A stretch of 64,000 nt of DNA from Lentisphaeria bacterium (GCA_017541665.1 JAFXYP010000069.1:27945-91944), one strand, 5' to 3'; positions 1-64,000 are shown, counted from the stretch's first letter. A program made the numbers and translations. Notes: generated by a model from the letters alone, not told the origin.

Positions 1-107
1 CCCACGGCACCGTGATCCATGCGGTGAAGCAGGTCGAGGAGAATTCGCTGAAGGACGAGGACCTGAAACGCGTCCTGAACCAGCTTCAGCGGAAGCTCCG
101 CGGCTGA
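1..107 (+). CDS. dnaA: Chromosomal replication initiator DnaA, C-terminal fragment (partial, starts before window)
   Basis: Frame from nt 3 reads HGTVIHAVKQVEENSLKDEDLKRVLNQLQRKLRG*, matching the DnaA domain IV signature (DH-T-V-HA) at its usual C-terminal position. Confidence 0.75.
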   Translation, partial: HGTVIHAVKQVEENSLKDEDLKRVLNQLQRKLRG

Positions 108-193
108 CCTGCGGCGCATCGTCTTCCCGGTTCCGTCCGGCATACTTTTTCCCACTGCATAAAAACACTCTCAAAATCGGAAGGATTTTACCC

Positions 194-1033
194 ATGTCCG
201 AAAACTGTTCCGGTTCCTGTTCCACCTGCGCCTCCGCGGGCTCCTGCGGCGAACGCAAACCCTCCCGTCTCGACAAGATCAAACACAAGATCATGGTGCT
301 GTCCGGCAAGGGCGGCGTCGGCAAGAGCACGGTCGCGGCGTGCCTCGCGGTCGCACTGGCGCGCGAAGGCATGAAAGTCGCCCTGCTCGATGTTGATTTC
401 CACGGACCGAGCCAGCCGACGCTGTTCGGTGCGGCGGACCAGCGCATGGGCGGCACCGATGCCGGACTCCAGCCGATGTCCATCGCGGGCGTCAAGCTCG
501 TGTCCATCGGGTTCCTGCTCGAAAACCCGGATGACGCGGTCATCCTGCGCGGCCCGGCGAAGATCGGACTGCTCGGGCAGCTCTTCGAAGAAGTGGACTG
601 GGGCGACGACCTGGACTACCTCATCCTCGACTTCCCGCCCGGAACCGGCGACGAATCGCTTTCCGCCTGCCAGATGATCCAGGGCGACAAGGCCGCGATC
701 GTGGTCACCACCCCGCAGGAAGTCTCCCTGGCGGACTGCCGCAAATGCATCAGCTTCTGCAACCGCCTGGACGTCCGCATCCTCGGCATCGTGGAGAACA
801 TGAGCGCCTACGTCTGCCCGGACTGCTCCGCGAAGCATGCGCTCTTCTCCTCCGGCGGCGGCGAAAAGCTCGCCGATCAGGAAGGTCTCGCACTTCTGGC
901 GCAGATCCCGCTCGATCCGAAATTCCTGGCCGCCTGCGACGCCGGACGCCTCCCGCAGGGCTTCCTGGACTCCGAACCGGTTTCCTCCGAAGTCGCCGGC
1001 ATCACGAAGGCCGCGCTGGCGATGAACAGCTGA
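194..1033 (+). CDS. mrp: Mrp/NBP35 (ApbC) Fe-S cluster carrier ATPase
   Basis: Cys-rich N-terminus, SGKGGVGKST, DVDFHGPS, DFPPGTGD, GIVENMS and CxxC motifs. Confidence 0.92.
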   Translation: MSENCSGSCSTCASAGSCGERKPSRLDKIKHKIMVLSGKGGVGKSTVAACLAVALAREGMKVALLDVDFHGPSQPTLFGAADQRMGGTDAGLQPMSIAGVKLVSIGFLLENPDDAVILRGPAKIGLLGQLFEEVDWGDDLDYLILDFPPGTGDESLSACQMIQGDKAAIVVTTPQEVSLADCRKCISFCNRLDVRILGIVENMSAYVCPDCSAKHALFSSGGGEKLADQEGLALLAQIPLDPKFLAACDAGRLPQGFLDSEPVSSEVAGITKAALAMNS

Positions 1034-1339
1034 CGCGTTTCCGCGGTCCCGCTGCCGGAGGGGCAAAGCTTTTTGCTCGGACCGGCAGCGCCGCCTGTGC
1101 TTTTTTCATGCGGATGCACCGGTGCCCGGCCTTTTTTCACCGGCCTTTTTCCCGCATGTCCGGCGTCCCCGGAAAAACGCCCGGAATACGCCAAAAACGC
1201 CCTGAAACGCTTTAAAAGGGCGGTAAAAGGCAAAAAAAATGCGGGTTTTTCGCGATACCGGCTTGCATTTTCATGGAATTGAGGATATTTTATCCCGTTA
1301 TCGGAATACACACCAATCTTTTATAGAAAGGCAAAAACT

Positions 1340-1795
1340 ATGAAACCGGAATTCGTAAAGTACCTCCAGCAGGACTCCATCCTGATCGTGGACGGCGAGA
1401 CGAAAAAGAAAGTGCTTGACGCCATTATCGCCCATGCCACCAGCCGCTGCACTCTGGACGAAGACCAGATCCGCGAAGCGATCTGGAAGCGTGAACGCAT
1501 GATGACCACCGGCGTCGGAAAGGGACTCGCTCTTCCTCATATCCGCATCAGCGGTTTCCCGTCCCCGCTCGTGATCGTGGCCGTCTGCCGTGAAGCGGTC
1601 AAGGACTACAAGACGCTCGACGAAGAACCCGTGACGCTCGCCGTCTTCTTTGCCGCGGACGAACGCGACCCCGAAGCTTATCTGAAGCTCCTGGGCAGCA
1701 TCTCCTCCCGCCTCAAAGAGGACAATGTCATCGCCAATATCCATGCGGCCGGCGATGACCGCAAGAAAATCTACGACATCCTCGCCGCGGAGTGA
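1340..1795 (+). CDS. PTS IIA domain protein (Fru/Mtl/Ntr, PtsN-like)
   Basis: RERMMTTGVGKGLALPH phospho-His motif; D-EPV-L-F segment. Confidence 0.88.
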   Translation: MKPEFVKYLQQDSILIVDGETKKKVLDAIIAHATSRCTLDEDQIREAIWKRERMMTTGVGKGLALPHIRISGFPSPLVIVAVCREAVKDYKTLDEEPVTLAVFFAADERDPEAYLKLLGSISSRLKEDNVIANIHAAGDDRKKIYDILAAE

Positions 1796-2011
1796 CCGCC
1801 CCGGACCGGATTTCCGGTTCGAAAACGGTCATTTCGACGGATTCTTTTCAGGCTCCTTGCGCGTTTCGGGGCGTTTGCCCGGTTCGCCGCCGGACGGTTT
1901 CCCCGGGTCCGGCGGTGACGTCGTTCTCCGGGCGCCGGATTTGCGGTCCGGTCCGAAACCGTGCGGGAGACAACAGCCGGAGCGATCCGGCAAGCAGGAA
2001 AACAGGTCATT

Positions 2012-2674
2012 ATGGGCAGAAAACATTTATTCAGTCTGATTGAAATCGCGGTGGCTCTGGCCGTCGCGGCGATCGGTGTGGCCTCCATCATGGCGCTCCT
2101 GCCGATTGCCGTCAAGGCAACCTCCGATTCCGTCGGCGACACGCTCGCCGCCGATGTCGCCAATACCGTGATCGCCCAGCTCGACAGGATCGTCTGGGAG
2201 GAAGGTGGTTTTGAATATTTACGGAAGAATACGGATTTTCCCGAAAACAAGCCGACCAGCGCATTTGGTACTACCGTAGTCGACGGTTATCTCAAGCAGT
2301 TCGGCGAAAAGAGTACCGAGGATTCCTACCTGATCCTGCCGAAAGACGGCCTCAAAAAAGGACATTTCGTGTTCATGTTCGGTCCGAAGTCGGGCGCGCC
2401 CGATTTCTCTGCGGAAGTGTACTGCTGGAGGGATTCTTCCAGCTCCAATCTGCCGTTGACCCGGAGAAACGGGGATACGGGGGAGGTCGGAAAGATCAAT
2501 TCGCATACTATCAACCATAATGGATATTCGCCGCTTGTCCGCATTTACGTCGAGATCACCTGGCCGCTTACCAAGAAATACGGGACCAGTTCGAACCGCA
2601 GATATGTACGCCAGTCCCGCACGTTCGTCCGCGAGTATGTCGACCCGACCTACTACAAGGGTGTGGAGAACTGA
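2012..2674 (+). CDS. Type IV minor pilin, PilV-like (Verru_Chthon cassette protein B-like)
   Basis: N-terminus MGRKHL-FSLIEIAVALAVAAIGVASIMALLP; C-terminal V-VEITWP; ATG at 2012 chosen next to the pilin motif. Confidence 0.75.
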   Translation: MGRKHLFSLIEIAVALAVAAIGVASIMALLPIAVKATSDSVGDTLAADVANTVIAQLDRIVWEEGGFEYLRKNTDFPENKPTSAFGTTVVDGYLKQFGEKSTEDSYLILPKDGLKKGHFVFMFGPKSGAPDFSAEVYCWRDSSSSNLPLTRRNGDTGEVGKINSHTINHNGYSPLVRIYVEITWPLTKKYGTSSNRRYVRQSRTFVREYVDPTYYKGVEN

Positions 2675-2686
2675 GGAGGATTTCCG

Positions 2687-3352
2687 ATGAAAAAGCCTTT
2701 TACCCTGATTGAAATCCTGGTCGCGATGAGCATCCTGTCCGTCTTCCTGCTCGGGCTGATGCAGTTCTATTCCACCACCGAAAGCGTGCTGAGTTCCGGC
2801 GTCGACCGCTCGGAGATGTTCGAACGCGCCCGCGTCGCCATGGACATGATGGCGAACGACCTCACGTGCATCTATTATTCGCAGAGCGAGGGAGCCCAGG
2901 CGTTCCGGAGCAGCTCCGCCGGCAGCGACAACGGCTATTTCGAGGCGGTTACGGTCCGTCCGGAGAAACTGAACCCGGATGCGAAGACCTCCATCGTGGC
3001 GGTCAAGTATGAAGTGGGATCGTCGTCCGGCGGCGGAAACAGCCTTTATTATTCCTATGATTCCAAAGGCGACAACTTCAGCGTGTCCGGCGCATCGTTC
3101 GGCAACAAGACCGAACTCGTCGAAGGTGTGACCCGTTTCAGTGTCAGGACGATCAGCGAAGGAAACTCCCTGCCCGCGCTCGTCGTCATCCGGCTGGAGC
3201 TCCTCGATTCCAAGTCCCTGAAGCGAATCAAAGCAAATTCCGCCCTGAAGGATACCATTACCAAGAATCCGGCAAACGTGCGCGAGTTCCGCCGCATGAT
3301 CGTCATCGACCGCGGCCAGCCGAAACCGCCGGCATCGAAAACGGGGTCATGA
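2687..3352 (+). CDS. Type IV minor pilin, PilW/GspJ-like (Verru_Chthon cassette protein C-like)
   Basis: MKKP-FTLIEILVAMSILSV; AR-AMD-MA-DL helix; LP-LV-IRLELLD; GAGGAGG RBS. Confidence 0.78.
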   Translation: MKKPFTLIEILVAMSILSVFLLGLMQFYSTTESVLSSGVDRSEMFERARVAMDMMANDLTCIYYSQSEGAQAFRSSSAGSDNGYFEAVTVRPEKLNPDAKTSIVAVKYEVGSSSGGGNSLYYSYDSKGDNFSVSGASFGNKTELVEGVTRFSVRTISEGNSLPALVVIRLELLDSKSLKRIKANSALKDTITKNPANVREFRRMIVIDRGQPKPPASKTGS

Positions 3353-3373
3353 CCGGAAAGGAGCTGCTGAACG

Positions 3374-6301
3374 ATGAAAACGCATAAAAAGAATGAAATG
3401 ATACGGATGCTGAAACGGTCCGTCCGCGCACGCCGCGAACACGGGCTTGCGCTCCTCTTTACGCTCTGCATCCTTTCCATGGCGCTCATCACTGCCATGA
3501 TCTTCTCGTCGAACTCGTCGACCGACCGCAAGGTCGCCAGCGCCTATGTCGACACCTCCGCGGCCCGGATCCTCGCCGACGGCGTCGTCAACCGCGCCAT
3601 CCTGTCCCTGCTCCAGTCCGACAACGCCGCCTATGTCTGCTCCAACTACGGGACCGCCAAGCCGAAGAACTTCGACGCGAACGAATACGCCTCCGACTGG
3701 ATCTGGAAACTGGAGAAGGACGGCATCTTCTCCTTCGACGCAGGCCCGCTCCGTTTCAACAGCTCCGTCTACTACGACCCCAACGACGCCCGCTGCCCGT
3801 CCTGGGAATATGTGTTCGGCCCGGTCTACGGCGACCCGGACAACGAACATATCCTCGGCCGCTACGCCTATGTTGCCATCGGACAGAACGACCAGCTGAA
3901 CCCGAACGCTCTCGGCAGGCGCGACTATCCCGATTTCGACCTCACGAGATTCCAGAAGCGTCTCGGACGCTGGACCTGCGAGCCGGAGTTCATCTTCAAG
4001 AGCACCCGGAACAACTGGGACTACACCGCCAATTCCCCCCAGAGGGGCGCACCGGTCATCTCCCGGGAGACCATCCGCAGCAAGTATTCCTCCCCCGGCT
4101 GGGAAGATATAGACGTCTTCTTCACCGATATCGCCGGGAATTCCGGCGAGGACAACCAGCAGCTCAAGATGATGATCGACCAGTATTTCGACGCCACCGT
4201 GCAGGGCGAATACAACCGGTACCGCCTCGACGGAAAGCCGTCCGGCGACCTCACGAAATACAATGACGTTCCGAGCGAGGAGCACTACCGCTTCCCGCTG
4301 ATCCGCACCGACTGGGATTCCATCCGCCATCAAACGGTGAAGGATGCGATCCCGTGGTTCCAGAACTCTTCGGAGGGCAATGTGGACCAGGTCGTCGCCA
4401 ACCTCATCAACTTCAACGCGTCCGCCAGCCGCCCGCCCGTGGACGACGGGCAGAGCTGGTTTACCGGCGAACCTAAATTCACCGGCAACAAGCGCACCCC
4501 GTACATCAACGAAGTGCTGGCCGAGGTCTCCGTCAGCGGCTACCTCGGAATGCGCAAGATGGAACGTTACCTGAAACCCGAGGGGGATTCCCAGGTCCCG
4601 AAATGGCGCCTGTGGTACCAGGGATGCACGTATTCGCCCGAGATTACGATCAGCGTCGAGACCGTGAACATGTATCCTTCCAGCGGCGAAAACGCCGCGA
4701 TCTCCGTCCGGAATCCCATCCTGATCGGCGAGGTCAGCTTCGATTACTGGAATGACAACGGCGACATGCCCGGATTCTGGGCCACGGAGACTCTCCGGTT
4801 CGACGCCAACAACCAGCCGTGGACCGATGATGTCCGCCCCATCCCCGGCGACGATGCCGGCTATATGAAATACATTTATTTCCTTGATGGTGATGCGCTC
4901 GGGAACATGACCACGCGGAAACGCGATGACTACGATATGCCCATCGGGCACGAAGCCGATTTCATGCCGTATGTCAGGGTCAAGAACGTCAGGGTCAAGG
5001 TCGACCGCGTTGTCCTGCTGGATAATTCCGGGCGGAATGCCGACCTCTCCCTGATGCCGATGCCGCTTTCGGGCAGCGGGATCGTTTTTGAACAGTCCGG
5101 CGATCCTTCTGAAAACGCCGGCATAGGCGTCGCAGGCGCCGGCGACGACCTCAAGAAATATTGTGTCGATACGCAGGCGAACGATCCGCGCCAGAACCTC
5201 AGCCGCAACGACTGGAGCACCCCGTTGTACGGAACCACCGCCAAGTCGGACATCGGAAAGAAAAACGGAGTCGGGATCAAGGTCGGCACCTATCATGACA
5301 CCGAGCAGAATAACAATAATCCCAACCCCGCCTACGTCAACGACTCCACGCATATCTCCACGGCATACATCCGGCATGCGCCGATGCAGTCCCTGTGGGA
5401 GCTCGGCGCCATCCACCGCGGCGCTCCGTGGCAGACGATCAACCTGAAATGCGGATCCAAGAACGGCGTCGCGATGGGCAGCTACGAAACCGGCGACGGC
5501 CATCTGCTGGACCAGGTCGCGCTCGCCCGCAGCACGGAGAAGGCCGACGATGCCGTGGTCGGCATGATCAACCTGAACTGCGTGGCGACGTTCGGCGGCG
5601 GCAAGGCCCCGTTCTCATTCAAGTCCCTGTTTACCAATTTCCCCGTCTACCAGACCTTCGAGAATATGAACAAGTCCGGCCGCAGCGGGGCCGTCTACAC
5701 GATCCGCGGCGACTCCGTCGATTCCGACAAGACCGGCACGACGGATGCCGACCTTTATGCCAAGGAGCTTTCCGAGGCTGTCACCTATGCGCTTTCGAAC
5801 GGGTATTACCTGCGCCGCACGGCGGTCTTCCCCACCATGGAGCATGCCCAGATGGAGCACATCATCCCGCTGGGGAACAATGTGCCGGATGCGCAGTCCG
5901 AAGAGATCTTCGCCCGCGTGGTCAATCTGCTGAAGTGGAACCGCCAGCCGGTCAAACGCGCGACCGTGCTGGTGCTCGCGCAGACCATTCAGGACGTCGG
6001 CGGCGATGTTCCCCTTGAGAAGACCGAGCCGAGCAACTCCAACGTCCGCCTGCGCGATGCCGGGTTCATGGCTTTCAGCTCCACGAGCAAGAGGGTCCTC
6101 GGTCCGAACTCCGGCAATTCGCCCCCGACGATCAAGTTCGCGCGGACCTCGCCTTCGGACAGAGTAAAATTCCGATATTACGAACCCCTTTTCGACCAGA
6201 TCACGGGCGAGGCGAAGCTCATCGTCCGCCTGGAATGGGACGATTCGGCCTACGATAACCACGGAGCATGGAAAGTAACGAGGAAAGAATATGCGGAATA
6301 A
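3374..6301 (+). CDS. Large PilX/GspK-like protein (Verru_Chthon cassette protein A-like)
   Basis: G-LALLFTLCILS N-terminal motif with A-ILA--V; GRYAY; ELGAIHRG-PWQTINL; GMINLN; V-AQTI. Confidence 0.7.
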   Translation: MKTHKKNEMIRMLKRSVRARREHGLALLFTLCILSMALITAMIFSSNSSTDRKVASAYVDTSAARILADGVVNRAILSLLQSDNAAYVCSNYGTAKPKNFDANEYASDWIWKLEKDGIFSFDAGPLRFNSSVYYDPNDARCPSWEYVFGPVYGDPDNEHILGRYAYVAIGQNDQLNPNALGRRDYPDFDLTRFQKRLGRWTCEPEFIFKSTRNNWDYTANSPQRGAPVISRETIRSKYSSPGWEDIDVFFTDIAGNSGEDNQQLKMMIDQYFDATVQGEYNRYRLDGKPSGDLTKYNDVPSEEHYRFPLIRTDWDSIRHQTVKDAIPWFQNSSEGNVDQVVANLINFNASASRPPVDDGQSWFTGEPKFTGNKRTPYINEVLAEVSVSGYLGMRKMERYLKPEGDSQVPKWRLWYQGCTYSPEITISVETVNMYPSSGENAAISVRNPILIGEVSFDYWNDNGDMPGFWATETLRFDANNQPWTDDVRPIPGDDAGYMKYIYFLDGDALGNMTTRKRDDYDMPIGHEADFMPYVRVKNVRVKVDRVVLLDNSGRNADLSLMPMPLSGSGIVFEQSGDPSENAGIGVAGAGDDLKKYCVDTQANDPRQNLSRNDWSTPLYGTTAKSDIGKKNGVGIKVGTYHDTEQNNNNPNPAYVNDSTHISTAYIRHAPMQSLWELGAIHRGAPWQTINLKCGSKNGVAMGSYETGDGHLLDQVALARSTEKADDAVVGMINLNCVATFGGGKAPFSFKSLFTNFPVYQTFENMNKSGRSGAVYTIRGDSVDSDKTGTTDADLYAKELSEAVTYALSNGYYLRRTAVFPTMEHAQMEHIIPLGNNVPDAQSEEIFARVVNLLKWNRQPVKRATVLVLAQTIQDVGGDVPLEKTEPSNSNVRLRDAGFMAFSSTSKRVLGPNSGNSPPTIKFARTSPSDRVKFRYYEPLFDQITGEAKLIVRLEWDDSAYDNHGAWKVTRKEYAE

Positions 6302-7028
6302 TCATTTCATCAAAACACAGATCGTGCTGGCCGCCCTGGTCGCGACTGTGATCGCGCCGATCAGCGTATTCGCCCAGCAGAGAACCGCCGCCCGGACCGC
6401 CGCGTCCATCAAGGACAGTGACATTTACGTCCCGGACAAAGTCCTGGAACCCTCCCTCACCAGGAAGGAAGCCTCCGATCTCCTGAAGGACTACATCGCC
6501 GCGTTCGGCGACTCGGACATGCCGAAGTCCTATGCCGCCTTCGCCAGGGAGCCCGAGAAGTACAAACGCATCGGGAGCCGCCAGCTCAAGTCGTGCCTGG
6601 GCAACCTCTTCAACTACATCTTCGACACCACCATCAAGCCGGACAGCTCCGGCCGCAACGCGGTCAACCCCGAACTCATGGAGGTGACCGAGGCCACCGA
6701 CGCATGGTTCCGGGCGCTCTACAACAAGGCGCTCGAACTGAACGACCCCGCCGCCATGATGGACAAGGCCATCCGCACGCAGAACGCCAACCTGTACACG
6801 CAGGCGAAGAAGGCCTACGACGATAAGGTCGAGGAGCTGAACAAGTTCGCCAAGAAACCGGAACGCCTCGACGCCGCGGCGCTCAAAAGGCTTGCGGAGA
6901 CAAACAGGGCCAGGCGCAAAAAGGAATACATCGCCCTGCGCAAACAGCAGATCATCGAGGAGGAAGCCGCCGCGAAACAGGCTCTCGACGAGGAACTGAA
7001 AAAGGCCGCTTCCTCCAAAAACAAATAA
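6291..7028 (+). CDS. Secreted helical hypothetical protein
   Basis: Sec signal ending VFA-QQ; overlaps the upstream stop; host-like codon usage. Confidence 0.7.
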   Translation: MRNNHFIKTQIVLAALVATVIAPISVFAQQRTAARTAASIKDSDIYVPDKVLEPSLTRKEASDLLKDYIAAFGDSDMPKSYAAFAREPEKYKRIGSRQLKSCLGNLFNYIFDTTIKPDSSGRNAVNPELMEVTEATDAWFRALYNKALELNDPAAMMDKAIRTQNANLYTQAKKAYDDKVEELNKFAKKPERLDAAALKRLAETNRARRKKEYIALRKQQIIEEEAAAKQALDEELKKAASSKNK

Positions 7029-7052
7029 CCCCATCCCACCGGGAGACACGAT

Positions 7053-7685
7053 ATGAGAAAACATGCAGCCAGGCCGTTTACGCTGATCGAACTGATCGTG
7101 GTCATGGGAGTGATGATCCTCATCGCCGCGATCGCGGTTCCCGCGTACAGTTCGCTTTTCTCGGGCCGCAAGACCACGCTCGCCGCAAATAAGCTGAACG
7201 GCGCGGTCATGGAGGCGCGCGCCCACGCCGTGACCTCCAAGCAGTACAGCGCGCTGATCTTCGGGAAGGAAGGGAACGGCTACACGAATTTCCGCCTGGC
7301 CGAGGTCTATTACAGCCCCAGCAAAAACACTTACGCCTGGCGCCGCTGGGTCCCGGGCGCTTCCATCGTGCTCCTCCCCGAGAACACCATGATCCCCACG
7401 GGAAATGAAAACCTCGGCACGACTGCCAAGGGCGTGTCCGGGACCATGGGGTCGGCCGACCTGCCGGAAGTCACCCTGTCCACCAATTCCGGCATGTCCG
7501 AATCCGAAGCTCCCGCCATCGTGTTCAAGCCGAACGGCCAGCTGGCCGGGACGCGGGAAAAGAACGTGGTGGTGCGGTTCGTGGAGACCAACCGGTACGA
7601 GGCGAACAGAAGCGTGACACCGAAACTCCCGCTGAACATCAACTGGCTGACCTGCAAGACCAAGTTCCTGGACCCCGTGCAGTGA
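7053..7685 (+). CDS. Type IV minor pilin, FimT/GspH-like (Verru_Chthon cassette protein D-like)
   Basis: RP-FTLIELIVVMGVMILIAAIAVP; EARAHAV; IVF-PNG motif. Confidence 0.78.
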   Translation: MRKHAARPFTLIELIVVMGVMILIAAIAVPAYSSLFSGRKTTLAANKLNGAVMEARAHAVTSKQYSALIFGKEGNGYTNFRLAEVYYSPSKNTYAWRRWVPGASIVLLPENTMIPTGNENLGTTAKGVSGTMGSADLPEVTLSTNSGMSESEAPAIVFKPNGQLAGTREKNVVVRFVETNRYEANRSVTPKLPLNINWLTCKTKFLDPVQ

Positions 7686-7712
7686 CCCCATATCTCCGGA
7701 GATAGACACAGT

Positions 7713-10007
7713 ATGCGTTTTCAATGTTCATCCTGCGGCAGGATCGTAGCTGTCGACGACGTTGACGCCGGCATCATGGTGCAGTGCGGCCACTGCGGCA
7801 GCGTGGTGCAGGTCCCCCCGACGCGCCTTTCCCGCGGCTCCGTGATCGCGGATTTCATCATCCGCCGCGCCATCGGGCAGGGCGGAATGGGCACGGTGTA
7901 CCTGTCCCACCAGATCACGCTCGACCGGCCCGCCGCGCTGAAGATCCTGGCGGAATCCTACGCGAACAACGCCGAATTCGTGGCGCTCTTCATCAAGGAG
8001 GCCCGTGCCGCCGCCAAGCTGAACCATCCGCATATCGTCCAGGCCTATGCCGTGGGCGAGGACGACGGACTGCTGTATTTCGCCATGGAGAACATCGACG
8101 GCGAGACCATGAAGGACGTGCTGGATCGCGAGGGCGCGATCCCCGTGGACCAGGCGCTGAACGTGATCCAGCAGATCGCCGAGGCGCTGAACTACGCCTG
8201 GATCGAACAGAAACTCATCCACTGCGACATCAAGCCCGACAACATCATGCTCACTTCCACCGGACGCGCCAAGCTCGCCGACCTCGGTCTCGCACGCGTG
8301 ACCGGAGACATGAGCGATTCGGACGACGACGAAGTCATGGGCACGCCGCAGTATATCAGCCCCGAAGCCCTCACCGGAGCCCCGATGGATACCCGCAGCG
8401 ATATCTACAGCCTCGGCGCCACGTTCTACCAGTTCGTGACCGGACGCCTGGCATTCGACGGCGCCACCGCCGCCGAGATCGCGAAGAAGCACCTCACCGA
8501 GCCGCTGATCCCGCCGCGTTCCGTGAACAAAGATATCCCGGAGAGCGTTTCCCGCATCATCATGAAGATGATGGCGAAGAACCCCTCCATGCGTTATCAG
8601 GACGCTTCCGAGCTCATCGACGACCTCCGCAACGCACGCCGCGGCAAGCTCGCCGGCCCGGCCACCGATTCCGAAATCCTTGCCGGCGGCGCGAAACAGG
8701 CTGCACGTGTGGCGCGCCCGGTCGGCGGCGGGACGGTCCTCGCTTCCGGCGCGGATCATCAGAACGACCGCGCACGCAATATCTATAACCTGAAAAAACG
8801 CCAGCAGGACGAGGCCCGCAAGACGAGGATCGTGGTTATGATCGCATGCCTCGTGCTCCTTGTTTCCCTCGTTGCGGCGGGCATCCTCTTCTATTTCAAC
8901 AACGCCAAGGCGCGCGAGGAACGCGCCCGCAAGGAGGCCGCCGAGGCTGCCGAACGCGAACTCCAGCGCGACACCCCGATGACGCTGGAAGTCGACGAGA
9001 TCCTGGCGTTTTCCCGCGCGAATCCCTCGGACAAGCGCGGCCTGCTTGAGAAGTGCGAGGCTTTCATCGCCAAGAACTACCAGCCCTCGAAACCTAAAGA
9101 GGACCAGGCGCTGATGACGTTCCGCGCAGTCTTCCAGGAGGTCGACGAAAGCATGATGGCGTCCACGCGCGACCTGGAGGCCAGAAAACTCCGTAAGCTG
9201 ATCGCCCAGCGCAGGGACGACGCCGAGGCCGCCGAGGAGGCGCGCCGCCGTGCGCAGCAGGCCGCCGAGGATAAGCGCAAGGCCGACGAATACGCCCAGC
9301 AGGCCGATCAGCTCCGCAAGGAGCAGAGCGCCCGCACCGCCATGGAGCTTGCCGAACGCCTGGTTACGGACAAGGAGTATTTCGCGGGGCACATGATCGA
9401 GCAGACCCGCCACGACCATCTGGACCGCGCGGAAAAGGATTACGCCGACTGGTTCCAGACTCTCGACCGCCATGCGCAGGATTCCGACGAGGCCGTCGCC
9501 GAGGTCGCACGCCCGTACCGCGACTGGGCACGGATCGTGCTCGACAATATTGCAGGCGCGAAGGCCATCCGCGAGAACACTTACAACGGCAATACCATCC
9601 TCGCCGAAACCCAGGTCGGCTACGGCCCGTCCGGCATCTGCCGCGTGAAGTCCATCAACAACGGCGTCGTGAAGGCTGTCATGGTCGACGGCAAACAGTT
9701 CCAGTTCAATTTCGACGACCTTCCGCTCAAGCAGCGCCTGGTGCTCCTGAAGAAGGGCGCGGGTGAGGCCGGGCATTCCGACGCGCTGTATTTCTATCTG
9801 CTTCTCTACGGCGATTTCGCCGGCGCGAAGGAGATCGTCGCGGACGACGACAACGCGAAGGAGATCGCCAACTACATTCTCGCCAGCTATTTCAAATACG
9901 TGGTCAAGAACTCCGATGAGAAGACGCTCGAGGAACTCAAGGCCAAATACGGCACGATGCGCGAATTCCGTAACGCCATGTCCACGTACAAGCAGAACAA
10001 TCCCTGA
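7713..10007 (+). CDS. Hanks-type Ser/Thr protein kinase with N-terminal zinc ribbon, one TM helix and C-terminal extracytoplasmic coiled region
   Basis: CxxC...CxxC; IGQGGMGTVY, ALKIL, HCDIKPDN, DLGLA, GTPQYISPE, SDIYSLG; hydrophobic segment IVVMIACLVLLVSLVAAGILFYF. Confidence 0.92.
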   Translation: MRFQCSSCGRIVAVDDVDAGIMVQCGHCGSVVQVPPTRLSRGSVIADFIIRRAIGQGGMGTVYLSHQITLDRPAALKILAESYANNAEFVALFIKEARAAAKLNHPHIVQAYAVGEDDGLLYFAMENIDGETMKDVLDREGAIPVDQALNVIQQIAEALNYAWIEQKLIHCDIKPDNIMLTSTGRAKLADLGLARVTGDMSDSDDDEVMGTPQYISPEALTGAPMDTRSDIYSLGATFYQFVTGRLAFDGATAAEIAKKHLTEPLIPPRSVNKDIPESVSRIIMKMMAKNPSMRYQDASELIDDLRNARRGKLAGPATDSEILAGGAKQAARVARPVGGGTVLASGADHQNDRARNIYNLKKRQQDEARKTRIVVMIACLVLLVSLVAAGILFYFNNAKAREERARKEAAEAAERELQRDTPMTLEVDEILAFSRANPSDKRGLLEKCEAFIAKNYQPSKPKEDQALMTFRAVFQEVDESMMASTRDLEARKLRKLIAQRRDDAEAAEEARRRAQQAAEDKRKADEYAQQADQLRKEQSARTAMELAERLVTDKEYFAGHMIEQTRHDHLDRAEKDYADWFQTLDRHAQDSDEAVAEVARPYRDWARIVLDNIAGAKAIRENTYNGNTILAETQVGYGPSGICRVKSINNGVVKAVMVDGKQFQFNFDDLPLKQRLVLLKKGAGEAGHSDALYFYLLLYGDFAGAKEIVADDDNAKEIANYILASYFKYVVKNSDEKTLEELKAKYGTMREFRNAMSTYKQNNP

Positions 10008-10031
10008 AACGACTTGGGGAGCAACGATACC

Positions 10032-10397
10032 ATGAAGATCACAGAAGACATTGTCAAAGCGCTGCACGCCTGCATCGCGGACGGGTATGACTCCGTCACC
10101 GATTTCGCAAACTGCGCCAACGTCAGCGCGAACACCATTTCCAAGTACATGCGGCGCGAGACCGAGGTCATGCAGAAGGATACCTGGGAGAAGCTCCAGC
10201 CGCTCCTCACGGCCTACCTGCCCAAGGACGGCGACAAGGTCAAGTACGAGATCGAGATGACCGCCGACCAGAAGATTCTGCTGGATGCGTTCGACAGCCT
10301 GCCGCCGGACGTCCAGAGCCAGAAGCTCATGGAGATCATCCAGCTCGCCAAAAAGCATCTGGCCGCCGTCGAGGCTGCGAAAAACGCCGCCGAATGA
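10032..10397 (+). CDS. Small XRE-like HTH protein
   Basis: SVTDFANCANVSANTISKY HTH-like segment; ATG at 10032. Confidence 0.6.
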   Translation: MKITEDIVKALHACIADGYDSVTDFANCANVSANTISKYMRRETEVMQKDTWEKLQPLLTAYLPKDGDKVKYEIEMTADQKILLDAFDSLPPDVQSQKLMEIIQLAKKHLAAVEAAKNAAE

Positions 10398-10404
10398 TCG
10401 TTTG

Positions 10405-11151
10405 ATGCCGGAGTCCGACCCTAACCTCACGAAGTTCCTGGCGGCTTCCGGCGCCGCTTCCAGACGGCATTCCGCCGAGCTCATCAAGACCGGCCATGTG
10501 TCCGTGAACGGCGCCGTCTGCATCGATCCCTCCGTCCGCATCGGCCCCGGGGACCGCGTGTCGCTGGACGGACGGGACATCGAACCCGTCCGCGCCTTCG
10601 TCTATGTCATGCTCCACAAGCCGCGCGGCTACGTATGCACCTCCGACGACCCACACGCCCCGAAGAAAGCCCTGGACCTGATCGACATCCCGGACGTCCG
10701 CCTCGTTTCCGCGGGGCGCCTCGACAAGAACAGCGAAGGGCTCATCCTCTTCTCCAACGACGGTGCGTGGATCGAACAGCTCACGCATCCCCGCCACGGC
10801 ACGCGGAAGACCTACCAGGTCACCACCGACCGGCCGCTTACCTCCGCCGATATCCGGCTTCTCACCACCTCCGGCGTGCAGAACGACGGCGAGACGCTCC
10901 GGGCGCTCTCCATTCGCGCGCAGGCTCCCGGCCGTTATATCTTCATCCTCGGCGAAGGCAGGAACCGCGAGATCCGCCGCATGATGGAATCGCTCGGCAA
11001 CCGCACGCGCAGGCTCAAACGCATCGCGGTCGGCGGTCTCCGGCTTGGCGGACTTCCCATGGGACAGTGGCGCAAGCTCACACCCGCCGAAGCGCAGCTC
11101 GCCCTGGGCGGCCTGAAACCTGTTCGCGGCAAATCGGGATCGCCGGACTGA
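10405..11151 (+). CDS. rRNA pseudouridine synthase, RsuA/RluB family with S4 domain
   Basis: L-KFLA-SG-ASRR, HKPRGYV, GRLDKNSEGL, EGRNREIRRM. Confidence 0.92.
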   Translation: MPESDPNLTKFLAASGAASRRHSAELIKTGHVSVNGAVCIDPSVRIGPGDRVSLDGRDIEPVRAFVYVMLHKPRGYVCTSDDPHAPKKALDLIDIPDVRLVSAGRLDKNSEGLILFSNDGAWIEQLTHPRHGTRKTYQVTTDRPLTSADIRLLTTSGVQNDGETLRALSIRAQAPGRYIFILGEGRNREIRRMMESLGNRTRRLKRIAVGGLRLGGLPMGQWRKLTPAEAQLALGGLKPVRGKSGSPD

Positions 11152-11265
11152 TCCGGTTTCTTTTTGTGGCATTCCGGAACCGTCCCGAATGTCTTTCAGC
11201 ATCTTTATGCAGGCGTCCTTGCAGGCTTGAGCTCGTTTTTTTTTATACTTTTTTCCGGTTTCGGT

Positions 11266-11294
11266 TTGCATTTTCCAAACCCGGGGTGTATATT
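11266..11294 (+). promoter_or_regulatory. Sigma70-type promoter of tRNA-Asp
   Basis: TTGCAT-17 nt-TATATT, 21 nt upstream of the tRNA. Confidence 0.65.
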
Positions 11295-11315
11295 AAATCT
11301 CATGCAAGAAATTGC

Positions 11316-11392
11316 GGGGGCGTAGCTCAACTGGTTAGAGTGCCACCCTGTCACGGTGGATGTTGCGGGTTCGAATCCCGTCGCTCTCGCCA
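11316..11392 (+). tRNA. tRNA-Asp (GTC)
   Basis: Acceptor GGGGGCG/CGCTCTC, D-arm, anticodon stem CCACC/GGTGG around CT-GTC-AC, GGTTCGAATCC T-loop, encoded CCA. Confidence 0.96.
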
Positions 11393-11430
11393 TTTTTGTA
11401 TCTGCACAGTACAAAATGGCGTTTTTTTAT
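11388..11430 (+). terminator. Intrinsic terminator after tRNA-Asp
   Basis: CGCCATTTTTGTA...TACAAAATGGCG hairpin followed by T7. Confidence 0.65.
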
Positions 11431-11498
11431 GTCTTGAATCCGTGCCGTCGCGAAGCACGGCACAACCGCAGCGGAGGCCATGCCTCCCCGGGGGGCGC

Positions 11499-12395
11499 AT
11501 GGAAAGGATCCTTCAACATTTCATCGGCTATCTGACGGCCGAACGCGGCCTCGCACGGAATTCCACCGCCGCCTATTCCTCCGACCTCGAAGACTTCGTC
11601 CAATGGCTCCATGCGCAGGGCATCGAGTCGTTCGACGCTGCCGGACGCGACGCCATCATCGACTACCTGGAATACTGCCGCGACGAACGCGGCCTGGAGA
11701 CGGTCAGCATCGCGCGCCGCCTGGTGGCGATCAAGATCCTCTACCGGTACCTTTTCCGCGAACGCCTGATCGCCGCGGATGTCACGGACGTGATGGATTC
11801 GCCGAAATTCTGGCGCATCCTGCCGGATTTCCTGAACGTTGCCGAAGTCGATGCCCTGCTCAACGCTTACCCCGTGAAATCGCAGGACCCGCTCGTCATC
11901 CGCAACCGCTGCATCCTGGAGCTGCTGTATTCCTGCGGGCTTCGCGTCAGCGAATGCGTGAACCTCCGGTTCGGCTCCGTCCGGTTCGACGAATGCACCA
12001 TCCGCGTGCTCGGCAAGGGCTCCAAGGAACGCATCGTGCCGATGGGCGACGCCGCGATCCGCCAGCTGAAACGCTATCTGGAGAAAGCCCGGCCGGAACT
12101 CGCCGGCGACGGTGCCGCGCCACAGCTCTTCCTCTCCAACCACGGTCGCAAGCTCGACCGCGAACGCGTCTGGATGGTCGTGAAAGAGGCCGCCCGCATC
12201 GCCGGGATCGCCAAGAACATCCATCCCCACACGCTCCGCCATTCCTTCGCCAGCCATCTGCTCGAAAACGGCGCCGACCTGCGCGTGATCCAGGAGATGC
12301 TCGGACACGCCGACATCAGCACCACACAGATTTACACGCACGTCGACGAGAACCGCCTGCTCGGCGTCTTCAATAAATTCCATCCGAGAGCCTGA
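11499..12395 (+). CDS. xerD: Tyrosine recombinase XerD
   Basis: ERGLARNS-AY--DL N-terminus; LY-CGLRVSE; GKGSKERIVP; HPHTLRHSFASHLLENGADLRVIQEMLGHADISTTQIYTHV. Confidence 0.88.
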   Translation: MERILQHFIGYLTAERGLARNSTAAYSSDLEDFVQWLHAQGIESFDAAGRDAIIDYLEYCRDERGLETVSIARRLVAIKILYRYLFRERLIAADVTDVMDSPKFWRILPDFLNVAEVDALLNAYPVKSQDPLVIRNRCILELLYSCGLRVSECVNLRFGSVRFDECTIRVLGKGSKERIVPMGDAAIRQLKRYLEKARPELAGDGAAPQLFLSNHGRKLDRERVWMVVKEAARIAGIAKNIHPHTLRHSFASHLLENGADLRVIQEMLGHADISTTQIYTHVDENRLLGVFNKFHPRA

Positions 12396-12401
12396 CCGCC
12401 C

Positions 12402-13493
12402 ATGAAATTGAAGGAATTCCTCAACACGCCCATTCGCCGCATGGTCGCACGCAACATCGCTCTGTCGCTCGTCGTCGGCATCTGTCTGCTGTACGTGGCG
12501 CTGCACGATTCCCGCCGGATGCACAGCGAGACCATCATGTTCTCCACCATGAGCACATTCGGGACGGTCAGCCTGGCGCACAAGGAGAAAATGGTGCTGA
12601 GCAATGCCCTGACGGCGGCGCACGAGGCGGTGCGCGAGGTGGAGAAGACCTGCAATATCTTCGACCCGGAAAGCGAGCTTTCCAAACTCAACGCGACCGC
12701 GGCGGACGAATCCTTCGCGTGCGGCGACCTGCTGTGGGACGTGCTCACGCAGGCGCGCGCGTTTTACCGCGATTCCGGCGGGCTCTTCGACGTGACCATC
12801 GACCCGCTGATGAAGCTCTGGGGATTCCACAGCAAACGCGAGACGCTGCCCTCCGCAGAGGAAATCGCCGAGGCAAAACGGTGCACCGGGCTCGACAAGG
12901 TCGTGTTCGACGACGAAAAGCATACCGTGAAATTCACCGTGCCCGGCATGTCGATCAACCTCGGCGGCATCGCCAAGGGCTATGCGCTCGACCGTGCCGC
13001 CGACGCCGTCCGCGCGCTCGGCGTCACGACCGGCTGGATTGAGATCGGCGGCAATATCCTGGCGCTCCCGAAGAAATCCGGCGGCGGCAAATACGCCGCA
13101 GGCATCCGCGATCCGTTCCGCAAGGATGATCTCCTCGGACGCACCTCGCTCAGCGACGCCGCGATCAGCACCAGCGGCAATTACGAACGTTACGTGCTCA
13201 TCGACGGCAGGCAGTACACGCACATCATCGATCCCTCGACCGGGTTGCCCGTGGCCGATATGGATTCCGTCTCCGTGATCGTGCCCGCGGGGAAGGCCGC
13301 CCCGCCGGGAGTCGCCTCGGACGCCCTCTCCACGTCCATTTTCATTGCCGGGCCGGACGCCGTGGCGGGTTGGACGAAGAAGTTCCCCGGATTGCGCGTG
13401 CTGATCGTGCGAGGGCCCGCCGACAAGCCGGAGATCCTGAAATTCGGCAGGGGCTGGGGCGAGATCCCTTCCGAACTCCCGCCGCGGCAGTGA
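12402..13493 (+). CDS. apbE: FAD:protein FMN transferase
   Basis: SELSKLN, G-FDVTI-PL--LWGF, INLGGIAKGYALD, STSGNYER, HIIDP-TG, DALST. Confidence 0.92.
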   Translation: MKLKEFLNTPIRRMVARNIALSLVVGICLLYVALHDSRRMHSETIMFSTMSTFGTVSLAHKEKMVLSNALTAAHEAVREVEKTCNIFDPESELSKLNATAADESFACGDLLWDVLTQARAFYRDSGGLFDVTIDPLMKLWGFHSKRETLPSAEEIAEAKRCTGLDKVVFDDEKHTVKFTVPGMSINLGGIAKGYALDRAADAVRALGVTTGWIEIGGNILALPKKSGGGKYAAGIRDPFRKDDLLGRTSLSDAAISTSGNYERYVLIDGRQYTHIIDPSTGLPVADMDSVSVIVPAGKAAPPGVASDALSTSIFIAGPDAVAGWTKKFPGLRVLIVRGPADKPEILKFGRGWGEIPSELPPRQ

Positions 13494-13638
13494 TGGGGCC
13501 CGGTATTCCTCCGTTCGATCAGGACGAAGAAGCCTGTCGGCCCGATCGCGTTGGAGACAACAGGCGATTCCGCTTTTTTGCCTGTTTCCGGTGTTTTTAA
13601 AAACAAAAAACCGGAACGGGGCAAATGCACCATTCCGG

Positions 13639-13672
13639 AAAAAAACAGCCCCGGGACTTCCGCTCCGGGGGC
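13639..13672 (-). terminator. Probable intrinsic terminator ending the minus-strand polysaccharide transcript
   Basis: GCCCCGG...CCGGGGGC inverted repeat with an A7 run on the + strand side (T run on -). Confidence 0.4.
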
Positions 13673-13946
13673 AAAAACGGGATTCAACGCAGGCGCTGAT
13701 GAACCGTTCCTTTTTCTGAACCTTCAGATCATGATTTCTTCAAATCAGCTTGTTCCACGATTCGAGGGAAACTGCAGAATAACCGAGTGTTGTGTCAATC
13801 TCGCACGCAGATTAGGGGCATGACATTCCGTTTTTGAACAATTAATTCAATCGCTGAAACAGGGACTGCTGCATACATGCCGGATCGCGCAATGCCATGT
13901 TCGTTTTTCCGTCGAACAATGCAGGTTCCTTTGCACAAAAGCAAAG

Positions 13947-14180
13947 TTATACCGAATAAAAGCCGCGATACCACTTTACGAATTGTTCAACGCCTTCTTC
14001 GATGCCGACTTTCGGGCAGTACCCGTAATCTTTTTCCAATGCCGAAGTGTCTGCCCAGGTCGTCGTAACGTCGCCCTATTTTTCCGGAACAAGATCGACT
14101 GCTTTGACCGTGTTGTGCTGAGAAAGCAAAACGGCCATTGAAAGCCCGACATATCCAGTTCCCGCGATGGCGATTTTCAT
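13947..14180 (-). pseudogene. Deletion remnant: UDP-glucose 6-dehydrogenase N-terminus joined to a UDP-glucuronate-epimerase-like C-terminus
   Basis: Minus strand from ATG 14180 reads [34 protein letters not shown] then in the same frame GDVTTTWADTSALEKDYGYCPKVGIEEGVEQFVKWYRGFYSV*. Confidence 0.8.
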
Positions 14181-14246
14181 TCTGTAGAATCCTGATGTGT
14201 TTTTTGTCGAATCAACTGATTGTTGCAGGAAAACAAAGGAGAAAAA

Positions 14247-15113
14247 CTACTCCTCGATCATCCTCAGCAGATATTGTCCGTATTCGGTCTTGAGCATGTC
14301 CTGCACGCTGGCGCGGATGTCGGATTTCGTCATCCAGCCGTTCTCGTAGGCGATTTCCTGCAGGCAGGCGATCTGAAGTCCCTGGCGCGTCTCGACCGTG
14401 CGGATGAAATTCGCGGCGTCGAGCATGCTGTCGTGCGTGCCGGTGTCGAGCCAGGCATAGCCGCGTTTGAAAAGCTCGACGTGAAGTTGGCCGCGCCGGA
14501 GATAGTCGTTGTTGACGGCGGTTATTTCGAGCTCGCCGCGTGCGGACGGTCTGATGCTTTTCGCGATGTTGATGACATCGTTGTCGTAGAAGTAAAGCCC
14601 GGTCACGGCATAGTTCGATTTCGGTTTGGCGGGTTTCTCCTCAATGGAAATGGCATTCCCCTCGGGATCGAACTCGACCACGCCGAAGCGTTCCGGGTCG
14701 CAGACGTGGTAGCCGAACACGGTCGCGCCGACCTCGCGTTCCGCTGCATTTCGCAACAGCTTGCCGAGCTTCGCGCCGTAGAAGATGTTGTCGCCGAGCA
14801 CGAGCGCCACGCGGTCGGGTCCGATGAACTCCTCGCCGATCAGGAACGCCTGCGCGAGCCCTTCGGGCTTCGGCTGGACGGCATAAGTGAAACTCACGCC
14901 GAACCGCGAACCGTTGCCGAGCAGGCGTTTGAAGCTGGGTTGGTCTTCCGGCGTGGTGATGATGAGGATGTCGCGGATGCCCGCCAGCATGAGCGTGCTG
15001 ATCGGGTAGTAGACCATCGGTTTGTCGTACACGCCGAGGAGCTGTTTGGACACGCCGCGGGTGATCGGGTGAAGGCGCGTTCCCGCGCCGCCTGCCAAAA
15101 CAATGCCTTTCAT
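14247..15113 (-). CDS. rfbA: Glucose-1-phosphate thymidylyltransferase
   Basis: [50 protein letters not shown]. Confidence 0.96.
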
Positions 15114-15115
15114 GT

Positions 15116-16180
15116 TCAATCTCCTGTTCCGAGGCGTTCCATTTTGTACGAGCCGCTGAGCACGTGCGCGCACCAGTCGTCCTTGTGTTCGAGGTACCAG
15201 AGCACCGTCTTGCGGATGCCGCTTTCGAATGTCTCCTGCGGCTTCCAGCCGAGTTCGCGCGCGATCTTCGACGGGTCGATGGCATAACGCAGGTCGTGGC
15301 CGGGGCGGTCCTTCACGTGGACGATCTGTTCGGCGTAGGATTTGCCGTCGGCGCGCGGCCTGAGCTCGTCGAGCAGGGTGCAGATCGTCTTCACGACCTC
15401 GATGTTCTTCTTCTCGTTGTGCCCGCCGATGTTGTACGTCTCGCCGGGGACGCCCTTTGTTGCGACGAGGTACAGCGCCCGGGCGTGGTCTTCGACGTAC
15501 AGCCAGTCGCGAATCTGCAGGCCCTTGCCGTAGACCGGCAGTTCCTTACCGTCCAAAGCGTGCAGGATCACCAGCGGGATGAGCTTCTCCGGGAAGTGGT
15601 ACGGCCCGTAGTTGTTCGAGCAGTTCGTGACCACCGTCGGCAGCCCGAACGTGCGTTTCCACGCCCGGACCAGGTGGTCGCTCGACGCCTTGCTGGCGCT
15701 GTATGGCGAACTTGGCGCGTACGGCGTGGTTTCGCGGAAGAAATCCCCCGGTCTGTTCAGGTCGCCGTAGACCTCATCCGTCGAAATGTGGTGGAACTTG
15801 AACGCGGCCCTCCCGGCATCGTCGAGCGCATGGTAGTATTTCCGCGCCGCTTCAAGGAGCGTGTACGTGCCCACGATGTTCGTCCGGATGAACTCGCCCG
15901 GACCGTCGATGGAACGGTCCACGTGGCTTTCCGCGGCGAGGTGCATCACGTGCGTCGGCTTGAACTCGGAGAATACGCGGTCCAGCTCGTCCTTGTCGCA
16001 AATGTCGACCTTCTCGAACTTGAAACGGTCGGATTGTGCGATCGGAGCCAGATTTTCCAGATTGCCGGCATAGGTGAGCTTGTCGACCACGCACACGGCA
16101 TCCGGTGTGTCGTTGATGATGTGCCGGGCAACAGCCGACCCGATGAATCCGGCGCCCCCGGTAACGATGATGCGGTTCAT
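15116..16180 (-). CDS. rfbB: dTDP-glucose 4,6-dehydratase
   Basis: [56 protein letters not shown]. Confidence 0.96.
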
Positions 16181-16295
16181 GAAAGCGAGTGTTCTCTTTG
16201 GCAATGTTTTGGTTGCAGTGCTCAAAACAACGGTTTTTTTTGCTTGAAGAAAAAGTGATAATCTTTCCCGTCGAATCCCTGAGGATCGGGATGAA

Positions 16296-16853
16296 TCATG
16301 CTATGGCCTTGCACCAGGCTGCCGGGTATTGAATGCGAACGGACGATTCGACCGAAGTGACATTGATGTATACATGCCCGTTTTCCTGCGGTGCATCCAG
16401 AATTACGCCATGTTCGCCCTTAAACGGCCCTTCCGTAAAAACAACGTGAATTCCCTTTTTCAGCCCCTCGCTGACATCCATGTCTTCCGAGCGGGAAACG
16501 TTTTCAAGCTTCCTGATGATTTCAAGTTCGTGGAGAAGGGTATCTTCCGTTGCTTCATCAACCGGGAGTATCCGAATGACTTCTCTTTTCCTCATCAACT
16601 CGGATTTGAAATCGGGCGGGATGCAGGCGAAGAGATAGTTTGAAAACATCGGAAGGATGAATTCGCGCTTATAACAGTAGGAACGGCCTTTGCTGATGAC
16701 GGGATGAACCTTTATGATTCGTTTCATCGGCAGATAAACAGGAAAACCCTCCTGGTCGATCAGGGAAAAAACCTTCTTCTCATTCCTGCAAAGAGTGTAA
16801 ACCGGCTGCCAAAGCAGCCCTTCATGCTTCTCAAAAAGAACTTGTTCTGTCAT
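16296..16853 (-). CDS. UpxY/RfaH-type NusG paralog (transcription antiterminator)
   Basis: [22 protein letters not shown] domain; KOW-like G-V--TEGPFKG--G; first gene of a polysaccharide unit. Confidence 0.82.
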
Positions 16854-16877
16854 AAAGTGAACTCACGAACTGAAAAG

Positions 16878-16921
16878 CCGGGCATCCGCAGGCATTTCGG
16901 GGGAAAACGATCCCCTGCAAT
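16878..16921 (-). promoter_or_regulatory. Conserved leader element, copy 1 (candidate antitermination/ops-like site)
   Basis: 39/44 identical to 37273-37316; 24 nt upstream of the UpxY-like start. Confidence 0.6.
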
Positions 16922-17282
16922 GCGGAACCGGTCTTGCTCCGGCTGAAAAAGAAGAACCGTTTTATTTCGACTCAGACGAGGGAAACAAAACGGGGTATGT
17001 GTCTGGGGCGAAAAACGGCATGGGCCATGAGATGTCCATGTCGACGTAAAGGTTTCCGACTCCTTTGGGCGGGGGAATCAGGAGATGAGGAAGCGCTCAC
17101 GATGAGAGGGCGGGAAATCCAGGCGCCAACGCCGTTCAACGTCTGGCAGAGATGTGTCGTGTGTGCTTCGAACATGTCCGGTTTGTACTTAAATTGTTTT
17201 AGACCCGCGACGAACATGCGAGTTCCGTATTTTGGTTCTGCGTCGTGCCCGGATCGCTCCGGACAGAACACTTTATTCTCCA

Positions 17283-17311
17283 AATATAATGCTTTTTTTC
17301 AGCAAAGTCAA
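17283..17311 (-). promoter_or_regulatory. Sigma70-type promoter of the upxY-rfbB-rfbA unit
   Basis: Minus strand TTGACT-17 nt-TATATT, giving a ~420-nt leader. Confidence 0.6.
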
Positions 17312-17466
17312 GTTCACAAATTGAAAAATGGGCTTTTTTCTGACGATACGGACATTGCTTGCGGACATGCCGTTTCTTCCTGTTTTTCCAGTGTCGCCGC
17401 GGGGTGTCCGGCCGTTTTCGTAAAGCTTCTGAATGAATGTCAGGGCATTCTGCAGACCGGCCCGTT

Positions 17467-18432
17467 TTATACTGCCGACCTGCTTTTGATCCAATCCAGG
17501 GTGATCTTTGTGCCTTCCGCCCTTGAATAGGGGGGATTCGGTGCGACGGAATACGTCGATTCCACATCGTTTTCGAACGAAGTCGTCATGTTCGTCAGGC
17601 GATAGCTTGTCATCGGGAACGGTATGTGGAAAAGCCTGAGGAAATCGCCGGCCAGGGCGGCAGTCTTGAATACGAAGAAAGGAATGGTCGGGATGCGGAT
17701 CCCGACTTCTGCCGCAATCTCATTGGCCCACTGCCGGATCGAGACTGCCGGGCGGTCTCCGAGGTAGAAGATCTTCCCCTCTATTTGCCCGCGGGGAGCG
17801 TCCAACAGGATCGTCTCCATTTGATAGATCAGGTTCCCGACGAAACCGAACGTCCTGTTCGCATCTTTTCCGCTCATGTGGAAATAATGCCCGTTTATCA
17901 CCATATAAAAGAAGTGGCAGTACGGTTCCTCGAACCATGGCCCCCAGATGGACGTCGGGCGCACGATCGCATATTCGAACGGAAGGTCCTTGCTCGATCG
18001 CAGGAACAATTCCCCCTGTTTCTTGCTTTCGCCGTAGAAATTGATGGTTTCGAAGTCGTTTTCGTCTTTCGGGTTCCGTCTCGCGCAGACCAGCTGGGTC
18101 GAGGTGAAAATGACACGTTTGACGGACGGTGTCTCCCGGAGGGCGCGGACCATGTTTTCGACTCCCCTGGTGTTCTGGGCGTAATCGTCCAGCGACTTCC
18201 CGTTGAGGTCGGTCCGTGCGGCGAGGTGGATCACATAGTCCGGGGCGAACTCCCGGATCGTCTGCGTCAGCTTGTCCCCGTTCAGAATATCGAGGTCGCA
18301 CCAGTATTGTTGATGCTCCTTTTTCTTAGGGGGCTTCCAGTCGATGTTCAGGACCTCGAATCCTTTCGAAAGGTAGTGGTCTACGGTGTTGGTGCCGATA
18401 AAACCGGAACCGCCTGTGATGAGGATTTTCAT
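17467..18432 (-). CDS. NAD-dependent epimerase/dehydratase
   Basis: ILITGGSGFIG, HLAARTD, YGESK, RPTSIWGP. Confidence 0.88.
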   Translation of the reverse strand: MKILITGGSGFIGTNTVDHYLSKGFEVLNIDWKPPKKKEHQQYWCDLDILNGDKLTQTIREFAPDYVIHLAARTDLNGKSLDDYAQNTRGVENMVRALRETPSVKRVIFTSTQLVCARRNPKDENDFETINFYGESKKQGELFLRSSKDLPFEYAIVRPTSIWGPWFEEPYCHFFYMVINGHYFHMSGKDANRTFGFVGNLIYQMETILLDAPRGQIEGKIFYLGDRPAVSIRQWANEIAAEVGIRIPTIPFFVFKTAALAGDFLRLFHIPFPMTSYRLTNMTTSFENDVESTYSVAPNPPYSRAEGTKITLDWIKSRSAV

Positions 18433-18453
18433 AAAAAGTATTTCCGAATCGGA

Positions 18454-19617
18454 TTAAAAGTCTTTGGAGGATTTCCAGAGGTTTTTATAGAAAAAATAGA
18501 GCGGCTGTTTGATGCGGTATTTCAGAAGGTTCTTCCTGCATGTTTCCGTGATGCCCGTTTCCTTCAGGGCCGCATAGAAGCCTTTTTGGCGATAGCTGTC
18601 GAGGAACGGTCCGCGCAGGGCATGGCGGGGTGTCGGCTGCCTCAGCTGGGCGTTTCCGGCGACCGCCTCGGAAACATCCCGTTCGATCAGCACCAGCTCG
18701 TTTTGCAGCACATCGAGGATCTTCCTGCCGGATTGCGTGTTGACCAGGATCATGGACGGGAAAAAGGGGACTCTCTCCAGACCTTTCCGGTCCAATCCCC
18801 AGAAATCCCCCAGGGTCAGGTCCGCAATGCGTTCCGCGGATGCGAACGGACAGGAATAACAGGATTCATTCAGGTCGATCCCGTACATGAACGCATAGAA
18901 ATACGGATCGCTTTTCCAGTCCCGCTTCAGGAGAAGCTTTTTCCCGGAACGGACGAACATGCAATAGCCGTTCGTGTTGTCCCGGAAAGAGCAGGTGATT
19001 CCCCGATGCCCGGAAACCAGATGGTCAAGATACTCTCTCCAATACCGGGCGGGCGGCGCTCCGTGGCAGATCAGGTCGACCGTCAGGAGATTGCCGTACC
19101 GTTTGCCGAGGCAACCGTAGAGTCCCGCGATCTGGCACGGCGTCCCGATCCAGAGGACCTTGCGCCCTTTTTCCAGGAAAGCCTTTGTCCGGCGGTATGT
19201 GTCCTTCGCAGCGCTTTTGAGATATTTCGATCCCCGGGCGGCTTCGAGCTCGTCCAGGGTCTCGATACATGTTTGTTCCACTTCCCCGTCGGAGGTGTAA
19301 CGGCAGGCGAAAACGACTCCGCCGTCATGGATCGTCTTTTTCGAAATCGCGTAAGCGATCCCGCCGGAAGACGACCCTCTCCGTTCCTGCCTGTTCGCGG
19401 TCCATCCGGCATAGCACGCGAGGATGTCATGTGCATCGGGGGGGGTAAGGACAGGGCAGATTTTCCGGCATGCTCCGCACGAGACGCATTTGCCGGGGTC
19501 GATTTGAGGGGAGAGGAAACCCGAGGAGTCTTCCCGCAGCCGGATCGCGTCCCGCGGGCATATCTGCTCGCACGCGCCGCATGCGACACATCGTGCCGTG
19601 TCACACAGTGCGATCAT
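18454..19617 (-). CDS. FrhB/FdhB-like (F420 hydrogenase beta-type) 4Fe-4S protein of polysaccharide loci
   Basis: Two CxxCxxCxxxCP motifs, SSSGG, GSKY, GTPCQI, DLICHG-P, D-TLGDFWG. Confidence 0.85.
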   Translation of the reverse strand: MIALCDTARCVACGACEQICPRDAIRLREDSSGFLSPQIDPGKCVSCGACRKICPVLTPPDAHDILACYAGWTANRQERRGSSSGGIAYAISKKTIHDGGVVFACRYTSDGEVEQTCIETLDELEAARGSKYLKSAAKDTYRRTKAFLEKGRKVLWIGTPCQIAGLYGCLGKRYGNLLTVDLICHGAPPARYWREYLDHLVSGHRGITCSFRDNTNGYCMFVRSGKKLLLKRDWKSDPYFYAFMYGIDLNESCYSCPFASAERIADLTLGDFWGLDRKGLERVPFFPSMILVNTQSGRKILDVLQNELVLIERDVSEAVAGNAQLRQPTPRHALRGPFLDSYRQKGFYAALKETGITETCRKNLLKYRIKQPLYFFYKNLWKSSKDF

Positions 19618-20794
19618 TCCGCAGTCCCGTGCATTTCCGCAGTTCGTTCGAAAGGAAGGACAGCGATTCCTGCCGCAGGTCGGAAATGCATTTTTCCGCT
19701 TGTGCGGAATAATCGGTCTTGTGTTTCAGGACCTCGCTCACCGACCCGCCCAGGAGCACGCCCCGGTCGCTCATGCCCGTCGCTTTCAGGATGTTTGCGA
19801 CACGGTCGTCCAGGGACTGGTTCGGATTCAGGATTGCCAGGAAATCCTTTCGGAAATTGATCGAGAATGCGGTGCCGTGGAACGAGGTCGTGACGACAAA
19901 GGCCGCCTTCGAGACCAGGTCCAGGAAATCTTCGGGGCCGACGTCCATGAGGGTCCTGACATTTGACCGGGCAGGATACAGATTCTTCCCGATAAAGACG
20001 AGGGGGAGGCCATAGGCTTTCCGCACCTCCTCGATCATCGCGTTGATCGCCGGATAGACGTTGAAGACATAGTCGAGGATGTAGCATAAGATATACTTCC
20101 CCTTGACCTGGATCGTGTTCGATTTGATTGCATTGAGCCAGTCGTTTCCGTCCAGGAGAAAGGTCGGGTCCAGGACGTATCTGGCGTCTTTTCTGCCGGT
20201 CAGATCCTCGATCAGCGAACAGCCGGACCGTTCCCGGACCGACAGGGCGTTGTAGCGCAGCAGATAGTGGCGGTATTCCTCGCGGAACTCCGGCCCCAGC
20301 TCGGAACATCCGAAGCTGGATGCGTAGGCGATCTTCGGGGCGGAATCCGGTGCGAAATTCAGGAGCATGGAGTGGTCGTGGTGCATGTACCGCGGATTCC
20401 AGCACTGATCGCTGCCGGTCAGGTAAATGTCGAACTGCGGCGGATCCTTTTCGATGCCCGCCATGTCGTATTCCTTCGTGTGCGGGATCCTGTCCAGGAA
20501 AGCCCTGAATTTGTCCTTCTGCCTGCGTGTCTCCCAAAACTCTCCGGTCATCAGCCGTTTGATCGTCCTTGCGACGGAGAAGACCAGGGGGAACCTTTCC
20601 AAAAACGAAAAACGTTTCCGGTTCTCGTCCCGGGCCGCTTTCGACAAATGGTATTTCGCAGGATATTGATAGTCGATCAGCGTGGCGGAATATCCAAGCC
20701 GTTCCAGAGCCGTGTGCATTGCGAAGGTCTGCAGCGCGGTCCCGAAGTTGATCCCCCTGTGTATGGTGATGAACCCGACTCTGATCCCGTTCAT
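19601..20794 (-). CDS. Polysaccharide pyruvyl transferase family protein
   Basis: NFGTALQ, GSDQCWN, YASSFG, SVRE, DPTFLL, TTSFHG. Confidence 0.88.
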   Translation of the reverse strand: MNGIRVGFITIHRGINFGTALQTFAMHTALERLGYSATLIDYQYPAKYHLSKAARDENRKRFSFLERFPLVFSVARTIKRLMTGEFWETRRQKDKFRAFLDRIPHTKEYDMAGIEKDPPQFDIYLTGSDQCWNPRYMHHDHSMLLNFAPDSAPKIAYASSFGCSELGPEFREEYRHYLLRYNALSVRERSGCSLIEDLTGRKDARYVLDPTFLLDGNDWLNAIKSNTIQVKGKYILCYILDYVFNVYPAINAMIEEVRKAYGLPLVFIGKNLYPARSNVRTLMDVGPEDFLDLVSKAAFVVTTSFHGTAFSINFRKDFLAILNPNQSLDDRVANILKATGMSDRGVLLGGSVSEVLKHKTDYSAQAEKCISDLRQESLSFLSNELRKCTGLRNDRTV

Positions 20795-20816
20795 GGAAAA
20801 GGTTCCCGGATCTTTT

Positions 20817-21659
20817 TCACACGTTTTGTTCTTTGGGAAGCATGGACCCCATTAACCGGAAATCGAACTCTTCTTCGCACAGCCTGGACACTTTCCGGAA
20901 GGTCGTCTTCAGGTTGACATAGCTTTTGAACCTGCGGAACAGAGACATTTTGAGATGGGGATGCCCCGGATCGATTTCGCGGGGATGGATGTATACGACG
21001 AAGGGCCGATTGTCCTTTTTGAGCTGCCGGATTCCCCACTTGATGATCGGGTAGGGGTACAGCCTCAAATAGCCGCCTCCGACCATGTTGATCCTGTGCC
21101 CGAAGACGGTGACCATGGATTGCGGGATCTCCAGCAGGTCGCCATGCTGCGTGTGGATCGTATGGATGTCCAGCGGGGCGGATTTCATGCCGCCGTGGGT
21201 CCTGGGACCGGGGAAACAGCTGGAATCATACAGATAACCCGCTTTCCGGATCTCCTCGAAGACCCAGGGGGAATCCTGCGTCGTGCTGAATCCGGCCGCC
21301 CGGAATCCCAGAACAGGTTTCTGAATGATATTTTCCAGGATATCCTTCGTTTTTCCGATATCTTCCCGGAACTGCTCTTTCGAGCTCTTGTATGCCAGGA
21401 TATGGGCATACCCGTGCGAGGCGATCTCGTGGCCTTCCTCCGCGCATCTTCGCACCAGGTCCGGGTATTTCTCGGCGAAATACCCCAGCCAGAAACACGT
21501 CGCCCTGATGTTGTACTTTCGCAGAAGGTCGAGGAGGCGTTCCATGTTCGGAACAAGTCTGTCGGCCTGTTCTCCCCATTTTTCCACGGGGATTTCTCCG
21601 GGAACGTCAAGGATGTTGAACCATTCTTCAACATCGATTGTCATAAAACAGGTTTGCAT
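20817..21659 (-). CDS. Polysaccharide deacetylase (CE4, DUF3473-type C-terminus)
   Basis: TIDVEEWF, HEIASHGYAH, GFRA, YDSS, GGGYLR, YIHPREID. Confidence 0.88.
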   Translation of the reverse strand: MQTCFMTIDVEEWFNILDVPGEIPVEKWGEQADRLVPNMERLLDLLRKYNIRATCFWLGYFAEKYPDLVRRCAEEGHEIASHGYAHILAYKSSKEQFREDIGKTKDILENIIQKPVLGFRAAGFSTTQDSPWVFEEIRKAGYLYDSSCFPGPRTHGGMKSAPLDIHTIHTQHGDLLEIPQSMVTVFGHRINMVGGGYLRLYPYPIIKWGIRQLKKDNRPFVVYIHPREIDPGHPHLKMSLFRRFKSYVNLKTTFRKVSRLCEEEFDFRLMGSMLPKEQNV

Positions 21660-21663
21660 TTTA

Positions 21664-22611
21664 TTATCTCACGTCAAAGTCTGACAGGTTAATTCTCCAG
21701 TTGTATAGTTTTCTGCACAATTCCGGCAGTTCGTGTCCGTTCATGCCGCATGCGACCAGATGCAGTCTCCTCGGCAGATATCTGCGAAGGGGACGGATGA
21801 TTCTGCCGAACGGGAGTCTGCTGCTCGGATAGGCAATCATGGCCGCCTGATTCTTCACTTCGATCGCGACCGTCAGGAACGCTTCGTAGAAGTTTTTCTC
21901 GGAAAGCGGATTGATGTCGATGATATAGGCGACAGGCCCGAACGATTCCTGGTACAGAGTGTAAACCGCGGTCCCGTTTTTCAGTTTTACGAAATGATGT
22001 CTTTTGTCGTACCGACCTTTGCGGAACAGTTCGGTGTCATTTTTCGAGATCGGATAAGCGACCTCTTTTGAGGAGGAAAACACCTTGCAGAGATACAGGA
22101 AGAGGATGATGAAGAACCGGAGGAAATTCAGAATGGATAATCCTTTTTTCAGCTTGCCGAGCGCGAATGGAACAAGATAGATGTCAAGAACACCGATCCT
22201 TTTCCATTCCAGAACGTTAATGCAGTACTCATAAAAATTGTCGTTGGGGAACCCGTACACGATACTGCATCCGTCCTCGGCTGCGAGCTTTTCCGTTTCG
22301 GCCGCCATGTCTGCCACACCGAAGGGACCGAGTTTTGCCTCCGGGATGACGATCGTGTCGACGCTCAGGCCGAACAGGACTTTTTCTCCGTTGATGAAAT
22401 ATTCGTATGGAACGATGCAGAACGACGCCAGGATGCGATCATCCTTTTTGTAGATACAATGGTACGAATAACCTTTGCATGTATTGGTGAATTCCTGCTC
22501 GAAATGCTCGAGAGTTTTTTCGATATGGTAGCCTTCCTGAAACAGGGCGCAAATACCCTGCTTCTCACTTTGGGAAAGCTGAGCGGTCGTGCAGGTCTTG
22601 AATCCGTCCAT
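21664..22611 (-). CDS. GNAT-family acyltransferase
   Basis: LSVDTIV-P, YGFPN motifs; lies in an acyl-modification gene block. Confidence 0.6.
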   Translation of the reverse strand: MDGFKTCTTAQLSQSEKQGICALFQEGYHIEKTLEHFEQEFTNTCKGYSYHCIYKKDDRILASFCIVPYEYFINGEKVLFGLSVDTIVIPEAKLGPFGVADMAAETEKLAAEDGCSIVYGFPNDNFYEYCINVLEWKRIGVLDIYLVPFALGKLKKGLSILNFLRFFIILFLYLCKVFSSSKEVAYPISKNDTELFRKGRYDKRHHFVKLKNGTAVYTLYQESFGPVAYIIDINPLSEKNFYEAFLTVAIEVKNQAAMIAYPSSRLPFGRIIRPLRRYLPRRLHLVACGMNGHELPELCRKLYNWRINLSDFDVR

Positions 22612-22628
22612 TGTCGTAAACTTACATG

Positions 22629-23375
22629 TTAAATGGCCGTGTATCCGCCGTCAACGGGCAGGAGAGTGCCGGTTATGAATTTTGATGCCGGGCTAAGCAG
22701 GAAGGCGACGGCGTTTGCAACGTCTTCCGGGGCTCCGAACCCGAGCGGCTGTTTCTTTTTCAGTTGTTCGATCTCGTCCTCATTCAGGACCGACGTCATT
22801 TCCTTCAGCATGTCCGTGTCGATGTTGGACGGCATGATGGAGTTGACCCGGAATCCTTTGTCCGCGAGCTCGACTGCCAGGGAGCGGATCGACGCGTTCA
22901 GGGCGCCTTTGGTCCCGGCGTATGCGGACAACCCCTGCCACCCGGAGCAGGCCGCAACGGAGGAGATCGCGACGATGCTTCCGCCGTCGCTGGCGGTTTT
23001 CCGGATGAAATGCCGGACCAGCAGCATGAACGAAAAATAGTTGACGGTGAAGATGTCCAGCAGTTCCGCCGTTGCGATCATTTTGACCGGGACGACGGGG
23101 GCGATCCCGGCGGCATGGACGAGTCCGGTCAGTTTGAGGCCGTCTTCGCAGGCTTTTTTCAGGATCGCCGGAACGCATTCGTCCGGGTTCCGCAGATCCG
23201 CGGAGATGGCGATGTGGCCGTCCCCGGGGAGCGAATCGCGGACTTCGTCAAGCCGTTCCCGGTTTCTTGCCACGAGGACGACTTTCGCTCCCTCGGATGC
23301 GCACCGGCGGGCGCAGGCTTCCCCGATTCCCCGGGATGCGCCCGTTATCAGAACCTTTTGTCCGGCGAGGATCAT
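22629..23375 (-). CDS. FabG-like short-chain dehydrogenase/reductase
   Basis: TGASRGIG, HAAG, YAGTK, RVNSI-P, ITG--LPVDGG. Confidence 0.88.
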   Translation of the reverse strand: MILAGQKVLITGASRGIGEACARRCASEGAKVVLVARNRERLDEVRDSLPGDGHIAISADLRNPDECVPAILKKACEDGLKLTGLVHAAGIAPVVPVKMIATAELLDIFTVNYFSFMLLVRHFIRKTASDGGSIVAISSVAACSGWQGLSAYAGTKGALNASIRSLAVELADKGFRVNSIMPSNIDTDMLKEMTSVLNEDEIEQLKKKQPLGFGAPEDVANAVAFLLSPASKFITGTLLPVDGGYTAI

Positions 23376-23587
23376 TTCATTTCCTCAAGAATGTCGTTGA
23401 TCGTGGAGAACCCGCGGATCTTTGCGGCGGGAAGCTTGATGTCGAGTTCGGACTTGAACAATGCGATCAGTCCGAGCATGTTCATGGAGTCCCACTGAAG
23501 CTCGGACAGCTTCTTGTCCGGGGTGATTTCCGACGCATCGACTTCAAACAGTTCGGCGAGCAGTTCGATCTTCTTTTCGTTTGTCAT
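23372..23587 (-). CDS. Acyl carrier protein
   Basis: 71-aa acidic protein with WDS phosphopantetheine site between FabH- and FabG-like genes. Confidence 0.85.
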   Translation of the reverse strand: MTNEKKIELLAELFEVDASEITPDKKLSELQWDSMNMLGLIALFKSELDIKLPAAKIRGFSTINDILEEMK

Positions 23588-23605
23588 ATTGTTTGCCTTT
23601 CCGAG

Positions 23606-24607
23606 TTAAGAAAGCGTTAAGACTGTGGCTCCGTACGAATACCCGACTCCGAATCCGGCGATCAGAACCTTGTCCCCCTTGTGGATCAGGCCGGAATCGA
23701 GCGCGTCCCGGATGGCGACCGGGATCGTCGATGATACCGTATTCCCCGTATTCTTCATGTTCAGATAGAACTTTTCCGCCGGGATCCGGCACATCTTCCG
23801 CAGGAAATTGAGGATATAGGAGTTTGCCTGATGCAAGATGAAAAGGTCGATGTCCTCTTTTTCGAGGCGATTCTTCTCCAGCGCCTGCTTTATCAGGGGC
23901 GGCACAGCTTCGATCGTGAAATTGAAGATTTCGGGCCCATCCATATAGAGTTCGTTATCCGTATAAATGTTCCCCGATCCGTATTCTTTTTCTTCCGCAT
24001 TTTCCGTGCCGTGGCGCAGGCCGCCGTTTCGGATGATCAGGTTTCCCGCCCCGGATCCGTCCGTCCCCAGCACGAATTCCCCGATTCCGCCGGTATCTTC
24101 CCGGTTCAGGAACGTCGCCGTGGCGGCATCGCCGAAAATGGAGCGGTTGCCCTTGTCTTTCGGGTGGATCCTTCTGGTGTATGCTTCCGCCGTGATGAGC
24201 AGGACTCCGTTTGCGATCCCGCTTTTCAGGAGCCCTTTGGCGAGGGACAGTCCGTAAACGTAGCCGGAGCAGCCCAGGTTGTAATCCAATGCCCCGATCG
24301 AGGTCGGAAGCCCCAGCCTGTTCTGCAGGATGGAGGAATTGCCCGGCAGGATGTGGTCGGGATTCTGCGTGCAGAAAAGAAGATAATCGACGGAATCTTT
24401 AAGCTCGGGATTCTTTTGGAAAAGCGCGCGGCACGCCTGTTCCGCCATGTCGAGCGGCGTCTCGTCTCCCGATGCGACGTGCCGGGACACGATCCCGACT
24501 TTCTGTTCGATCTTGTCCGCGGTCCATTCCGGGAATTCCGATTCGAGGTCGGAATTGCTCAGGCATTTTTCAGGGAAATATGTCGCAAAGATCATGGCAT
24601 GCCTCAA
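23606..24607 (-). CDS. 3-oxoacyl-ACP synthase III (FabH-like)
   Basis: NLGCSGYVYGL, FGDAA, M-GPEIF, HQAN, GNTVSSTIP, GFGVG. Confidence 0.9.
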   Translation of the reverse strand: MRHAMIFATYFPEKCLSNSDLESEFPEWTADKIEQKVGIVSRHVASGDETPLDMAEQACRALFQKNPELKDSVDYLLFCTQNPDHILPGNSSILQNRLGLPTSIGALDYNLGCSGYVYGLSLAKGLLKSGIANGVLLITAEAYTRRIHPKDKGNRSIFGDAATATFLNREDTGGIGEFVLGTDGSGAGNLIIRNGGLRHGTENAEEKEYGSGNIYTDNELYMDGPEIFNFTIEAVPPLIKQALEKNRLEKEDIDLFILHQANSYILNFLRKMCRIPAEKFYLNMKNTGNTVSSTIPVAIRDALDSGLIHKGDKVLIAGFGVGYSYGATVLTLS

Positions 24608-25818
24608 TCGTTAGTCGTTTCTTCGATCAGCTTGATCCAGCGCGTCACGACGACCTCGCGGGAGAATTCCCCGTGATAGGCGTCCAGCGCGTTCGTCTGG
24701 GTCTTCCGGGCGAAATCGGGGTCGTCGAACATCTTTTTCACGAACTGGAACGGCTTCTCGTATTCGTTCTTTCTGAGCAGGGCGCCGACCTGATACTGTT
24801 CGATCCACCGGCCGATGCAGGATTCCGGGCTGACCGCGGCGAGAACGGGGCGTCCGACGCCCAGCGCCGCAAAGAATTTCGAGGGGACCGCGCATCCGGT
24901 CGCCCGGTCTTCGAACGAGAGCAGGTGGACATCGGCCGCCGACAGCCTCCGGCGCAGTTCCGTTTCATCGCAGTAGTTCAGGAAAACGACATAGTCGGTG
25001 CAGTCGTGGTACTGCTGTTTCAGCTGATCGGCGAAATGGCCGAATCCCGCGATGCACAGGGCGACATCCAGGCCGCGTTCCCGGCAATAGCGGACGAATT
25101 CGATGAAAACGTCCAGATCCCGTCCGAATGTGATGCTCCCGGAGAAAATGAGGAAAAACTTGTGTTTCCCGAAGACTTTTTCCTTTTCTTCGAGGCTGAC
25201 CGGCCTCAGTTCCTTTTCCTCGACCAGCGCCCACGGCGTCATGGTCTCGTTCCTGACGGACGTGTAGGCCTGGAGCCGTTTCCGCATGCAGACCCCTAAA
25301 TCCACCACGGCATCCGCCCGGTTCAGCGCTCTGGAAACGAACGGCCGCATCAGGTGGAAGAGCTTCCCGATCGCGCCGCCCAGGGTGATGATCGCGTCCG
25401 GGTACAGGTCGAAGCACCAGTAGAGGATCTTCATGTTTTTTTGCGTTTTTTTGAAGAACGGAAAGAGGAAGTAGGAAAAGACGGGATGGGAGCAGACGAT
25501 CGCGGCATCGAACTGTTTCTGTTCCCGGCGGAATTGCGCGCGGATCCTTTTTTGCAGACAATAGGACTGGATGAAGCGGGCAACGAACTTTTTTGTGACC
25601 TTCGGAATCGGGAATCTGACGATATGAATGCCGTCTTTTTCTTCCGTCAATTCCGGGATCTCGTCTTCCGAGATATGGCATCTGTTCGACGTATAGACCG
25701 TGACGTCGTATCCGTTTTTCACCAGGTCCTGCGCGAGCTCGAAGTACAGTTTGCTCGCGATGACGGCGGCCGGATAAAAATACTGGGTCAGCAGCAGGAT
25801 GTTTTTCTTTTCGTTCAT
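24604..25818 (-). CDS. Glycosyltransferase family 4 (WbuB/WcaI-like)
   Basis: LTQYFYP, DLYPD, VPSKFF-AL--GRPV. Confidence 0.85.
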   Translation of the reverse strand: MNEKKNILLLTQYFYPAAVIASKLYFELAQDLVKNGYDVTVYTSNRCHISEDEIPELTEEKDGIHIVRFPIPKVTKKFVARFIQSYCLQKRIRAQFRREQKQFDAAIVCSHPVFSYFLFPFFKKTQKNMKILYWCFDLYPDAIITLGGAIGKLFHLMRPFVSRALNRADAVVDLGVCMRKRLQAYTSVRNETMTPWALVEEKELRPVSLEEKEKVFGKHKFFLIFSGSITFGRDLDVFIEFVRYCRERGLDVALCIAGFGHFADQLKQQYHDCTDYVVFLNYCDETELRRRLSAADVHLLSFEDRATGCAVPSKFFAALGVGRPVLAAVSPESCIGRWIEQYQVGALLRKNEYEKPFQFVKKMFDDPDFARKTQTNALDAYHGEFSREVVVTRWIKLIEETTND

Positions 25819-25847
25819 TGTTTCAACTGTCTTTTTATGCCGGGGAT

Positions 25848-26780
25848 TCAGGCGATCATGCCTGCGAATTCCGCTATGGTCTTTCTGATCCCTTCATCGA
25901 GCGTGATCTGCGGCGCCCAGCCGAGCGCGCGGGCACGGGAAGAATCCATCAGCTTGCGGTACATCCCGTCCGGTTTCGAGGCATCCCAGCCGATCTTCCC
26001 CCTGAATCCCGCCGCGGCCGCGATCTTTTCGGCGAGCTCTTTGATCGAGATGTCGGAGCCGTAGCCGATGTTGATGACTTCCGGTTCGCTGCGGTTCTGC
26101 ATGAAGTAGTAGACGGCGTTCGCCACGTCGTCGACATGGAGGAATTCGCGGAGCGGCTTGCCCGTGCCCCAGAGGACTTCCTCCGGCCGGTTGTCTTTTG
26201 CCGCCTCGACGAAACGCCGGACCAGCGTCGGGAAGACATGCCCGTTCACGAGGTCGTAGTTGTCGTTTGTGCCGTAGAGGTTGCACGGCATGAGGCTGAT
26301 CGTGTTCCAGCCGTACTGCCGGCTGAGGTAAAGGCAGAGCTTGTAGCCGGAGATCTTCGCGAGCGCGTAGCCTTCGTTGGTCGGTTCCAGCGGCCCGGTC
26401 AGGAGGTATTCCTCCTTGATCGGCTGCGGCGCCCGGCACGGATAGATGCAGCTGGAGCCGAGGAAGCAGAACTTTTTGACGTCGTGCAGGAAACTCTGCA
26501 TGATCACGTTGTTCTGGATTTCGAGGTTTTCCAGCAGGAATTCGGCGCAATGCGTCTTGTTCGCCATGATCCCGCCGACTTTCGCGCCGGCGAGGATCAC
26601 GTAATCGGGCCGTTCCGCGTCGAAAAACGCCTTGACGGCCTGCTGATTGCGGAGATCGAGCTCGGCATGCGTCCGTTTCAGGATGTTCGCATAGCCTTCC
26701 CGTTCGAACTTGCGGACGCAGGCGCTGCCGACCATGCCCCGATGGCCGCAGATGAAGATCTTTGCGTTTTTGTCGATCAT
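25848..26780 (-). CDS. fcl: GDP-L-fucose synthase
   Basis: GHRGMVGSA, AKVGGIMAN, LGSSCIYP, LEPTNEGYALAKI, WGTG-PLREFLHVDD, KPDG. Confidence 0.95.
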   Translation of the reverse strand: MIDKNAKIFICGHRGMVGSACVRKFEREGYANILKRTHAELDLRNQQAVKAFFDAERPDYVILAGAKVGGIMANKTHCAEFLLENLEIQNNVIMQSFLHDVKKFCFLGSSCIYPCRAPQPIKEEYLLTGPLEPTNEGYALAKISGYKLCLYLSRQYGWNTISLMPCNLYGTNDNYDLVNGHVFPTLVRRFVEAAKDNRPEEVLWGTGKPLREFLHVDDVANAVYYFMQNRSEPEVINIGYGSDISIKELAEKIAAAAGFRGKIGWDASKPDGMYRKLMDSSRARALGWAPQITLDEGIRKTIAEFAGMIA

Positions 26781-26792
26781 GATTCGATACTT

Positions 26793-27845
26793 TCAAAAAC
26801 CGATTTCGTAGTTCGGCTTGTCGAGCAGCCGGATGTCGCCCTCGATCATGAGCCTGACGAGTTCTTCGAATTTGACTTCCGGCTCCCAACCGAGGACGCG
26901 TTTCGCCTTCGACGGGTCGCCGAGCAGCTGGTCCACCTCGGACGGGCGGAAATAGCGGGGGTCGATCTTCACGACGACTTTATTGGAATCCCTGTCGATC
27001 CCGACCTCGTCGACGCCCTTGCCCTTCCAGACGATGGTATGGCCGAGATATCCGAACGACTTTTCGATGAACTCGCGGACGGAGTGCATTTCGCCGGTCG
27101 CGACCACGTAATCGTCGGGCTGTTCCTGCTGGAGCATCAGCCACATCACCTTCACGAAGTCTTTTGCATAGCCCCAGTCGCGCATGGCGTCGAGGTTGCC
27201 CATGTACAGGCAGTCCTGCATGCCGCGGTGAATGCGCGCCGCGGCCATCGTGATCTTCCTCGTGACGAAGGTCTCGCCGCGGCGGGGCGATTCGTGGTTG
27301 AACAGGATACCGTTGCTGGCATGGAGTCCGTAGGCTTCGCGGTAGTTTTTCGTGATCCAGAATCCGTACTGTTTCGCGACGCCGTACGGGCTGCGCGGAT
27401 AGAACGGAGTCGTCTCGGACTGGGGGACCTCCTGGACTTTTCCGAAGAGCTCGGATGTCGACGCCTGATAGAAACGCGTCCTGACTCTCGTGTCCTTGAT
27501 CGCATCCAGCAGGCGGAGGACGCCCAGCGCGTCCGTGTCGGCGGTGTATTCCGGCGCTTCGAAGCTGACCTGGACATGGCTCTGCGCGCCGAGATTGTAG
27601 ATCTCCTCCGGCTGGTACTTTTCGATGATCCGCGCGATGTTCGTGCCGTCGGTCAGGTCGCCGTAATGGAGAAACAACCGGACATTGTCCAGGTGCGGAT
27701 CGTTGTAGAGATGGTCGATTCGTTTTGTATTGAAAGTGCTCGCACGGCGGATGATGCCGTGGACTTCATAACCTTTTTCGAGAAGGAGTTCGGCCAAATA
27801 GGAACCGTCCTGTCCGGTAATCCCGGTGATGATTGCACGTTTCAT
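26793..27845 (-). CDS. gmd: GDP-mannose 4,6-dehydratase
   Basis: [49 protein letters not shown]. Confidence 0.96.
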
Positions 27846-27867
27846 GTCAGTCTCTTGTATTTGAGGG

Positions 27868-29019
27868 TTAATTGTCCAAATGGCACGGCACGACTTTGAT
27901 CGCATTGGGGATCGGCTTCTTTGCGATCAGGGTCATGTAACCGCCTCCCCCTGCGCCCGAAAGCTTCCATCCGCATGCCTGGCCGCGATATTTCCCGATG
28001 GCTTCCTGCACGTCCGGAGTCGACATCGCGGGATACATTTCCAGCTGGGCTTCGAAGCATTCGGTCATGGATTTCCCGAAAATGTCCGCGTCATGCGCTT
28101 TGATCGCCGCCCAGCAGCGTTCCGTGGCGTCCGCAAGTTTTTTCGCGCTTGCGCGGTTGATATTGGTCTTGTCAAGCACGTCGTAGTCCTGTTTGCGCTG
28201 CGGCAGCTGGATCAGATAGAGATGCTCCGCGACGAAATTCAGCGTCTCGTCGTCCGTGACGCTTTCGATGGAAACGGGCCAGAATCCGTTGTCGTAGTTG
28301 AGCTTGTTCAAGCCCGGCAGAAGGATCCCGAGCTGGTCCTGCGACCCGCTGACGGCTTTCGTGCCCGGGGGGTTCTCGATGCAGAAGATCAGTTTCGCAA
28401 GCTCTTCGCGGTTGCCCGCCGGTATCTGCGTCTGCCAGAGTTCCACCGCTTTCTTCCGCGAACTCGTCGCCATGCCGCTTTTGTCGTTGAACTCGATCGT
28501 CGGTTCGATCGACATGACGATGACGGAGCCCGGAACGAGCGAATTCACGCTCGGCTGGTCCAGCCACCCGCCGCACAGTTCCACGCGGTACGGGATGCGG
28601 CATTCCTGCCGGAGCGCGGTCGTGGACCTGGCGGGCATCCCCTTGCCGGGGATGCGCCTGCTGACGATGAGCTCGATGCCGAGTTCCCTGCAGAACGCCT
28701 CTTTCGCAGGCGTGTACCCGTCGGAATTGACGAAGAAGATGTCGGGTTTCAGCGCCCGGACCTCCCGCTCGAAATCCATGATCCCGCTGCCGGAGTTGAT
28801 CCACGCTTCCTTCACATGGCGGATCGATTTCACCATGTAAAGGCGTTCCTGCTCGCTGTTGATCGTCCTGCGTCCCTTGAGCTCGAATACCGTCCGGTCC
28901 GACCCGAGCCCGACATAAAGGTCGCCGTAGGATGCCGCTTCCTCGAAGAAAGCCACATGCCCGCTGTGGAGCATGTCGTAGCAGCCGGAGACGAAAACGA
29001 TTTTATTTCTGGTTGACAT
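27868..29019 (-). CDS. Fused cytidylyltransferase-like (HxGH) and GHMP-kinase-like protein
   Basis: N-terminal [11 protein letters not shown]; C-terminal [33 protein letters not shown]. Confidence 0.8.
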
Positions 29020-29060
29020 GGTTCAGTGGAGAGAGAATAACAGCATAAATTCAGGTCGCA

Positions 29061-30179
29061 TCATGAATACCTGTTGTAAAGATCCAGGTAGGATTGAGAC
29101 ATCTTCTGCGCGGTGTAATGGGCGCATACCAGATCGCGGGCGGATTCCCGGTTCAATGTTATGCTCCCGTTGACGATTTTTTCGAAAATGGAAGAGAGCT
29201 CAGCCGTGTCGTTCAGGGAAAAGAATGCGGAGGAGAACCGAGATTCCTCTGTTTCCTTCAGAATGCTGTGCGAAGGGATGGTTGAAAGGATCACCGGGGT
29301 CCCGCATGCCATTGCCTCCAGGACCGAACAGGAAAAACCTTCCAGGCGGGAAGCCGAAATGAAGTAGTCCGCGGACTGCAAATACGGGCGGACATCTTCG
29401 CAGAAGCCGCGAAATTCTATGATTCCTTTTTGATTGTATTGCCGGAAGAGCTCGAACTGGTCTCCTTTTCCGAGCACGATGAGATGGATCCTGTCGCCGA
29501 ATCCCTGCAGTGCCTTCAGGAGAAAGGAAAAGTTCTTCTGTCTGGTGATCCTGGACGATGCGATGAGATGGATCTTTCCCGGAGCCCAGTCCAGCTTTGA
29601 GATTAAGTCGTTGCGTTCGGATTCGGATGCAGGTTTGAAAAAGGCGACGTCGATACCGTTGGTGATATGGGTCAAATGATCCGGCCGAATATAAGAGCCG
29701 AGCCTTTTCTCAATATACGAGGCGCATCCGACGATACATGCCATAAACCGAAGCGACAGCAGCAGGACAAGAATGAAAAACCAGGAAAACGGAAACGGCA
29801 GAAGAAATCTGTATTCACAAAAAGGGTCGCTGTGGGCCGTGTGGATCGAGGTGTATTTGCCGGAAAACAGCGCGTTGTAGGCGCAGCTTCGGAGACAGTG
29901 CGAATGCAGGATCGTTACCGGATTGTCAAGGAGTATCTTTTTGAGCTTGCGATATCCGGACAGGAGATTGAATGTGCTCAGCCTGGCATGGATCACCCGG
30001 ACGCCGAGGTCGAGAAAATCCCGTTCGCGCGATTTTTCTTCGGGTATGTCCTTCAAGGTTATGATGATGAGGTTCCCTCGGTCGCATTCGAGGTGGCGTA
30101 TGATCCCGTAGAGGATGTTCACCGGCCCGGATTTGTCAAGCGCGGAGATCAGATATGCGACTTTGGGCGGATTGGACAT
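29061..30179 (-). CDS. Glycosyltransferase family 4
   Basis: ILHSH, NGID, KN, S--EGF---VLEAMACGTPVI. Confidence 0.88.
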   Translation of the reverse strand: MSNPPKVAYLISALDKSGPVNILYGIIRHLECDRGNLIIITLKDIPEEKSRERDFLDLGVRVIHARLSTFNLLSGYRKLKKILLDNPVTILHSHCLRSCAYNALFSGKYTSIHTAHSDPFCEYRFLLPFPFSWFFILVLLLSLRFMACIVGCASYIEKRLGSYIRPDHLTHITNGIDVAFFKPASESERNDLISKLDWAPGKIHLIASSRITRQKNFSFLLKALQGFGDRIHLIVLGKGDQFELFRQYNQKGIIEFRGFCEDVRPYLQSADYFISASRLEGFSCSVLEAMACGTPVILSTIPSHSILKETEESRFSSAFFSLNDTAELSSIFEKIVNGSITLNRESARDLVCAHYTAQKMSQSYLDLYNRYS

Positions 30180-30212
30180 GATAAGAACGGGCGGGGAAAA
30201 ACGAGGCGGACC

Positions 30213-31433
30213 TCAGGCGTGACGATGCGGTTGAAACTGCGTATTGATGTAATCCATGTATTCTTTTTCGAAATGCTTCTGGTCCTGGTCCCTGACCGAC
30301 TCGACGCATCTGGCTTTGAACGTTTCTTTCTGACTTGCGACACGGCGGATGAAATCGCACAAGGCCGGTATTTCGTCCTTTCGCGGCGTGACGTCCGACA
30401 GGATGAAACCGTTGTAATCGTGCCGGACGACGGATTCGATGTCGCCCGAATACCTCGTGCCGATGACGGGGATCCCAAGAGCCAGCGACTCCCGGATCTT
30501 GGTCGGGGACGAGACCTGGTTCAACGGCCTGTCGTCGCGCAGCAGGAACGACACATCGACATGGGAGAAATAGGTCTGCACTTCCGATTTGCCCAGGCTC
30601 TTTATGAAATAATTGTCAGTGCCGATCCTGTCCAGTCTTTCCCGATAGGGGTTCGGATCGTGCGGCGTGAACAAGGCGAAGAAGATTCTTTTGTCAATCT
30701 TTCCAAGTTCGATTACGATATCGAGGATCCTGTCGACGTTCTGCCACGGTTGAAGCCCGCCCAGATAGCTCAGGACGATCCTGTCCCGAATCCGGCTCCT
30801 GAATTCCGGGCATTCCCCCGAAACCGGCCGGCTTTCCTCGGCGACGCACGGGAAGATCACATTGTTTCCGAGGTCGACTCCGGTCTGCTTGAGAATCAGC
30901 TCCTGCATTTTCGCGGAGACGAAAACGGCGTGGTCGCACTTTGCCGCAGTCTTCCTTATGACGTCCAGGACCGTTTTGTACTTCCAGGATGATGGACCGA
31001 GGGTCGGATCGACGCAGAGCGTTTCATCCAGGATGTCTCCATGGTAGTCGACCAGGACCGGGGTGCCGTTCCCGTTTCCGGCAAGATATCCTCCCGCGGT
31101 CGTTTCCGCCTGGATGTACGCAAACCTGTTTTTCCGGCAAAGGCTGCTGATTGCCGCCCGGAAAAGGAGCCGGGTGATCCTGTGAAACAACGCATTTCGG
31201 AACAAACCGAAGAAGGGAAGGATCGTCCAGGAATACTTCTGATCGAAAACTTCTTTATGTTTGATTGCCTTTCGATAGATGGAAGCATGCACTCCGGCGA
31301 TCGCATAGACCTCGAACCCGTTTCTCGAAGCGATCTCCATGAACATGAGCATTCTTTTTTTCGCCCCTTCGTCCTTGAACGGATCATAGTACGGAAGGAC
31401 GAACAGAACTTTGTTGACGGGATCGTTATTCAC
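30213..31433 (-). CDS. Glycosyltransferase (GT-B, GT4-like)
   Basis: DYHG, YLGGLQPWQ, SSPTKI-ESLALG-PVI. Confidence 0.8.
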   Translation of the reverse strand: MNNDPVNKVLFVLPYYDPFKDEGAKKRMLMFMEIASRNGFEVYAIAGVHASIYRKAIKHKEVFDQKYSWTILPFFGLFRNALFHRITRLLFRAAISSLCRKNRFAYIQAETTAGGYLAGNGNGTPVLVDYHGDILDETLCVDPTLGPSSWKYKTVLDVIRKTAAKCDHAVFVSAKMQELILKQTGVDLGNNVIFPCVAEESRPVSGECPEFRSRIRDRIVLSYLGGLQPWQNVDRILDIVIELGKIDKRIFFALFTPHDPNPYRERLDRIGTDNYFIKSLGKSEVQTYFSHVDVSFLLRDDRPLNQVSSPTKIRESLALGIPVIGTRYSGDIESVVRHDYNGFILSDVTPRKDEIPALCDFIRRVASQKETFKARCVESVRDQDQKHFEKEYMDYINTQFQPHRHA

Positions 31434-31482
31434 GGCTTGATCTGTATTCCGCTGATTTCTTGTTGCAACCGCGAGGAAATCT

Positions 31483-32367
31483 TTATCTGCAGAAAAGATT
31501 TTTCAGGAAGGAATAGAGGAGAAACTCACAGGAAAAAGACTGGAATGTGAGGAACAGAAGAAACGCCTTGATCCGTCCGAGTGACCTGTGTTTGACGGTA
31601 TAATTGATCCTTTCCCTGTTGATCATCCTGAGCTGGGCGAGCTGGCTGTATGAACCGGAGATGCTCTTCGAATGCAGATGCCGGTAGCTCAGGGTGTTGA
31701 TGATATAGTTCCTGTACTTCCGTTTCCTTGTCTTGTTGGCGAGGAAGCGTTCCTCGCAATACAGAAATGTCGAGTCGTCGAAGAAGTCCAATCCCTGGAA
31801 GAGGCTGTAGTTGACAAAAAGCAGGGAACCGGGGACGATCTCGGTCTCGTCATAGTCTGCGGAGCTTGCCGCGGTCGACGGCCTTTTGCTTTTGAGTTTG
31901 CGTAAAAGGATCGTGTTGTCCGTCAGGTCGTCCAGAAAGGATGGTATCTTCCTGCTGAAGAGGTATTCGTTTCCGGAACAATCCAGCTGTTTCGGAGCCG
32001 TGACGGCCTTGTCCGACGGAAGCTTCTCGTATTCCGCGACCAGTTTGTCAAAAAAGCATTCGTCATCCAGGTAGATATCGTTGTTCGCGATCATGACATA
32101 ATCGGGCGGCTGACTGCTCAGATACCGGAGCCCGTAGTTGTTCCCGCGGGCATAGCCTTCATTTCCCGGCGACAGGATGACCGTTACATCATCATATTTC
32201 GACAGTTCCTTTTTCAGGATCGCATAGGAATCGTTCGGAGAGGCATTGTCCACGACCAGACAGCTGACCGAGACCGTCGTATTCTGCTGCCGGTGCAGTT
32301 CGTCGCACAAATGGATCGTCGCATCATAGGTTTTATAGTTCAGGATGATGACCGCAATGCTTTTCAT
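31483..32367 (-). CDS. Glycosyltransferase family 2
   Basis: VIILNY, VVDNAS, N-GYARGNN-G, NND, FLYCEE. Confidence 0.88.
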   Translation of the reverse strand: MKSIAVIILNYKTYDATIHLCDELHRQQNTTVSVSCLVVDNASPNDSYAILKKELSKYDDVTVILSPGNEGYARGNNYGLRYLSSQPPDYVMIANNDIYLDDECFFDKLVAEYEKLPSDKAVTAPKQLDCSGNEYLFSRKIPSFLDDLTDNTILLRKLKSKRPSTAASSADYDETEIVPGSLLFVNYSLFQGLDFFDDSTFLYCEERFLANKTRKRKYRNYIINTLSYRHLHSKSISGSYSQLAQLRMINRERINYTVKHRSLGRIKAFLLFLTFQSFSCEFLLYSFLKNLFCR

Positions 32368-32371
32368 GGCT

Positions 32372-33862
32372 CTATTTTTTCAAAACCTGTCTTGCCTCGT
32401 TGATGGAGATCTGTCTGGCAAGGGCGAGGATGCAGATGTATGCTCCGCCCCACACCAGCAGGATCAGCATTCGCCGGAACAGCGCCTGCCATCCGGCATC
32501 CATCCTGATGAGGAAGAGCGGGATCAGGGTCGCCCCACCAAGGAGGATCGGGACAAATATGCTTTTGAACACCGCGAAGCTGTTGATGCGCAAGACATTC
32601 GGGACGTAGTAGAAATAATATGCGGCCAATTGTATGAAGATGTAGACGGAGTATCCCACGATGGCGGACCCCAGCCCGATGACGTTACACAGCATGATGT
32701 TGATCAGGATCGAAATGACGCATCCCGTCGCGGAGGACAGGATCAGCGGTTTGAGGTTTCCCGAGGCCAGCGTGAGGCTCGTGATCGGCGCATTGGGCAG
32801 CGTGACCAGCAGGATCAGGGTCCAGAAGATCATCCATTTGCTCAGATAGATATATTCCTTTCCGACATAAATCGTCAGAAGATCGGCGGCCGAATAGCAG
32901 ATCGCGCCGCAGATCAAAGTCATGATGACGCAGGAGTATTTGGTCCCCTTGTATGCCATTTCCCGGACGGCGTCCGTGTTGTTCTCGCTCAGATACTGGG
33001 AGGCTTTCGGCAGGAACATCGGAACAAGGATCGAGCCGATGGACAGGACGAAGACCATGAAGACTTCGATGAAACGGTATTCCGCGATCTCGCTTGTCGA
33101 GTTTTTGCAGAATATTCCCAGGATGATCGGCCTCGAGTGTGTCGCGAAGAGCTGGATGAACGACAGAACGAAAACATAGATGCTGTAGGTGAAGACGATC
33201 TTGAACTGCTTGAAGAAAAAACCCGGGAGGATCAGTTTGGAAATGGAGTATTTATAGCAGGAAGCAAGATAGATCAGGAACGGCACGCAATAGGAGAGGG
33301 CATACAGGGCGAAATAGGTTTTGATGCTTGCGTTTGACAGGTAAGCTATGCCGAGCGCCAGCAGCTGGAATGCTGCTTTCGGGATTTCGGCGATCTGGAT
33401 GATGTATATTTTCTCGGCGGCGATGAGGTGTTGCTGGTATACGGCTCCGATCCAGACGAAATAGATCGGAACGATCATGGTCGCCAGGAAGCATCTCAGC
33501 AAAGCGAAGTCGGCATCCGTGATCCTGAAAAAATGCCTTCCGAAGAAGATGATGACCACATAGACCAGGACATTGACCGTGGCGATGCACAAATAAAACG
33601 TGACGTTGGTCCGGGAGACCTGGTCCAGCAGCGTGAAATCCCGTTCTTTCCTCCATTGTGCGAAAAACTTGATGCTTCCGGTATTCAACCCGAGGTCCAT
33701 CATGTGCAGGAAGGCATTGATGCTCATGACCAGGGTTATGATGCCGTAATCATTCTTCCCGTACAGGTCCAAAATGACCGGAGTCGCAAGAAAGGCGATC
33801 GCGGAGTTGACGACTTTCCCGACGATGCTCCAGAAAACTGACCAGAAATAATAGGACTTCAT
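32372..33862 (-). CDS. wzx: Wzx-like oligosaccharide flippase
   Basis: Multi-TM 496-aa protein, TP-IL--YG--DYG and DLGL motifs. Confidence 0.8.
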   Translation of the reverse strand: MKSYYFWSVFWSIVGKVVNSAIAFLATPVILDLYGKNDYGIITLVMSINAFLHMMDLGLNTGSIKFFAQWRKERDFTLLDQVSRTNVTFYLCIATVNVLVYVVIIFFGRHFFRITDADFALLRCFLATMIVPIYFVWIGAVYQQHLIAAEKIYIIQIAEIPKAAFQLLALGIAYLSNASIKTYFALYALSYCVPFLIYLASCYKYSISKLILPGFFFKQFKIVFTYSIYVFVLSFIQLFATHSRPIILGIFCKNSTSEIAEYRFIEVFMVFVLSIGSILVPMFLPKASQYLSENNTDAVREMAYKGTKYSCVIMTLICGAICYSAADLLTIYVGKEYIYLSKWMIFWTLILLVTLPNAPITSLTLASGNLKPLILSSATGCVISILINIMLCNVIGLGSAIVGYSVYIFIQLAAYYFYYVPNVLRINSFAVFKSIFVPILLGGATLIPLFLIRMDAGWQALFRRMLILLVWGGAYICILALARQISINEARQVLKK

Positions 33863-33945
33863 GAACTTGTTCTTTTCGATCGGGCCCGGCCGTGCGTCTC
33901 ATCGCGCGGAGGCTGCCGGTCTTTGGTCCGGGGGGCGGTCCCCTG

Positions 33946-35142
33946 TCATTCGAACAGCCGGCGGTATCTGGCGATGCAGCCGAAGGTGTTTTTCAATCCC
34001 TTGGCCGGATTGTAGTGCATCATCAGCCGGAAGAGGTGCATCTTTCTTATCCTGAATAAACCGAAGGTCATAAGCTGGATCCCCAGAATCCGGTATCCCA
34101 CGGCGCATCTTCTCCGGTGCTGTGTCGGCTGTATCTTCGACAGGCTGTCGATGTCCAGGTTTTCCGTCACGATCGCGTTCTGTTCGACGGCTTCGCGGAT
34201 CAGCCTGTCCGCCGTTTCCGTCCTGACGAGGACAAAACTCTTGCCCGGCCGTTCCGTGAAATCGGGATAGCCGTTTGCCGTTTGCCAGGCGTCTCCGACC
34301 GCGATGTCGCCATGCAGTCCCACCCCGTCCGGGCAGATCTTGCATCTGAAATGGATGTGCCTTCCCAGGACTTTGCCCCAGCTTGTCGCGTAATCCATTT
34401 TGATCGTTTTGTCGTTTCGGAACGATGCGGCGAAATATCCCGGCCAGCCGTTCCCCCTGTATTTCAGGGAGACCAGATCCGCCTCGGAGCAGTCATGCCG
34501 TGCGAAGATCTCCTTTGTCGCGTTGTAGCTGGGCATTCCCGCGCAGAAAATGGAAATGAAGAACCTGATCTTTCCGCCGTATTCCGGGTGCCCGTCCAGA
34601 TATCGTTTCATCACGAAGACATCGCATGGTTTCCCCACGAAGCAGAACGTGTCATCCGAATCGAGAAAATCCCTGATGTCGTGGAATGTCCTGGACGGAG
34701 CATATCTTGACGAACATCTTGACAACAGTTCCTGACGATTTCTTGACAGGACAAGTTTGTTCGACAGTGGATTGCCTTCCTCCTGCGCGACGTGCAGAAC
34801 CGCGCTCACATGTCCGGTTTTCAGCAGAAAAAGACAGAGCGATGTGACAACGCCGCCGGAGCTTGCGGCATGGCGGATTTCAGGATCCGTGGAATACGCG
34901 TTGAACGCTTTGATCCGTCTGCCCCAGATCGAACCGGAGCCGTCTCCTGAAAGATTGACGGACGGGCAGCAGTTCAGAATTTCCTTTTCGATTTGCGGAT
35001 CGCGTTCCCGGGGCAGGGACAGAGCGTAAAAACCGGTCTCCTCGGACAACGCCACCCTGTAGCCTTTCTCCTTTCCGATGGTTTCACATAAGCCGCAGCC
35101 CAGGCACAGCCGTTTTTCAGAAACTATGTTGAGTCTGTCCAT
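33946..35142 (-). CDS. FrhB/FdhB-like 4Fe-4S protein (second copy type)
   Basis: CLGCGLC, ASSGG, SRYAP, VGKPCD, FCAG-P, YRG-GWPG, RCKICPD, DI-VGDAW. Confidence 0.85.
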   Translation of the reverse strand: MDRLNIVSEKRLCLGCGLCETIGKEKGYRVALSEETGFYALSLPRERDPQIEKEILNCCPSVNLSGDGSGSIWGRRIKAFNAYSTDPEIRHAASSGGVVTSLCLFLLKTGHVSAVLHVAQEEGNPLSNKLVLSRNRQELLSRCSSRYAPSRTFHDIRDFLDSDDTFCFVGKPCDVFVMKRYLDGHPEYGGKIRFFISIFCAGMPSYNATKEIFARHDCSEADLVSLKYRGNGWPGYFAASFRNDKTIKMDYATSWGKVLGRHIHFRCKICPDGVGLHGDIAVGDAWQTANGYPDFTERPGKSFVLVRTETADRLIREAVEQNAIVTENLDIDSLSKIQPTQHRRRCAVGYRILGIQLMTFGLFRIRKMHLFRLMMHYNPAKGLKNTFGCIARYRRLFE

Positions 35143-36376
35143 GTCCGGTTTCCAGGTGCAGGGTGTCGCGCAGCAGTTCCGCCAGCGCATTCCGGATCGC
35201 GGTCCTGTTGTCCTTGACGATCCCGCCGTTCGTTTTCGCGATCTCGGATTTGATGGCGTCCCTGTTGAAGAAGCTGTCTCTGATTGTGCTCAGGATCTCT
35301 CCGGCCGAATCCGCCTTGAGGTCCGCAAAATGCTTTTTGCCGTAGCTCAGGGTGTCCAGAAACAGTCCGTTGAACTTTCTGCTGTACGACATCGGGACGA
35401 CCGGCACGCCGCTTGAAAACGCCGCGATGCACGCGTGCATCCTGGCGCCGGTGAAGAAATCCAGTCCCGAGATGAAACTCTTTGCTTCCGTCGCCGTCTC
35501 GAAATATGGAGCGACGAAAACTGCTTTGCCTTGATAGGCGACCGCGATCTCCTGTGCGACAAAATAATCGTTGTCCTGCGTTTTTTTCTTCCCGGGGACA
35601 TGCGCGACCAGATGGACGCTGACATCCTGCATTCCGGCAAAAAAGTCCATCACCTGTTTGATCGTCTCGCGATAATCGCTTTTCAGGGAAAACGACTCCT
35701 GCGGGCTGTTCCACAAAAGACCGGAAACGTTGATGCCGACATGAATCTTGTCGTGCGGGAAAACGTGCTGTGTGTATCCCAGGAAGAACGCGAGGTCGAT
35801 GAAGCTTTCGATCCGTTTTGTCGGCGCCAGTTCGTGTGCGACATCGCGGCTTTGCCGGTCCCGCACCATGACCGAGCAGGCGTTCTCCAGCGTTTTTTGC
35901 GCGGATGCCCTGATTCGCGGATCGTCGAACGGTCCGATCGTCTGCGGCAGGAAAACGTACGGTTTCCCGATCGAACGGAAAAAACGGATCGGTTCGTTGA
36001 CGATCTTGTACCGGAACGCGCCGTAAATGTCGCTGAAGCTGTCTCCGGCTCCGATGCAGAATACGATGTCGACCGAGAGTTTTCGAAAAAGATCCGGGAG
36101 ATGGCCGGGCCTCAGATCCTTTACGATCGACCTTACAATGTCTTTCGGGGTTGAAAGTATGGTCGGATAGATGTATTTGACGGTGTATGTGTGGTCCCGG
36201 ACCGTGATGTGCTCTTCCTCAAATCCTTCCTCGAAGTTCACCATGTAGAAAACCGGTTCGAACGATCCCGCGGATGCTTCGTCTATGAACTCCAGAAACG
36301 AGACGGTCAGCGCCTGCACGCCCAGGTTCCGGCTTCTCAGCGACATGCCCAGAAGCGCTATTCTGATCTTTTTCAT
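35117..36376 (-). CDS. Polysaccharide pyruvyl transferase family protein
   Basis: NLGVQAL, GDSFSDIYG, PQTIGPF, RD--S, GARMHACIAA-S-GVP. Confidence 0.88.
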   Translation of the reverse strand: MKKIRIALLGMSLRSRNLGVQALTVSFLEFIDEASAGSFEPVFYMVNFEEGFEEEHITVRDHTYTVKYIYPTILSTPKDIVRSIVKDLRPGHLPDLFRKLSVDIVFCIGAGDSFSDIYGAFRYKIVNEPIRFFRSIGKPYVFLPQTIGPFDDPRIRASAQKTLENACSVMVRDRQSRDVAHELAPTKRIESFIDLAFFLGYTQHVFPHDKIHVGINVSGLLWNSPQESFSLKSDYRETIKQVMDFFAGMQDVSVHLVAHVPGKKKTQDNDYFVAQEIAVAYQGKAVFVAPYFETATEAKSFISGLDFFTGARMHACIAAFSSGVPVVPMSYSRKFNGLFLDTLSYGKKHFADLKADSAGEILSTIRDSFFNRDAIKSEIAKTNGGIVKDNRTAIRNALAELLRDTLHLETGHGQTQHSF

Positions 36377-36484
36377 GCGATTCGGTTCGTCGTAATGCCT
36401 GCAGGACCCTTAAACATGCCCTGCCGGTTATGCGGTCCCGGCATCACCGCTTCCGGGTATTCCGCTGTGGCGCGCCGTACAGGC

Positions 36485-37132
36485 TCAGGTTATGTTGTGC
36501 TCTTTCCGGTACTGGATGATCTTTTCCGCGAAAGCGACCGGATCGTTCCGGAATTGATAATACTGCAGCAGAATATCGGGCGTCAAATCGTACCACCTGG
36601 ACAATTCCAGGCGGTCGATCTGTTCATCCGTGAACCGTTTCCGGATAATCCTGGCCGGATTCCCGGCGACGATGCTGTATGGCGGTACGTCTTTCGTCAC
36701 GACGGAGCCGGCGCCGATGACCGCGCCGTTGCCGATGCGCCTGCAATTGCATGTGATCTTGACTCCGGCTCCGATCCAGCAGTCATGCCCGATTTCAAGG
36801 GCATGCCGTTCCACGTCTTCGATCTTCACCTCTTTGTTCCATTTGCTCCCCCATTCCTTCCGGTAGAAATAGGGGGACATGGAAACACAGCCGAGCGGAT
36901 GGTTCGCGCCGAAATACATCACTCCGGGCCCGAAGGAGGAATACCGCCCGATTTTCACTTCTCCGCCGACGTTGAAGGTGGGGCTGAAGCAGCTCCCGTA
37001 GGTGAATAAACCGACCTCCACCTTGTATTTTTCGGCGGCCAGCCTCCTGAGCAGGGCCGAGGTCGCTTCCCCGCCCTGCCGGGCAATGATCCTCTGGTCG
37101 ATCCTGTTTTTCAGCAATCCAAAGATGTTCAT
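36485..37132 (-). CDS. CatB/Vat-like hexapeptide O-acetyltransferase
   Basis: [53 protein letters not shown]. Confidence 0.88.
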
Positions 37133-37272
37133 GGCAATATAACCGTTCCGGCCTGAAATGAAGGCTTTTTCTCAATCGGACTCAAAACCGGTGGAAATCC
37201 GGCAGCCGCTCCGGCATTGGAAGCATCCGTATGGCTGCCCGTTTTCGTTTGAGCATGGACGAAACCGGAAAT

Positions 37273-37316
37273 CCGGGCATCCGCAGGCATTGCAGTGGAA
37301 AACCATCCGCTGCAAT
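37273..37316 (-). promoter_or_regulatory. Conserved leader element, copy 2 (candidate antitermination/ops-like site)
   Basis: 39/44 identical to 16878-16921; 140 nt upstream of the first gene of the ~20 kb operon. Confidence 0.6.
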
Positions 37317-37698
37317 CCTGCGCCGACCTGTTTGTTCGGCCTGATCGAAACCGCTTTGTTTCAGCTTAGGAACACGATACAAAACGGACTGTGTGCGAGT
37401 GCGAATCCGGTACGGACAAGGAATCCGTTCCGGTGTGCAGGGGTGAAACGATCTCTTCGGAACCGGAGGCAAAAAGGAAAGGTTTTACCCGGATGCGCAA
37501 TCCGCAAATGGAATGCCCCGGGAAGCCGGATGCGGATGAACCGATGCCGGAAGGCATCTTTTTGTGTTGTTGCGAGTTCATTTCGAGCATTTCGGCCTGA
37601 TTTCTTTTTTTGTTTCCGCTTCGGGCGGGCTCCGCGAGACCTTGTTCCATCAAGTGATCCACCCCCGTTTCGGGAGGGCGGACCGCTTTTACACTAAT

Positions 37699-37727
37699 AA
37701 TATAGCGCCACCTCTCATCGAATGCAA
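37699..37727 (-). promoter_or_regulatory. Sigma70-type promoter of the main polysaccharide operon
   Basis: Minus strand TTGCAT-17 nt-TATATT, giving a ~560-nt leader. Confidence 0.6.
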
Positions 37728-38023
37728 GTACAAAAAGCGAAAAGCTTTTTATTATTTTGTATGGGGCGATTGCAACGGCGGTTTGAAAAATGAAAAAACG
37801 GGCCGGAATCGGGCCGGGTGGAATAAAGAAAGAAAAGGGATCCGTGATCCCGCCAACGCAACGCGCCCGTGGAGTCATCCTCGTGTCCCTGCATGATTTC
37901 AGTCGGCACGAAAGAAGCGCTTTTTTGAAACACGTTTATTTTTGTTGCGATATTGCTATGAAGCGATGCACAATCCGTGCGGAGAAAAGCGTTGAAAACG
38001 GTGTCGAAATATGACTAAATGAA

Positions 38024-38063
38024 GTCAGCCGCCGAAGCTTCAAAAAAAGCCAGGGCGGCTGAC
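38024..38063. repeat. Inverted repeat (possible terminator downstream of the GH2 gene)
   Basis: GTCAGCCGCC...GGCGGCTGAC perfect 10-bp arms. Confidence 0.45.
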
Positions 38064-38198
38064 ATTTGTAGGATGGTTCCCGCGATAATTCAACCGTCGC
38101 TTTCTTTTCTTTCACCCATGCCTTGCGTTTGGGATCTTTGTCCTTCGATGCCGTTGGCTTCGTCCGTCGTTTGACGTTTTCTCAACCAAACCGGGATC

Positions 38199-42762
<4,564 letters not shown>

Positions 42763-42811
42763 GGGTAGTCTTCCCTCAGTCACTGTGTTCGTTTTTCCTC
42801 GGATCCGGCTT

Positions 42812-43336
42812 TTATTCCGCCCGGAAAACGCGCCCGGGCTTGCGTTCGGGCGGCTTCGGCAGTTCGCAGTCCATGAACCCGACGGCGCAGTGTCCGATCC
42901 CTTCCCATTCGCCCTCGACCCCGAGATCCTTCAGGAGCTGCTTGTACTCGGGCATTTCGAATTCCTCCTTCGCGCGGTGGATCCAGATGCTGCCGAGCCC
43001 GAGCGAATGCGCCGCCAGCATCAGGTTGCCCATGACCAGGCTGCCGTCGTAGACGCGGTTCGGCCAGTTCTTTTTTGCCAGAACGATCAGGATGACGGGC
43101 GCGCCGTAGAAGGGATCGAAGTTTTCCCAGCCGCCGATCCTGCAGTTGTCGGCGGAAATCCGGTCGCGCAGTTCCCTGTTGGTCACCGCTACGATGATCG
43201 CCGACTGCTCGCCCCTCGCGCTGGCTGCGTAGAGCCCGGCCTCGATGATCTGCCCGATGTCGGATTCCGGGGGCATATCCGGCTTGAACTTGCGGATGCT
43301 CCGGCGCTCTACCATTGCCCTGATGATGTCGTTCAT
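42812..43336 (-). CDS. Nitroreductase family protein
   Basis: RRSIRKF, PFYGAP, NLMLAAHSLGLGS-WI. Confidence 0.9.
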   Translation of the reverse strand: MNDIIRAMVERRSIRKFKPDMPPESDIGQIIEAGLYAASARGEQSAIIVAVTNRELRDRISADNCRIGGWENFDPFYGAPVILIVLAKKNWPNRVYDGSLVMGNLMLAAHSLGLGSIWIHRAKEEFEMPEYKQLLKDLGVEGEWEGIGHCAVGFMDCELPKPPERKPGRVFRAE

Positions 43337-43381
43337 GTGGTGTCTCCTGTTGTTTGGTTCAGCTCCGTTTCGGAGTTCTGC

Positions 43382-44050
43382 TCATTCTATGGTGAACGTA
43401 TCCCTATTCAGTTCCACGCCCATCTTCCCGGCTATGTCGAACAGGCAATCCTCGTACTGGCTGCGGTCGATGGCTCCGTGGGACAGGAATCTGTCGAACA
43501 GGTCCTTCTGCCTGTTGAACTGGACGCGTTTCCGTTCGTCCGGCGACAGGGACTGCAAGTCGGTTTCCGAGGTGTCGTTCCGTTCGAGGTCACTCATTTC
43601 GTTCAGCAGGATCTGCAGCAGCTTCAATTCCCTGAGAAAAATCCCGTTCTTCATGCACCACGCGGTATGACCGGTATACATCCTTTCGTGGATCGTGTCG
43701 TATTTCAGCTGAAACAGGATGTCCGCAAAGAGTTCCTGCGGCGTGAATTTTCCCGATTCAAGGAACTTATGGAGCGGAGGCCGGGAAGCGGGCTTCAGCT
43801 CGAACCCAATCTTTTCCAGGAAGGTGTACTTGAACTTGCTGTATGTTTCATCGTACATCGGGTCGGAGAATTGAGCGGCACGGTTCTTTTCTTCATAGCC
43901 ATCATAGTCAACAATCCGGTCCTTTTCTCCGTCGTAGTATTGAAACTTGAACGTGCCGTTGACTCTTTCCTCGAAATAAGGGATGTAAGCAAAGAGTTCC
44001 TCCAAGGTTTCCCGAAAACCCTTTTGGGAAAATGTGTTATTCTTTTCCAT
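43382..44050 (-). CDS. Hypothetical protein
   Basis: 222-aa ORF co-oriented with neighbours and filling the gap; no motif recognised. Confidence 0.6.
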   Translation of the reverse strand: MEKNNTFSQKGFRETLEELFAYIPYFEERVNGTFKFQYYDGEKDRIVDYDGYEEKNRAAQFSDPMYDETYSKFKYTFLEKIGFELKPASRPPLHKFLESGKFTPQELFADILFQLKYDTIHERMYTGHTAWCMKNGIFLRELKLLQILLNEMSDLERNDTSETDLQSLSPDERKRVQFNRQKDLFDRFLSHGAIDRSQYEDCLFDIAGKMGVELNRDTFTIE

Positions 44051-44276
44051 GTGTTTGCCGTTGTTTGTGGTCAGTTGTTTTTCCCGGTCTGAATATACAC
44101 CGATATGCGCACGAAATCAAGCCTGATGCCGGGATTTACGCGCGGACAGTTTGAGGATGAGCTTATTGTGGACAGCCGGATTTGCATGAATGAGATGTCC
44201 CGTTATACAAAAAACAGGATGTCTGCCCGCTCTTCCTGGGAGACATCCTGAACGATCGATCTTGACTTTTTGAGGA

Positions 44277-44798
44277 TCAGAAATTGCTGCGGGTTCTGCC
44301 GAATCCGCTGTTGAAGCCCCTGCCGGCGCCCGGCATCCTTCCGAACTCATTGACGTTGCCCAGGTAGGGCGCGGGCATCATGCCGGGACCGCCCAGGTAG
44401 GGCGCGGGCATCATGCCGGGACCGCCCAGGTAGGGCGCGGGCATCATGCCGGGACCATTGAACCCCATTTCAGCATCATAATCCATCCCGAAGTCGTCGT
44501 AGAATGGTTCGACCGTTTCCATGGTGATTTCCGGGTAAAAGGTCCTGGCTTTTTCCTCTTTTGCTTTGCGGGCTTCGAGCCTCTGGGCGCGGCGTTCCGC
44601 TGCGGAGGTGCGTTTCGGTGAAGCCTCCTTGACTTCATACGCTTTTGCTGCGGCCTCTGTCCTGGATTGAAGGATGCGGACTGTGCCGAAAAGGACGGCG
44701 GGTGCAATGGCGAGAGCGACAGCCGCGACGACAGCTGCGTTCAGGAGCGGATTTGCCGGTTCCGCCTTTTTTGCGTGGGGATTGGTTTGATTTTTCAT
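44277..44798 (-). CDS. Membrane-anchored hypothetical protein with GPGMMPAPYLG repeats
   Basis: One hydrophobic helix, basic coiled region, three 11-aa repeats. Confidence 0.6.
   Translation of the reverse strand: MKNQTNPHAKKAEPANPLLNAAVVAAVALAIAPAVLFGTVRILQSRTEAAAKAYEVKEASPKRTSAAERRAQRLEARKAKEEKARTFYPEITMETVEPFYDDFGMDYDAEMGFNGPGMMPAPYLGGPGMMPAPYLGGPGMMPAPYLGNVNEFGRMPGAGRGFNSGFGRTRSNF
44358..44456. repeat. Perfect 3 x 33-bp tandem repeat
   Basis: GCCCAGGTAGGGCGCGGGCATCATGCCGGGACC at 44358, 44391 and 44424. Confidence 0.95.
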
Positions 44799-45031
44799 GG
44801 TGCCGGATAACCTCGTCAATAAATTTAATTTCTCCAAAGTGGAGGTTTTAGATTATTTAATTCATAAAGTAAAATAGCACGTCCGCAAAGAAAAATCAAG
44901 GGCGGGAAGAGAAAAAACGTGATTTTTTCCGGGGGTAGATCAGCGCCGCTGGGGGTGATCCCATATCCCTTGGCCTGGACTATCGCAGAAGTCATTTCCG
45001 TTGCTTTTTTTCCCGTTTGCGGCGATTCTGT

Positions 45032-45060
45032 TTGCTTTTTGGTTCGTGCGGCGATATAGT
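45032..45060 (+). promoter_or_regulatory. Sigma70-type promoter of the GH43 unit
   Basis: TTGCTT-17 nt-TATAGT. Confidence 0.45.
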
Positions 45061-45129
45061 ATGTTACATCTTTTTACATTCGGAAAAAGCGTTTCCGATG
45101 TCGCACCAACCCCGGGAAAGGCCGCAAAA

Positions 45130-46185
45130 ATGAACCACAAAAGTCGTTTCTCCGTTTCCGTGCTCTGCACTGTCTCCGCCATGATGATCGCCGCGCATTG
45201 CGCTGCCCAGGCTCCGGCAGCCGCCGCTCAGCCTGCAGCTCAGGCTCCGGCACAGGCCGCATCCGTACTGAAAGAATACAAGCCGACCGGGAACCCGATG
45301 TTCTCCCATAAATTCACCGCGGACCCGGCGCCGGTCGTGATCGGCGACACGCTGTGGATGATCACCAGCCACGACGAGACTGCCCCAAACGGACGCCTGA
45401 ACCGGAATTTCCGAATGCGCGACTGGTGCCTCTTCTCCACGAAAGACATGAAGACCTGGACGGAATACCCGACTCCGCTCTCCGTGGATGAGTTCAAGTG
45501 GGACGGCACGCATACGGCATACGCCGCGCAGATGATCCCCCGCGACGGCAAGTACTACCTGTACATCAGCACCAACGGCAACGGGATCGGCGTGGCGGTC
45601 GCCGACAAGCCGGAAGGTCCGTACAAGGACCCCATCGGCAAGCAGCTCGTGACGCCGGCCCAGTGTTTCGCTACGACCCATTCCTGGGCGTGCATCGACC
45701 CGACCGTCATGATCGACGATGACGGGCAGGCGTGGCTCGTGTGGGGCAACCGGAAATGCTATTACGCCAAGCTCAAAAAGAACATGGTCGAGCTGGACGG
45801 CGAAGTGAAGACGCTCGATATCGACTTGAAGGACATGCCGTTCGAGGAAGGCCCGTGGATCTTCAAACACAACGGCAGGTATTATCTGGTCTATGCCTGC
45901 GGCAATCCCGAAAAGCTGGCGTATGCGATCGGCGACAAGGTCGACGGCCACTTCGAGGCGAAAGGAATCCTGATGGAGCGTTCCGGCAACTGCGGCTCCA
46001 ATCATCCGGGCGTGGCGTACTTCAACGGCGAATGGTATCTTTTCTATCACACCGGAGCCAACGGCGGCGACTTCAACCGCGCGGTCTGCGTCGACAGGAT
46101 GACGTTCAATGAGGACGGGACCATCAACAAGGTGCCGTTCTCGAAGGAAGGCATCTTCGGCGCCGCCGCCAAGCCGGAGAAATGA
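45130..46185 (+). CDS. Secreted GH43 glycoside hydrolase
   Basis: Signal peptide, TADPAP, SHDE, IDP-V-IDDDGQAW, EGPW, NHPG. Confidence 0.9.
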   Translation: MNHKSRFSVSVLCTVSAMMIAAHCAAQAPAAAAQPAAQAPAQAASVLKEYKPTGNPMFSHKFTADPAPVVIGDTLWMITSHDETAPNGRLNRNFRMRDWCLFSTKDMKTWTEYPTPLSVDEFKWDGTHTAYAAQMIPRDGKYYLYISTNGNGIGVAVADKPEGPYKDPIGKQLVTPAQCFATTHSWACIDPTVMIDDDGQAWLVWGNRKCYYAKLKKNMVELDGEVKTLDIDLKDMPFEEGPWIFKHNGRYYLVYACGNPEKLAYAIGDKVDGHFEAKGILMERSGNCGSNHPGVAYFNGEWYLFYHTGANGGDFNRAVCVDRMTFNEDGTINKVPFSKEGIFGAAAKPEK

Positions 46186-46225
46186 CCGGTTTCCCGGCTC
46201 GCGCCGTTCCACGGATCCATTCTCC

Positions 46226-46933
46226 ATGTCAAATGTCCTGACAAACTATTTTGAGCACGGATACCGATTTCACAAGCTGGAATCGGTACCGGTATCGTGC
46301 AAACAGGAGACAAAGGCTGTCTTTCTCATTCACGGCTGGGGTGTGCGTGCCGTCGCAATGGCACGTCTGGCGTCCGCTCTGGCGGATGAGGGCTTCACCG
46401 TATACAATTACGACTATCCGACCTCAAAACGGAAGATCGGGGAACATTCCGAAATCTTCCTCTCGTTGTATCGACGGATCCTGGACGAGGAAAAACCATC
46501 GGGTATCTTCTTCGTCACACACAGCATGGGCGGCATTCTTCTCCGGGCGGCTCTGGGACAAATGGACGAGTCCGAATGCCGCCGCATCGAAGCGATCGTC
46601 ATGCTCGGTCCGCCGAACAGGGGCTCCGTCCTCGCTTATCTGGGAAAGAGCAGGGTCGCCCGCGGCATCAATGCCTCGCTTGCGGATATGACGCCGGCAG
46701 AGGATTCCTTCGTCCGGAACATCCCGCCTCCGCCGTTCCTGCCGCCGGCCGGCATCGTCGCGGCCAAGTACGACGGTAAGGTGACATTGGGCAGTACGCT
46801 CCTGCCGGACGGCCAGCCGTGTCAGCATACCATTGTGCCGTGTACGCATCCCGGTCTCCGCAATCCGAAATACACGCTCGTCCCGATCCTGAGTTTTTTC
46901 AATTCAAAAGCATTCAGCGGGTCTTTACCATGA
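46226..46933 (+). CDS. Alpha/beta hydrolase (lipase/esterase-like)
   Basis: LIHG, THSMGG, MLGPPN-GS, DGKV, H. Confidence 0.82.
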   Translation: MSNVLTNYFEHGYRFHKLESVPVSCKQETKAVFLIHGWGVRAVAMARLASALADEGFTVYNYDYPTSKRKIGEHSEIFLSLYRRILDEEKPSGIFFVTHSMGGILLRAALGQMDESECRRIEAIVMLGPPNRGSVLAYLGKSRVARGINASLADMTPAEDSFVRNIPPPPFLPPAGIVAAKYDGKVTLGSTLLPDGQPCQHTIVPCTHPGLRNPKYTLVPILSFFNSKAFSGSLP

Positions 46934-47397
46934 TCAACACAATAAAAATCCTTTTTGTCTGTCACGGGAACATCTGCCGCAGCCCTATGGCGGAGTACGT
47001 GATGAAAGACCTGGTCCGCAGGAATCATCTTGAGGCCCGGTTCGAGATCGCCTCGGCGGCGACAAGCCACGAAGAGCTCGGCAATCCGGTCTATCAGCCT
47101 GCCTGGAGAAAGCTCGCCGAGAACGGGATCGTCTGCGCCGGACACCGCGCCCGGCAGATGACGAGGGCGGATTATGACGATTATGACCTGATCGTCTGCA
47201 TGGACCGGAGGAATATCCGCAACGCGCTCCGGATCACGGATGGCGACCCCGAGCACAAGATCGTGCTGCTCCTCGATTATGCGGACCGTGCCGGGGAGGA
47301 AGTCGCCGACCCCTGGTACACCGGCGATTTCGATGCGACCTGGGACGACATTGTGGGCGGCTGCGAAGGACTGCTGAGGCAAATGAGCGAAGCATAG
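46930..47397 (+). CDS. Low-molecular-weight protein-tyrosine phosphatase
   Basis: ILFVCHGNICRSPMAE, DPWY; ATGA overlap with the upstream gene. Confidence 0.92.
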   Translation: MINTIKILFVCHGNICRSPMAEYVMKDLVRRNHLEARFEIASAATSHEELGNPVYQPAWRKLAENGIVCAGHRARQMTRADYDDYDLIVCMDRRNIRNALRITDGDPEHKIVLLLDYADRAGEEVADPWYTGDFDATWDDIVGGCEGLLRQMSEA

Positions 47398-47574
47398 CTT
47401 ACATGCTGGAGATCACGAAACAGAATCGGCACTTCCCTCTGTGAGTTCGGAGCCCGCCTGAAAAATGCCTGTTGGGAGGTCCAGGAGAAGCGTGTGCCAA
47501 GTGCAAATCGTTTTTCCCTGTAAATCCGCTGCGGTTTTGAGTTTGCGGTTTTTGTTGTAGACCGCCATCCCGAG

Positions 47575-48909
47575 TTACACGGGGACTGTTTCCGGCTGAT
47601 CAACGGGCTTCTCCGAAGAGACCTTTTTCTCCTGCCCGGGAATTTCGAAACAATACGGGTCTTTGACGTGGAGATAAAGATAAAGGCTCCAGAATGTCAG
47701 CGCAATCATATAGAACGCCATAAACGGGAAGACATGATAGACCGGCATGCTCCACTGCTTGTCAACAAGATAGAAAACGGAACCAAGCCCCGGGATGCCG
47801 CCTGGGATGGAAAAGATTTTCAAGCAGAGCGTGCCGGGTACAATCAGGAAAAGCATGAAACAAGCCGTAATCCCGAAATGCCACCATTCTTTCGTTCTGG
47901 CAAACGCGAAAAGACGAATGAAGAACAAAGGGAAGATAAGGGAGAGATCCCAGTTCTGATGATAGGAAATGAGCATGGTCAGGCACAGTGCCAGCAGCAA
48001 CAGCGTGTCCGAGAAAACGCGTGTTTTGGATTCTTTCCAGAAGAGGTACAGGCAACCGGAAATCGTTATGGCTTTCAAGATATGATTCAGCATCGGCACT
48101 TTAAAAAAACCTAAATGGCACATGGTCGCGCCGCTGGTCCCGTAGTGGTTGACATGTCCCGGCGAAAACAGGAATTTGACGGCTTCGTAATAGCCGACAT
48201 AAACCTCTTTCAGGTCGTTTCCGCAGAAGACGGGAGAGATGGAAAAAAAGATGAAAAGAACGAACGCGCAGATGCAGAGCTTCCAATATCCCTTGAAAAA
48301 CAGAAGAGGAGCGAAGACGGTCAGCAAGCTGTATTTCGTCACGGCGAGAAATGCGAAGAGAAACGTCCGCAGGATACGGGATGGCGGTCCCCAGAACATC
48401 CAATACAGGCAGAGTGCCAGAACGACCGGGATCTGCCCGAGACGCATGGTGTCCATGACGTTGTTGGAGGACAGGAAGATAAAACAGCAAAGCGCACCGA
48501 TAAACTGTTTCCTGCCCGGCATCAGAAGATCGTGCCATTTGAAACCGCAGGCTTTGACCAGCGTCAGACAGGTCAAATAGATGACGATCAGAATATTGAA
48601 TACGACCCAGGCGATCTGAAGCGCCTTGCTCCATAGAAATCCAAGGGGAGCAAACAGGAGCATGTGTCCGGGATAGACGATGGGCATATCCTCCCAGGGG
48701 GGGAAGCCGGGCAGACCGGGATGATCCGGGAAGGGATTGTACCCCTTGAACAAAGCAAATGAAATATGGCAGTAAGAACAGAAATCAATTAAGTAAGGGA
48801 TCCTTGTTTCGACAATGGCTATCCGGATCAAAGGGAGGAGAATGAGAACAATGGAGGCAACAAAAAACAGGATGTTTGCTTTTTTCTGAAAGAAGGATCG
48901 ACTTGTCAT
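47575..48909 (-). CDS. Multi-pass membrane protein, GT-C/GT87 (DUF2029)-like
   Basis: DF after TM1, G-NP, VYP, GQ and K motifs, many TM helices. Confidence 0.6.
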   Translation of the reverse strand: MTSRSFFQKKANILFFVASIVLILLPLIRIAIVETRIPYLIDFCSYCHISFALFKGYNPFPDHPGLPGFPPWEDMPIVYPGHMLLFAPLGFLWSKALQIAWVVFNILIVIYLTCLTLVKACGFKWHDLLMPGRKQFIGALCCFIFLSSNNVMDTMRLGQIPVVLALCLYWMFWGPPSRILRTFLFAFLAVTKYSLLTVFAPLLFFKGYWKLCICAFVLFIFFSISPVFCGNDLKEVYVGYYEAVKFLFSPGHVNHYGTSGATMCHLGFFKVPMLNHILKAITISGCLYLFWKESKTRVFSDTLLLLALCLTMLISYHQNWDLSLIFPLFFIRLFAFARTKEWWHFGITACFMLFLIVPGTLCLKIFSIPGGIPGLGSVFYLVDKQWSMPVYHVFPFMAFYMIALTFWSLYLYLHVKDPYCFEIPGQEKKVSSEKPVDQPETVPV

Positions 48910-49213
48910 GGTTTGCCTCGGAAAAAGGTTGAAGTATGGTCAAAACTGTTCCATCATAAGGTTAGTATAGCAGGTTTTGGCCGGATTGTCAAGTGGCATC
49001 CCGTTTTTTTCCCCTGTTTTCTTCGTTTCGGATGGAGGTCACGAAATCGAATCGGCTCGTCACCTCGGCAAAACAAAGACCGCCTGAACAAATCCGTTGG
49101 TGCGAGAGGAGAAAAAACTGGAAACCGACGGGTTGCGATCGCAATCCAGAATGCGACGCGCAAACACGGAAGGATGCATATCAAAAAAACTTTAAAGAAT
49201 GTGGATAAAAGGT

Positions 49214-49242
49214 TTGATATTTCGCGTGTTGGGTGTTATATT
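49214..49242 (+). promoter_or_regulatory. Sigma70-type promoter upstream of the giant surface-protein leader
   Basis: TTGATA-17 nt-TATATT with extended TG. Confidence 0.6.
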
Positions 49243-49249
49243 TCTTTGA

Positions 49250-49553
49250 TTGCAAGTGGGGAACAGAGGAGCCTGAGCTCAAAATGAACAGGATCACGGC
49301 TGAAATGTACGGTTGGCCGCTGGCAGGCGGCGGGGGGACTGCGTGTCCTGATCCGATCCGCGTCCCGTGGAACGCTCGCGCGAACATCGTGAGCGCAAGC
49401 AGAGCAGAGCAACCGTCAGGCTTTCTACGTCCGATACTTCGAAGGTCTGCGTATCGAATCCGGTTCCGGATACACCGCCAGTTGACGTCCGTTTTTCCGT
49501 TTTCCTTCACAAACATTTCCCGCATCCTCCATTTCGAGGCTGCGGGCTTTTTT
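49250..49553 (+). ncRNA. Candidate structured leader RNA or sRNA, family not recognised
   Basis: Nested helices between a promoter and a terminator; no credible ORF. Confidence 0.4.
49519..49553 (+). terminator. Intrinsic terminator/attenuator upstream of the giant gene
   Basis: CCCGCATCCTC...GAGGCTGCGGG stem followed by C-T6. Confidence 0.7.
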
Positions 49554-49667
49554 GCGTTCGGGGGGAGAGAGACATGCGAATCGGCTTCGATACAGCGCCT
49601 CAAGCTCAACAGACAAGCATATCAACCAATAACATATAACATATAATCCAACCGGAGGAGAAGCAGT

Positions 49668-52600
49668 ATGTCTCACAAGTACTCTTGGACCGTTACATCG
49701 AACTACCACTACGATGCAACCCTGACCACGGCCCTGATAAAGGATTACCTCGCCGATTGGCTGGATTCCAGCGGCAAAGATAACCACTTTTACAGTTTGT
49801 CCAACATGGGCAATCTCTCTATCTGGCCCTCCGACCGGGAGAAGCAGCACGACACCAGTTACCACTATGAGGAGGAATCGGAGGAACCGCTGGATCCGGT
49901 GCCCACCAACTCGACTTACGAGTACTACGAGAACTTCAAGCTGGCCACGGGTTTGAACTTCGCCGAATTGCGGAGCTCCGCGGCCGCGGCCGGATTGGCC
50001 TCGCACGGCTACATCCCGAACGGACTCGGGCTCGCCGACAACACCTCAGCCGGGAATATCACCTTCGACAAGAATGGCGAGATCGAATTCGCGGGCAGCA
50101 ACACGCTTGCCCAAGATATCACCTTCATCGACGGCGGCTACGTCTATTTCCAGCCGGGACCGGGCGCTGGTTCGGGGAATCAGACCCTGACCGGATTGCT
50201 CGCCTCCAGGGATTTGGACAGCGTCTTCATTGCCAAGGTCGCCCGGGGCGGAAGCGTCACCCTATCCGGCGGCCAGGTCCGGCGGAATCTGCGGGAATTG
50301 TCCATCGCCGAAGAATACAACGGCTGGACTCCGGTGAGCAGCCAGACCGGTTCCGGCGTGCTCGTTGACGGCCTCGTGGTCCGCGGCGTGCTCAACAGCG
50401 TGTATGTGGGCAGCGGCGCGAGTGTGAACCACCTGACCGTCGGGCTCGACAGACAATGGTCCGGAAGCGACGTCAGCGCGTTCGTCACGACCGACAGCAA
50501 CGGTGTTCCCAAGCCGACATATTGGGGTTCCCATACCAATATGACCATCGCTTCGGGCGGCACCGCCACCAATATCACCCTCGGCAACGGCGGAACCGTG
50601 TACGTCTCCGGCCTGTCGGACACCGTGACCAGCGAGTGGGTCGTCACCGGTACCAGCGGCGGCAGCATGGTAGGCGACGGCTACTGGAAATACACCACGG
50701 CGTATGCCTCCGGCACGGGCGGCATCCTGAAGGACCTGAACATGGCGTCCAGCGGCGGCCTTCAGTTCGAGGGGATCACCGATCCCCGTGCGACCTGGAA
50801 CTATCCGTCGAACGGTTATCTCAACAGCCGCTCCTACATGAGCGGCTTCCTCGCGACCGCGCCGCAGAGCTCGTATGTCTCGTTCGGAAGCAACGCCAGC
50901 GGCAGCAATATCAACATCGGCAAAGGCGGCTCGCTCTATATCGACAAGGGCGCGAGAGTCAGCGCCATCTCCATGGGCGGACTCACCACCAGCACCACGT
51001 TCGTCAACAGCAGCGGCACCACCGACACGTGGATCGGGGACCGGGGCGCGAGCTTGCAGATCAGAGGCGGCTATGTCTCCGGCGTGGTGATGGACCCCGT
51101 CCTGCAGACCTTCGATTATTATTCCGCCGCGCATGATTATTTCTGGCTTCACTCTGAGACCATCAAGGACGCCTATTCCTCGGCGCACGGCAGTTACGGC
51201 TCCGGCGAGGCGTGGTCCTCCGCCATGTATGCTTCCGCCTCGGCCACCTACCGTCAGTATATGAGCGCCATGTACACTTCCGGCGCCGTCTATACGAACC
51301 TCGGCGACGACACGGCCTACAACCGCAGGTACGTCGGCGGCGACATCGGCGTGGCCGGCGGATGGATCATGAACGTCAGCGGATTCTCCTATCTCGGCGT
51401 CGCGGCGGATGTGGATGTGACGGTCTCGAACAACGTCAGCACCTGGAAGACGTACCAGTATACGGACGGCAACGTCTCCAAGGCCATCGGCGCCGTGAGC
51501 GCGACGCTGGATGTGACGGGCGGCGCCCATGTCTACAACGTGAAGATCGAAGGCGGCCGCGTCATCATGACCGGAGGGGGCGAAGTCAACGCCCGCTGGC
51601 ACAGCAGGGAAAACAAGCAGAGCAACTACAACCTGGTGGAAGACCTGGACCTGCGGATCGGCGATGTGCTGGGGCTCGGCAGCGCTTACCCCGCGGTCAT
51701 CGAGTTCTTCGGCGAGGGCAGCGGCGGCTACAAACAGTATATCTCCTCCGGCGGCACCAGCGGTTATGTGGATTACACCTGGGACGCGATCGATCCGGGC
51801 GAGATCCACTCGGTCACCGCCAGCAAAGGCCTGGTCGTTTCCGCCAACTGGACGACCCATCAGGACTTCACCTACATCGGCAGCGGCGCGGTCACCTTCA
51901 ACGGCCTCGGCACCGTCGTGCTGAAGGACAACCATTCGCGCTACTCGTCCGATTCCTACTACGGCACGGGGCCCTATCTCGGCTCGGCGTTCGACGAGTA
52001 TTATTTCGGCGTGGTGAAGGGTGTGTACAACGAGGAAGACGGCGTGCTGGAAAACTACACCGTCCTCGACGGGGACGTCAGCAGCGGCGGCTTCGACTGG
52101 GAGGGTTTCCTGATGGTCGGGTCCGGCGGCATCGTGCAGAACATCGGCTCCGCCTCGCCCCTGAAGACCGGCAACGACATCGTCAACAGCGACACCTGGA
52201 CGCCCGAATACACCCGCGACAAATGCAAGGTCCTGACCGTGGTGGCGGGCGGTTCCGCCAATAACGTGACGGTGAAGGGCGCGGTCAGCAACTTCGAGCA
52301 TTATGAATCGCAGTACACGGAAAGCCGCGCGGGCCTGCTGGTCTCCTCCGGCGGCACGGCGACGAACGTGACGGTCCTGGAAGGCGGCATCGCCATGGCG
52401 AAGGGCGGCACGATCGACAAGGTGTTCGTCGCCGCGGGCGGCGTGCTGTATCTCTCCGGCTGGGCGGGTGCGCATCAGGTGGGAGAGAGAGACAGCGATT
52501 ACAATCTCCAGCTGTCGGGTCCGCAGTACATGGACACCACCGTGCTGAACGGCGTGCGTCTGGATTCCGGCGGACAGCTGACCAATACGCTGGACTGGGG

Positions 52601-55600
52601 ATTCCGAGCCGGTAATGCACCGAGCGTCATCGCCAACAAGGGCGGCGGCATCATGAACGGCGTGACCGCCAACGGCGTGGCGTATGTGAGCGGCCTCGAC
52701 TACGCGGGCGGCATCACGCTGACCAAGGATCAGCAGGCCATCGACGTGACCGTCCGCGGCTATAAAACGATCACTTCGCGCGACGAGGAAGGCAATCCGA
52801 CGGCCTATACCACAACGATTGCCAGCCTGAACGTGAGTTCCGGCGGCATCGTGAAGGGCGCGACCGTCGGAGACGAAGGCGCCATCTACGTGAGCAACGG
52901 CGCGGACGTGAGCGGCCTCGTTGCCTCCGGCGGACGGATCGTCTTCGCCAACAGTTCCGGCTGGAGCGACTACTTTGCCGGCAGCGCGACCGTGAACGGG
53001 ATCACCGTCAAGGACGGCGGAGCGCTGGAAGTCAACAGCAAGTTCGGCCTCACCGCGACCGACGTGAAAATCGAGCAGGACGCCGGTCTGACGTTCACGC
53101 TCGGGAAGGCCGCAAACGAGGATTACACGCCGACCGCCCTGAACGGGACCTGGACGGCGGACTGGGGCTCCGGCACGTTCCAGACGAACGACGGTGTGCT
53201 GACGGGCTTCGGCGGCCAGTTCGGCCATGAATACCGCGATCTCTTCTATTCCAGCGCCTACGTCTCCGCGCGCCTCTCCATGACGATCGTCGAGGGCGGC
53301 GTGCTGGCAGGCGGCGATCTGCGCGGCTACGGCAGCGTCCTCGTGAAAAACGGCGGCAAGATGCTTGACACCAAACTTCAGGGCATTACGGCGAATATCG
53401 CCACGAGCGGCTACGCGTCCGGACTATCCGCGACCGTCGCCAGCGGCAAAAACGCCTACGGCACAAATATCTATGTTTACGGCAGCGGCGCGGTCGCGGA
53501 AGCGACGGTCCTCAACGGGGGCTATATGGGCGTCGAGAGGGGCGGCGTGGTCAACTCCGTCACGATGCTCTGTCCCGAAGGGTACGAAGGCCCTGCGGGC
53601 AACGACACCCAAGTCGGCCCCGTTGAATTTGAGGTCATGGCGGGCGGCACGGCGAACAACGTGATTGCCAGCGCGGGCGTCATCACTCTGCTGGACGGCT
53701 CCAAGGAACCGGGTACGGCCGGCCCGACCCTGTCGAACGCCGACGTCCATTCCGCCGCGATGCTCATCGTCAAGGGCGACGGCGCGGTGCTGGACGGCAC
53801 GCTGAACCTCGCGGGCACAGTCTTTACGACCGGCAAGCGCTATGAATACGTCGAAGTGGAGGTGACGGACCCGAATACGGGCGATACCTATACCGACTAC
53901 CAGCGCGTCGAGTTGAACAACTCCGTCGCGGACGCCGCGACGCTGACCGTGAACTTCGACCTGACCGAACTCGAAGCGCCCGGCGAAACCGCCATGATCG
54001 ACAACCTCGCCAATCTCACTGGCGTGAAGTTGGACAAGATCTCCGTCAGCGCCGACCAGACGCAGGGCGCATACGTACTCGCTGGCGGTTCCGAGGATTA
54101 CAACGGCGCGCTGAAAGTGGTTCGCGACGGCTCGTTTGCCGGGACTATCACCGTGGGCGGATACCTGCAGGTGACCGACGACCTGACCTACAGCCTGCTC
54201 AAAAACGACAACAACGATCTCGTTTTCTCCGTGATGTCGACCGACGCGGCGATCACCAATATCGTCGCCACGTCGGACGGCAAGGAACTGCTTAAGGGCA
54301 AATGGTCCAAGTATGCCGTCAACATCAAGACGGAAGTCAACCAGTATTCCAAGTCCATCTGGTACCGCATCAAGCAGGCGGTCAAGCCCAGGACCAGAGG
54401 GACCCTCCTCTATGCACCCGGCGACGTGGATGACGACGGCTGGATTGAACTTGACAACGAAAAAGGCATCACGCTCTCGGAATATTGCACGGTCGAGTTC
54501 AAGGCAAAAAACGAGAAAGGCGCGGATTCCAAGATCGTCGAGTACATCGTGAACTACGACGCGACCGCGCCGGTGATCGACGGCCTCCGCCTCGTTTCGG
54601 GCGAACCCTTCCTGACGCCCGGTGTGGAATCCGCAGTCGTCGTGTCCGTGACGGACGATCTGGACGCCACTCCGGCGCTTCAGCTCAGTCTGAACGACGG
54701 CATGTGGACGGACGTTATCCATAACGACGATGGAAGCTATATCTTCAACCTCACCGGCGGCATAGAAGGATTCACGCTGCGCGCCATCGACCACGCCGAG
54801 AACGAGACCGTGCTCAGCGTGTCCGTCCCGAACGATCCGGTTGCGGCGGCAGACATCGTCACTGTCACCAATCAGGACGTCACGGTCAGCGCGGAGTTCA
54901 GCGCCGACGCGATGATAAAAGAGTTCTCGACGGACGGCGGCGAGACCTGGGAAGATTACGACGAGGCTGGTGTGGTGCTCGATAACAACGGCACCGTGTC
55001 GTTCCGCGCCGGAAACATCCTCGGATACTCTGCCGTGACCGACCTCGTCGTCGACAACATCGACAAGGATGCACCTGTGATTACGCTTGCCGGCGACAAT
55101 CAGACCCCGTTGCAGTCCAGTACGTTAACGGCGGAGGTCGATGATGACAGCGAAATTCTCTTCTCGCTTGACCAGCAGACTTGGAAAAAGTATGAAGGAC
55201 AGCTTGATGTTGCTGCGAATGGTACCTATTACTTCAAAGCGACTGATGCTGCAGACAACGTCGGTACGGCGGAATACGTATTTGCCAACATCCGGCCGAT
55301 CTTGTCTTCGGAAGTCGAACCTCAGACACAAACTTGGGAAAAGAGCGGGGAAGTCTCGCAATACATTGTGGAGATTTCCACGGACAATTTCGAGCATGTC
55401 ATCCAGCTGGTCGTTGAGTCCAATTCGCTTGATGCCTTCCAGATGCCTGCAGGCAACTACCAGATTCGCGTCAAACCTGAGGACGGAGAATGGGCTGCCG
55501 TCGATCCTGTGGCTGGCACACCGGCCGCCACCGAACCGAAGATCATCAAGTCGGATGCGGACGGCAATGCGGACGTGTTCTTCGCGAGTGCTATAGGAAC

Positions 55601-56378
55601 ATGGGGATACAGGTATCAGGCGCAACATGTCGGGTCTGTCGGCGATTTGTCCGGGACGCAGGAATATGCCGCGCTCTCCGGAAAAAACAAGCTCACGGAC
55701 ATCATCGAAGGCTCGACCGATGCCAATATCCTGCTGATGACCGATGATTTTAATGGTGACGCGCTCTTCGTGGACGACATCTATTCGGCTCTGCCGGGTT
55801 CCATTTCGGAACAGCTGTCGCGCATTGTCCAAATCAATGAAATCCGTGCCGGCGCCGGCAGCGACATCATTGATATGACCAGCCAGCGGTTCCTATATGT
55901 CGGTGACGGCCTCACGATCCGCGGTGGCGACGGCGACGACGTGATCTGGGCGAACAAGGGCGACAACTTCCTTTTCGGCGACGCCGGGGACGATCGCATC
56001 GTCGGAGCATCCGGCAATGATGTGATCGCGGGCGGCATCGGCAACGATTCCATGCACGGCGGCGGCGGAAACGACGTCTTCGCCTTCTGCGACAACTGGG
56101 GAACTGATGAAGTCGAACAGCTCGCTGGTGGTTCCGTTACACTGTGGTTTACATCGGAAATGGAAGGCAAGGTGGCATGGGATGATCTTTCCGAGTCTTA
56201 CACGGACGGTGATAACAGCGTCACCGTTAAGGGGGGCACCTCGGTCGAGCTCAAGTTCGGCGGCGTCGGAGAAGATGCGGCCATGTTTGCTACGTTGTCT
56301 GAAGCAGGGGCATTCAAAGAATTCACCTCGCAAAAGATATTCGAGGAATCCGGCCAGGGGTTCCTTGCCGGCTTGTAA
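49668..56378 (+). CDS. 2236-aa surface protein/adhesin with AIDA-like beta-helix repeats, Ig-like domains and C-terminal RTX Ca-binding repeats
   Basis: Repeated V-SGG-A--VTV--GG units; NIDK-AP / YD-TAP linkers; GGDGDD, GDAGDD, GGIGND, GGGGND nonapeptides; GGAGGAG RBS; no Sec signal. Confidence 0.8.
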   Translation: MSHKYSWTVTSNYHYDATLTTALIKDYLADWLDSSGKDNHFYSLSNMGNLSIWPSDREKQHDTSYHYEEESEEPLDPVPTNSTYEYYENFKLATGLNFAELRSSAAAAGLASHGYIPNGLGLADNTSAGNITFDKNGEIEFAGSNTLAQDITFIDGGYVYFQPGPGAGSGNQTLTGLLASRDLDSVFIAKVARGGSVTLSGGQVRRNLRELSIAEEYNGWTPVSSQTGSGVLVDGLVVRGVLNSVYVGSGASVNHLTVGLDRQWSGSDVSAFVTTDSNGVPKPTYWGSHTNMTIASGGTATNITLGNGGTVYVSGLSDTVTSEWVVTGTSGGSMVGDGYWKYTTAYASGTGGILKDLNMASSGGLQFEGITDPRATWNYPSNGYLNSRSYMSGFLATAPQSSYVSFGSNASGSNINIGKGGSLYIDKGARVSAISMGGLTTSTTFVNSSGTTDTWIGDRGASLQIRGGYVSGVVMDPVLQTFDYYSAAHDYFWLHSETIKDAYSSAHGSYGSGEAWSSAMYASASATYRQYMSAMYTSGAVYTNLGDDTAYNRRYVGGDIGVAGGWIMNVSGFSYLGVAADVDVTVSNNVSTWKTYQYTDGNVSKAIGAVSATLDVTGGAHVYNVKIEGGRVIMTGGGEVNARWHSRENKQSNYNLVEDLDLRIGDVLGLGSAYPAVIEFFGEGSGGYKQYISSGGTSGYVDYTWDAIDPGEIHSVTASKGLVVSANWTTHQDFTYIGSGAVTFNGLGTVVLKDNHSRYSSDSYYGTGPYLGSAFDEYYFGVVKGVYNEEDGVLENYTVLDGDVSSGGFDWEGFLMVGSGGIVQNIGSASPLKTGNDIVNSDTWTPEYTRDKCKVLTVVAGGSANNVTVKGAVSNFEHYESQYTESRAGLLVSSGGTATNVTVLEGGIAMAKGGTIDKVFVAAGGVLYLSGWAGAHQVGERDSDYNLQLSGPQYMDTTVLNGVRLDSGGQLTNTLDWGFRAGNAPSVIANKGGGIMNGVTANGVAYVSGLDYAGGITLTKDQQAIDVTVRGYKTITSRDEEGNPTAYTTTIASLNVSSGGIVKGATVGDEGAIYVSNGADVSGLVASGGRIVFANSSGWSDYFAGSATVNGITVKDGGALEVNSKFGLTATDVKIEQDAGLTFTLGKAANEDYTPTALNGTWTADWGSGTFQTNDGVLTGFGGQFGHEYRDLFYSSAYVSARLSMTIVEGGVLAGGDLRGYGSVLVKNGGKMLDTKLQGITANIATSGYASGLSATVASGKNAYGTNIYVYGSGAVAEATVLNGGYMGVERGGVVNSVTMLCPEGYEGPAGNDTQVGPVEFEVMAGGTANNVIASAGVITLLDGSKEPGTAGPTLSNADVHSAAMLIVKGDGAVLDGTLNLAGTVFTTGKRYEYVEVEVTDPNTGDTYTDYQRVELNNSVADAATLTVNFDLTELEAPGETAMIDNLANLTGVKLDKISVSADQTQGAYVLAGGSEDYNGALKVVRDGSFAGTITVGGYLQVTDDLTYSLLKNDNNDLVFSVMSTDAAITNIVATSDGKELLKGKWSKYAVNIKTEVNQYSKSIWYRIKQAVKPRTRGTLLYAPGDVDDDGWIELDNEKGITLSEYCTVEFKAKNEKGADSKIVEYIVNYDATAPVIDGLRLVSGEPFLTPGVESAVVVSVTDDLDATPALQLSLNDGMWTDVIHNDDGSYIFNLTGGIEGFTLRAIDHAENETVLSVSVPNDPVAAADIVTVTNQDVTVSAEFSADAMIKEFSTDGGETWEDYDEAGVVLDNNGTVSFRAGNILGYSAVTDLVVDNIDKDAPVITLAGDNQTPLQSSTLTAEVDDDSEILFSLDQQTWKKYEGQLDVAANGTYYFKATDAADNVGTAEYVFANIRPILSSEVEPQTQTWEKSGEVSQYIVEISTDNFEHVIQLVVESNSLDAFQMPAGNYQIRVKPEDGEWAAVDPVAGTPAATEPKIIKSDADGNADVFFASAIGTWGYRYQAQHVGSVGDLSGTQEYAALSGKNKLTDIIEGSTDANILLMTDDFNGDALFVDDIYSALPGSISEQLSRIVQINEIRAGAGSDIIDMTSQRFLYVGDGLTIRGGDGDDVIWANKGDNFLFGDAGDDRIVGASGNDVIAGGIGNDSMHGGGGNDVFAFCDNWGTDEVEQLAGGSVTLWFTSEMEGKVAWDDLSESYTDGDNSVTVKGGTSVELKFGGVGEDAAMFATLSEAGAFKEFTSQKIFEESGQGFLAGL

Positions 56379-56423
56379 AAACGCAACCTTGCTCGTTTGA
56401 GCTTTTCTTAAACAAATCATCCG

Positions 56424-56466
56424 ACCCTCGGAATCCATGGCGGTTCCGGGGGCTTTCTCTCTTTCT
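56424..56466 (+). terminator. Probable terminator after the giant gene
   Basis: CCCTCGGAA...TTCCGGGGG hairpin followed by a T-rich tract. Confidence 0.5.
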
Positions 56467-56644
56467 TGAAGGGTACGGAATCGAATCAGCGCGTCCCCTT
56501 TACGAGTTTAGGGCCCGCTTGAATACGCAGAATAAACTCCCTGCCTCTCCGCCAAACTCAAAAACGGCCCGCTTCTGACCTTTTTTCGTTGCTGAAAGAC
56601 CCGCATTTTATGATAGGGGGATTGTGTCTTGGGACAGCCGCCGT

Positions 56645-57919
56645 TCATCTTTTCAGATAAGTCCTGAATTCCGGCAACATCTGGTCTGCGATATCATCGG
56701 GGACACCGGCCTCCCTGGCAAAGTCGCCAAACGCCAGCGCCGCCTCGCATACCGTATGGATGATCTCCTGCGGCTTGGAAATGTCAAAGTGCTTTGCCAC
56801 GGCGAGGAAGTCCCTGGCGCTGAAGCCATCGCGTTTCCCGTTGATGGACATCTGGTGCTGCCCCGTCCATTTCGAGCCGGGCTTATAGGCCCATGCCATA
56901 TCGTAGGCGGGCGCAAGATGCCAGACGCCATTCCGCGTCATGAGGAACGATATGTTTTTGGTGTGGTCGTCGTGATTGCGGACAACAGCATTGAAGACCA
57001 TTCGGCGGAACAGCTGGGCTTTTTCGGAGGGAAGCAGTTTCAGCTTCTCCATCGTGTCGAAAGCCTGCTCATAGGAATTCGCCACGGGATTGTTGTAATC
57101 CATGTGCCGCATGGCGCAGAGGGTCTGGATATGAAGTTTTTCCCCGTTCAGCCTGTCAAAACGCTTCGACATGAAGTGGGCGCAATCGTGGTCCTCCAGC
57201 AGACGGCATTCGCTCATCCGGATCCCGGCTGCCTTCGCCATGAGGTAATAGGCATACTCAATGCGACCGTAGGACTTCCCGTCTTTCCGCACATCGAATT
57301 TCAGCAGCCAGTAATCGCATCCGTCCGGAGCTTCGACCTGACCGGAATATACTTCGTTTGTCTCGGAATTCCACGCGATTACGGCTTTGGGACGCGCACC
57401 GCCTGCCGACGATCCGACTTGCAGAATATCGTGGAAGGCTGATTTCTTATCATCCTGAGAAACCTTGAACGATTCCCGTTTCCGCATGATCTCCGCGGCC
57501 AGCTGCGAAAGCGCGTTGACATTGAGTTTCTGCGATTTCCTCACCCGCGACAGCGCCGGCTTGAATTCCAATGCGCCCATGCCCCGTTTCCCGATGTAGC
57601 AGAGCTTTTCAACCGGATCGAACGAGTTTTCAGGACGTCCCTGCGCCCGCAGGAAGGCGTTGATGACCGCATTGCCGAAATAATCCGGCAGCGAGTCGGC
57701 CAGCAATCCGGGCAACCCCTGAAACGTTTCCTCGGAAAGCCTCGGAAAACTGTAGATCTGCTGTCCGGAGATCGGCATCATCAATGGAGCAAGTTCCAGA
57801 TTCTGTTTTTTGAACTTGTCGTCATATTCGAAAAAGGCGACATGAAGCGCCGAATCCCACCCGACTGTCCCGACGAGTGTATCCCAGATAAAAACATTTG
57901 CAAGTGTGGTTATGCTCAT
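56645..57919 (-). CDS. hipA: HipA-family toxin kinase
   Basis: DSLPD-FG, GKRGMGALEF, SAGGARPK, WLLKFD, EYAY, KRFDR, NHDDHTKNISFL, LAPAYD. Confidence 0.92.
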   Translation of the reverse strand: MSITTLANVFIWDTLVGTVGWDSALHVAFFEYDDKFKKQNLELAPLMMPISGQQIYSFPRLSEETFQGLPGLLADSLPDYFGNAVINAFLRAQGRPENSFDPVEKLCYIGKRGMGALEFKPALSRVRKSQKLNVNALSQLAAEIMRKRESFKVSQDDKKSAFHDILQVGSSAGGARPKAVIAWNSETNEVYSGQVEAPDGCDYWLLKFDVRKDGKSYGRIEYAYYLMAKAAGIRMSECRLLEDHDCAHFMSKRFDRLNGEKLHIQTLCAMRHMDYNNPVANSYEQAFDTMEKLKLLPSEKAQLFRRMVFNAVVRNHDDHTKNISFLMTRNGVWHLAPAYDMAWAYKPGSKWTGQHQMSINGKRDGFSARDFLAVAKHFDISKPQEIIHTVCEAALAFGDFAREAGVPDDIADQMLPEFRTYLKR

Positions 57920-58203
57920 GATTTCTTCGTTGCTCTCCGGCGTTCCCTGCCATGAAGTTTAGCCAACTGGATCGGACTGATCGGCGGCAAGGGCAGAAAC
58001 GCATCCAGAGAATCCAGTACGTCAAGTGCGGTCAGAACGCGGATCAGGTTTGCCAGCGTGGACCCCTTGCCGTCTTCCAACCGTGCCACAGAAGCCAAGC
58101 CGATCCCGGCGCGTTCCGCGACCTCTTTCTGGGAGAGATTCCGGTTCAGACGATGCCGTTTGACCCGTTCCCCGATTTCATGTAATGCCTGTTCCGTATT
58201 CAT
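57916..58203 (-). CDS. HipB-like XRE antitoxin
   Basis: RLNRNLSQKEVAERAGI----VARLE-G; 4-nt overlap with hipA; ATG at 58203. Confidence 0.88.
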   Translation of the reverse strand: MNTEQALHEIGERVKRHRLNRNLSQKEVAERAGIGLASVARLEDGKGSTLANLIRVLTALDVLDSLDAFLPLPPISPIQLAKLHGRERRRATKKS

Positions 58204-58226
58204 CGGATCTCCTTTCGATGCCATAC

Positions 58227-58254
58227 AATATAGCACGGAATCGACAGATGTCAA
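58227..58254 (-). promoter_or_regulatory. hipBA promoter with imperfect palindrome over -35
   Basis: Minus strand TTGACA-16 nt-TATATT with TG extension; TTGACA-TC-TGTCGA dyad. Confidence 0.5.
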
Positions 58255-58374
58255 GCCAACAAATCAAAAATGATTGAAAATAGTAGATTGGAAGCAATAA
58301 TATACTGTTTGTAATGCATTGATGTTTTTTGTTTTTTTGCGTTTTCAAAAGGCTCAATTATATGAGAGAGTGAC

Positions 58375-58403
58375 TTGACTTTTCCCGGAACTTGTGATAA
58401 AGT
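58375..58403 (+). promoter_or_regulatory. Array promoter, copy 1
   Basis: TTGACT-17 nt-TAAAGT with TG extension; near-identical to 61956-61984. Confidence 0.7.
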
Positions 58404-58411
58404 AGAGAAAC

Positions 58412-58439
58412 TAAGCAGACTTATTCCGACGCCACGGAG
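58412..58439 (+). repeat. Array boundary repeat 1 (core + right arm, degenerate)
   Basis: TAAGCAGACTTATTCCGACGCCACGGAG. Confidence 0.7.
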
Positions 58440-58561
58440 GATATAACATGAAATACAAAACGGTCAGTACCATCGCCGCGATCCTCTGTCCACTGGCGAC
58501 ACAATACCGGCGAACGGAAAAACGTTATAATAAGAAACAACAACACACAGGGGGTCCCGAT

Positions 58562-59674
58562 ATGAAAACGAAAGCGATTCGCAACATTTTTTTCGCCGTC
58601 ATCGCGGTCTTCCTGACCGCCGCAGCGTTCACCGGATGCGAACAGGCCGAGAAGGCCAGAGCCGGGTCCATCAGGACTGACGAACAAAGCCGGATCGATG
58701 CTTCGGAATTCGACCTTAGGATCACGGTGACGGACACGGACGGCAAGCCTTTGGACGGCGTCACGATGGAGCTGGAATTGAAACGTCCGAAGCTCCCCCT
58801 GCTCAGCGGCGAATGGGAATCCCAAAGAGAGAAGGAGAAAACAGTCAAATCAAAAATCCATATTCAGGAAAAAGGCTGGACGAAAATTGATCTTCGTTTT
58901 CGGAAAGACGGTTATCATTTGGAACAACGCAGTTTCTCCATCAACATCATGAATGAAGACAAAGCCAATCTGTTTGTGAAACGGGATCTCCAGGTCAAAA
59001 TGTCCAAGCAGATGTCTCTTGCTTCTTTGTTCGGGGGTGGCGGTGTATTGTCATATAATATTGAGAATGGTAAAAGAGAGATCCTTGATATCGATATTTT
59101 CCCCAAAAAAGCAGGAAAGGAGACTACTGATCTGAAAAAGAAAGAAGAAATGAAGAGCGAGGAAGACGAAGAGAATGAGGAAGACGAGGATATCGAGGAT
59201 GAAATAATCAAGGATCCCCATATTATTTCAATCGATTCAAAGGCCAAGCCGGCAACCGTAAAATATATGGAAATTGACTTCAGGAGAGATAAGGACGGCA
59301 GCATTGTCTATGATACGGCCGATACGAAAGGGGTTGCCAAACCGACCTCATGTATTGTTCGATTCTGCTCCGACGATCCTGGTGATGGATTGCTGTTTGT
59401 TTCCAAAGTGGAGTCCCCGAAAAGTTGGGAAGCCGAAAAAGAACTTACAACCGCCCCGGAGAAAGGTTATAAAAAAGAAATTGCAATTGACCTTGGAGAA
59501 AAGAATAAAAAATTCTACGTGTTTTGTTATATAAAACAAGGTGACCATTACGGAAAAGCAAGGCTTGGGCCGGTGTATATTCAGGAAGAAAAGAATAAGA
59601 TCCAGCTTGTCAAAATGAATGTAAGAGTTTCATTCAACACGCTGGAAGGCGACCGGAACGTGAATACCTTTTAA
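58562..59674 (+). CDS. Lipoprotein of unknown function
   Basis: MKTKAIRNIFFAVIAVFLTAAAFTGC lipobox; VTD-DGKPLDGV (carboxypeptidase-regulatory-like beta fold); an in-frame upstream ATG at 58448 is a remnant of another gene's start. Confidence 0.72.
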   Translation: MKTKAIRNIFFAVIAVFLTAAAFTGCEQAEKARAGSIRTDEQSRIDASEFDLRITVTDTDGKPLDGVTMELELKRPKLPLLSGEWESQREKEKTVKSKIHIQEKGWTKIDLRFRKDGYHLEQRSFSINIMNEDKANLFVKRDLQVKMSKQMSLASLFGGGGVLSYNIENGKREILDIDIFPKKAGKETTDLKKKEEMKSEEDEENEEDEDIEDEIIKDPHIISIDSKAKPATVKYMEIDFRRDKDGSIVYDTADTKGVAKPTSCIVRFCSDDPGDGLLFVSKVESPKSWEAEKELTTAPEKGYKKEIAIDLGEKNKKFYVFCYIKQGDHYGKARLGPVYIQEEKNKIQLVKMNVRVSFNTLEGDRNVNTF

Positions 59675-59683
59675 TGAACAGGA

Positions 59684-59716
59684 CACCCCCAGCCGACTAA
59701 CCCCGACACCACGGAG
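59684..59716 (+). repeat. Array boundary repeat 2
   Basis: CACCCCCAGCCGACTAACCCCGACACCACGGAG. Confidence 0.9.
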
Positions 59717-59728
59717 TGAAACATTGAT

Positions 59729-60217
59729 ATGGAACTTGACATAAAAACGAAAACGGCCTGGATTCTGGCGGGCAGGATCGCGCTCGGCGCGGTCTGCGTG
59801 CTGGTCACGGTCCTGTCGCTGTCCCGGCTGGGAAGCGACGAGTGGAGGACGCTTTGGGAATGGCTGTCCACCATTGCCCGCAGAAGTCCGCTGGGCTTTG
59901 CGATCTTTGTGGCGGGAGTCGTCAACCTCTTCCTCCTCTTCGGGCTCTATTTGTGGGGGGACAAGCGCACGCGGCGGGTCCTGCTGCCGATGTGCATCCT
60001 GCTGCCGCTGCATTTGTTTTCTTTCATGCACATCACCTTTCTCTTTCCGATTGTCGACCTGATCCTGCTCTTGGTACCGATCCCCTGCGTGATCGAAGCG
60101 ATCGCCCGGAAAAAACCTCTCCTCGGGATCGCGGCGGCGTTTTGGGCGTTCTACCTTCTCGCAGGGGTATATCTATGCTATGATTTCTGGTCGAAGATCT
60201 CGCACCTTGCCAAATGA
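59729..60217 (+). CDS. Small integral membrane protein
   Basis: 162 aa with 4-5 hydrophobic segments, bounded by repeats; RBS from the repeat. Confidence 0.7.
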   Translation: MELDIKTKTAWILAGRIALGAVCVLVTVLSLSRLGSDEWRTLWEWLSTIARRSPLGFAIFVAGVVNLFLLFGLYLWGDKRTRRVLLPMCILLPLHLFSFMHITFLFPIVDLILLLVPIPCVIEAIARKKPLLGIAAAFWAFYLLAGVYLCYDFWSKISHLAK

Positions 60218-60220
60218 TTC

Positions 60221-60259
60221 CCTCACCACCCCCAGCCGACGAACCCCGACACCACGGAG
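60221..60259 (+). repeat. Array boundary repeat 3 (full length)
   Basis: CCTCACCACCCCCAGCCGACGAACCCCGACACCACGGAG. Confidence 0.9.
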
Positions 60260-60267
60260 AATATAAC

Positions 60268-61356
60268 ATGAAAAAGAAAACTGTTTGGATCACCGCCGCG
60301 ATCATCGGTTTGGGCGCGCTCGCAGTCGTCCTTGCGCTGGCGTTCACGCATTGGAACAAAGACGGGAAAAAGGAACGGAGAACGGTGCCGCAATACACGC
60401 TGGAGGAGCTGGAGAATGCGGACATAACGGCGACCGAGGCAACGAACGCCGACAGTAATGAATCGGCGGGCACAACGCTGAACAATGACCAATGGGAAGA
60501 ACTGGCCGAATCCCTCTTTCAGGAAATTCGTTTTTGGTCATCGCATGATAACAAAAGTAAAACGGAAGCCAGACTTAGCACATATGACCGTATTGAGCTC
60601 TGGCGCAAAGAACATAAACTCGAAAAAGATGATATAACGAAGATTTTTGTCAAAACAATTCAAGATTATTTTTTGGAAGTGGAAAAGAAATCGGAAAATA
60701 AAAAACTTATGATGTGGCATCGTTATGCTATCTCCCTTCTCCATTATTATCCGCCGCCTCAAAAACAGTTCATGGAATTGGTTCAGAAAACCGCCGAATT
60801 GGAACCGGATTATGTTGAAATGGTCATTTATGGGTATATAAACGCATACCCTGATTGGATTTTTGATGATAAACCGATTCTTGAAATAATAAATAAAACC
60901 GACTCAACCACATACAGACTTAGTGGCGTATGTTTTGATCTAACAAAACAAATTCTGAAAGAAAAGGATGAGAATCGCAGGAAGAGGCTTCTTCACAAGG
61001 CGCTCGAATGGGCTTTTCAGGATGACAAGCTTGAAATATTTCATGATTTAGATAGAATTTTACTTGATCACTGCGAAGACTACGCAGCGCATCCCGGCCG
61101 AAAGCTCCAGCTGGAAAAGGATTTAAAGCAACGTGAGGAAGCCAGGAAATATACCTTGAGTTACCTCAGGAGCAAATATGCTCTGGAGCATTTCGGCGAG
61201 GGAGATGAAGCGCTTGAAGTGTTATACAAGTTGGATATGGATGACAAAGTAAAAAGTCGTATATTAGAGAAAATGAATGAGATAAAGAAAGCTGGAAAAG
61301 ATCCATCGGCTATTTATACCAAAGAGTTTTTCGATGAACTGAACAACGTAAAATAA
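60268..61356 (+). CDS. Membrane-anchored/exported helical protein, paralog A
   Basis: N-terminal hydrophobic helix; body clearly homologous to 62029-63156. Confidence 0.8.
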   Translation: MKKKTVWITAAIIGLGALAVVLALAFTHWNKDGKKERRTVPQYTLEELENADITATEATNADSNESAGTTLNNDQWEELAESLFQEIRFWSSHDNKSKTEARLSTYDRIELWRKEHKLEKDDITKIFVKTIQDYFLEVEKKSENKKLMMWHRYAISLLHYYPPPQKQFMELVQKTAELEPDYVEMVIYGYINAYPDWIFDDKPILEIINKTDSTTYRLSGVCFDLTKQILKEKDENRRKRLLHKALEWAFQDDKLEIFHDLDRILLDHCEDYAAHPGRKLQLEKDLKQREEARKYTLSYLRSKYALEHFGEGDEALEVLYKLDMDDKVKSRILEKMNEIKKAGKDPSAIYTKEFFDELNNVK

Positions 61357-61361
61357 GCCGA

Positions 61362-61391
61362 CCTCACCACCCCCAGCAGAGTAACCCCGAC
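61362..61391 (+). repeat. Array boundary repeat 4
   Basis: CCTCACCACCCCCAGCAGAGTAACCCCGAC. Confidence 0.85.
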
Positions 61392-61438
61392 CGACACATC
61401 GAACCGAAACACAACGAGAATAAGGAACAATTACAATC

Positions 61439-61810
61439 ATGAAATGGTTCGTCATCCTGTATCTTCCTATTCTGTGCATCTCGGTTTTCATCTTTCTCCG
61501 GGCATTGTTCCGATTCATCAAAGTGAAAGAGTTTTTTGGGAACACGCTTCCTGACAACGAAAAGGAATGTATCAACGGGTTTCCCAACTGCTTCCCGAGA
61601 CATCCGATTTCGGACTATTATAAGGAACACCCTTTGCCTTGGACCAAGGAGACTGTGGACGGGCTTCTGAAACGCAATGAAATCCTTTTGAAATACGACA
61701 AGGAGAAAGCGAAACAGCTGATTCTTGCGGAAAAACAATTGTTTTATTCCTTGAATACCGCGGTCATTGCGACGGGGATATTCGCTTTGCTGTTTTTTGT
61801 GGTGAAATAG
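61439..61810 (+). CDS. Small two-TM membrane protein
   Basis: Hydrophobic N- and C-terminal helices; TAAGGA RBS; bounded by repeats. Confidence 0.7.
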   Translation: MKWFVILYLPILCISVFIFLRALFRFIKVKEFFGNTLPDNEKECINGFPNCFPRHPISDYYKEHPLPWTKETVDGLLKRNEILLKYDKEKAKQLILAEKQLFYSLNTAVIATGIFALLFFVVK

Positions 61811-61819
61811 CCATCTGTT

Positions 61820-61886
61820 CCCCCCCAGCCGACTAACCCCGAATCCAATCGTCCTTCCTGCTCGTCCGCCGACTTCCTGCCCGGAG
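61820..61886 (+). repeat. Array boundary repeat 5 (left arm + core) plus 37-nt terminal tail
   Basis: CCCCCCCAGCCGACTAACCCCGA then CGTCCTTCCTGCTCGTCCGCCGACTTCCTGCCCGGAG. Confidence 0.85.
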
Positions 61887-61955
61887 CCTGCCGGACAGGG
61901 GTGCCCGGCGGTGTCCTGGTTTTGGCGGAAAGTATTAATATATTTAGGGCGGGAC

Positions 61956-61984
61956 TTGACTTTTCCCGGAATAGGTGATAAAGT
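61956..61984 (+). promoter_or_regulatory. Array promoter, copy 2
   Basis: TTGACT-17 nt-TAAAGT with TG extension. Confidence 0.7.
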
Positions 61985-61992
61985 AGAGTTAT

Positions 61993-62020
61993 TAAGCCGA
62001 CTAACCCCCACTCCACGGAG
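61993..62020 (+). repeat. Array boundary repeat 6 (core + right arm)
   Basis: TAAGCCGACTAACCCCCACTCCACGGAG. Confidence 0.85.
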
Positions 62021-62028
62021 AACTTACC

Positions 62029-63156
62029 ATGAAATACAAAACGGTCAGCACCATCGCCGCGATCCTCTGCGGCGGCTTCCTCTCGTTTATTCCGGCATTC
62101 GCGCAGGAGAACACGGATGGAAAAACGGAACAAGACAAGACCTCGCAAATGCAGCCGCATTACACGCTGGAGGAGCTGAAGAATGCTGAAATAACGGCGA
62201 CCGGGGCAACGAACGCCGATAACAATGGATCGTCAGGCACTTCGCTGAACAATGACCAGATGGAAGAATTGACAGAATCACTCTTTCGGGCGATTCGATT
62301 TTGGTCATCACTTGATGACATGTCTTATGAAAAAGCAAGACTTAGCACTTATGATCGTGTTGAACTCTGGCGCAAAGAACATAAACTCGAAAAAGATGAT
62401 ATGACGAATATTTTCGCCAAAACAATTCAAGATTATTTTTTGGACCTGGAAAAGAAAACAGAAAATAAAAAACTCAAGACTTGGCATTCTTATGCTTTGT
62501 CTTATATCAATTATTATCCGCTTCCTCAAAAGGAGTTTATGGAATTGATACAAAAGACTTTTCAATTGGAACCAGAGAGTGTTAAAAAGATTATTTTCGG
62601 ATATATAAGCGCGTATCCGGATTGGGTTTTTGATGACAAACCGATTATTGAAATAATATATAAAACGGACTCAAAAACAAACAGACTTTTCAGAGTGTGC
62701 GCTGATTTAATAGACCAAATTCGTAAAGAAAAGAATGTGGTTCGTAAAAAGAAGCTTCTTGATAAGGCTTTCGAATGGGCTTTTCAGGATGACAAGCTTG
62801 ACATCTTCTGTTTTTTAGACAGAACTTTGCTTGACCACTACGATAAGGAGTATGCAACACATCCTGGACGAAAGCTCCAACTGGAAAAGGATTTGAAGCG
62901 TTATGAGGAAGCCAAGAATTACGACTGGGTTTACCGCCGGACGAAATATGCTCTGGAGCATTTCGGCGAGGGAGACGATGCGTTTGAAATGTTATACAAG
63001 ATGGATACGGATCCCAAATTGCAAGATGGTGAATGGGATCGTTCTGAGCGTAAAAGACGCTCAAGAGAGCATATAGAAGAGATGAAGAAGGCGGGAAAAG
63101 ACCCCAGGTCTGTTTATTCCAAAAGGTATCTTGACGAACTATACAGCGATGAATAA
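62029..63156 (+). CDS. Secreted helical protein, paralog B
   Basis: Sec signal ending AFA-QE; body homologous to 60268-61356. Confidence 0.8.
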   Translation: MKYKTVSTIAAILCGGFLSFIPAFAQENTDGKTEQDKTSQMQPHYTLEELKNAEITATGATNADNNGSSGTSLNNDQMEELTESLFRAIRFWSSLDDMSYEKARLSTYDRVELWRKEHKLEKDDMTNIFAKTIQDYFLDLEKKTENKKLKTWHSYALSYINYYPLPQKEFMELIQKTFQLEPESVKKIIFGYISAYPDWVFDDKPIIEIIYKTDSKTNRLFRVCADLIDQIRKEKNVVRKKKLLDKAFEWAFQDDKLDIFCFLDRTLLDHYDKEYATHPGRKLQLEKDLKRYEEAKNYDWVYRRTKYALEHFGEGDDAFEMLYKMDTDPKLQDGEWDRSERKRRSREHIEEMKKAGKDPRSVYSKRYLDELYSDE

Positions 63157-63162
63157 ACATCC

Positions 63163-63231
63163 CCTCACCACCCCCGGCCGACTAACCCTCAGCGCGTCCT
63201 TTCTGCTCAACCGCTGACTTCCTGCCCGGAG
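63163..63231 (+). repeat. Array boundary repeat 7 (left arm + core) plus 37-nt terminal tail
   Basis: CCTCACCACCCCCGGCCGACTAACCC then CGTCCTTTCTGCTCAACCGCTGACTTCCTGCCCGGAG. Confidence 0.85.
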
Positions 63232-63264
63232 ACGGCCGGCCTCGTTCTTGCCTGCGTCAGCGAA

Positions 63265-63465
63265 TTGTTTATTGTCGTTTCCGTGGTCGTGTTATTGACG
63301 ACGACAGGGTTCGGACCCCGTCAATCCGAACTCTCCGCGGAGGAGCTCGCGAAGCGCATGGAAGCGGCGGAAAATGGCGATGCCGAAGCGCAATGTCTTC
63401 TGGCCGATGCCTATTTCCTCGGGAACGGGATGGAGCAGGACCACGACGGGTTCCATGTGGTGTAG
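63265..63465 (+). pseudogene. Truncated Sel1-repeat protein fragment
   Basis: AAENGDAEAQCLLADAYFLGNGMEQD is one Sel1-like repeat followed by an early stop; no good start. Confidence 0.55.
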
Positions 63466-63497
63466 GGAAAATGCTCAGTCTTTTTCTGTTTTTTCGC

Positions 63498-63526
63498 TTG
63501 ATTTATTACGGACATGGTGATATAAT
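63498..63526 (+). promoter_or_regulatory. Sigma70-type promoter of the GH5 gene
   Basis: TTGATT-17 nt-TATAAT with TG extension. Confidence 0.65.
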
Positions 63527-63567
63527 ACAATCATAATCTCCCCCACTTTTTGATAAGGAGCAGACTC

Positions 63568-64000
63568 ATGAACAATGAAACAACACAAAAAGAAACGAAA
63601 TCGTCAAAATCATTATTTGTACTCATGGTGTTGATACTTTTTGGAACAATCCTTAACCTGGCGGGATGCAGTTCCGTAGACGGGGGAAGCAGAGTGCGAG
63701 TTTCCGACTTCAAAGTCAAGCGGGGAACAAACCTCAGCCACTGGTTTTCACAAACTCCCGTGCGAGGGGCTGCACGTGCAGCCAGAGTAAAGGAAGATGA
63801 TTTCATCCGCCTGAAAGAATTTGGATTTGACCATGTCAGAATCCCGATTGATGAAGAACAATTCTGGGACGACAACGGGAACAAACTGACGGATGCCTGG
63901 GAACTGCTGGATGCATCCATCAAGCTCGCACTCAAGCATGAACTGCGCGTAATCGTGGATTTGCATATCATCCGCAGTTTTTATTTCAATGCATCCATCG
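63568..64000 (+). CDS. GH5 glycoside hydrolase lipoprotein (partial, runs off window)
   Basis: TAAGGAG RBS; LAGC lipobox; RGTNLSHWFSQ, GFDHVRIPIDE, LRVIVDLH. Confidence 0.85.
   Translation, partial: MNNETTQKETKSSKSLFVLMVLILFGTILNLAGCSSVDGGSRVRVSDFKVKRGTNLSHWFSQTPVRGAARAARVKEDDFIRLKEFGFDHVRIPIDEEQFWDDNGNKLTDAWELLDASIKLALKHELRVIVDLHIIRSFYFNASI

Follow-up and report, generated by a model that had tools for sequence, protein, structure and literature searches.

In one genus of rumen Victivallales, genes for exported proteins are laid out in a recurring grammar of modules, and single genes (cassettes) are gained, lost and reordered at a short linker repeat, with no recombinase gene close by and with crossover intervals that differ from event to event. 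These changes most likely reflect ordinary recombination at the linker rather than the action of a new integron-like machine. We give somewhat better than an even chance to the view that the conserved operon linker serves as portable homology for general recombination, which would diversify a secreted repertoire of LRR, ankyrin, Sel1 and ARM-like proteins. The linker joins the cistrons of operons that run from a promoter to a tail, and many of its copies run on into the ribosome-binding site (RBS), the ATG and about 14 shared signal-peptide codons to give 30–90 nt of homology. RecA-type exchange, gene conversion or direct-repeat slippage between two copies would then delete, duplicate or swap the intervening genes, and strains would therefore come to differ in cassette order and cassette set. 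General recombination is the probable agent, and selection would presumably favor a varied secreted repertoire.

The array was found in a window of 64,000 nucleotides from a Lentisphaeria bacterium (GCA_017541665.1, JAFXYP010000069.1:27945-91944), in which five co-oriented genes, all on the plus strand, are bounded by seven copies of the repeat and grouped into two operons that each start at a promoter and finish in a tail common to both. The first operon begins with promoter module P1 (58375–58403; TTGACT-17-TAAAGT, TG-extended), which is 85% identical to P2 within a 117-nt repeat, followed by site 1 (58412–58439), a decayed core and right arm (RBS) located by arm search and alignment. A shared signal-peptide start fragment, MKYKTVSTIAAILC (58448–58489, from alignment), is fused upstream of gene A's own lipoprotein start at 58562, and the same fusion occurs in G001 and G013; between the two lies the second leader type of the A family (ldr2, 58499–58561), which has a TATAAT-like box and is also present on contig C25 of the same genome. 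Gene A (58562–59674) encodes a lipoprotein of 370 aa from the internal start or 408 aa from 58448. It is followed by site 2 (59684–59716; partial left arm, core and right arm), gene B (59729–60217; a 162-aa multi-pass membrane protein whose cassette is absent from contig L089), site 3 (60221–60259; a full L-core-R in which a T>G change in the core removes the TAA), gene C (60268–61356; an exported all-alpha protein, paralogous to E with 63% aa identity), site 4 (61362–61438; left arm, core variant AGCAGAGTAACCCC and a second class of leader, which is longer and accompanies gene D) and gene D (61439–61810; 123 aa, with N- and C-terminal hydrophobic segments). Site 5 (61820–61910) ends the operon with a partial left arm and core and then a tail carrying a CCTG.CCGG/CCGG.CAGG hairpin. 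The second operon consists of promoter module P2 (61956–61984; TTGACT-17-TAAAGT, from sequence reading and promoter prediction), site 6 (61995–62020; core and right arm, from core and arm searches), gene E (62029–63156; an exported ARM-like alpha-solenoid, the sole gene of its operon here) and site 7 (63163–63239; left arm and core, then the tail). The GC content of the array is 41–49%, against 52–64% upstream, and the homology of the window to its relatives ends at 58280 and restarts at 63658. Conserved synteny around the array was considered and rejected, as the hipBA orthologs in G014 and G004 do not adjoin arrays.

The linker has a consensus of ~35 nt, CCTCACCACCCCC-AGCCGACTAACCCC-GACACCAC, which is unstructured and C-rich (about 60% C and 9% G, counted by eye). 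The first-pass annotation had placed seven copies at the gene boundaries of the window, and direct reading and pattern search recover six clear copies and one decayed copy. The core AGCCGACTAACCCC is found without mismatch at 59691, 61827 and 61995, with one mismatch at 60234 and with two at 61375 and 63176, while a scan of the window at up to three mismatches yields a single further match (6027) that is chance-like. Exact copies of the left arm CCTCACCACCCCC lie at 60221, 61362 and 63163, a count attained in none of 100 shuffles, and the right arm GACACCACGGAG occurs at 59705 and 60248 with no mismatch, at 58428 with one and at 62009 with two. The copy at 58412 differs at 4 of 14 core positions (counted by eye) and is counted as homologous despite this decay because 58372–58488 aligns to 61953–62069 with 85% identity over 117 nt. 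Reading the right arm as an RBS was sound, with GGAG lying 7–9 nt ahead of each ATG, as was the positional asymmetry of the sites, in which promoter-like sequences at 58375 and 61956 stand directly ahead of core and right arm and the terminal copies share a tail (61822–61894 and 63171–63239, 79% identical). The arms and core proposed for the repeat unit likewise stand, but the unit is longer than was supposed and extends past the ATG to take in about 14 codons of coding sequence, which are shared at 58448 and 62029. In the genome of the window (G000), this stretch of right arm, ATG and signal peptide is 81–91% identical at nine places, and the mature parts of the proteins are 24–41% identical or unrelated. 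At many gene boundaries the homology amounts to 30–90 nt of near-identical DNA.

Scanning the genome and its relatives with a model of the repeat gave few copies and no genome-wide spread, with 8 matches in G000, at 3 loci, and 42 across 12 of the 16 genomes of the genus. The motif is genus-specific, the window itself belonging to a rumen Lentisphaeria/Victivallales MAG; of the genomes negative for it, G006 and G007 are the most divergent and G002 (69%) and G015 (88%) are incomplete. Dispersal of a REP/BIME-like kind was rejected, the motif being of low copy number (1–10 per genome) and without a palindrome, and no Rfam family matches the linker. The tail and P were also rejected as genome-wide elements; a scan at two mismatches gave 21 and 12 matches, respectively, of which inspection left only 4 real tails. 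P resembles a general promoter type, TTGACTTTTCCCGGAA…TATATT, that is present at about 5 other loci. The claim that the motif marks every gene boundary holds in the window but not throughout the genus, where some array junctions in relatives lack it.

The grammar tail-P-core-R-gene-(L-core-R-gene)n-L-core-tail recurs across the genomes of the genus and in 25 metagenome contigs. Among relatives and rumen metagenome contigs, the same cassettes (90–99% identical) appear in differing orders, and six of the seven cassette types seen repeatedly have at least two different neighbor contexts each. A cassette may come first after the promoter, internally or last before the tail; gene E, for example, is an internal cassette in G013 and L093. 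Comparison of strains, as the first-pass annotation had advised, revealed gain, loss and reordering with breakpoints at the repeat. Three single-cassette indels have flanks of 97–99% identity and end in the repeat: that of B between G000 and L089 (flanks 97.3% and 98.1%, with alignments overlapping by 33 nt at the motif), that of a 416-aa gene between L075 and G013 (98.5% and 97.8%, overlap 89 nt), and that of E between L093 and L082 (left flank 98.7%, right side identical from the left arm onward within a 160-nt stretch). The breakpoints do not all lie inside the core, as had been anticipated; the three indels give three different crossover intervals, two of which depend on single SNPs. The best resolved, that of L075 and G013, lies in coding sequence rather than in the core: three SNPs in the spacer and one in the core, together with the left arm, put it in the stretch that runs from the ATG to where the shared signal-peptide region ends. 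In addition, tail junctions lie at no fewer than three different positions, and genes are mosaic within their coding regions. Two observations on these exchanges weigh against general recombination: some took place on only about 16–33 nt of homology, and exchange between linkers leaves unexplained how a new gene enters between two of them. Cassettes are 90–98.7% identical between species, while the backbone is 65–91% identical to G000, with 77–84% identity in its long syntenic stretches. This gap, which also weighs against general recombination, points to efficient transfer, although a similar gap could arise from misbinned short MAG contigs.

All five genes of the window have a signal peptide or transmembrane segments, in agreement with the original description of co-oriented exported or membrane proteins. 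No Pfam family was found for genes A–E except a sub-threshold holin-like match for B, which in the Atlas falls in unnamed clusters only. The AF2 model of gene E (pLDDT 79) weakly resembles armadillo repeats, and a Foldseek search of this model against the PDB returned nothing at E ≤ 0.001. Across the genus, the same linker flanks at least eight unrelated gene families, and the products of linker-bounded operons include BspA-type LRR, ankyrin, Sel1 and ARM-like solenoid proteins and small membrane proteins. In a Pfam-only search, the cassette proteins matched LRR_5, Ank, Sel1 and T2SSG domains, with no immunity family among the matches. Such eukaryote-like interaction domains (LRR, ankyrin, Sel1, ARM-like) suggest variable surface or effector functions in the rumen.

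Why the linker itself is conserved bears on an alternative. At 68 unique sites, which were found via the core with the flanks playing no part, conservation is stronger in the C-run, the core and GACACC than in the RBS and ATG, and the core is retained at terminal sites that have no downstream gene; both features weigh against general recombination as the explanation. Within the preferred scheme, the linker may be kept for a role in expression, as RBS context and possibly, from its composition, as a C-rich, G-poor stretch for Rho loading (rut-like). A rut-like linker would terminate transcription after the last cistron; no intrinsic terminator was detected at the tails, and terminator-free tails fit a factor-dependent stop. 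It is possible, although doubtful, that the motif is mainly an element acting in RNA, such as a rut-like site for Rho loading, a site of anti-termination or processing, or one bound by a translational regulator, and that shuffling is incidental. An unstructured, C-rich motif that starts near the predicted transcript start after P, lies 10–20 nt ahead of each RBS, recurs where an intrinsic terminator is missing and has its conservation peak outside the RBS would suit such an element. However, rut sites are defined by composition and not by near-invariant sequence, and an RNA-level role alone leaves the reordering unexplained.

A dedicated analogue of the integron, in which a recombinase encoded elsewhere would recognize the asymmetric L-core-R site, cut cassettes out as circles and place them at core-bearing sites downstream of a promoter, is unlikely, although several features are in its favor. 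The core is the one element that P-core-R, L-core-R and L-core-tail sites all share, its variant AGCAGAG accompanies D, the cassette downstream of it, after each of three different upstream cassettes, and the left-arm variant CCTCGCC keeps to K2, the cassette upstream of it, in two contexts, behavior that fits exchange near the border of left arm and core. The same site stands on both sides of unrelated genes that have no promoter of their own, GC content is low, and similarity between species is far higher for cassettes than for the backbone. The site, however, lacks the features of attC and dif sites: two sites that were folded form no hairpin on either strand (MFE −1.5 to −2.7 kcal/mol, z −0.8 to +0.2), RYYYAAC/GTTRRRY boxes are absent from the repeat, and its two CACCAC blocks are direct rather than inverted repeats. 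Because it has no hairpin, and with no inverted arms, the repeat is neither attC-like nor dif-like, as had been argued at the outset. The further proposal of a promoter-core-tail target found no counterpart: in none of the 19 promoter modules does a tail follow within 200 nt, so that no empty target was seen. The crossover in coding sequence, the varying tail junctions and the cassette junctions without a site also count against a dedicated enzyme, as does the lack of a recombinase near any array. No tyrosine or serine recombinase (PF00589, PF00239) is encoded on the nine array contigs checked from 5 genomes, in keeping with the first-pass annotation; the nearest recombinase genes are 46, 79 and 135 kb away, and the nearest PF00589 gene in G000, a Xer-like gene 46 kb upstream, is conserved in the genus and unlinked to arrays in other genomes. 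Pfam searches of 71 ORFs flanking 8 arrays gave no recombinase, and Y1 transposases (PF01797) were met as fragments on other contigs only. The Y2 transposase (PF04986) had no match, a negative that carries little weight because 14 control genomes were equally without one. One flank of L092 is phage-like (RusA, AAA_24 and a PDDEXK domain). A full-text literature search returned nothing joining Victivallales with gene cassettes. The full proposal of a Lentisphaeria integron analogue, with a 35-nt hairpin-free asymmetric site, a remote recombinase and secreted-protein cassettes moved between operons and between species of the genus, is accordingly quite unlikely. What endures of cassette capture and shuffling is that repeat-delimited units are gained, lost and reordered, but a dedicated integron-like mechanism is not supported.

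It is very improbable that the shuffling is an artefact of chimeric assembly joins or misbinning and the locus a static family of tandem paralogs. The evidence does come mostly from MAGs and short metagenome contigs, and arrays are often at contig ends (one contig, G010:C31, measures just 2,959 nt). Stretches in which copies match exactly nevertheless reach no more than about 60 nt, which is below read length, three arrangements are found again, at 100% identity, in assemblies with different names (L075/L078, L092/L099 and G012:C30/L084), and the differing arrangements are internally consistent over more than 40 contigs. A relic origin of the motif, as what is left of the 3′ coding ends (SPPPAD*) of a gene family since deleted, is already disfavored and scarcely credible. 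In two genes of G013 the reading frame does continue across the left arm to the core TAA (…PPSPPPAD and …PSPPPAD), but all five window genes stop upstream of the core, the motif is also predicted to start transcripts directly after promoters, and the right arm is an RBS.

Population behavior like that of integrons, namely gain, loss and reordering of single genes and apparent exchange between species, can arise in an uncultured rumen lineage around a short conserved operon linker that has no neighboring integrase. Should general recombination suffice, a conserved linker is a simple route to diversifying a secreted-protein repertoire, and it is also a hotspot that fragments MAG assemblies. If a remote recombinase takes part, the arrays would represent a cassette system of a new class.

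Like integrons, these arrays contain co-oriented, mostly promoterless single-gene units behind one promoter with a repeat at every junction, cassettes are gained, lost and reordered at that repeat, and their composition is unlike that of the host backbone. They differ from integrons in that intI is missing from the vicinity, the repeat has a conserved, asymmetric sequence without palindrome or hairpin and takes in an RBS and sometimes coding sequence, and the crossover point is not fixed. In the lipoprotein families of Borrelia defined by an upstream homology box (UHB), divergent surface-protein genes that share a conserved upstream region and leader recombine, and G000 likewise has divergent exported-protein genes with a common upstream region and signal-peptide start. 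The UHB genes are dispersed on plasmids or prophages, each with its own promoter, while here the linkers are internal to operons and bound cassettes on both sides. The Xer-dependent pdif modules of Acinetobacter plasmids are discrete gene modules with short recombination sites whose recombinases are encoded elsewhere; pdif sites have inverted XerC and XerD arms, which the linker lacks. [quoted passage not shown] The present arrays also have co-directional, low-GC genes with repetitive intergenic sequence, but the recombinase and flanking-ORF Pfam searches met no 5′ XerD-like recombinase gene at them, they belong to another phylum, and they encode larger secreted repeat proteins. In the minimal mobile elements of Neisseria, according to the account consulted, homologous recombination with no dedicated recombinase swaps the genes that lie between conserved flanks (PMC3787668); the flanks described there are whole conserved genes, while here they are a linker of 30–90 nt repeated within the array.

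In the window, which is contig C18 of a 2.6-Mb metagenome-assembled genome (MAG) that is 77% complete, the first-pass annotation had seen one repeated motif at the gene boundaries of an array at 58375-63231, and this is borne out by direct re-reading of the copies and by pattern searches for the core and arms. Exact copies of the core, AGCCGACTAACCCC, are found at 59691, 61827 and 61995 (pattern search of the window plus direct reading of 58375-63240) and inexact ones at 60234 (one mismatch) and at 61375 and 63176 (two mismatches each), while the core of the first copy (58412) is decayed; the sole further match in the window at three mismatches or fewer, at 6027, is chance-like. Exact left arms are found at 60221, 61362 and 63163, a count reached by none of 100 shuffles, and the right arm, which carries the RBS, is at 58428, 59705, 60248 and 62009. 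A promoter-like TTGACT-17-TAAAGT is found at 58375 and again at 61956, within a 117-nt repeat (58372-58488 and 61953-62069, 85% identical) that includes copy 58412, the promoter and the first 14 codons, and both terminal motif copies are followed by a common tail. This layout divides the locus into two operons, P-A-B-C-D-tail and P-E-tail, where P is the promoter module and A to E are the five genes. The GC content is 41-49% in the array vs 52-64% upstream. The complete site has a same-strand, mirror-like layout, CACCAC-CCCC-AGCCGACTAA-CCCC-GA-CACCAC, and the heptamer GCCGACT is common to tail and core.

None of the five products, a lipoprotein (A), two small membrane proteins (B and D) and two exported paralogs (C and E, 63% amino acid identity), has a Pfam family above threshold. 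The C/E family has 95 homologs, all without names or precomputed Pfam domains, and its AF2 model is an alpha-solenoid, with weak armadillo-like matches only; array-wide, cassette products include this family together with BspA-type LRR, ankyrin, Sel1 and T2SS-G-like domains. The first part of gene A's long ORF, at 58448-58561, opens with the family-wide signal-peptide start MKYKTVSTIAAILC and continues in frame into a stretch matching a distinct leader, ldr2, with its TATAAT-like box; a second, lipoprotein-type signal peptide lies 3′ of that stretch at 58562, and the same fusion is present in two relatives (G001 and G013). The core before gene C carries a T>G substitution at 60241 (GACTAA>GACGAA), found in none of the other sites seen; it removes the in-motif stop, so that the ATG at 60214 can read in frame through the linker into gene C, giving a 380-aa ORF (60214-61356).

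Across the loci of the genus and 25 metagenome contigs the arrays follow a recurring grammar, tail - P - core - R - gene - (L - core - R - gene)n - L - core - tail, where L and R are the left and right arms. D-type genes have a second class of leader, core + GACACCAC + ACATCCAACCGAAACACAAC…, and A-type genes a third, ldr2. Over 68 unique sites the conserved span covers approximately positions -13 to +20, counted from the start of the core, the score of the core itself being inflated because it was the search key, and the RBS and ATG are less conserved.

The cassette-like shuffling at the repeat that had been proposed is supported by these arrays, all of them from MAGs or metagenome contigs. 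Their 33 core-to-core segments fall into 23 cassette types (at least 88% identity over at least 80% of the length; contig L084, identical to G012:C30, was left out, and the boundary at L076:2780 is probably a chance core), and six of the seven types seen more than once have varying neighbours. Cassette E, the sole gene between P and tail in the window, has an internal place in G013, and in L093 its neighbours are a 198-aa gene on one side and D on the other; a gene for a 625-aa protein is internal in G013 and first behind P in L075/L078 (98.5% identical); and B, which follows A in the window, precedes an A-like gene in G010 (98.7% identical copy) and in G004 comes after an E-like gene. Three indels involve one cassette each, with nearly identical sequence on both sides: L089 lacks B between A and C (97.3 and 98.1% for the flanks), G013 lacks a 416-aa gene that L075 has (98.5 and 97.8%), and L082 lacks the E of L093. 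Three of the arrangements are found again, 100% identical, in assemblies under separate names, which speaks against assembly chimeras. Other genus members are only 65-91% identical to the MAG in their backbone (77-84% over long syntenic stretches), and the cassettes are thus unusually similar between species, with misbinning of short contigs as a caveat.

The site of the crossover differs from one event to another. The crossover interval of the E indel lies within the left arm, to core position 3, and that of the B indel extends from core position 8 to the end of the right arm, resting on one SNP that is possibly private to the MAG. In the 416-aa-gene indel, the G013 junction has its left arm, core and RBS spacer from the junction of cassette types K2 and K15 and its coding body from K6, which places the exchange downstream of the ATG but before the shared signal-peptide stretch ends. 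Tail junctions also vary, being right behind the core, behind core+GACACCC or behind core+GACACCACCACAC, and some cassette junctions lack the motif. Such variable crossovers, spread over all of the shared module, are as expected of general recombination, or of slippage between direct repeats, and not of a fixed-site recombinase. A dedicated, integron-like site-specific system would account for the core being the sole element found in all three site classes, for core variants moving with the downstream unit and left-arm variants with the upstream unit, for the same flanks around unrelated genes and for the very short homology behind some exchanges. It is nevertheless improbable, given the differing intervals of the three indels and the searches for its other parts: the reported lack of a dedicated recombinase beside the array now extends to tyrosine and serine recombinases on nine array contigs from five genomes, and the predicted empty promoter-core-tail alleles were not found, none of 19 promoter modules having a tail within 200 nt. 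The Xer-like tyrosine recombinase of the window (about 11480-12376, + strand; PF00589, 172 bits), 46 kb from the array, is genus-wide at 80-91% nucleotide identity, is unlinked to arrays in other genomes and is probably housekeeping. No Y2 transposase was found, the control genomes in that search likewise being without a match, and Y1 matches are fragments on other contigs.

Eight of ten stretches with exact motif matches are, by record title, rumen MAGs (five Lentisphaeria/Victivallales, three 'uncultured bacterium'), and the other two are chance-like single matches in unrelated taxa. Left arm plus core at six or fewer mismatches gives seven matches in the MAG itself (five in the array, one each on C22 and C58) and none when reversed, and the right arm+ATG+signal-peptide module occurs in nine places, upstream of A paralogs and other exported proteins. 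A 19-nt pattern is present in 10/15 other genus genomes vs 0/45 outside the genus, and a sequence-only model built from 25 copies has 42 matches across 12/16 genus genomes, with 1-10 per genome; on these counts the motif is low-copy and lineage-specific. This rules out a REP-like element, whose genome-wide scatter the first-pass annotation had named as a refuting outcome.

As RNA, the linker would start approximately at the predicted transcript start, and it stands before each RBS and also behind the last cistron, where no intrinsic terminator was detected. C makes up about 60% of it and G 9%, and it is unstructured, with no folding of the motif on either strand and no matching Rfam family. 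Judged from sequence, a rut-like or other operon-level role in RNA would explain its retention.

Directly upstream of the array, a divergent pair (56645-58206, - strand) encodes HipA (HipA_C and Couple_hipA) and an HTH HipB-like protein; its orthologs in G014 and G004 (85-86%) are away from arrays, and a YafQ/RelB pair adjoins the array in G014:C21. Further upstream are a 2236-aa protein (49668-56378, + strand) whose sole Pfam match is to RTX calcium-binding repeats at the C-terminus, and a polysaccharide-biosynthesis cluster (14250-37132) with nucleotidyl transferase, glycosyltransferase, pyruvyl transferase, polysaccharide deacetylase and FabH/FabG-like genes. About five other promoters of the MAG (C20, C36, C71, C73) have TTGA(C/T)TTTTCC(C/G)GGAA followed by a TATATT-like -10, and this block, with its TTCC-N-GGAA half-palindrome, may mark the organism's promoters in general or those of one regulon. 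Opposite-strand Sel1-repeat genes repeatedly flank arrays (L067, L078, L060), and a Sel1-like fragment lies behind the array in the window (63265-63465). Homology to relatives begins abruptly at 63658, within the downstream GH5 cellulase gene, which over 63658-64000 is 94-97% identical in seven other genus genomes vs 77-91% for the backbone.

A full-text literature search found no paper on gene cassettes in Victivallales. The locus is like an integron in its population-level behavior, but it lacks the defining intI, attC and fixed crossover. By description, the closest resemblance is to the rAID-1 arrays of Bacteroidales, which have low GC and repetitive intergenic sequence but, unlike this locus, a recombinase (10.1101/471110). 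Further parallels are multigene families with shared leaders and the minimal mobile elements of Neisseria, in which gene content is swapped via homologous recombination at conserved flanks (PMC3787668).
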